The notes under the pieces were generated by a model. The model saw only the letters and a program-made list of their open reading frames with translations, was not told where the DNA came from and searched no databases. A stretch of 31,594 bases of DNA. Origin: a virus. Lineage: Duplodnaviria; Caudoviricetes. The position numbers and the translations under genes were made by a program. Below are positions 1 through 31,594 of the stretch, piece by piece (position 1 is the stretch's first letter; the number at the start of each line of letters is the position of its first letter). The DNA lies in the IMG/VR virus record IMGVR_UViG_3300050195_000027, positions 1 to 31,594 of that record. One strand, 5' to 3'.

Positions 1-28
1 ATGCGGGGGCATCCATGAAACGCGGACG

Positions 29-62
29 AAAAAAAAGCTCCTGATCGCTCAGGAGCTTTTTT
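29..62. terminator. Bidirectional rho-independent terminator downstream of the host tRNA 3' end
   Basis: AAAAAAGCTCCTGA-TCGC-TCAGGAGCTTTTTT: perfect stem with A and T tracts on both sides. Confidence 0.9.
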
Positions 63-73
63 CTTTTATCGGG

Positions 74-97
74 TGGGGTGGCTAATGGGACTCGAAC
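74..97 (-). other. Prophage att site: displaced 3' fragment of a tRNA-His-like gene
   Basis: Minus strand reads GTTCGAGTCCCATTAGCCACCCCA (T-loop, acceptor stem 3' side, CCA). tRNA similarity stops at 98, so there is no full tRNA here. Confidence 0.85.
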
Positions 98-181
98 TTA
101 GGCGATGGGGTGGCTGAGGTGTACCTCAGTGGAGTGTTTACCTATGAGCTAAACACCTACAGGCCCACCTATTCCAGCCGC

Positions 182-202
182 TTTATCCCGGGTTTTATCC
201 CG
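182..202 (+). repeat. Tandem 9-bp direct repeat, putative integrase arm-type sites
   Basis: TTTATCCCG at 182-190 and 194-202 (12-bp period), about 90 bp inside att. Confidence 0.5.
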
Positions 203-224
203 TGGGGTGGCGCATACTTCACGC

Positions 225-404
225 ATGGATCTGACCGACTGGATGTTCCTAGTCTACACCCTTGCAGGGTTGGCAGCTGTTTGGTTAGCAATCACTAACC
301 ATCGGTCGGCCGCCGCGAGGAACGCTCGTCGGCTCAATGCCGACCGCGCGCCGGAGCTTGTCCAGGGCGCCGGTGCAGATCTGCGAAACGCGCCCGGGCG
401 ATAG
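225..404 (+). CDS. Possible small membrane protein
   Basis: MDLTDWMFLVYTLAGLAAVWLAI has one hydrophobic segment; overlaps the sigma gene 3' end antisense. Confidence 0.25.
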   Translation: MDLTDWMFLVYTLAGLAAVWLAITNHRSAAARNARRLNADRAPELVQGAGADLRNAPGR

Positions 405-956
405 GCCAGCCAGCGCGGCAGTGCGCTGATCAGTTGCCCCACCTGCGGCCAAGCGCGGCGCCAGCATCGTCTGCTCACGCTCGCTGAGCGCGTCGAAAGC
501 CTGTTGCAGGCGATCGAACATCAGCCGCGCCTCGACCATGTCCTCGGTGAGATCGGGGCCGACCTCGTCGACCGCGAGCGCCGCGCCAGCGCCGCGCAGT
601 TTCTGGAGCTCCAGGAGCGGCACACCCAGCGCCGCGGCGACTTCGCCCTCCCGCGCCGCGCGGCCCAGGTGATGCTCCAGCCGCCGGCGCGCTTCGGCCG
701 CCTGCGACAACTGGCGCCTGTCGCCGCGCGGCAGCATGTCCATCCGGCGCAGCTCGTCGAGCATGGCACCGCGCATCTTGGTGTTCAGGTAGGCGCTGAG
801 CGGGACGCCGCGCGCGGCGTCGAACCGCGGCAGGTGCTCGTGCACGGCGATGAGCGCGACCTGCGCCAGGTCGTCGCGATCGACGGAGGTGGGCAGGTGC
901 CGGGCGAACCCATTGGCCGCGCGCTTCGCCATGGTGACGTGCGCGGCGGTGATCAC
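285..956 (-). CDS. FliA/WhiG (sigma-28)-like RNA polymerase sigma factor
   Basis: LPTSVDRDDLAQVALI, RFDAARGVPLSAY, RGAMLDELRRMD (region 2); LGRAAREGEVAAALGV (region 3); LSEREQ...GLSPGRVSQI (region 4). Confidence 0.85.
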   Translation of the reverse strand: MITAAHVTMAKRAANGFARHLPTSVDRDDLAQVALIAVHEHLPRFDAARGVPLSAYLNTKMRGAMLDELRRMDMLPRGDRRQLSQAAEARRRLEHHLGRAAREGEVAAALGVPLLELQKLRGAGAALAVDEVGPDLTEDMVEARLMFDRLQQAFDALSEREQTMLAPRLAAGGATDQRTAALAGLSPGRVSQICTGALDKLRRAVGIEPTSVPRGGRPMVSDC

Positions 957-957
957 G

Positions 958-1488
958 TCAGCCGCGCGGATCGGTCGCCACGTCCGGCGCCGCCTGGGCC
1001 TTGCCGCGGAAGAACGACGCGACGCCCAGGATCCCGCCCATCGCCAGCCAGGCCTCGGTGGGCACGACAGGCACGGGAATATGCGCCAGCGGCAGGACGA
1101 AGTAGACGCCGCCGAACATGACCCCGAACACGAAGCCGCAGAACGGCCGCCAGCTGTAGGTCGGCCAGTGGTCGGCCTTGTCCTCGGCCTGCATGGTGGT
1201 GTTCACCGAGTTGATCGCCGCCGTGTCGGCCGCCAGGCGGTTCGCCTCGGACTGCACGAGCAGCGTCTGCAGCTGGGTCTTGCTGTCGCTGGCGATCTGC
1301 GCCAGCTTGACGGCCGCGTCGGGGTTGGTGGCCAGCGCGACCTTGACGTCGTCCGGCGTGTTGGCGCAGCCGAGCGCGCTCGACACCATGGTGCCGATCG
1401 CCGCGCCGGCCGGGCCGCCGATGAGGGTGCCCAGGATCGGTGCCGAGGCGCCGATGTCTTTGGCCAGGTCTTTCCAGTTCAAGCTCAT
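958..1488 (-). CDS. Holin-like protein (3TM/GTA-holin type)
   Basis: N-terminal APILGTLIGGPAGAAIG, SWRP motif then hydrophobic helices; directly downstream of the endolysin. Confidence 0.7.
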   Translation of the reverse strand: MSLNWKDLAKDIGASAPILGTLIGGPAGAAIGTMVSSALGCANTPDDVKVALATNPDAAVKLAQIASDSKTQLQTLLVQSEANRLAADTAAINSVNTTMQAEDKADHWPTYSWRPFCGFVFGVMFGGVYFVLPLAHIPVPVVPTEAWLAMGGILGVASFFRGKAQAAPDVATDPRG

Positions 1489-1490
1489 GA

Positions 1491-2024
1491 TCAAGCGGCC
1501 TTCAGGTTTTCAGCGATGCGCTGCGCCCAGCCGCGCCCGAAGCGCGCCCACTGGTCCGGGTTGTCGTTCAGGTAGTCGAGGCGCCAGCCGTCGAATCGGG
1601 CCAGGAGCTGCCAGGGGTCGAGCGACTGCACGGCCTGCAGCGTGCGCGCGCCGAGCACGCCATCGTCAGCGACGCCGGCGGCGCGCTGTAGCAGCTTGAT
1701 CGCGGTGAGCACCCCGCCGTTCACCGCGGTATCGAACAGGTCGAACTTGACCTGCGGCGGCGCGCCGTCGCAGCCGGCCGGTCCCCAGTAGTCGAACTGG
1801 TAGAAGGACTTCACCATGACCTGCAGCGCGCTGTCGGATTCGAGGTTCTTCGGGAACCCCGGCTGCGTGCGGGCAGCGTCGATGCGCTGCCATCCTGGCC
1901 AGGTTGGATTCATCTTGCGGGCGACGCCTTTGTACGTCTCGCCGCCCCGGTCATGCGGGTCGTTGACGTAGCCGCCCTCGTGCTGCGAGTCGACCAGCTT
2001 GGTGAACGCGTCGTCGAAATTCAT
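1491..2024 (-). CDS. Endolysin, glycoside hydrolase family 108 with peptidoglycan-binding domain
   Basis: HEGGYVNDPHDRGGET motif, FDTAVNGG, LQRAAGVADDGVLG, FGRGW. Confidence 0.9.
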   Translation of the reverse strand: MNFDDAFTKLVDSQHEGGYVNDPHDRGGETYKGVARKMNPTWPGWQRIDAARTQPGFPKNLESDSALQVMVKSFYQFDYWGPAGCDGAPPQVKFDLFDTAVNGGVLTAIKLLQRAAGVADDGVLGARTLQAVQSLDPWQLLARFDGWRLDYLNDNPDQWARFGRGWAQRIAENLKAA

Positions 2025-2224
2025 GGGCGCGCCTCCGGCTGCTTGAGCTGTACTTCGAGCCGTTCGAGCCGCGCCTCGCGGCGCAGTTTGCGCACGGCGA
2101 TGACGATCTGCAGAACGGTGAAGATGAAGGTTGCGGCGCCGAGCAGGTGCGACATGGTCAGCCAGCTGCCGATCAGTCCCAGCCAGGAGAGCACTAGCGC
2201 AAGGAACGAGTTGTCGTGGGTCAT
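2021..2224 (-). CDS. Small holin-like membrane protein (67 aa)
   Basis: MTHDNSFLALVLSWLGLIGSWL...FIFTVLQIVIAV then a basic tail; TAATG and ATGA overlaps with its neighbours. Confidence 0.7.
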   Translation of the reverse strand: MTHDNSFLALVLSWLGLIGSWLTMSHLLGAATFIFTVLQIVIAVRKLRREARLERLEVQLKQPEARP

Positions 2225-4527
2225 TAGTTTCGCCAGACGCGGCAGACGTCGGTCACGGTCAACAGCCCGTTGGCCAGGTTGCGGTAGAGGCCGATCAGGC
2301 CGCCGAAGTACGGCCCGGCGATGGTGTAGGTGCCGATCAGTGCTTCGTCGACGTAGAGCGACATGACGCCGGCCGAGGTCGTCGAAACGCGATACGTGTG
2401 CGAGGCCGTCGAGAGGTTCGTCGCGCCGATCACGGTGGTCGTGTACGTACCTGGCGCGGTCGACTCGTCGACGCTGAGGAAGCCGCTGGCGTTCAGGCCC
2501 ACGGAGATCGCGCGCTCCGCGCTCGCCGTGCCGCTGGTGCTGCCGACGTTGGCGCCGGCCAGGATGAAACCCGACGACACCGTCAACTGACCGACCCATT
2601 CGATCTCCGTGGCCGCATCGGCCATGCGCGACAACCCGCATGCCGAGTCGTCGAGGAACATCACCGACGCGACGGACGTGAGGTCCATCTTCTTGGCGAT
2701 GAGCGTGCGGTGGGACGGGACCGCGGAGGCGTTGGGCAGCACCAGCGGCTTGCTGGTCGCCCGGAATCGAAGCGCGTTCATCACCAGGTAGCCGGCCGCG
2801 TTCGACGTGATGATCAGATGGTGGATGCCGATCGACAGATTGCGCGCGATCGGCGTCTCGAAGTCCTGCAGGAAGTTGCCTGTGCCGTAGCCGGCCAGGA
2901 CCTGCGAATACGTGCCGCCCACCCCGTAGCCATCAAGGCTCACCGACACGTTCGCACAGGCGATGGAGAAGATCGGCGAGAGCAGCGAGAGATCGAGCCC
3001 GCGTTGCGTGACGTTGAAGATCACGCGGATCGACTGCCCGGTGGTATTGCCGGTGTTCAGCGACGCACCCACACGCGATGACGTGTTCAAGCCGTAGGAC
3101 GGGTTGGTCGCACGCACGTGCGCTCCGACAACCGATAGGCGCTGGTCGGCTCCGCTGACGATCGCCGCTTGCGGACCGAGCAGTGCGGCCGCGTAGTTCA
3201 GGCCGACGAAGTTGTACGTGGTCTGCGAACCGTGCGCGCCGTCAGGCAGCACGCCGATACCTGTATTGCCATCCGTGCCGATCAACTGTGTCAGCAGGTT
3301 GTTGATGTCGACCAGCACAACGCCGTGCTTGGTGGCGACGTCCTTCATGATCTGAGTGAACTTCGCCGTCGCTTCGGCCCATGCGATCGTGCCGAAAGTG
3401 CCCACCGTCAGGATCGGGTGCGGAGTCGTCAGGATAGGCGTGACGTTGTACTTGCGGCACGTGTTGATGAAGATCAGCAAGTTCGCGCGGTACGTGGCCG
3501 CGCTCGCCGCGGTGTAGACCTTCGCGTCGTTCACGCAATGGTTGCAGAGCGCAGCCTTCGCCGTCGTCGCAGCCATCTTCGCGGCGAACGTCGAGCCGCT
3601 GCCATCAGTGCCTGCGAGCATCTGGGCCAGCGTGGTGCCGCCGAGGCCCATGTTCGTGACCGTGAACGACGTGTTGCCGAAGAACGTGTTGATCGTGTTC
3701 TGGAGCTGTTGCGGCGGGGGGATGGCGACAGCAACGGCGGTGTTCGCCGGATCAGCGCCGAACTGCGTCGAATCGCCGAACGCGAGCGCTAGCTGAGCCG
3801 TGCCAAGCGACAGATTCGTCATCATGTCCGCGAGCGCGTCGACGTCGATCACGTTCAACGTGGCGAAGTTCGCGGCCGTGGACGCGGCATTCGCAGCGAT
3901 GGACGCAGTATTCGCAGCGATGGACGCGGCATTCGCATCCAGCGTGGCTTTCACGGTGGTCGCGCCGTTGCCGATCAGCGTCGACCCCGTCGGCTGCGCG
4001 AGCGCGAGCGAAAGTGCCGTCGCGGACCCTGCCGCCGGCGCGACTGCGATCGGGTTGCCGTTGGTGTCGAAGCTCAACAGGTTGTTCGCGCGCTGCGCAA
4101 TGGCCGGCAGCGCGGACACGCCAGTGATCTCGGGCACCCGCAGAGCGTTGCCGATGGAGCCGAGCGCCTGCTGAATCAGAATCGTCAGTCGGTCGAGCGC
4201 GTCCTCGATCGTCTTCGGGAAGAACCCCCCGGCGTTGGTCAGGGATGCCGGCTGCGTCAACGGGACGGCGCTCGTCACGTTCAGGACGTACCCTGCCGGA
4301 AGCGCAACGATCGGCGTGATCGTGCCGCCGGGCGAGACGCCTTGATCGGAATTCAGAACGGCGGTGAAGTTTCCGCCGAGCGTCCACGTTGTGAGGTTGC
4401 CGCTCGTGTCGGTCTGGGTGATCACCAGATCGGACGTCTGGAACACCTTGAACGCAAACGGGTAGCTGACGAGTGCCCCGGTGCCGGTGAATGGTCCGGC
4501 GGTACGGGTCGTGGTCGAGATCGTCAT
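2224..4527 (-). CDS. Tail fibre/spike with SGNH esterase domain
   Basis: Podovirus fibre anchor (YPFAFKVF...IEDALDRLTILIQQ), heptad neck, SGNH blocks FGDS / NMGLGG / NHCVND / DGAH, beta-rich C-terminus. Confidence 0.85.
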   Translation of the reverse strand: MTISTTTRTAGPFTGTGALVSYPFAFKVFQTSDLVITQTDTSGNLTTWTLGGNFTAVLNSDQGVSPGGTITPIVALPAGYVLNVTSAVPLTQPASLTNAGGFFPKTIEDALDRLTILIQQALGSIGNALRVPEITGVSALPAIAQRANNLLSFDTNGNPIAVAPAAGSATALSLALAQPTGSTLIGNGATTVKATLDANAASIAANTASIAANAASTAANFATLNVIDVDALADMMTNLSLGTAQLALAFGDSTQFGADPANTAVAVAIPPPQQLQNTINTFFGNTSFTVTNMGLGGTTLAQMLAGTDGSGSTFAAKMAATTAKAALCNHCVNDAKVYTAASAATYRANLLIFINTCRKYNVTPILTTPHPILTVGTFGTIAWAEATAKFTQIMKDVATKHGVVLVDINNLLTQLIGTDGNTGIGVLPDGAHGSQTTYNFVGLNYAAALLGPQAAIVSGADQRLSVVGAHVRATNPSYGLNTSSRVGASLNTGNTTGQSIRVIFNVTQRGLDLSLLSPIFSIACANVSVSLDGYGVGGTYSQVLAGYGTGNFLQDFETPIARNLSIGIHHLIITSNAAGYLVMNALRFRATSKPLVLPNASAVPSHRTLIAKKMDLTSVASVMFLDDSACGLSRMADAATEIEWVGQLTVSSGFILAGANVGSTSGTASAERAISVGLNASGFLSVDESTAPGTYTTTVIGATNLSTASHTYRVSTTSAGVMSLYVDEALIGTYTIAGPYFGGLIGLYRNLANGLLTVTDVCRVWRN
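3869..3937. repeat. 21-bp tandem repeat (about 3.3 copies) encoding NAASIAA heptads
   Basis: ttcgcggccgtggacgcggca / ttcgcagcgatggacgcagta / ttcgcagcgatggacgcggca. Confidence 0.8.
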
Positions 4528-4533
4528 ACAGCG

Positions 4534-4564
4534 AGTCTCTGACCCGCCTACCGACCTATGTGAA
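4534..4564 (-). promoter_or_regulatory. Putative late promoter A (tail spike)
   Basis: TTCACA-19 nt-GAGACT-6 nt-ATG. Confidence 0.7.
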
Positions 4565-4569
4565 CTCGC

Positions 4570-7500
4570 CTAGTGGTGTTTCACGTCGCCGTGCATCACG
4601 CCGTTCCACCAGTCGGTGGCGCTCGTCGGGTCAGCCCTGCCTTGACCCACGTCCCACAGGAATTGCGCGACGTTGCTTGGCTGGCCCAGCGGCAGGTTCA
4701 GCACTGCGCCCGCCGTGGCGATCGTGTGCTTCACCCATTTGTCGCTGACGTCCTTCCCGGTGAGCGCGGCCGCCGCGTCCGCGCCGCTCTTGCCGACGGT
4801 GTCGACCAGGCCCGCCGCCGGCGTCGCGCTGTAGTCGCGGCCGGTGACGTAGTGCGCGTACAGGTCGCGCGCGATCGGGATGCCACCGAAGGCCACCGAG
4901 CCGAATTCCTTGGCGGCGTAGGCCAGCCACGATTCCGTGTCGTCGTCCTTCGGCGGATGGAACAGCGCATGCATGGTCTGCACGCCGATCGTGTAGACCA
5001 GGGTGCGCATGATGACCGTGCTGGCCAACTGCGTGTCGGTCCAGTGGTTCGCTTCCTTCATCGCGGCCCGGTGCTCCGGGCTTGCGATCAGCTTGCCGGT
5101 GTCGATGAGCCGGTTCACGTTGTGGTTCCAGAACGTGTAGAACATCGTGAACAGCTTCTGGAACTCGTTGCCGCGCTGGATCGCCGCCATGTCCTTGACG
5201 CCCGTGCCACCGTGCGCGTTGCGCACGGTCTTGTCGGCGAAGTAGACAGCGTCCTCCTCGCCTAGCCCGAGGCCGCCGTCCTTGATCGGCGACATACCCT
5301 TCAGGTAGGCACCCTGCCAGGTGGGCAGCGCGGTCAGCATGTCCAGGCCCCCGATCAGGTCGAACGCGTGCGATCGCAGCACGTTGGCGCCGCGCGCCAG
5401 CGCGCCGCTGGTGGTGTCCATCAGCTTCGTGTCGAGGTCGGTCAGGTACTCGCGGATGTCGCGGTCCTGCTCGTTGGCGCGGTTGCGCATCTCGCCGCTC
5501 TTCTCGAAGATCGCGGCCTTGTTCTCCGCCCATTGGGCCGGGTTGCTGAAGTCCCACAGCCCCTTCGACATCCACTTCGGCCCCAGCTCGGCGACCGACT
5601 CCGCGCCGGCCGACAGCCCGTGCACCGCGGCGGTCGTGAGGCGGAAACCCAGGCCGACCATCGTCGCGCGCGTGCGCGCTTCGTTGGCGATGGTGTTCAG
5701 CCACTTCCAACCGCGGTTGCCGTCAGGCCCCAGCTTGCCGTCGTTGGCGATCGACTGCAACCAGGGGCGGATCTGGTCGTAATGCTCCTGGCTCAGCGCG
5801 CCGACGATCGCCTTGCGCACGACGGGGTGCGACGTGAAGCGGTCCGCGTCGATCACGGCCTCGCGCCAGGCGATGTCGTGGATCTCGTCCTTGATCATGC
5901 GCGGCAGCGCGTCGAGGTCCATCAGGATCGGGCGCGCGTAGTTCTCGTTGCGGGTGTTCATCCGCCCGGTGTCGGTGTTCGCCTTGGTGTAGATGTTCTC
6001 GAACAGCGAGTCGCCCATGCGCGCGCCGCGTTCGGCGACGTCCTGACTGCGCGCCGGGTCGTACATCAGCGGCCAGTACCAGCCGCTGCGCGTCTTGCCG
6101 TCGGCAGTTTGGAACGGCCGCGGCGCGATCTTCTCCGGCGTGGTCGCGCCCAGGCGACGACCCATCGCCACCTTCTCAGGCCACAGCGTCTCCAACGTCT
6201 TGCCCATGCCCTCGACGAAGTCCCAGTGCGCCGTCGTCATGTTCTTGTGCAGGAAGTCCCAGACCGCGGCCTCGTCCCAGCCCTCCCCCTTGGCGAGCTT
6301 GCCGAGGTTGCTCTCGTTGCCGGCGTTGCCGGCGAGCATGAGCATCTCCTTCGTCGTGAACTTCTGCGGCTTGCCGGTCAGGCCGTCGATCAGGCCGTCG
6401 GCCGTGAAGATGCCCTTCGTCTTCGCGATGTCGTCCAGGTGCGCCTTGGCGAGCGCGTCGATACCCTCCTTCGTCGCCGACAGCAGGCTGGCCTCGTGCA
6501 CGCCGGCTTCGGACATCCGTCGGAACACGACCCGGTTCATCGCGCCCATCGGGTTGCGCGCGTCGATCCAGTCGAACATCTGCTCCATCTTCAGCAGCGA
6601 CGCCTGCGCGCTGCGACCAAAGGCCTTCGCGTCGAGCCACTTCTTGGCCATGCGCGTCAGGCCGCGGTTCGACTCGCCCTCGCGCTGCGGCAGCTTCGCC
6701 GCGGAGTCGCGCACTTCGTCGGCAAGCGCGGAGATGGCGCGGGCCTCCTGACCATCGCGCAGCTGGTTCTTCAGCTTGCCCAGTTGCTCGATCGCCTTGA
6801 CCGAGTCGACCAGGCCGCGGAACGCCGCGAACGGCATGTCCTTGTAGTGCCAGCGCGCGGCCTCGTTCAGCAGGTCCTCGGGCACGTCCGGCTTGTAACC
6901 GAGGGCGGCCATCTTCTCGACCCACGACTCGAGCGATGCGCGCTTGTCCAGCGCCACGTTGCTGACGCCCTTGCGCAGGTCGGCGCGCTCGAGCAGGCGA
7001 TCGATCTGGTCGCGGTAGTCGACGTCGATATTCTCGCGGACGGAGTCCTTCTCGAACTTCTTCAGGTACTCCAGCGACTTCGCGACGAAGTCGTTCGCGT
7101 CGCGCGCGGCGCGGCCCAGTTCCATGTTCAAGAGCTGGTCGCGTTTGGCCGTTGCGGCGCCCTCCGTGTCGCCCTTCATCATGGCCTTTTCGGCCTGCGT
7201 CGCGGAGCGCGTCTCCGCGGCCCGGAACTGCCCTTCGTTGATGTCGCGGATACGTTTCACGTCGATCGTGTTCGATGCGGCTTCCTTGGCCGCAAGCACC
7301 ATGTCGGAGAGCTTGCCTTTCGCTGTGCGAGTGGCGCCGGTGGCCGCGCGCAGCGCGCGCAGCTCCGAGGCGACGAACGTCGAGCGCACCTCGTTCTGCA
7401 CCAGCTCGTCGGCCGTGCGCGCCATCGCCTCGGGCGTCGAGATCTCGCCGTGCCGCTCGAGCATGCGCTGATCGACGATGCCGGACACGACCGCGCGCGG

Positions 7501-10500
7501 CGGCTCAGCCTGCGTGATCGCGTCGACCATCGACTCGATGTCCGGGAACTGGAACATGTCCGCCACCTCGCCGGGCGCCATGCCGTGGCCGGTGGTCGTC
7601 GTCATGCGCAGGTCCTGCAGGGGCTTGGCCTTGTCCTTGCCGACAGCCTCGCGCAGCGCGTCGAGGTCGATCTTGCCGGCGCCCGTGGTCGGATCCTTGG
7701 ATGCGGTGTCGGGCTTCGGCGGAGCGACCGGCTTCGGGTGCTCGGCGTCGTAGTCGATCATCGCGCGCTTGATGTCGAGGTCGATCCGCGCGCGGTTCTT
7801 CGCGAGCCACTGGCCCTTGGCCAGGCCCAGGTTCTTCGCCGGCAGCTTCGACTCGGGCGCCGCTTCCCAGGCCTTCGCCTTGACCTCGGCCTTCGCCTCG
7901 GCCTCGTGCTCGCTGCGCTTCTCGCTCCAGTCGCGCACCGCCTGCTGGTGCTCGGCGTTGATCTCGTCGGGCAGCTGCGCGCTGTCCTTGCCGGTGAGGA
8001 ACGACCAGGCGCGATAGACCGGCTCGCGCATCACTTCCGACCGTACCTCGAGCGTGATCGCCTGGCGCTTCACCGCGGCGTCGCGCTGTACGGCGCGCAG
8101 CGACGAGGTGCGCAGCCGGTCGGTCTTGGCCATGTCCTTCATGGTCTTGCCGATCAGGCTCTCGATCGCCTGCTCGGTGGCGTCCTTGCCGGTCGCCTGA
8201 TACTTGGCCCAGTCCTCCGGCGACATGCCGGACTTCTCCGGCGAATCGAACAGCGGCATGTACTTGCGAGCCATCTCGGCCTGATGGATCGCGTCGGTGC
8301 TGGCGATCATCCGGTCAAAAACGCCGCGCACCTCCGGCGTGAAGTCGCCCGGGGCGCCCTTCAGCGTCTGGTAGACCGACATCATCCACGCGCGGAAGCG
8401 CGAGAACAGGCCGCGCAGTTCCAGCGTGGGCGCCTGCCCCTTCATGAGGTAGGTCTCCCAGCCGGTGGCGAAGGCCTCGTGATGTTCGCGCTGCTCGTTG
8501 ACCGACATCTCGTGCCAGTCGTCCAGCGTGCCGATGCCTTGCCACTTCAGGAACGCGGCCATGTCGGCCTTGACCTGCGCCGGCGCGTCGGCCTGGGCCG
8601 CCATGTGGCTCAGCGTGTCGAGGAAAAAGTGGCCCAGCTCGTGCTGGAAGGTCGACAGGTTCGCGTCCTTCAGGAGCGCGATGGTCTTTTGGCCCGGGCT
8701 GAACTCGCCTCGGGCCTTCTGCGCTACGCGCTCCTGGTAGAAGCTGCCAGCGAGGCCGCTACCAGCGTCTTCGCCTCGACCACCCTCGACCCGATATAGC
8801 TCGTCCAGAAGTGCTCGTCGTGCTCCCTCGCCTTGTAGAAGGGAATGGAACAGAGCATTTCGACGTAGAGTGGCTTGGCCTGGCGCACCAGCGCCCGCGT
8901 CTCCGCGACCGAAGTCCGAAAGGACTCGGAAGACATCAGGGCCGTCAACGACGGCGCCTTCTGAGTCTGCGAAGCGGCCATGGGCCGCATCATACCGAAT
9001 CCCGTCCGAAATCGGGGCCAACTTTGCGTTGGCGCCGGTGGTCGCATCCATGAGCGAACGCACGTTGGCGAGCGTGTCGCCGGCCTTCCATGCCAGTGGC
9101 GGCACGGTCTTGTCGCCCTTGAGCTGTTTCGGGTGCGGCTCGAGGTGATCGGTCGTGCCGTACTTCACGGCCGACGACAGCATGTTCTCCGCGCGCCGCA
9201 CCATGGCCGCCTTGGACACGCCGGCCGGGTCACCGACGAACTTCAGGCCGTTGTTGCGCGCGTAGTTGGCGGCCAGGTCGTAGACCAAGCTGCCACCGCT
9301 GCCGGGCTTCAGGCCGGCCACGTTGATCCAGACCTTGTCGCCGTGGCGGGTCATGATCGCGGTGCCGCTGCCATCGGGCGACACGATGTCCCAGTTGCCG
9401 GTGTGCTTCTCGCTGCCGTCCATCTGCGTGACCGTCTCGGGCGTCACCTTCAGGCCAAGCGACTTGTCGGCCGCGATCTTGACCGGGTCCTTCTCGTTGG
9501 ACTTCGGGTACTGGAACAGGTCGTCGCGCTTGCCCATCTCCATCAGCGCGGCGGCCGGGCCGAGGTGATCGTCCTCGATGTGCGGCACGTCCTGGGCGTA
9601 CTTGTCGCCGAGCAGCTCGCGATTAGTGGCCTTGACAGGGTACTTCGCAGCGAATTCGTCCGGCATCACGCCGGTGCGGTCGGCCTGCGTCTTGTAGAAC
9701 TCGCGCAGCAACATGCTGTTCGCCTCGAGCTGGTCGGGGCGCATCTTCAGGCCGGCGAGGTTGGCGTCAACCTGGGCGTTCATGCGATCGACGCTCGCCT
9801 GGTAGGCCGCGTTGTTGTCGTGCGTGTCCGCCAGCGCCTGCGCGCGGGACTGCAGATCGGCCTGCTGCTCTTGCTTGAGCGTGTCGCCCTCGGCGGCCGT
9901 GCCGCTTTCCGGCGTCACGCGCGCGTTCGCGAGGAACTGCTGCTCGAACTTGCTGCCCGCAATGTGCGTCGCGAAGTCCTCGATCGGGATCGTCACCAGC
10001 GCATTGCGCGGCGCGTTCTCCCCGAGCGCAGCGTCCATCTGGCTCGCGACATCAGGCATGGTCTGGCGCAGCTCGTCACCGGACACGCCGGCCTGCTGCA
10101 GGATCTCGGCGAACTTCGCTCCCTCGATGTGCACGCTGTGCATGTCGCTGCCATCCGCGGCGTCAGCCACGAACTGCTTGAACGCCGCAGGGTCGCGCTC
10201 GCGCAGCTTGCTAGCGACAGCCGCCTTCGAGATCTCCGCGAGTTGTGCGTTCTGGGCTTCGCTTCGGGCGGCCTGATAGGCCTCGGCATAGCTGTCGCGA
10301 ACCGCGGGCAGCGCCGAGGCGTCGCGCGGCCCCATGGCGCCGCCGAGCGCGGCGCCGGTGATCATCGACAGGAACTGGTTCTCCCAATCGAACGACGTCT
10401 GCATCGTGTCGGGCGATGCAGCGTTCATGATCTGGCGGGACGCCTCACCGGACGCGGCGCCGCTCAGCGCCCCGGTCAGCACGCGCTTCACCAGGCCACC

Positions 10501-11451
10501 CGCGGCCGAGATCGGCACCACGCCCGCGGCGGCGGTCGTGCCGTATGCAGCGGTCGCCGCCTTCAGTGCGGCGTCACCATCGCCTGTGCGCTCGAAGACC
10601 TCGCGGCCGGTGTTCACGGCTTCGGTGAGCGCCGGGGTCGTCATCGCCTTCGTACCGTGCGCAGCCAAAGCGCCAACCCGTGCGGCGACCGTATCGCCAG
10701 TGGCGATAGGTGCGGCCGCCTCGCCAGCGCCGCCCGTCAACACGATCTGCGCCATCGTGCCCAGCAAGGCGCCGCCCGCGTGGAAGCCTTTGTCCGCGAA
10801 GGTCGCGTCAGGGGGAAGGTTGAACGCCGACTCGTCCGCGACACGCGGCGTCACCATGTTGCGGAACCACCAGTCGGAGGCACTGGTGTCTCCTCGCACC
10901 TTGTCAGCAAGGACGGCGGGCGCGGCGGTGACAAGCCCGACAGCCTCCGCGAGTTTGTTGAACGAGCCGCCGAGGCCGCGAGCGAGCGACAGCGCGCCGC
11001 TGCCGACGTCGCTCATCAACGTGCGGTCGGTAGGGTCAGCGCTGAACAGATAGTTCACCGCCCGGCCCATGGTGAATGGCCTGCCGGGCGCCGGATCGAG
11101 CGCCGGGTTTTGTGCGACGGCCGGCGCTTTCACGGCGGTCTCGACGTTCGTCGTCGCCGGGATGTCGTCGTGCGTCAACTTCGCAAGATCAGGGTCCGCG
11201 AGCAACTGCGCCGTGGTCGGGAACTGGCGCTGCAGCAAGCTGGCGTCGAACGTCGACATCCGAGCTTGTTGATTCACCTGATCCGGCATCGCCCGCGCGG
11301 TGACGAGCGGCACGCGCGCGACAGCCGCGGCGCGGCGCGTCTGCGCCTCGGCGTCAGGGTTGACGGGCAGGGCCTGGGCAACGTTGTCGCGGATCTGCGC
11401 CGCGCTTCCTTGGAGAGTCGACGCTACCGCGTCGTCGAACGGATCGCTCAT
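4570..11451 (-). CDS. Large internal virion/ejection protein (2293 aa)
   Basis: Size and position; mostly helical; STFQHELGHFF zincin-like motif; C-terminal LFTMFYTFWN. Confidence 0.8.
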   Translation of the reverse strand: MSDPFDDAVASTLQGSAAQIRDNVAQALPVNPDAEAQTRRAAAVARVPLVTARAMPDQVNQQARMSTFDASLLQRQFPTTAQLLADPDLAKLTHDDIPATTNVETAVKAPAVAQNPALDPAPGRPFTMGRAVNYLFSADPTDRTLMSDVGSGALSLARGLGGSFNKLAEAVGLVTAAPAVLADKVRGDTSASDWWFRNMVTPRVADESAFNLPPDATFADKGFHAGGALLGTMAQIVLTGGAGEAAAPIATGDTVAARVGALAAHGTKAMTTPALTEAVNTGREVFERTGDGDAALKAATAAYGTTAAAGVVPISAAGGLVKRVLTGALSGAASGEASRQIMNAASPDTMQTSFDWENQFLSMITGAALGGAMGPRDASALPAVRDSYAEAYQAARSEAQNAQLAEISKAAVASKLRERDPAAFKQFVADAADGSDMHSVHIEGAKFAEILQQAGVSGDELRQTMPDVASQMDAALGENAPRNALVTIPIEDFATHIAGSKFEQQFLANARVTPESGTAAEGDTLKQEQQADLQSRAQALADTHDNNAAYQASVDRMNAQVDANLAGLKMRPDQLEANSMLLREFYKTQADRTGVMPDEFAAKYPVKATNRELLGDKYAQDVPHIEDDHLGPAAALMEMGKRDDLFQYPKSNEKDPVKIAADKSLGLKVTPETVTQMDGSEKHTGNWDIVSPDGSGTAIMTRHGDKVWINVAGLKPGSGGSLVYDLAANYARNNGLKFVGDPAGVSKAAMVRRAENMLSSAVKYGTTDHLEPHPKQLKGDKTVPPLAWKAGDTLANVRSLMDATTGANAKLAPISDGIRYDAAHGRFADSEGAVVDGPDVFRVLSDFGRGDAGAGAPGQATLRRNALFHSLLQGEGARRALLDELYRVEGGRGEDAGSGLAGSFYQERVAQKARGEFSPGQKTIALLKDANLSTFQHELGHFFLDTLSHMAAQADAPAQVKADMAAFLKWQGIGTLDDWHEMSVNEQREHHEAFATGWETYLMKGQAPTLELRGLFSRFRAWMMSVYQTLKGAPGDFTPEVRGVFDRMIASTDAIHQAEMARKYMPLFDSPEKSGMSPEDWAKYQATGKDATEQAIESLIGKTMKDMAKTDRLRTSSLRAVQRDAAVKRQAITLEVRSEVMREPVYRAWSFLTGKDSAQLPDEINAEHQQAVRDWSEKRSEHEAEAKAEVKAKAWEAAPESKLPAKNLGLAKGQWLAKNRARIDLDIKRAMIDYDAEHPKPVAPPKPDTASKDPTTGAGKIDLDALREAVGKDKAKPLQDLRMTTTTGHGMAPGEVADMFQFPDIESMVDAITQAEPPRAVVSGIVDQRMLERHGEISTPEAMARTADELVQNEVRSTFVASELRALRAATGATRTAKGKLSDMVLAAKEAASNTIDVKRIRDINEGQFRAAETRSATQAEKAMMKGDTEGAATAKRDQLLNMELGRAARDANDFVAKSLEYLKKFEKDSVRENIDVDYRDQIDRLLERADLRKGVSNVALDKRASLESWVEKMAALGYKPDVPEDLLNEAARWHYKDMPFAAFRGLVDSVKAIEQLGKLKNQLRDGQEARAISALADEVRDSAAKLPQREGESNRGLTRMAKKWLDAKAFGRSAQASLLKMEQMFDWIDARNPMGAMNRVVFRRMSEAGVHEASLLSATKEGIDALAKAHLDDIAKTKGIFTADGLIDGLTGKPQKFTTKEMLMLAGNAGNESNLGKLAKGEGWDEAAVWDFLHKNMTTAHWDFVEGMGKTLETLWPEKVAMGRRLGATTPEKIAPRPFQTADGKTRSGWYWPLMYDPARSQDVAERGARMGDSLFENIYTKANTDTGRMNTRNENYARPILMDLDALPRMIKDEIHDIAWREAVIDADRFTSHPVVRKAIVGALSQEHYDQIRPWLQSIANDGKLGPDGNRGWKWLNTIANEARTRATMVGLGFRLTTAAVHGLSAGAESVAELGPKWMSKGLWDFSNPAQWAENKAAIFEKSGEMRNRANEQDRDIREYLTDLDTKLMDTTSGALARGANVLRSHAFDLIGGLDMLTALPTWQGAYLKGMSPIKDGGLGLGEEDAVYFADKTVRNAHGGTGVKDMAAIQRGNEFQKLFTMFYTFWNHNVNRLIDTGKLIASPEHRAAMKEANHWTDTQLASTVIMRTLVYTIGVQTMHALFHPPKDDDTESWLAYAAKEFGSVAFGGIPIARDLYAHYVTGRDYSATPAAGLVDTVGKSGADAAAALTGKDVSDKWVKHTIATAGAVLNLPLGQPSNVAQFLWDVGQGRADPTSATDWWNGVMHGDVKHH

Positions 11452-13667
11452 TGCTGGCCCAGTTGGAAATTCCGGTATGCGTTCAGAACGTCGGTGTCGC
11501 TCGGATTCGCCCGGCCGGCCTTGGCGTAGGCGGCCTTGATTTTCGTCACGGTGTCGGGGTTCAGGTCACCGACGCGCATGCCCATCAGGTTGTGCGGCGA
11601 GGCGCTGCCGAGGTCGTAGCCGAACAGCGTGCGGCGGAACTGGACGTTCGCCGCGAACAGCTTGTCCATGTGCGTCTCGATGTCGTCCGGCGTGAAGCGC
11701 TTCCCGCTCGAGTACTGGGCCTGCTGGATCGACTGGTCGACGAAAAGCTTCGTCGCTCCGAGCCAGGCACTGTCTGACGTCCCGGCGCGCGCGGTGGTCG
11801 GCAACTGCATGCTGGCCAGACGCTCGTTCAAGACACGCGCGATCGTCGCGTGGTCCATGCCGTTCGGGGAGTCGTCACCCGTGCCGTTGGTCCACTCGGC
11901 CCGCTGCTTCGACAGCTGCTGGAACGTGCTCGGGCTCAGTTCGGTCTGCAGCATGTCCCACGCCGGCTGGCTCATCCTGAAGTACTGGGCCTTGTTCGAC
12001 ACGATGTCGTTGTAGCGGCCCAGGTTCGTGACGGTGTCGCCGCGCTGCAGCGCCTTGCTGAAGGACTCCAGCGGCCGGCCGGCGTCGCCAGGCGCGAAGC
12101 GCAGGAGCGGGTCCATCAGCTCTTGTGGCACGTCCGCGACGGTTGCGCCGCTGCCCTTGTTCGCGTAGAGCCACTGCTGCACTGCCGACAGCGCCTGGGT
12201 GCCTTGCTCGGTGAACGTCTTGTCGATGACGTTGAACTGCTGCGTGGCGTGCTCCCGGGTCATCTGCACCAGCTGAGGCGTCGCGCCGGCGGGGAGCTTC
12301 GACAGCGCGCTGTTGACAAACTGCAGCTCGGTCGGGCGCGCGACGCGACCCTGCGTCGGGTCCTCGAGCTGGCTCATGTTCGTCTTCACGTAATTGACGG
12401 TCTGCTGGTGATTGGCCGGCGACTGGTACGCGGCGAGCGCGCTCATCCAATCGCCGCCGTCTGCGTCCTTCAGAGCCTTGTCGACGTTGCCTTCGCCCGC
12501 GTTGTACGCCGCCCAGGCCAGCGCCGGATCGCCGTACTTCTGCAGCAGCGCGGCCTGCAGTGACGCGCCCACCCGGTTGTATTCCGCGGCCGAGTCGTTG
12601 GCTGCCGGGCGGATCCCGTGGCCCGGGTTCGCTGCCGTGGCCGGCATCACCTGCATCGCGTACTTGGCGCCAACGGGCGAGACGATGGGGGTGCCGTCGG
12701 GGGCGAAGTCCTTGTTGCCCGACTCCGTGCCTGCCGTGATCTGGTGGAAGCGATCGAGCGTCGTCGGCGCGAAGGCGCGCGACACCTCCGTTGCCGTCTG
12801 GCCGACGGCCGCCGTGGACACCGCCAGGTTGTTCGCCTGCGTGACGTGGGCTTGCAGCGCCAGGATGTCGTTGCCCGTCAGCTCGCCGCGCTTGCGCGCC
12901 GCGTCCATGTAGTTCATGGCGTAGCCTGGGTTGCCGTTCTCGAGCGCGGACTGCACGACACCGCGGTGCGCGCTGCTGACGGCGTCGAGGATGGCGGCGT
13001 CTGCCGGTGCGCCTTCGAGCCCGTGCTGCTGGGCCCTGGCCATGGTCGCCGCCTTGATCGCATCGACCGCGCCGGGCGTGTAGTTCCCGTGGTCGTCGGT
13101 GTGGCCGAAGATCAGGTCGGGGTTGTCCCAGTTCTGCGCGATGCTGTTCTTGGCGAGGGCGATCGTCGCGTCGTTGACGGAGTCGTGATAGACCCCGTAC
13201 TGCTGCAGGGTGTGCGCCTCGATGTCGCCTTGGAACTGCGTGGCCAGCGCCGCCGAGGACTGCGCGAAAGCGCGGCGCTGCTCGTCGTTGCCGAGGTTGC
13301 CTGCAATGGTGCTCAGCGAGGAGCTGAGCTTGTCACCGTACTCCGCTGCGAGCGGCTGGCCGTTGGGGCGCTGCAGCGCGTCGTGACCCTGCAGAGCCTT
13401 GTAGCCGGTCGCCGGGTCGTAGGTGAGTTGCTGCGCGGCGATGCGCGCCTGGTTGACTGCGTCGTTCACGCGCGTCTGGTTGATCTGGTCCTGCATGGAC
13501 AGCGCGATCTTCGAGACGGCGTCACCTGCGCTCTGCATCGCTGCGCCGGTGCGCTGGGCCTGCTCGCCGGCGATCTGCTCAGCGTTCGGCCCGCCCGGCA
13601 CGGCGAGTTTCGCATCCGGCGCGGTGGTCTGGCCGGTCGTGAAGTTCGAGTAGGTCGGGATAGCCAT
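11448..13667 (-). CDS. Internal virion protein with lytic transglycosylase (SLT) domain
   Basis: TESG, AKYAMQVMPATA and AAYNAGEG motifs. Confidence 0.85.
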   Translation of the reverse strand: MAIPTYSNFTTGQTTAPDAKLAVPGGPNAEQIAGEQAQRTGAAMQSAGDAVSKIALSMQDQINQTRVNDAVNQARIAAQQLTYDPATGYKALQGHDALQRPNGQPLAAEYGDKLSSSLSTIAGNLGNDEQRRAFAQSSAALATQFQGDIEAHTLQQYGVYHDSVNDATIALAKNSIAQNWDNPDLIFGHTDDHGNYTPGAVDAIKAATMARAQQHGLEGAPADAAILDAVSSAHRGVVQSALENGNPGYAMNYMDAARKRGELTGNDILALQAHVTQANNLAVSTAAVGQTATEVSRAFAPTTLDRFHQITAGTESGNKDFAPDGTPIVSPVGAKYAMQVMPATAANPGHGIRPAANDSAAEYNRVGASLQAALLQKYGDPALAWAAYNAGEGNVDKALKDADGGDWMSALAAYQSPANHQQTVNYVKTNMSQLEDPTQGRVARPTELQFVNSALSKLPAGATPQLVQMTREHATQQFNVIDKTFTEQGTQALSAVQQWLYANKGSGATVADVPQELMDPLLRFAPGDAGRPLESFSKALQRGDTVTNLGRYNDIVSNKAQYFRMSQPAWDMLQTELSPSTFQQLSKQRAEWTNGTGDDSPNGMDHATIARVLNERLASMQLPTTARAGTSDSAWLGATKLFVDQSIQQAQYSSGKRFTPDDIETHMDKLFAANVQFRRTLFGYDLGSASPHNLMGMRVGDLNPDTVTKIKAAYAKAGRANPSDTDVLNAYRNFQLGQQ

Positions 13668-13668
13668 C

Positions 13669-14271
13669 TCAGCCGATGTTCAGATTCGGAACCGAACCTG
13701 CGTCAACCACCCCGCTGCCGCTCCCTGTCTTGTTGGAGGTCGTGAACGCGCCCGACTTGTTGAGCATGTACCAGTTCTGCGCGACGCCGCCGGCGCTGCC
13801 GAGGAGGGACGTTGCGGCCGATCCGATCGGGCTGAGCTGATCCGCGCTCGCGTTCGCGAGCAGCCCTTCGTTCTGGTCGTTCACTGCCAGGGTCCGATAG
13901 CCCCATGCGGCACGCACCGCGTTGGCCGCGATCGTGTTCTTGTCGATCGCGCCCATCACGTCCGTGCTGGTTAGGACGCGCGCCGCGCTGCCCTCTCCGA
14001 GATCGATCCCGCTCGAAGCGAACTGGGCCTGCTGGGTGCTCTTGAGCTGCGCGGTGCGCAGCATGCTCGCTTGCTCCTCGTGCTGGCCTGCCGCCAGCGC
14101 CGAGTCGGCGGACGCGTTCGCGGTCTTGGCGTTGATCGCGTCCAAGATCGCCTGCATGCGCAGCTGGGACTTCTGCCCTTTGATCGACGAGTAGGCGCCG
14201 ATGGCGGACGACAGGGCGCCGCCGATCTGCGTGGCCATTCCGAACTGGCTAATTCCCGATGCGTCAGCCAC
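13669..14271 (-). CDS. Small internal virion/ejection protein
   Basis: Ala/Gly/Gln-rich with ASSGIDLGEGSA; position between tail tube B and the SLT protein; GTG start. Confidence 0.75.
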   Translation of the reverse strand: MADASGISQFGMATQIGGALSSAIGAYSSIKGQKSQLRMQAILDAINAKTANASADSALAAGQHEEQASMLRTAQLKSTQQAQFASSGIDLGEGSAARVLTSTDVMGAIDKNTIAANAVRAAWGYRTLAVNDQNEGLLANASADQLSPIGSAATSLLGSAGGVAQNWYMLNKSGAFTTSNKTGSGSGVVDAGSVPNLNIG

Positions 14272-14303
14272 TGTCGGCGTCTCGTTCCCTGAAGTTAACA
14301 GGG

Positions 14304-14334
14304 AAGGTACGAGCCACGGCGCGGCCTATGTGAA
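14304..14334 (-). promoter_or_regulatory. Putative late promoter B (ejection genes)
   Basis: TTCACA-19 nt-TACCTT, 32 nt before the GTG start. Confidence 0.7.
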
Positions 14335-16671
14335 CTAGCCGCCCTCGGCGTAGTCGATCGTCATGCTGATCAGGGTCAGCGGCAGCGGGTCGGTTTGGCG
14401 CAGGCAGACCTGCGCGCTGTCGCCCCACGCCGCGCGGTTCACGATCTCGACCTCGCCTGTTTGCAGGTTCGGCGGCGCGCCGTAGGGCTCGGTCGTGCGG
14501 ATCTTCGGCGACGTCAGGCTCGTGAAGGACGGCCCGGTGGCGGGGGCGCCCGAGTCCTTGATCTGCACGTAGACCTTGTTGACGTTCTTCTTCTTGCCCT
14601 GGCCGGCCGCCTCCGACTGGTTGGCGACCGGCAGGGTCTGCAGGTCTGCCGTGATCGGAAGGCCGAACTGCACCTTCGTCGCCGGGTTGTCCAGCGTGAA
14701 GCTGCCGCCCGATACCACGAGCTGCCGGTGCACTGCGCCGTCCGCGAGGATGCTGATGGTCTTGCCTTCGAGCCAGTAGGCGCCCGAGATGGTCGACACA
14801 GCGCCGGTCGTGCTCACGAACGTCCCGCCGCAGTCGACGAAGAACGAGTCGGCCAGCGTCGCGAAGACGCGGGGGCGCATGCGTTCGACGTAGCGCTTCG
14901 ACGTGCCGTTGATCACCCGCCGGACGATCGCATAGAGCACGTCCTCGGCACCCTCGGCGACCACGCAGATCGACTCAAACACGCCGTCGGTGTCGTGGTG
15001 AGCCCAGGCGCCGATCTGCTGCTCGGGCACGTAGGTCAGGCTCAGCAGGTTGCCGTTCGAACTGACCATCCAGACGATCGGATACGGCGACTTGCTGAAC
15101 GCCATGTCGATGATCGTCATCTGGTCGAACAGGTGCGGCGCGCGCAGGCTGAGGTCACCCGTGACGTAGCCGCCCGCGGTGTACTGGTATGCCATCTCGC
15201 GCACATGACCGCCGCGCGCGGCCGCGTAGACCACGTTGTTGTTCACGATCACCGGCGCGGCATCGTTGGCGCCGATGTAGGACTGCGGTTTGACGCTGAT
15301 GCTGGTCGGCGTGAGCGAGTCGGTGTTCACGCTCGTGACGCGCCACTCGGCCGAGCTGGTCAATGCGACGAGGTTGGCGAGCGGCACCAGGTGGCGCACG
15401 GTGTTGGCTTCGCGCGCGACCACCCGAAACGAGATCGAATCGGCGTCGCGCGTCGGAATCGAATAGGTCAGGTTCGACTCGGTGCCGGCCCTGGTGAGCC
15501 ACATGTTCTGGGGCTGGTTGATCGTGCCCGCGAAGACGCGGCGCTGATCGAAATATGTCACCGCGCCCGGGTAATTCCCTGCGGAGTTGAACGGGTTCGC
15601 AGCCTCGGGCGGCGTCGTGCTGATGTCCGGGGTGATGTTGTCGTCAAGGAACGATCCGGCGGTCGCCGACGCCTGGCCGAGGTAGCCCCACAGGCCGTTG
15701 CTGTACTTGTAGACGTGGTACCGAAGTGCGCCGGTCACGTTCGTCCAGGTGACGGTGTTGCTCGCGCCGGTGTCGAAGAGGTTGTTCTTGACGCCCGCCG
15801 TCATCCAGACCTTGCCGCCGGACGTGTAGGTACCGAACGTGGACGTGTCGAGCGCGGCGCCGGCCAGCGACACGGTGAACGTCGTCGTGCTGGGCACCGT
15901 AGCGACGATCAGCCCGGTCAGGTTCGCCGCAGTCATGCCGAGGATGCCCACCGTGTAGATCGGGTCGCCTGCCAGCAGGCCGTGCGCGGAGGTCGTCGTG
16001 AAGACGCCGGGAGCGGCCTTCGTGATTGCGGAGATGCTCGCCTGGAACGTCGTCGCGGCCGCCTCGACCGACACCAGCGACTCGTCGATGTTGTTGCTCG
16101 CGACGGCCGTCACGGCGTAGCGGTGGATGCTGGGCGTGCCCGGCGTGGCGCCGAGTTGCGCCGTCACCGTCACGCCGGTCGGCGTGCCGAGCGTTGTCGC
16201 AAACGAGATCGGCGTGAACGTCCAGGCGAGGGCGCCGCCGCGGCGCAGCTCGGCGGGCGCATAGTTGACGTGCACCATCGTGAAGACGTCGGCACTCTGC
16301 ACGTACTTCACGCCGAAGATGTCGGCCTGCACGAAGGTGTTCGCCACCTCGTAGGGAACCGCCCCGTTCATCAGCGTCGATCCCTGGAGCGTCGTCGCGT
16401 CCATCGTGTGGAAGCGGAAATAGCCCTCGCCGACCTCGATCGCCATCGTCTGCGTCGTCGAATAGGTGAACGGCACCAGCCGCGTCACCTTCGTCGAGTC
16501 CTTCACCTCGAGCACGAACTCGAATCCGGCACGGTTCTGCGCCGGACCGTGCGGCAGGATCCGGAAGTTGCGCACCAGGGCCAGACCGGTCTGGTACTTG
16601 GCGTCAGTGATCTGGCCGAAGAATTCCGGCGTCAGCTCGCCGCCGGTGAAGGTGCGCGCGAAGCCCCTCAT
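14335..16671 (-). CDS. Tail tubular protein B (nozzle)
   Basis: FTGGELTPEFFG N-terminus, YPGAVTYFDQRRVFAG, AWAHHDTDG, QTDPLPLTL C-terminus. Confidence 0.85.
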   Translation of the reverse strand: MRGFARTFTGGELTPEFFGQITDAKYQTGLALVRNFRILPHGPAQNRAGFEFVLEVKDSTKVTRLVPFTYSTTQTMAIEVGEGYFRFHTMDATTLQGSTLMNGAVPYEVANTFVQADIFGVKYVQSADVFTMVHVNYAPAELRRGGALAWTFTPISFATTLGTPTGVTVTAQLGATPGTPSIHRYAVTAVASNNIDESLVSVEAAATTFQASISAITKAAPGVFTTTSAHGLLAGDPIYTVGILGMTAANLTGLIVATVPSTTTFTVSLAGAALDTSTFGTYTSGGKVWMTAGVKNNLFDTGASNTVTWTNVTGALRYHVYKYSNGLWGYLGQASATAGSFLDDNITPDISTTPPEAANPFNSAGNYPGAVTYFDQRRVFAGTINQPQNMWLTRAGTESNLTYSIPTRDADSISFRVVAREANTVRHLVPLANLVALTSSAEWRVTSVNTDSLTPTSISVKPQSYIGANDAAPVIVNNNVVYAAARGGHVREMAYQYTAGGYVTGDLSLRAPHLFDQMTIIDMAFSKSPYPIVWMVSSNGNLLSLTYVPEQQIGAWAHHDTDGVFESICVVAEGAEDVLYAIVRRVINGTSKRYVERMRPRVFATLADSFFVDCGGTFVSTTGAVSTISGAYWLEGKTISILADGAVHRQLVVSGGSFTLDNPATKVQFGLPITADLQTLPVANQSEAAGQGKKKNVNKVYVQIKDSGAPATGPSFTSLTSPKIRTTEPYGAPPNLQTGEVEIVNRAAWGDSAQVCLRQTDPLPLTLISMTIDYAEGG

Positions 16672-17369
16672 CGGGCGTTGATCCAGCTGACCGCGTGCCG
16701 CTGCATGACGTTCGTCTTTTTGTTGGTCGCGTCGTTAGCCACCGCGCGGCCGTACAGCCCGCTCTTGCCGTCGCGGCCGAACGCACGGAGCTCCCACCGG
16801 CCGGCCGCCGCTTCGCCGGCATCGCCCTTGAGCACCGGCCCGGCCAGCATCGAGGACAGCGACGCCGCGAGCGTGCGAATGAACAGCGTCGAGAACTTCG
16901 ACGTGTCCGTGACGCGCGCCGTGTAGCGCAGTACCGCGTTCTGCTGGTTCGTGTAGATCACGTCGCTTCCGTCGGTGGCGGCTTCGAGCGTGAACTCCTG
17001 TGGCGTGTAGACCGCGGTGTTGATCACCGGGTTGCTGTACCCGAAGAACGCCATCGACGGCGCCGGCATAGCGACGCTCGAGTCGTCGGTGGCGTTGGGA
17101 TCCATCACCGCGATCGGGTTCAGGAGGTCGATCGGTTGCGCGTAGCAGTAGAGCCATTCGGTGATCGGGTTGGACAGCAGCGCCATCGCCGCGCGCTTCG
17201 TGGAGAAGCTCCATTCGTGCATCTCGAGCAAGGCGTCGCGCGCGATCGGGTAGAAACGCTGGCAGTGGTCCGCCTGGGCACTGCCGTCCGGGGGGTTGAT
17301 CGCCTGCAAGTTCGCGACGTCACCGAGGTTGGCCAGGGCCAGATTGCAGATGTCGACTTCGGATGCCAC
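16668..17369 (-). CDS. Tail tubular protein A (adaptor)
   Basis: SEVDICNLALANLG, LEMHEWSFSTKR, WLYCYAQP. Confidence 0.85.
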   Translation of the reverse strand: MASEVDICNLALANLGDVANLQAINPPDGSAQADHCQRFYPIARDALLEMHEWSFSTKRAAMALLSNPITEWLYCYAQPIDLLNPIAVMDPNATDDSSVAMPAPSMAFFGYSNPVINTAVYTPQEFTLEAATDGSDVIYTNQQNAVLRYTARVTDTSKFSTLFIRTLAASLSSMLAGPVLKGDAGEAAAGRWELRAFGRDGKSGLYGRAVANDATNKKTNVMQRHAVSWINAR

Positions 17370-17384
17370 GCTTCACCTCTTGAA

Positions 17385-17411
17385 GGAAAACCGGGCGCTC
17401 GTGGCGCCCGG
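17385..17411 (-). terminator. Rho-independent terminator between head and tail genes
   Basis: Minus strand CCGGGCGC-CACGA-GCGCCCGG-TTTTCC. Confidence 0.6.
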
Positions 17412-17435
17412 ATCACGTCTCGCCTGCAGGGCGGG

Positions 17436-17642
17436 TTAGGCCGTCGTCGGGGTGGCCGCGGTCGGTAGGATGGAGACGATGTTGGCGACGCTGGTGGCGA
17501 CGCCTTCGAGTGCGGCGTCGACCTCGGGGGTGGTGCCGCCGGCGGCCGCGACAGCGGCCTTCAGGGCGACCACACCGTCACCGATGGTGGAGAGGCCGGA
17601 GGCCACGGTGCCCAGCTTGGTCAGGAGTTCGTCGTTGGTCAT
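17436..17642 (-). CDS. Small hypothetical Ala/Thr-rich protein (alternative start 17711)
   Basis: MTNDELLTKLG...; GAAAGG RBS upstream. Confidence 0.6.
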   Translation of the reverse strand: MTNDELLTKLGTVASGLSTIGDGVVALKAAVAAAGGTTPEVDAALEGVATSVANIVSILPTAATPTTA

Positions 17643-17713
17643 GGTGTTTTGCCTTTCGAGTTCGATGAGGTAGATCAGAATCGGCCTGGCGAGCCAGGCG
17701 CGGAAACCCATGG

Positions 17714-18178
17714 TCAGGCGATCGATTCGCCGGCGCTTTCGCTCTCGGCGGCGGCGGCACCCTTCGGCGTCCAGGCCTTCGCGGCGGCCTTGCCGGTGCC
17801 GTTCGGGAACGCGGTGGCGAAGGCCGAGGCAACAGCTTTCGCGATGAGGTCGGCCTGCGCCACCTGCAGCGCGGCCATCTGCTCGGCATGCACCTTGTTC
17901 GACTCGGCCAGCGCTTCGAGGAAGGCAGCCTGGAATGCCGCCGGGTCGCCAACGTTCTTCGCGGCGTCGCCGTGGAACTCCATCATCTTGGCGACGCGCG
18001 CCTTGTTCGTCTCGGTGTACTCCTGGAAGCGCGCGTGGCCGACCTCGCACTGCGGCGCCAGGTTCTCGGCGGGCAGGCCGTCGTATTCGACGGTCTCGCC
18101 CTCCTCGTAGATCTTGTTGCCGACGAGGGACTTTTTGAGGACGGTGTACTTGACGGGCTCGCGCTTTTCGGTGCTCAT
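17714..18178 (-). CDS. Hypothetical virion-module protein
   Basis: AAGG RBS; SLVGNKIYEEGETVEYDGLPAENLAP N-terminus; located after the cement gene. Confidence 0.75.
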   Translation of the reverse strand: MSTEKREPVKYTVLKKSLVGNKIYEEGETVEYDGLPAENLAPQCEVGHARFQEYTETNKARVAKMMEFHGDAAKNVGDPAAFQAAFLEALAESNKVHAEQMAALQVAQADLIAKAVASAFATAFPNGTGKAAAKAWTPKGAAAAESESAGESIA

Positions 18179-18219
18179 GGTGTGGGTGCCTTGCGTGTGG
18201 GGGTTGGGGCTCTGCTACC

Positions 18220-18247
18220 CAGAAAGGCGCCCGTAGGCGCCTTTCTG
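18220..18247 (-). terminator. Hairpin/terminator after the cement gene
   Basis: CAGAAAGGCGCC-TACG-GGCGCCTTTCTG: 12-bp perfect stem with a UNCG loop. Confidence 0.7.
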
Positions 18248-18266
18248 AGGGGTATGCGTCGATCGA

Positions 18267-18758
18267 TCAGGAGACCGCGTAGCCCGACTTGTAGTAAAGG
18301 TTCTTGACCGCCTGCGGGTCCTTGACCACCGAGGCGAACACCGACAGCGTCGCGATGGCGCCGACGTTGACGATGCGCGCGCCGAAGTAGCGCTTCGGTG
18401 CATACGGTGCAACCGGATCCCAACCGACCGGGACCAACGTGCCAGCCGGCAGCGAAGCGATCGGGAACGCGTCGGTCTGGTTCACGACCTGCACGTTCGT
18501 CGTCAGAGCGGCGTCGTCGGCTTGGATCAGCTGGAACTGCACGCTGGTGCCGGCGGTCGGCGCGGTCAGTACCTGGAAAACGACCGTCAGGTCGTTGCCG
18601 GCGCCGGTGTCGCCCGGCTGGTTGCCGCCCAGCGCGAGCGGCGCCAGGTCGATGGTGTTGGTCGACAGGATGTTGCCGGCGCCGTTGGCCGCCGCGCCGG
18701 TGAGGACACCGGCCGCCGAGATCGACCCGAAGAGGGTCTGGAGTGCGTCGAGGATCAT
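18267..18758 (-). CDS. Capsid cement/decoration protein (Bbp16-like)
   Basis: MILDA...STNTIDL...KRYFGAR...YKSGY; directly follows the major capsid gene. Confidence 0.8.
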   Translation of the reverse strand: MILDALQTLFGSISAAGVLTGAAANGAGNILSTNTIDLAPLALGGNQPGDTGAGNDLTVVFQVLTAPTAGTSVQFQLIQADDAALTTNVQVVNQTDAFPIASLPAGTLVPVGWDPVAPYAPKRYFGARIVNVGAIATLSVFASVVKDPQAVKNLYYKSGYAVS

Positions 18759-18793
18759 GGTCTGCTTTCTGAAGTTGGGTGCGTGTGCGAAGA

Positions 18794-18811
18794 GCCCCGC
18801 CGGAGCGGGGC
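18794..18811 (-). terminator. Hairpin after the major capsid gene (weak terminator or stability element)
   Basis: GCCCCGC-TCCG-GCGGGGC then TCTTC. Confidence 0.5.
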
Positions 18812-18818
18812 GCCAGGC

Positions 18819-19850
18819 TTAGACGACGCGGGACTCGGTGTTGAGCAGCTGGTCGACCTTGCGCAGCGGGACGCCCAGGAAGCTGGTCAGCTTGTACGGG
18901 GTGCCGAACTGCGTCAGCGCGTCGGTGATCGTCAGCGCGGCGTTCGACTTACCGAGGGCCGCGACGCGCAGCAGCGAATACACGGTGCGGTTCGCGTAGA
19001 AGGCCGGGCGGCCCATCGCGAGGTTCGGCACGCGGTCCAGCGCGCGGCTCATCAGGTTGATGATCTGCGTCGCGGCGGTCGAGGCCTGCGTGGCGGACTG
19101 CGAGATCAGGTCGGAGACGTTGATGTTCGCGATCCGGACCACGTAGCGCCAGTCCTTGACGGCCAGGCCGTTCTTCCACTGGTACAGCGTGCGCAGCGCC
19201 TGGAAATACTGCGGGGTCGCCGCGCCGGAGCCGTCGATCACCGAGTCCTCGCCCAGGTCCTGGTGCTGCAGGCCGGCCTGCGAGCCCTTCGGGAAGGGGC
19301 AGAACACGGTCTGATCGCCCCAGACGACCAGGTAGATCGACGCGTTGTTCGAGCCCGTGCCGCCGGCGTCCAGGATGTTCTGGCCGTTGCCGGCCGTCAG
19401 CGAGCTATAGCGGGTCTGGAAGCCCAGGAACTGGCGCGCATCGCTCGACGGGTTGCCGTAGAACATGGCGCCAGCCATCGTCTGGTTCATGCCTTCGATG
19501 AAGGCGCGATCTTCGGACAGGCGGAACTCGGCGGTGTTGCCGTTCAGCCTGGCCAGCTCGACGTCGACGTGCGAGCGAGCCTCGAGGATGCCGCACGCCT
19601 CGTCGATCTGCGTGGTGGTCGACTTGCTGGTCGGCACACCTTGATTGATCAGGCGGTAGAAGATCTGCGGCAGGCCGGTGCGGATGGTCAGGCGGTGGCC
19701 GGTGGGCATGTTGCCCTCGACGAACATCGCGTCCTCGAGGATCTCGTTCGTCTGGTTCAGCAGCTCGGCCACGACCGGGACTTGCCCGTTCGGGTCCATG
19801 CGCTTCGCCCAGTCGGCGAGGGTCAGTGCGAGTGCGGAAAGAAGTGCCAT
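18819..19850 (-). CDS. Major capsid protein (Bbp17-like, HK97 fold)
   Basis: TLADWAKRMDP, EGNMPTGH...RTGLP, GLAVKDWRYVVRIANI, FLGVPLRKVDQLLNTESRV. Confidence 0.93.
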   Translation of the reverse strand: MALLSALALTLADWAKRMDPNGQVPVVAELLNQTNEILEDAMFVEGNMPTGHRLTIRTGLPQIFYRLINQGVPTSKSTTTQIDEACGILEARSHVDVELARLNGNTAEFRLSEDRAFIEGMNQTMAGAMFYGNPSSDARQFLGFQTRYSSLTAGNGQNILDAGGTGSNNASIYLVVWGDQTVFCPFPKGSQAGLQHQDLGEDSVIDGSGAATPQYFQALRTLYQWKNGLAVKDWRYVVRIANINVSDLISQSATQASTAATQIINLMSRALDRVPNLAMGRPAFYANRTVYSLLRVAALGKSNAALTITDALTQFGTPYKLTSFLGVPLRKVDQLLNTESRVV

Positions 19851-19861
19851 GTGGTGCTTTC

Positions 19862-19877
19862 TTTATCGGCTGCTAAA
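19862..19877. promoter_or_regulatory. Operator-like palindrome overlapping a sigma-28-type -10 box
   Basis: TTTATC-GGCT-GCTAAA; minus strand contains GCCGATAA 12 nt before the capsid ATG. Confidence 0.5.
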
Positions 19878-19884
19878 GCCGAAG

Positions 19885-20574
19885 TCAATTCGAGTTGGGG
19901 TAGAGAACCTTGGCCGCGGACTTCTGGGTGCCGGGGGCCGTCCCGCCCGCGACGTGCTTGCTCTCGGAGAACGCGGGCGCGATGGTCAAGAAGTGCCGGA
20001 TCAGCTCCGGGTTGTTGACCAGGCCGCTCGTCTTCAGCAGTTCGCGGAACGCGGGCGTCGTCGTGGCCTGCATCGCGGTGCGCGCCTTGGACATGTTCTC
20101 GGCCAGCTTCTCGCCGCCGAGTTCAGGGTCCGCGCTCACCGCTGCGTGGTTGGCCTCGATCGTCGCGAGGCGCGCCGTCTCGGCTGCAGCTGCAGCGCGC
20201 GCGGCCGCCGTGGCGCCGCCCTTCTCTGCCAGCTTCGCGACGAGAGCGAACGCGTCTTGCGCCTTCGCCTGGCTCATCCCCAGTTCCTTCGCGAGCGTCG
20301 TGAACTCCGTCAGCAGCTCGCCGGCGGGCGCGGTCACGCCCTCGGGAGCCGTGAAATCCGCATACGTCTCGGGCGCGCCCTCGTCCGCCTTCGGCGGATC
20401 TACCGGCTTGCCTTCTGCGTCGAGAACCGGATCAGCGGATTGCTCCGTGCCAGTCTGCTGATTCGCGGGCTGGTCGCCCGTCGCGGTGGTGTCCGCGGCG
20501 GTCGACGCGTCCGCGCCAGTTGCTGATACCGCGGTGGTGTCCGTGGTCGTGGTCAGCGAGGTTTCGATGGTCAT
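19885..20574 (-). CDS. Capsid scaffolding protein
   Basis: Low-complexity acidic N-terminus, APETYADF, AKELGMSQAKAQ, GLVNNPELIR, KVLYP C-terminus. Confidence 0.85.
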   Translation of the reverse strand: MTIETSLTTTTDTTAVSATGADASTAADTTATGDQPANQQTGTEQSADPVLDAEGKPVDPPKADEGAPETYADFTAPEGVTAPAGELLTEFTTLAKELGMSQAKAQDAFALVAKLAEKGGATAAARAAAAAETARLATIEANHAAVSADPELGGEKLAENMSKARTAMQATTTPAFRELLKTSGLVNNPELIRHFLTIAPAFSESKHVAGGTAPGTQKSAAKVLYPNSN

Positions 20575-20861
20575 GCCATGCCTTCGGTCAGCATCAGGAT
20601 GTAGTCCGGGCCGGCGTGCCTGATCACTTCGGCCTCGATCTCGAGGCCCAGTGCGCGCTTGCCTTCACGGAAGAACGTCTCGCTGTTGCCGGTGAAACTG
20701 GTGCGGTGGATGCCGGCGGCCGCGAGCCAGCGGCGCACGATGCGCCGGCCTTGCTTCGAGGACATCAGCCACTTCGTGTCGTTCGCTTCGACCTGGCCGG
20801 CGAGCTTCCCCGCGTCGCGTCGCGCGCTGGCTTCGGGGTGGAGTTCGTCGGAGGTGCTCAT
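20571..20861 (-). CDS. Bbp19-like protein
   Basis: KWLMSSKQGRRIV...TFFREGKRALGL. Confidence 0.85.
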   Translation of the reverse strand: MSTSDELHPEASARRDAGKLAGQVEANDTKWLMSSKQGRRIVRRWLAAAGIHRTSFTGNSETFFREGKRALGLEIEAEVIRHAGPDYILMLTEGMA

Positions 20862-20869
20862 AGGCCTTC

Positions 20870-20900
20870 AATGTCGGAGGACCGACGCGGCTTATGTGAA
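20870..20900 (-). promoter_or_regulatory. Putative late promoter C (Bbp19-scaffold-capsid)
   Basis: TTCACA-19 nt-GACATT-8 nt-ATG. Confidence 0.7.
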
Positions 20901-20909
20901 TCGATCAGT

Positions 20910-22409
20910 TCACGACGCGGATGGAATTTGCACGCTGGCCTGGTAAGCGGCCATCTCCGGTGCGGCTTCATGGAGGCCATCCACGCTGAAATCCCAGACC
21001 CCGATGGGGCAGGTAACGCCCGACACCGTGAGGATTGCAGGCTGCGTGACGGCGCCGGAGAGGTTGTAGAGACCGACCTGTGTCGCGCTGATGTACTGCA
21101 TGCGCTGATAGAGCGTGGCGCCTGCGGTGCCAGCACCAGGAACCATCACCTTGTGACCGTGGTCTGCGGGCGTGAAGTTCGCGGTGGCGGAGGTAAGCAG
21201 GTTCGATCCCACCGTCATTGCGCCGTCGGTGACAGTGCGGGCGTTCTGGTACACCTTCCAGAACGGTGACCCCGGGTACTGCTCGAACCCTGCTGCCTCG
21301 TCGATCACGTAGTCGACAGGCAAAAGGCCCTGAAGCGCTTGCGTGCGCCAGGCCAAACGGGCTGCGTCGTTCGCGCCCGCGACTTGGCCAGTGGTCGACA
21401 TCAGGAAGTCGCTCGTCGACGCGATGAAGGGTGACATCGTTCCCGCGCCGATGCGCTTTCCGACGACATACGGGAGCGCCTTGACCGCCTTGAGATTGGC
21501 GACCATCGTCGCAATCCCTGTGCCCAGGTCGTTGATGGGACCACCCACATATACCTGGGTGACGTATTGCAGAAGGTCGCGTCGGATAGCGCCGTGCGAG
21601 GTCAGAAAATTCGCCAGGCTGTCGCTGGCAGCAGAGAGGTTCAGGAAAGCACCCCAGCGACCGAACGCGCGCTCTGCGGTGCCTACGAAGCCATTGGCGT
21701 CGGTGATGAAGTCATTCGCCGCCCCGGCGATCTGCGCGACATGGCGAGAGTTGCCGACGATGCCCACGGATTCGCACGAGGTATAGGCGAGAACCGCGGT
21801 CGGCGCGACCTTGTAGGGAAGCGCGAAACTGGGCGAGTACCCGGTTTGCGTGAAGTCCAGGGTCGTGCCCACCACGCTGCTGGTAGTGATCGTCTCGTTG
21901 TTCGAACCGATCACGGCATCGCAGCCCGCTTGCACGTTGATGCCGCTGGTCGGGTTGCCGACCCATTTGTTGATGTAGGCCTTGGTGCCCTTCTTGAACC
22001 CCGGCGCGTAGGTGAACGCGTCCGAGATCAGCTTCCCGCCCGGAGGATTGGCGCCTGTACGTGAACCGTTGTAGGTGACGGTTCCGATGATGTTGCCCAG
22101 GGGGTATTCAATCGTGTAGGTGTAGTACTCCACATCACTGCCGGGCGTCTCGTTGAGGCCCCAGGCGTTCACGTCAAGAAGCTGGATCGTGTTGACGTTG
22201 TCGGCGAACTTCACATACGACCGGCCGCCAGCTTGAGTAGCTGCGATGTTGTAGTACGGGTAGCGCAGACGATCGGTGACGACGCGCAGGGCCAGGGGTT
22301 GGTCCGGGGTGCTCGTCAGATGTTCGACGCCGGACGGATCAACGTAGCCAACGAGCTTTCCCGTCGACAGGTCGAACAGAGAAGATCCCTTGCGGTGATA
22401 GCCACTCAT
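20910..22409 (-). CDS. Accessory SGNH-like esterase (499 aa) inserted in the head module
   Basis: Start MSGYHRKG; blocks VGNS / LNLSAASD / GGPIND / DGLH; more A/T-ending codons than flanking genes. Confidence 0.7.
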   Translation of the reverse strand: MSGYHRKGSSLFDLSTGKLVGYVDPSGVEHLTSTPDQPLALRVVTDRLRYPYYNIAATQAGGRSYVKFADNVNTIQLLDVNAWGLNETPGSDVEYYTYTIEYPLGNIIGTVTYNGSRTGANPPGGKLISDAFTYAPGFKKGTKAYINKWVGNPTSGINVQAGCDAVIGSNNETITTSSVVGTTLDFTQTGYSPSFALPYKVAPTAVLAYTSCESVGIVGNSRHVAQIAGAANDFITDANGFVGTAERAFGRWGAFLNLSAASDSLANFLTSHGAIRRDLLQYVTQVYVGGPINDLGTGIATMVANLKAVKALPYVVGKRIGAGTMSPFIASTSDFLMSTTGQVAGANDAARLAWRTQALQGLLPVDYVIDEAAGFEQYPGSPFWKVYQNARTVTDGAMTVGSNLLTSATANFTPADHGHKVMVPGAGTAGATLYQRMQYISATQVGLYNLSGAVTQPAILTVSGVTCPIGVWDFSVDGLHEAAPEMAAYQASVQIPSAS

Positions 22410-22429
22410 GGTGCGGTTCGCTTTCGTTG

Positions 22430-24145
22430 TCAGGTGTAGCCGCTGAACCCGGCGGTCGGGCTTGCGGGATGCGCGGTTTGGACGAGGCCGCCGCGCGAGA
22501 CGAGGGACGCCAGGGCGGTGTTGTTGCCCATCGGCGCGTTGGCCAGCTTCTGCACGGTGTCGGCCTGCTGGTTCGCCGCGGCGGCGTCCTGCTGCTTCTG
22601 CGCCTGCTGCGCGCGGCCTTGACGGATCAGCGCCACCTTGTCGTTGCCGACGATCAAGCTCGGCGAGATGCCCAGCATGTCGCTGTACTCGTCGGCCCAA
22701 TCGTCCGCGTCGAACTTGTCGAGGACGCCGGGCGCGAAGGCTGCGATCTGGCCGAGGTTGCCGACGAAGCGGTCGATCGAGTTCGTGCCGATCGCGCGCT
22801 GCGCCTGCGCCAGCATCGAGATGAACTCGACCTGCAGCGTGACGCCGTGCAGCTCCTGCGGCGGCGGCGGCAGCATGCCGACGCGCAGCATGCGGTTGAA
22901 GGTCGACTGGATGAGCGGGTTCAGCTCCTCGTTGTGCAGGCGCTCGACGGTCGGGCCGAGCATCAGCATCTTTTCCTCGTGACGCTCGGCGACCTCCGTG
23001 GCCGTCATGCGAGTCTCGTTCTGCTCGCTGAGCATCAGGAAGAGGTCGGCGTAGAACGCGGACTTGATGCGCTCGCGCACGTCTGCGATGTCGGCGCCGA
23101 GGTGGCTCAAGTCGATGCGTACTTCAAAGGCGGACTTGATCGCTTCGGTGCCGTCGCCGAACGTGATGCCGCCCGGCAGCATGTCCGTCTCGCGGTTCTT
23201 GTACGAGGTCGGCGCCACCAGCGGCGGCTTGACCATGTAGTCGATCGCCTGCGCCTTGCGCAGTTGCTCCTGCTGCAGCTGCTTGACGTCGCCCAGCGCT
23301 TCCATCCCCGGCGAGTTGCCGTAGATGTCGCCGCCCGAGACGGACCAGCGCGAGCACAGGCCCGGGAACTCGTTGTAGCCGGACTCGAGCAGGTACTGGT
23401 CCTCGCTCGCCCCCTGCTCGAAGTAGCACGAGCGGAAGGCCATGTTCTTGGCGGCCTTGCTCTTGAAGTCGCGCTCGCGGTCCGCGCGCGGCTCGATGAT
23501 CTGGATGATCGGCACCCAGGCGCCGAGCGTGCCGGCGTCCCACAGACCTTGCACCGTCTTGCTGCACTGCTTGTAGCCGAACTCCTTGACGCACTCCGCG
23601 ACCGTCTTCTCGAACTCGCGGGCCATCGTGTCGACGTTGCCTTTGAAGTCCGTCGCGATGCAGTACTCGCCGGCGGTGAGCGAGGCGTGATGCACGACGG
23701 TCTTGTAGTCCGGCATGATGACCTTGGCCGCGGTGCCGAACACGCCCAGTTCCTCGTAGGTCTGGTGCAGCGCGCGGTACACGTTCGACTTGTTGAACAC
23801 CGTCAGCATCAGCTGCGTGCACGCGTCGAGCCAGATCTTGACTGGCTGGTGCTTGTTCAGGTCGGCATCGGGCGTCGACAGGCGAAACCATGGCCGCGCC
23901 GGGCTGGTCATGCCTGACATCATCCCGGCGGCCAGCACGCGCACCGCGCGCGTCCCGGTGGAGTCGTAGATGTTGTTGTGCCGGCGCGCGCCGCGGTTGC
24001 GGTCCTGGATGAAGTAGCGCCCCGAGCGGGGCAGCAGGAACTTCGACAGCTCCGTCCAGTGCGGCATCCAGCTGGCGCGCTCGTCCTTCAGCTCGCCCCA
24101 GCGCCGAAGCAGGTCACTGCGCTTGGTGTAGTCCGTCTCGCGCAT
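22430..24145 (-). CDS. Portal (head-tail connector) protein
   Basis: IYDSTG...GMTSPARPWFRL, YGNSPGMEALGD, MTATEVAERHEEKMLMLGP; true start MRETDY. Confidence 0.93.
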   Translation of the reverse strand: MRETDYTKRSDLLRRWGELKDERASWMPHWTELSKFLLPRSGRYFIQDRNRGARRHNNIYDSTGTRAVRVLAAGMMSGMTSPARPWFRLSTPDADLNKHQPVKIWLDACTQLMLTVFNKSNVYRALHQTYEELGVFGTAAKVIMPDYKTVVHHASLTAGEYCIATDFKGNVDTMAREFEKTVAECVKEFGYKQCSKTVQGLWDAGTLGAWVPIIQIIEPRADRERDFKSKAAKNMAFRSCYFEQGASEDQYLLESGYNEFPGLCSRWSVSGGDIYGNSPGMEALGDVKQLQQEQLRKAQAIDYMVKPPLVAPTSYKNRETDMLPGGITFGDGTEAIKSAFEVRIDLSHLGADIADVRERIKSAFYADLFLMLSEQNETRMTATEVAERHEEKMLMLGPTVERLHNEELNPLIQSTFNRMLRVGMLPPPPQELHGVTLQVEFISMLAQAQRAIGTNSIDRFVGNLGQIAAFAPGVLDKFDADDWADEYSDMLGISPSLIVGNDKVALIRQGRAQQAQKQQDAAAANQQADTVQKLANAPMGNNTALASLVSRGGLVQTAHPASPTAGFSGYT

Positions 24146-24474
24146 CAACCGCCCAGAAGCGAGGTCTGGCCGAGCGTGAGCTGCGTCGGATCGACGCCGC
24201 TGGGGCCTGTCAGCATCGTGCCGGCGGCGCCCTGCTTGCCGGCGGCGAGGTTGGCCTGCAGCTGCGCGGCGACGTCCGGCGTCTTGGCGTTGGCCTGATT
24301 GTTGGCCTCGTCGGCCATCTGCTGGTTCTTCGCCGCGGCGGTTGCTGCCTGGGTGTTGGCCGCGTTCTGGCGCTTGCCGGCCTGGTTGGCGCTGTACGCG
24401 TTGTAGGCGGTGCCGGCTGCGGCGACGGCTGCACCGATCTCGGCGACTGCGACAGCGGAGAGACCGAAGCTCAT
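24145..24474 (-). CDS. Small virion-associated protein
   Basis: Ala/Gln-rich, ends TMLTGPSGVD...LGQTSLLGG; TGATG overlap with portal. Confidence 0.75.
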   Translation of the reverse strand: MSFGLSAVAVAEIGAAVAAAGTAYNAYSANQAGKRQNAANTQAATAAAKNQQMADEANNQANAKTPDVAAQLQANLAAGKQGAAGTMLTGPSGVDPTQLTLGQTSLLGG

Positions 24475-24935
24475 TGCAGTTCCAGGTTCGCGCGGCGCGA
24501 GAGCAGGCGCGCCGCATCGGCGCACAGCGCGTCCTCGATCGCCTTGACGTCGGTGCCGCCGGTGGGGTTGATGCACACGCAGAGCCAGAACGTGTCGGCG
24601 TGCGTGACGCCGATGCGCTTGTGGCCGGCCAGCGCGGGCACGACGTGAATCCCGGTCAGGCGCTTCGGCCCGCTCTCGGTCTGCACGGTGATGTCGCCGA
24701 CGGCGATCGAGAGCGTGCCCTGGCAGTGCGCGCCTCCGAGCAGCACGTGCTCCGCGGGGATGCGCACGCTACGGCCGTACAGCCGATCGTCGTCTGCGAA
24801 AAAGTGCTCGGTGCTCAGGTCGATGACGTGGCCGCGCTCGTGCTCGATCTCGTTCATGAACGCCTCGATCGCCGCGAATTGCTCGGGCGTCGGCTGCGCG
24901 GTCAGCGCGCTGGGATCAATCGTGGAGACCTGCAT
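24471..24935 (-). CDS. Hypothetical protein, cupin-like beta fold
   Basis: HFFADDDRLYGRSVRIPA...AGHKRIGVTHADTFW; start inferred from promoter D. Confidence 0.65.
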   Translation of the reverse strand: MQVSTIDPSALTAQPTPEQFAAIEAFMNEIEHERGHVIDLSTEHFFADDDRLYGRSVRIPAEHVLLGGAHCQGTLSIAVGDITVQTESGPKRLTGIHVVPALAGHKRIGVTHADTFWLCVCINPTGGTDVKAIEDALCADAARLLSRRANLELQ

Positions 24936-26541
24936 AAGGGTCATGCTCACGGCCGCCACCCGGCTTATGTGAACCGCCCTTGCCTGGCTTCTTCGCTTTA
25001 GGCGTGTCGATCATCGCGAGGATCACGGCCACCGCGCGGTCGACGGACCGGCGGATCTTCTCGAAGATCTCCTCGCGGCTCGCGACCTTGATCACCAAGC
25101 CGGACATCGACCAGGTCGGCGTGCAGAGCTCGATCAGCAGGTCCTTGTCCGGGGGCAGCGCGACGCCGACGTCGTTGGCCGGGTCGAGCGCCTCGCGCAT
25201 GCGCCACCACAGCTCGGAGCGCTGGTTGAAGAACCGCAGGCGCCCGCTCTTGTCCGTGCCCAGCGCCTTCTCGCTGACGTTCACGCCCATGACCTGCAGC
25301 TGCATGCCGTTCAGCACGTCGTAGGGCGATGCGCCTACGCCGATCACGTCGATGTGGATCGGCGCCTCGTCGCGACGCGACGCGATCACCAGGCCGGCGA
25401 CCATCGGGCCATCTGGCGTCTCGGTGCCAGCGAAGATCTTCAGGCGATCGATCCACCAGCCCTTCGAGCCGTCCGGGTTCGCGTGTCGGTTGGCGATCGT
25501 CGTGTTGTCCTTGCCACCGCGCGCGACGTCGACGCCCTGCCCCATCATCTCGCCCTTCGGCGAGCGGTCGACCCAGCGCGCCATCGCGGCCTCGACCCAC
25601 GCTGTGGGAATCACCTGCCACGGGTCGTCCTGCATGCCGGCCTGGAAGTCGCCGTACAGCATCTGGCTGCGCAGCGGCTCGGGCATGGCCTGCAGCACGC
25701 GCAGATAGCCCGAGCCGGCCAGGTGCGGGTTGTCCGAGATCCGCGACGGGATGAACGTGCGCGACTGCGGCTCGATGATGTCCTCGGGCGCGAACTCCTT
25801 CGGGTCGAAGTCGTAGACCAGCACGCCGTTGACCAGCACGCAAGGCGCGGCGGTGTCGACCCACACGTCGCGGCTCGTACCGTTCTCCGCGGGCAGCATC
25901 ACGCAGTAGCGGATCTCGCCGGGCGCGGTGGGGTACAGCGGGTGCTTCTTGTCGAGCCACGGGCCGAAGAAGTCGACGATCCATCGGCCCTCGGCGTTGG
26001 TGGGCGGGTTGAACGTGAGCAGCGCCTGGCTGCGCACCTTGTTGCTGTTCTCGTCGTAGCTGGTCGAACGGTTCCAGCCCAGGAGGAAACGCACCTGGAG
26101 CTCGAGGAAGTTCGCGGCCTCGTCGAACACCAGCAGGTCGTGCGGGCGGCCTTGCTGGCGCTGCTCGTCGCCGAGGTTAGGGCACGAGCCGAACTCGATC
26201 AGCACCTTGCGCGGCCCGGCGTCGCGCCACACGCGCTTCGTCGAGTTGTAGCCGTCGTCGTTGCCCAGCAGCTTGCGCATCCGCTCCTCGATGCCCTGCA
26301 GCTGCGTCCCCTCGCGGCGCATGATCAGCACCTCGTGCGCCTTCATCACGGCCTTGCCGATCGCGAGGTCGGACTTGCCGCCGCCGGCCGCGCCGCCGAA
26401 GCCCACGATATCGGCCTCCGAATCGTAGGCCATGGTCTGCGGGCCGGGCAGCGGGCGCCACAACGGCTGGCGCGCCAGCAGCTCGCGGCCGCGCGCGATG
26501 GCCTCCTGCAGGATCGCGCGCTCGCGCACGGTCAGCGTCAT
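24916..26541 (-). CDS. terL: Terminase large subunit
   Basis: Walker A GGAAGGGKS, Walker B LLVFDEA, TFNP, nuclease GVDVARGGKD; ATGA overlap with terS. Confidence 0.92.
   Translation of the reverse strand: MTLTVRERAILQEAIARGRELLARQPLWRPLPGPQTMAYDSEADIVGFGGAAGGGKSDLAIGKAVMKAHEVLIMRREGTQLQGIEERMRKLLGNDDGYNSTKRVWRDAGPRKVLIEFGSCPNLGDEQRQQGRPHDLLVFDEAANFLELQVRFLLGWNRSTSYDENSNKVRSQALLTFNPPTNAEGRWIVDFFGPWLDKKHPLYPTAPGEIRYCVMLPAENGTSRDVWVDTAAPCVLVNGVLVYDFDPKEFAPEDIIEPQSRTFIPSRISDNPHLAGSGYLRVLQAMPEPLRSQMLYGDFQAGMQDDPWQVIPTAWVEAAMARWVDRSPKGEMMGQGVDVARGGKDNTTIANRHANPDGSKGWWIDRLKIFAGTETPDGPMVAGLVIASRRDEAPIHIDVIGVGASPYDVLNGMQLQVMGVNVSEKALGTDKSGRLRFFNQRSELWWRMREALDPANDVGVALPPDKDLLIELCTPTWSMSGLVIKVASREEIFEKIRRSVDRAVAVILAMIDTPKAKKPGKGGSHKPGGGREHDPYAGLHD
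24943..24973 (-). promoter_or_regulatory. Putative late promoter D embedded in the terL 3' end
   Basis: TTCACA-19 nt-GAGCAT-7 nt-ATG. Confidence 0.7.
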
Positions 26542-27137
26542 GCGAACGCGCTCAGGTCGTCGTCGGCCGGCTCGGCCTTCGGGATGGCGGCGAGCTTGCG
26601 CTGCAGGGTGTTGAACTCGGCGAGCAGCTCCGCGTCGGTCATCGAGTCGACGGCCGTGGAGCTGACGACCTCGGTGCGATCGGTGGCGTAGCGCTTGCGG
26701 TACGCCTTCATGCGCGCCAGGAGCAGCGTGTCGCTGAACTTCGTGACGGTGAGCCACCGCAGCTGGCCGTTCGCGTCGCGCGCCTGGCGCGGCACCAGCT
26801 TGTGCGTGACCGTCGTGTCGCCCACCAGGTAGGGATCGCACTCGACGCGGTCCATCACGAGGTTGCCGAACTCGTCGCGCTCCCAGACCGGCGTCAGCTG
26901 GCCCTGGTAGACGACCGGATCCTCGTAGCCGAACGCGCGCCGCGTCAGCTCCTGTTCGCAGTCATCGGTGTGCGCCTCGATCGCGAGGTCCCAGGCCGCC
27001 AGGAAGTCGGCGTCGACCTTGCGCAGGTTGTAGGCGGTCGCGGCGCCGGAGAGGCCCGCGAGGCGCGCGCTGCCGGACACGTTGCCGGTGCGCTCGAGGT
27101 TGACGAGGAAGGGGTGGACCCAGTTCGGGTAGGACAT
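26538..27137 (-). CDS. terS: Terminase small subunit
   Basis: FLVNLERTGNVSGSARLAG HTH, DADFLAAWD, KFSDTLL; directly upstream of terL. Confidence 0.85.
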   Translation of the reverse strand: MSYPNWVHPFLVNLERTGNVSGSARLAGLSGAATAYNLRKVDADFLAAWDLAIEAHTDDCEQELTRRAFGYEDPVVYQGQLTPVWERDEFGNLVMDRVECDPYLVGDTTVTHKLVPRQARDANGQLRWLTVTKFSDTLLLARMKAYRKRYATDRTEVVSSTAVDSMTDAELLAEFNTLQRKLAAIPKAEPADDDLSAFA

Positions 27138-27144
27138 GCACCGG

Positions 27145-27175
27145 AAGATGCATGCCCACCCCGGAGCTAAGTGAA
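27145..27175 (-). promoter_or_regulatory. Putative late promoter E (terS)
   Basis: TTCACT-19 nt-CATCTT-7 nt-ATG. Confidence 0.65.
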
Positions 27176-27188
27176 TTCGAGCAGCTGG

Positions 27189-27422
27189 TCAGCGCTGGCC
27201 AGTCGCCGTGTGGGCGCGGCGTTGGCCGAGGCAGATGTAGCAGACCTGCGTCTTGCTGATCTCGAACTTGGCGGCGATCTCGGCGTACTGCATGCCGCCG
27301 TCTCGAAGTTCGTGGATCAGCCAGACATCGTGATCCGAGAGCTTGGCTCGGTGATGGTCCTGGCCGACAACATGACCGCCGTCGTTGGTCGCCGAGCCGC
27401 GTGCAGTTTTTTGCTTGCTCAT
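27189..27422 (-). CDS. Small HTH DNA-binding protein, candidate late activator
   Basis: GQDHHRAKLSDHDV...GMQYAEIAAKFEISKTQVCYI. Confidence 0.75.
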   Translation of the reverse strand: MSKQKTARGSATNDGGHVVGQDHHRAKLSDHDVWLIHELRDGGMQYAEIAAKFEISKTQVCYICLGQRRAHTATGQR

Positions 27423-27426
27423 GGAG

Positions 27427-27598
27427 TACACCACCACACCACCCCACCACCCCTTTTCGAAACTCCTACGGCTTTTACCGGTAGCCGAACCCCCTGCGTA
27501 TCTCCTCTAATGGTGGTATAGGTGGTGTGGTGGTGTAGTCGCTTACGAATCAACGACTTAGAGCACCCCACCTGTACACCACCTCGCCGAGGTGGTGT
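27427..27598. other. Putative phage replication origin
   Basis: 17-bp perfect inverted repeat (27427-43 / 27521-37), CACCAC/GTGGTG iterons, IHF consensus AATCAACGACTTA (27548-60), 11-bp-arm palindrome 27576-98; just downstream of the primase-helicase. Confidence 0.65.
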
Positions 27599-27615
27599 GC
27601 TGCGAACTTGCTGTT

Positions 27616-29850
27616 TCATGCGTACTCGCAATCTTCTGCAGGTTTGACCCAGCCCCGGACCTGCCTTTTGCTGCGCGCGTCCCAAAGCGCGTGAACAGGC
27701 TTCACGTATCCAAGGCGCGTGAGAATTTTTGCGACTCGCATCTCGTCCGCCTTCGTCTGGCGGCCTGCCTCGATGCGAAAAGCACTCAGCAAAATTTCGC
27801 TTACTCGCACGATGCCCGCGCCTCGCGGAGCGCCGACGTCACCGTCCATCCCGTCGCGAGAAAGCCAGTCGATGACTGCGTCGTCCCAGATGTCGGTCAT
27901 CTTGAACTTGGCGTGCTCGCCCTTGGCCAGCTCATAGGCGTCCCGCCAGGCGATGCCTGCGCGCCGGAAGCGGTGCGCCCCTTCTGCCCACAGCTGCTCG
28001 CGCTCGCGCGCGATGCCGGCCACGTCCACGGCGCCCACGCGCATCGGCAACCACCGGCGCTCCCCAGTCATGTCGTCGAGGAACCCGTCTTGATTGCCGG
28101 TGCCGATCAGCAGCAGCCGGCGCGCGAAGCGCGTGCCGAACTCCTCGTACTTCGGCGTCCACTCCTCGGTGCGCCGCGAGACCCAGGCCTTGATCGACTC
28201 GGCGTCGCGCGAGTGCAGGCCGCGCAGCTCGGCGATCTCCCCGACCAGCTTGCCGCGCAGCGACCGCGCGATGTCCTCGTCCTTCTTGGTCAGGTTGATC
28301 TCGACGAACGCGCTCTCGTCGGCGTCGTTGAATGGCGCCAGCGCCTCGACGGCCGACGTCTTGCCGGCCGCCTGCAGGCCGATCAGCACCGGCGCCATGT
28401 CCGCCTTCACGCCAGGCTCGAGGCAGCGCCCGGCCAGCGTCGTCCACGCGTAGGCGCTGACCGCGCGCGCATAGGGCGTGTCGGCCACGCCGAAGAACGT
28501 CGGGAAGAACGTGTCGATGCGCTCGACGCCGTCCCACACCAGGTCCGACAGCCAGTCGATCGCCGAGTCGAACGCGTGCTCCTTGGCCACCAGCTTGACG
28601 GCCGCCTTGACCATCTCGGGCGCCACCGGCTTGAAGCCGAGGTGGCCCAGCACGCTGCGCACGCGCGTGTAGTCGTCATCGGTGAAGCGCCGCCACGCGC
28701 CGCCCTCGTCGTCGGTCGTCATCATCGAGCACAGGAACCGGTCGACACCGATGCGGCGCTTGATAACGTCGGGCCGCCGCACCGCGGCCAGCACGTTGTT
28801 GATCGTGGGCAGCGGCACGCCCTGGCGGTCGCGCTCGAAGACGGGCAGCGGCTCGATCTCCACCGGCGGCGCGCCGTCTTTAGCTGCAGCTAAAGCAACG
28901 ACCACGTCGAAGGCCGAACGGGTGTGACCGGTCGCCGCCAGGAAGTCGGAGTCGGTGCGGTGCGCGCAGCTGGCGTGCAGGCAGTGGAAGTGCCCGGTGT
29001 CGAAGCCGCCCACGCCCGCCGGGAACCACGACGTCGCCGTCGGCCCGCTGTCGGTGCTGTGGCCGTGCTCCCACGGGCAGCGCACGTCGACGCGGCCGTC
29101 GCGCTCGTAGCCCGTCACCCAGCCGTTGTCGGCCAGCCAGGCCACGGTCGGGTCGTCCACGTCGTCGGCGCTGCGCGCGAGCATGGGCGCCATGCCGGCC
29201 CGCTGCTCGCTGGCGCCGTCCGGCAGCGCGAACTGGTCGACCAGCGCCTGCCACAGCACCTCGAACTCGGCCGGAGTCAGCTCGGGGATCTGCGCGGGCA
29301 GGCCGCCGTCCCACTCGTAGCGCGCGCCGCTGGGGTGCGTGCCGACGGCAATGAACTGCTGGCCGGTGGCCAGGAACTCGATGATGCCGTGCGCGGTCTT
29401 GATCACGCGCTTCGCGTAGGCGCCCGGCATGCGGAACGCGAGCAGGCACTTGCCGCTGTTCGCGCGCCGACGCGCGGGCAGGTCGGCGAGGTAGCCGACC
29501 ATCTCTTCGACCTCCGCCGCGCGCATCGGGTCGGCGATGTCGATGTCGATCGCGCGCACCTCGCGCGTCTGCAGGCAGATGCCCAGATCGCTGTTCGCCG
29601 ACCAGCGCGCGACGTCGCGCTCGGTGGCCTGGGTCTGCGTCCACTTTGGGATGCCGACGACCAGGTCGTCAGGCCCGTAGCGGCTCGGTGTCTTGCCCAG
29701 GTCCCGCATCTTCGACAGCGGCGAGATCTGGGCGTTCGGATTGCTGACGACCGGCAGCAGGTCCACCTGCAGCGCGAGCGTGCGCGCGAAGTGCCGCCAC
29801 TCGGCGTCGGTGGCGCCCCACGGCGCCCCCGCGGTATCGTTGGTGGGCAT
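27616..29850 (-). CDS. Primase-polymerase fused to VapE/SF3-like helicase
   Basis: AIDID, GTHPSG.RYEW, CPWEHGHS...HCLHASC, GLQAAGKTS, TGERRW. Confidence 0.88.
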   Translation of the reverse strand: MPTNDTAGAPWGATDAEWRHFARTLALQVDLLPVVSNPNAQISPLSKMRDLGKTPSRYGPDDLVVGIPKWTQTQATERDVARWSANSDLGICLQTREVRAIDIDIADPMRAAEVEEMVGYLADLPARRRANSGKCLLAFRMPGAYAKRVIKTAHGIIEFLATGQQFIAVGTHPSGARYEWDGGLPAQIPELTPAEFEVLWQALVDQFALPDGASEQRAGMAPMLARSADDVDDPTVAWLADNGWVTGYERDGRVDVRCPWEHGHSTDSGPTATSWFPAGVGGFDTGHFHCLHASCAHRTDSDFLAATGHTRSAFDVVVALAAAKDGAPPVEIEPLPVFERDRQGVPLPTINNVLAAVRRPDVIKRRIGVDRFLCSMMTTDDEGGAWRRFTDDDYTRVRSVLGHLGFKPVAPEMVKAAVKLVAKEHAFDSAIDWLSDLVWDGVERIDTFFPTFFGVADTPYARAVSAYAWTTLAGRCLEPGVKADMAPVLIGLQAAGKTSAVEALAPFNDADESAFVEINLTKKDEDIARSLRGKLVGEIAELRGLHSRDAESIKAWVSRRTEEWTPKYEEFGTRFARRLLLIGTGNQDGFLDDMTGERRWLPMRVGAVDVAGIAREREQLWAEGAHRFRRAGIAWRDAYELAKGEHAKFKMTDIWDDAVIDWLSRDGMDGDVGAPRGAGIVRVSEILLSAFRIEAGRQTKADEMRVAKILTRLGYVKPVHALWDARSKRQVRGWVKPAEDCEYA
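28878..28895. promoter_or_regulatory. Perfect 18-bp palindrome, putative repressor operator inside the primase gene
   Basis: CTTTAGCTGCAGCTAAAG. Confidence 0.6.
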
Positions 29851-29857
29851 CGGGGCC

Positions 29858-30016
29858 TTAGCTGGTGGGGAGTTCCGCGCCCGTCGGGGTCGGCTCGGGC
29901 CGGACTGCGCGGGCCGCGCTCGAGGCGCGCTCGAGGAGGTCCTTCTCTTGTGGCGTCATGGGCCGGCGCAGCTGCTGCTCCAGCTCACGACGCACCTGAT
30001 TCTCGAAGTCAGTCAT
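29858..30016 (-). CDS. Small hypothetical protein (52 aa)
   Basis: MTDFENQVRRELE...; GGAGG RBS; fills the gap between cro and primase. Confidence 0.55.
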   Translation of the reverse strand: MTDFENQVRRELEQQLRRPMTPQEKDLLERASSAARAVRPEPTPTGAELPTS

Positions 30017-30356
30017 GGGTGCCGCCCTCCGTGTCGTCGCTGGTCGGCGCGATCGAGGCGGAGACGACTTCTTCGAACTCGGCGCGCACCGCGTCGGGCC
30101 CGAGGCAGCGCCGCGCGAACTCGCACTTGCGGCAGGCGTCGACCATGTCGGTGCGGAAGATCTTCGGCAGGCGGCCGGCCGACTGTTCGTGCATCCACGC
30201 CGACGCCGCCTCGACCGCGGCGCCGCGCTCCGGGGAGGCTTTCCGAAACCCTCCGGAGAGCTGATAGAGATACTCCCGCGAGGTGCCCAGCGCATCGGCC
30301 AAAACACCTTGCTCCCCGGGCGTTGCAGCCCGCATCCATACTTTGAAAATATTCAC
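30009..30356 (-). CDS. Cro-like HTH regulator
   Basis: LADALGTSREYLYQLSGGFRKAS HTH; divergent from the cI-like gene; C-terminal CxxC. Confidence 0.75.
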   Translation of the reverse strand: MNIFKVWMRAATPGEQGVLADALGTSREYLYQLSGGFRKASPERGAAVEAASAWMHEQSAGRLPKIFRTDMVDACRKCEFARRCLGPDAVRAEFEEVVSASIAPTSDDTEGGTHD

Positions 30357-30401
30357 TGGATTCCCTGGTCGTCGGTCTCAAAGGGGTTCTGAAGACCCCA
30401 T

Positions 30402-30431
30402 ATCATAGTGTGCGTTTTAGCACATGGTCAA
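30402..30431 (-). promoter_or_regulatory. Sigma-70 lytic promoter for the cro-primase operon, overlapped by an operator
   Basis: TTGACC-18 nt-TATGAT; operator TTTAGC-ACAT-GGTCAA at 30416-30431 covers the -35. Confidence 0.75.
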
Positions 30432-30528
30432 GTACGCTTACCCTTAGCGTATGGGGTATGCTCCGCACTCTTCCCGCCCCTATTCAGCCGAATTGCGAGG
30501 CGAAAAACTATCAGTTTCCGGATCTCAT

Positions 30529-31041
30529 ATGGCCACCACACTTGACGTGCACGAGACACGAAGAGCGAACTTGACCAAGCTGCTTGAGCACAAGGGCGCT
30601 AAAACGCAACTTGCCGAGCGCCTGGGCACGAATTCGAGCCATATCACGCACCTGCTAAAGCCGCCCACCGCCGCGTCGGCCCGCTTGATCCGCGAGGAGA
30701 CCGCCCGCCAGATCGAGGAAGTCATGGGCTTGACGCCGGGCACCCTCGACAAACCGCCCACCGGCCGCCCGGATCTCACGGTGACGACGTCGCGCGGCAC
30801 GGTCGTGATGGAGACCAAGCCGCCCGCAGCGCCTGAGCGCGATGCGCGCGACTTCCTGTTCATGCAGTCGGCGGCCTTCCCGCCGCTCTTCGAGACGGCG
30901 CTGCGCGAGGTGATGGACGCGATGCCGGGCATCGGTGCGGAGAAGACGGCGAACATGGTCAGGCTCGTGCTGGAGAACGCAAGGTTGAGCGGGCAAGTCG
31001 ACCGCAACTTCATTGAAGCGTTGGGCAAGCTCATCAAATGA
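30529..31041 (+). CDS. CI-like phage repressor without recognisable S24 peptidase domain
   Basis: TRRANLTKLL...TQLAERLGTNSSHITHLL...ARQIEEVMGLTPGTLD. Confidence 0.8.
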   Translation: MATTLDVHETRRANLTKLLEHKGAKTQLAERLGTNSSHITHLLKPPTAASARLIREETARQIEEVMGLTPGTLDKPPTGRPDLTVTTSRGTVVMETKPPAAPERDARDFLFMQSAAFPPLFETALREVMDAMPGIGAEKTANMVRLVLENARLSGQVDRNFIEALGKLIK

Positions 31042-31109
31042 GCCTGTCGCTCGACAGCTGAATTAGAGAGGCGACTCTAGAAATAGGTCGCCTTTTTCTT
31101 GCGCTGCTG

Positions 31110-31125
31110 TTTAGCACGTGCTCAA
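31110..31125. promoter_or_regulatory. Putative operator before the rightward early genes
   Basis: TTTAGC-ACGT-GCTCAA, downstream of a TTGCGC -35-like hexamer. Confidence 0.65.
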
Positions 31126-31169
31126 ATATGGTCAACACGTCGCAACCCGCTGACGTGACTGGAGAGCAA

Positions 31170-31594
31170 ATGGTCAAGAACGCATCCGCCGACAGCACGC
31201 AGGCTCCGGCAAACGTCAAGTACGAATTTGTCGAGGGTGACGCCAAGGTCATCTTCCCGGGCCGCGTGGCGCGCCGCATCCGCGCCGTGGTGGCGATTGC
31301 CGCGATCGGCGTCACGCCGGGGCAGCTCGGTGGCTACATCGAAGCCGAAGTTAATCTTGCGCAGGTCTCCGGCAACGCGTGGGTCTACGGCAACGCGCAG
31401 GTCTCCGGCAACGCGCGGGTCTCCGGCGACGCGCTGGTCTACGGCAACGCGCGGGTCTCCGGCGACGCGCTGGTCTACGGCAACGCGCGGGTCTACGGCG
31501 ACGCGCTGGTCTACGGCAACGCGCGGGTCTCCGGCGACGCGCTGGTCTACGGCAACGCGCGGGTCTCCGGCGACGCGCTGGTCTACGGCAACGC
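31170..31594 (+). CDS. Hexapeptide-repeat (left-handed beta-helix-like) phage protein, truncated at the window end
   Basis: GGAG RBS; MVKNASAD...KYEF...GQLGGYIEAEVNL then (GNARVS/GDALVY)n. Confidence 0.8.
   Translation, partial: MVKNASADSTQAPANVKYEFVEGDAKVIFPGRVARRIRAVVAIAAIGVTPGQLGGYIEAEVNLAQVSGNAWVYGNAQVSGNARVSGDALVYGNARVSGDALVYGNARVYGDALVYGNARVSGDALVYGNARVSGDALVYGN
31359..31594 (+). repeat. 18-bp coding tandem repeat (about 13 copies, 36-bp higher-order unit)
   Basis: ggcaacgcgcgggtctcc / ggcgacgcgctggtctac alternating. Confidence 0.92.

Follow-up and report, generated by a model that had tools for sequence, protein, structure and literature searches.

Phages encode sigma70-family proteins such as T4 gp55 and SPO1 gp28 and gp34, whose genes belong to the essential core and are matched by cognate promoters in the phage. 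Host-like phage sigma factors are already established for sporulation in Bacillus, where several phages (Bcp1, Wip4, and others) carry SigF/SigG-like alternative sigmas. These proteins are proposed to act on the host regulon (10.1101/2021.11.12.468384; PMC2716549), and the sporulation-like sigmas are described as non-essential and as activating the host network (10.1101/2021.11.12.468384). Temperate phages also target the FliA-controlled flagellar program: prophages with fliC_P-TldR rely on the FliA of their host, and their RNA-guided protein represses host fliC (PMC10705468; 10.1101/2025.07.22.666180). FliA itself (sigma-28; TIGR02479) has sigma2, sigma3, and sigma4 without sigma1, as described for P. 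aeruginosa (9wsm and 9wsf) and E. coli (6pmi) (PMC12784957; 10.1101/2020.01.02.893370). Our literature searches, whose scope mostly excluded subscription journals, returned no description of a phage-encoded FliA, the flagellar equivalent of the sporulation-type sigmas, and the supplementary sigma tables of 10.1101/2021.11.12.468384 may list such genes.

Here, we describe a FliA-derived sigma factor encoded by a temperate phage. The stretch of DNA analyzed (the window) is a whole virus record of 31,594 bp with an estimated completeness of 73%, about a quarter of the phage genome, ~44.8 kb in full, being absent. Leaf-litter metagenomes account for 23 of the 24 sequencing runs listed for this record. 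The gene set is that of a temperate podovirus, comprising repressor-like genes, a primase-helicase, terminases, portal, capsid, tail tube proteins, internal virion proteins, a tail protein, an endolysin, and a holin-like gene, with all late genes on the minus strand. The capsid protein is 68% identical to that of Limnohabitans phage DC33 and 54% identical to that of phiV10. We conclude that the window is an integrated phiV10-like podovirus. The integrase side of the prophage is missing, and the window ends in a tandem array coding for GNAxVS/YG hexapeptide-like repeats (31360-31594), which is the likely cause of the assembly break.

The tail protein (2224-4527, minus strand) has a GDSL/SGNH esterase-like domain that scores under the cut-off. 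Only the N-terminal ~160 amino acids are in common with the relatives G001 and G008, beyond which the C-terminal part has been swapped, and a related tail module is present in other contigs from the same runs. A pectin-lyase-like ORF and a tail-fibre-adhesin-like ORF flank the portal among the head and packaging genes (20910-22700 and 24471-24959, minus strand).

The left end of the window contains an attachment boundary (Table 1). Bases 74-97 are identical to the attP core of the complete relative G001/L003, in which the order is holin, core, integrase. Contigs over bases 1-73 have depths of 27.7-31, compared with 6-13 on the phage side, and a second contig in one run (X1) is common to the window over 64-93 before continuing into other DNA. 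Bases 1-73 thus behave as host DNA. Because a tRNA-His core, a depth step, and a diverging X1 contig are all found here, we read the boundary as attR, the sigma gene lying within the integrated prophage. This agrees with the initial annotation, which had placed the sigma last in the lysis cassette and inside the att boundary. No excised attP form was identified among the contigs of eight runs, and no excised circle was seen directly. The host flank and att core had no match in the genome contigs searched; none of 301 genomes sampled from one class contained the exact core, nor did any of 3 others, and Rfam searches returned just terminator-like chance matches. The repeats and the box in the phage att arm might serve as integrase arm sites. 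In the close relative G008, the same arm repeats accompany a different tRNA-like att core (29425-29450). When record 3 of run X1 is compared with window bases 64-97, a second element appears to be integrated at the same tRNA-His site, with the same host flank and divergence after base 93.

Table 1. Features at the left end of the window, from the host flank to the lysis genes.
Feature	Position	Strand	Basis
Host flank, with intrinsic-terminator-like hairpin at 31-62	1-73		Depth; divergent contig
att core (attR), 3' 24 nt of tRNA-His	74-97	-	Match to attP core of G001/L003
Phage-side att arm containing a TTTACCTATGAGC box and TTTATCCC twice, at 182-189 and 194-201	98-224		Common to G001 and G008
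Small convergent ORF (MDLTDW...) containing a single hydrophobic segment	225-404	+	Homologous to 32-aa ORF in G008
FliA/sigma-28-derived sigma factor, 223 aa (sigma2, sigma3, shortened linker, sigma4)	285-956	-	Pfam, NCBIfam, alignments, model
Holin-like 3TM protein (PF11351, GTA_holin_3TM-like; phrog_1544/3427)	958-1485	-	Profile matches
Endolysin (GH108 + PG_binding_3)	1491-2024	-	Profile matches
Hydrophobic ORF, 67 aa, flanked by the tail protein and endolysin genes; related ORFs in L003 and L005	2021-2224	-	No family match

The sigma gene is an intact ORF with a GTG start and no internal stop, and its frame, its coordinates, and the single base separating it from the holin-like stop (which ends at 958) are as first annotated. 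It ends 187 bp inside the tRNA-His att core. The GTG start is supported by the three closest relatives, whose M/V-I/V-T starts align in register. The Pfam domains Sigma70_r2 (residues 17-71), r3 (82-120), and r4 (153-202) all score above their gathering cut-offs, and there is no sigma1.1, a layout that fits the group 3 sigmas FliA and WhiG. The top NCBIfam model is TIGR02479 (FliA/WhiG; E = 2.9e-34), and the protein is placed among the FliA family in quick trees; the proposed FliA origin is supported. The HMM check of family membership is divided, however: the three Pfam regions pass, but the curated scores are not reached for either TIGR02479 (118.7 bits against a cut-off of 189.6) or NF005413 (103.5 against 201), even though these remain the top-scoring families. 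An AlphaFold model has confident helical domains (mean pLDDT 88), with poor prediction of the linker (128-133) and the C-terminal tail (residues ~208-223). The top non-integrative PDB match is the P. aeruginosa sigma-28 RPo 9wsm, and a viral fold search returned only distant sigmas with at most 21% identity. The neighbors of the gene are the holin-like gene, the endolysin, and the att site, with no flagellar or chemotaxis operon. Judged by its sequence, the protein is FliA-derived, yet it lacks the score, the context, and much of the FlgM surface of the family and would not be an ordinary FliA.

We find that the sigma gene is an accessory insert. A survey of related phages, which the initial annotation had proposed, covered 50 of 80 loci with capsid relatives (positive control, 5/5) and detected the sigma in 0 of the 50, including 0 of the 15 that are at least 90% complete. 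It was likewise not found at 47 holin-related viral loci. Absence from all 15 near-complete relatives suggests that the gene is dispensable for the lineage. The holin stop and the att core are 860 bp apart in the window versus 259 and 253 bp in the two closest complete relatives, whose capsids are 91-95% identical to that of the window. In G008, which has no sigma, the homologue of the small convergent ORF (29168-29266, minus strand) stops at the holin stop, whereas the window ORF continues and overlaps the sigma gene by 120 nt in antisense; the last ~16 sigma residues read antisense into it. Comparison of these two arrangements would therefore place the insertion of the sigma in the interval that runs from the holin stop to approximately base 318. 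The convergent ORF had no Pfam match and no relative in the viral scan. It possibly encodes a membrane peptide expressed in the lysogen for exclusion, and its transcript would run antisense to sigma region 4. L003 has a hydrophobic ORF in the same slot (5513-5728, minus strand) that is unrelated to it.

Among 1.84 billion representative proteins, the three top matches to the window sigma (P0060, P0061, and P0062; 200-208 aa) are 45-49% identical. Other FliA-like proteins follow at about 31-48%, with higher values arising from partial matches. The four proteins share their start, a short linker, and clade-specific changes, and over our clade alignment (A2) members are 42-48% identical to the window sigma. 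In a quick tree, they form a clade (SH-aLRT 99) with end branches of ~1 change per site and intact frames, which argues for long persistence. The phylogeny proposed earlier thus recovers a clade of four near betaproteobacterial-type (Comamonas-type) FliA, but that placement is weakly supported and involves long branches. All trees were quick trees; the second kept 40 of 78 rows, with 38 mostly long-branch or redundant rows dropped, including P0115. The longest contig for P0060 (42,230 bp) is phage-sized, a hint of its setting. Neither P0060-P0062 nor P0115 was returned by viral, metagenome, and genome scans with A2 or P0060, and a single-protein scan of viral contigs gave 14 pattern matches and no relative of the sigma.

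FliA-like sigmas are rare in viral contigs, with tens of matches in 2.9 million. A pattern scan detected 31 loci. Four of these were rejected as host fliA: L079, which lies beside fliZ/fliY-type genes; L082, a near-identical enterobacterial-type FliA adjoining an integrase; and L083 and L084, taken as the same as L082 from identical match data. Removal of two near-duplicates left 25 loci, and neighbors were inspected for 24. In 14 of the 24, the sigma is co-oriented within lysis, tail, or terminase modules: it has lysis or holin-like neighbors at seven loci (L054, L077, L080, L081, L087, L088, and L096), tail or virion neighbors at three, and lies just before terminase genes at four. The sigmas of L077 and L080 follow a member of the phrog_1544 family, as the window sigma does. 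Neither late nor flagellar genes were recognized among the neighbors examined at the other ten loci. The viral set is polyphyletic; L091 groups with Phycisphaerae FliA (support 100), and L081 lies inside a gammaproteobacterial group (96) with Woeseiaceae FliA. Phages have thus captured fliA separately, as in L081 and L091. No named proteobacterial phage was matched by tblastn among the 50,697 records of INPHARED.

Some phage-borne copies differ further. Most of sigma3 is lost in L054, L088, L095, L096, L101, L102, L103, and P0115, which are about 170-200 aa and thus of ECF-like size; these copies mostly retain the extended -10 Arg. A separate WhiG/FliA-like sigma family occurs on high-GC contigs (L051-L053, L069-L073, and L076), three of which are viral records of ~150 kb. 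In L098, a gene with a Tad2-like anti-defence domain (7690-8082) lies just downstream of the sigma.

Residues were mapped through PDB alignments and an alignment of 65 database FliA-like proteins (genomic context unverified), 20 viral copies, and five clade members; L049, L050, L099, L104, L105, and L106, which are truncated or odd, were left out. PMC12784957 names 18 residues of P. aeruginosa (Pa) sigma-28 as -10 or extended -10 contacts. In the window sigma, ten of these are identical, three are conservative or of E. coli (Ec) type, and five are changed. Region 2.2 D29/L30/Q32 and region 2.4 are kept. All five clade members keep Ec D81, R84, D87, R91, R94, R220, and Q223, although conservation is biased at L80, D81, and R84, which the retrieval patterns fixed. 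Retention is similarly high across the 20 phage copies (R74, R91, and D87 in 19 each; Q223 and R220 in 17 each). Changes in the window sigma include Pa R104 to S, Pa R80 to K, and Ec K208 to Q; an E. coli mutant at the Pa R104 position shows a drastic loss and an Ala mutant of Pa Q228 cuts transcription (PMC12784957). The corresponding -35 reader, Q192, is kept in all five clade members, as is R189 (Ec R220). The initial annotation had pointed to RGAMLDELR in region 2.4 and ATDQRTAALAGLSPGRVSQ in region 4.2, both of which are present, and had suggested that a diverged region 4.2 alters -35 recognition. Divergence is indeed found at Ec E218 and S219, directly before the kept -35 residues (Pa S224 is changed too), and at K208 and E209, but the key Gln and Arg are untouched. 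Because the residues near this Gln and Arg change to varied letters within the clade, the pattern suggests that -35 reading is loosened rather than re-specified.

The surface that faces FlgM shows the opposite trend. Ec L199/Y200/Y201 (Pa L204/Y205/Y206) is kept in none of the five clade members, while the 65 database proteins have L or M in 64, Y in 63, and Y in 64 at these positions; among the viral copies, 10 of 20 retain Y200 and 10 of 20 retain Y201. The Pa L204 position is Pro in the window sigma and Pa Y206 is Leu. The Pa L204R substitution weakens FlgM binding, with a Kd of 422 nM compared with 2.2 nM (PMC12784957). Among 12 named non-linker FlgM contacts, several of which also vary among database FliAs, five are identical (Pa L187, A203, P96, R82, and R90), one is conservative (I191), and six are changed (Pa L200, L204, Y206, E209, L210, and R40). 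The sigma3-4 stretch spans 52 residues in the window sigma and 40-52 in the clade, compared with 63-80 in database FliAs, and in 9 of the 20 viral copies it is shorter than in any of the 65. Sigma-finger deletions impair holoenzymes (PMC12784957). From these residues, the window sigma is predicted to be insensitive to FlgM. The sigma4 face that bears the FlgM contacts probably also binds the beta-flap of RNA polymerase, so its alteration may weaken activity rather than free the sigma. General sigma4 drift, or GC pressure favoring Tyr-to-Arg changes, could also have altered this face.

The gene resembles its phage neighbors in GC3 (0.87), and its CAI (0.60) is the lowest among 15 phage genes. 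Six variant sites were detected in four runs, four of them synonymous; the others are G133D (three runs) and G184D, a minor allele on one low-depth contig that affects the conserved helix-turn Gly184. The synonymous excess (4/6 versus 27% expected) has a p of about 0.05, with five sites coming from one contig of depth 2.3. In the phage pair L088/L092, dN/dS is 0.50 for the sigma versus 0.08-0.26 for five neighbors, and the sigma of this pair is constrained but relaxed. No sigma70-type promoter was found in window 1-5000, nor an obvious ribosome site belonging to the sigma. The 1-nt gap and the lack of a detected promoter of its own suggest expression with the lysis transcript, and the sigma is likely made from the late or lysis transcript by read-through or translational coupling.

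We find no FliA-type promoters through which the sigma might act on the phage. The exact pattern is absent from the phage, and a relaxed scan allowing at most one mismatch per box gave 0 sites in the window (controls, 0-4). FliA-type sites are not enriched in sigma-bearing loci (17 in 283 kb) relative to sigma-less loci (19 in 222 kb), and the 300 nt preceding the window sigma and each of 13 phage-borne copies contain none. One perfect GCCGATAA (19870, minus strand) lies 13 nt ahead of the capsid start; it was rejected as a FliA promoter since it lacks a TAAA-type -35 box and is also present in the complete, sigma-less G008. An inverted repeat, CTTTA...CGATAAAG, precedes the capsid start (19863-19885, minus strand) and is found at the same place in the closest relatives (L110, L111, L128, and L132). 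It is probably a translation-control hairpin, and holds a chance GCCGATAA in two lineages. The suggested role in reading phage promoters is thus unsupported for promoters of FliA type, with none here and the gene absent from complete relatives. Given that there is no two-box FliA promoter in the phage, no enrichment, and a capsid octamer shared with sigma-less G008, the targets of the sigma, if any, are most likely host genes.

We tentatively favor, at slightly less than an even chance, a scenario modeled on the Bacillus phage SigF/G copies and sporulation: a probably FlgM-insensitive sigma, made with the lysis transcript, misfires the FliA regulon of a host assumed to possess FliA and FlgM. 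A host-derived FliA would have entered the phage as an accessory gene, taking the last position in the lysis operon. With region 2.2 D29/L30/Q32 and region 2.4 kept, it is predicted to load onto host RNA polymerase. It is also predicted to recognize host promoters of FliA type (GCCGATAA) and to be free of inhibition by FlgM. Flagellin and chemotaxis genes would then be switched on out of their normal order and, speculatively, the phage would benefit if the induced cell swims or leaves a biofilm before it bursts. Against this, several residues important for activity are lost (R104, R80, and K208), the sigma finger is short, and late expression would leave little time before lysis. A broader version is unlikely in our judgment: that unrelated temperate phages repeatedly captured fliA into late or lysis operons, where the copies convergently lost the FlgM face and had sigma3 trimmed or removed but retained the helices that read DNA. 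Such copies would be brake-proof motility switches that make induced cells swim or disperse before the burst, carrying progeny to new hosts.

The changes that count against activity fit a different outcome, in which the protein binds core RNA polymerase and perhaps FliA promoters but initiates poorly, so that transcription of flagellar or housekeeping genes in the host is dampened, either late in infection or in the lysogen; flagellar phage receptors might be hidden in this way. We consider such a dominant-negative competitor improbable. It would account for R104 to S, R80 to K, K208 to Q, the short sigma finger, and the 9 of 20 phage-borne copies with a sigma3-4 stretch below all 65 database FliAs. 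However, ECF sigmas function without sigma3, and base-reading residues are selectively retained across phage copies, which fits productive recognition but also promoter blocking. Bacillus phage sigmas do reduce the trait they resemble (10.1101/2021.11.12.468384; PMC2716549). To a similar degree, we doubt that the gene is a near-neutral passenger, a fliA fragment slowly decaying in the late operon and useless to the phage. Its absence from 50 of 50 relatives, the lowest CAI, an apparent read-through tail overlapping the convergent ORF, two of six variant sites that change amino acids (one at a conserved Gly), and the weak constraint in L088/L092 all point that way. Yet frames are intact and key residues are common across a clade only 42-48% identical to the window sigma, late modules have recurrently and independently captured such genes, and four of six variant sites are synonymous (27% expected; p about 0.05, with five from one depth-2.3 contig).

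Two further roles are much less probable. A phage late sigma in the manner of T4 gp55 or SPO1 gp34, directed at late promoters of the phage itself, would be consistent with the perfect GCCGATAA 13 nt before the capsid start and with the four other phage copies directly before terminase genes. It is very unlikely, as that octamer has no -35 box and recurs in sigma-less G008, the window has 0 two-box sites (for the FliA-type motif only), and the gene is last in the late operon and absent from complete relatives. Least probable is a decoy that soaks up host FlgM and thereby frees host FliA. Some FlgM contacts do remain (Pa L187, A203, P96, R82, and R90, with I191 conservative), but L200, L204, Y206, E209, L210, and R40 are changed and the linker that packs against FlgM is shortened. 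A decoy would be expected to keep its FlgM face and lose its DNA face, the reverse of what is seen; with L204/Y205/Y206 lost in five of five clade members, the earlier proposal that the sigma titrates FlgM is disfavored.

In comparison with bacterial FliA, the window sigma has the same domain layout and keeps the -10 readers of regions 2.4 and 3.0 and the -35 Gln and Arg. Unlike bacterial FliA, it lies in a lysis operon rather than a flagellar one, is about 30-40% identical, scores below the family cut-off, has no FlgM-facing LYY and no N-terminal leader, and has a linker about 11-28 residues shorter. T4 gp55 and SPO1 gp28 and gp34 differ from it as core genes, whereas the window sigma is an accessory, host-like gene in a phage that lacks a set of FliA-type promoters. 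The fliC_P-TldR phages act on the same flagellar program with host FliA (PMC10705468; 10.1101/2025.07.22.666180), whereas the window phage carries the sigma itself. No flagellin was recognized among the window ORFs scanned, with about a quarter of the genome missing. The Bacillus phage sigmas belong to another subfamily and to the sporulation regulon; here, the regulon would be that of motility and the host is probably proteobacterial. The genes bcp25,26 and wip38,39 need their own upstream promoters (PMC2716549), and none was found for the window sigma. If active, this gene family would give phages direct control of the motility regulon, with the FlgM checkpoint bypassed. The family also supplies test proteins for asking which sigma-28 surfaces serve promoter reading and which serve anti-sigma control. 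We class the window sigma as a variant of the phage-borne, host-like sigma factors: it descends from a host alternative sigma, and its gene lies inside attR.
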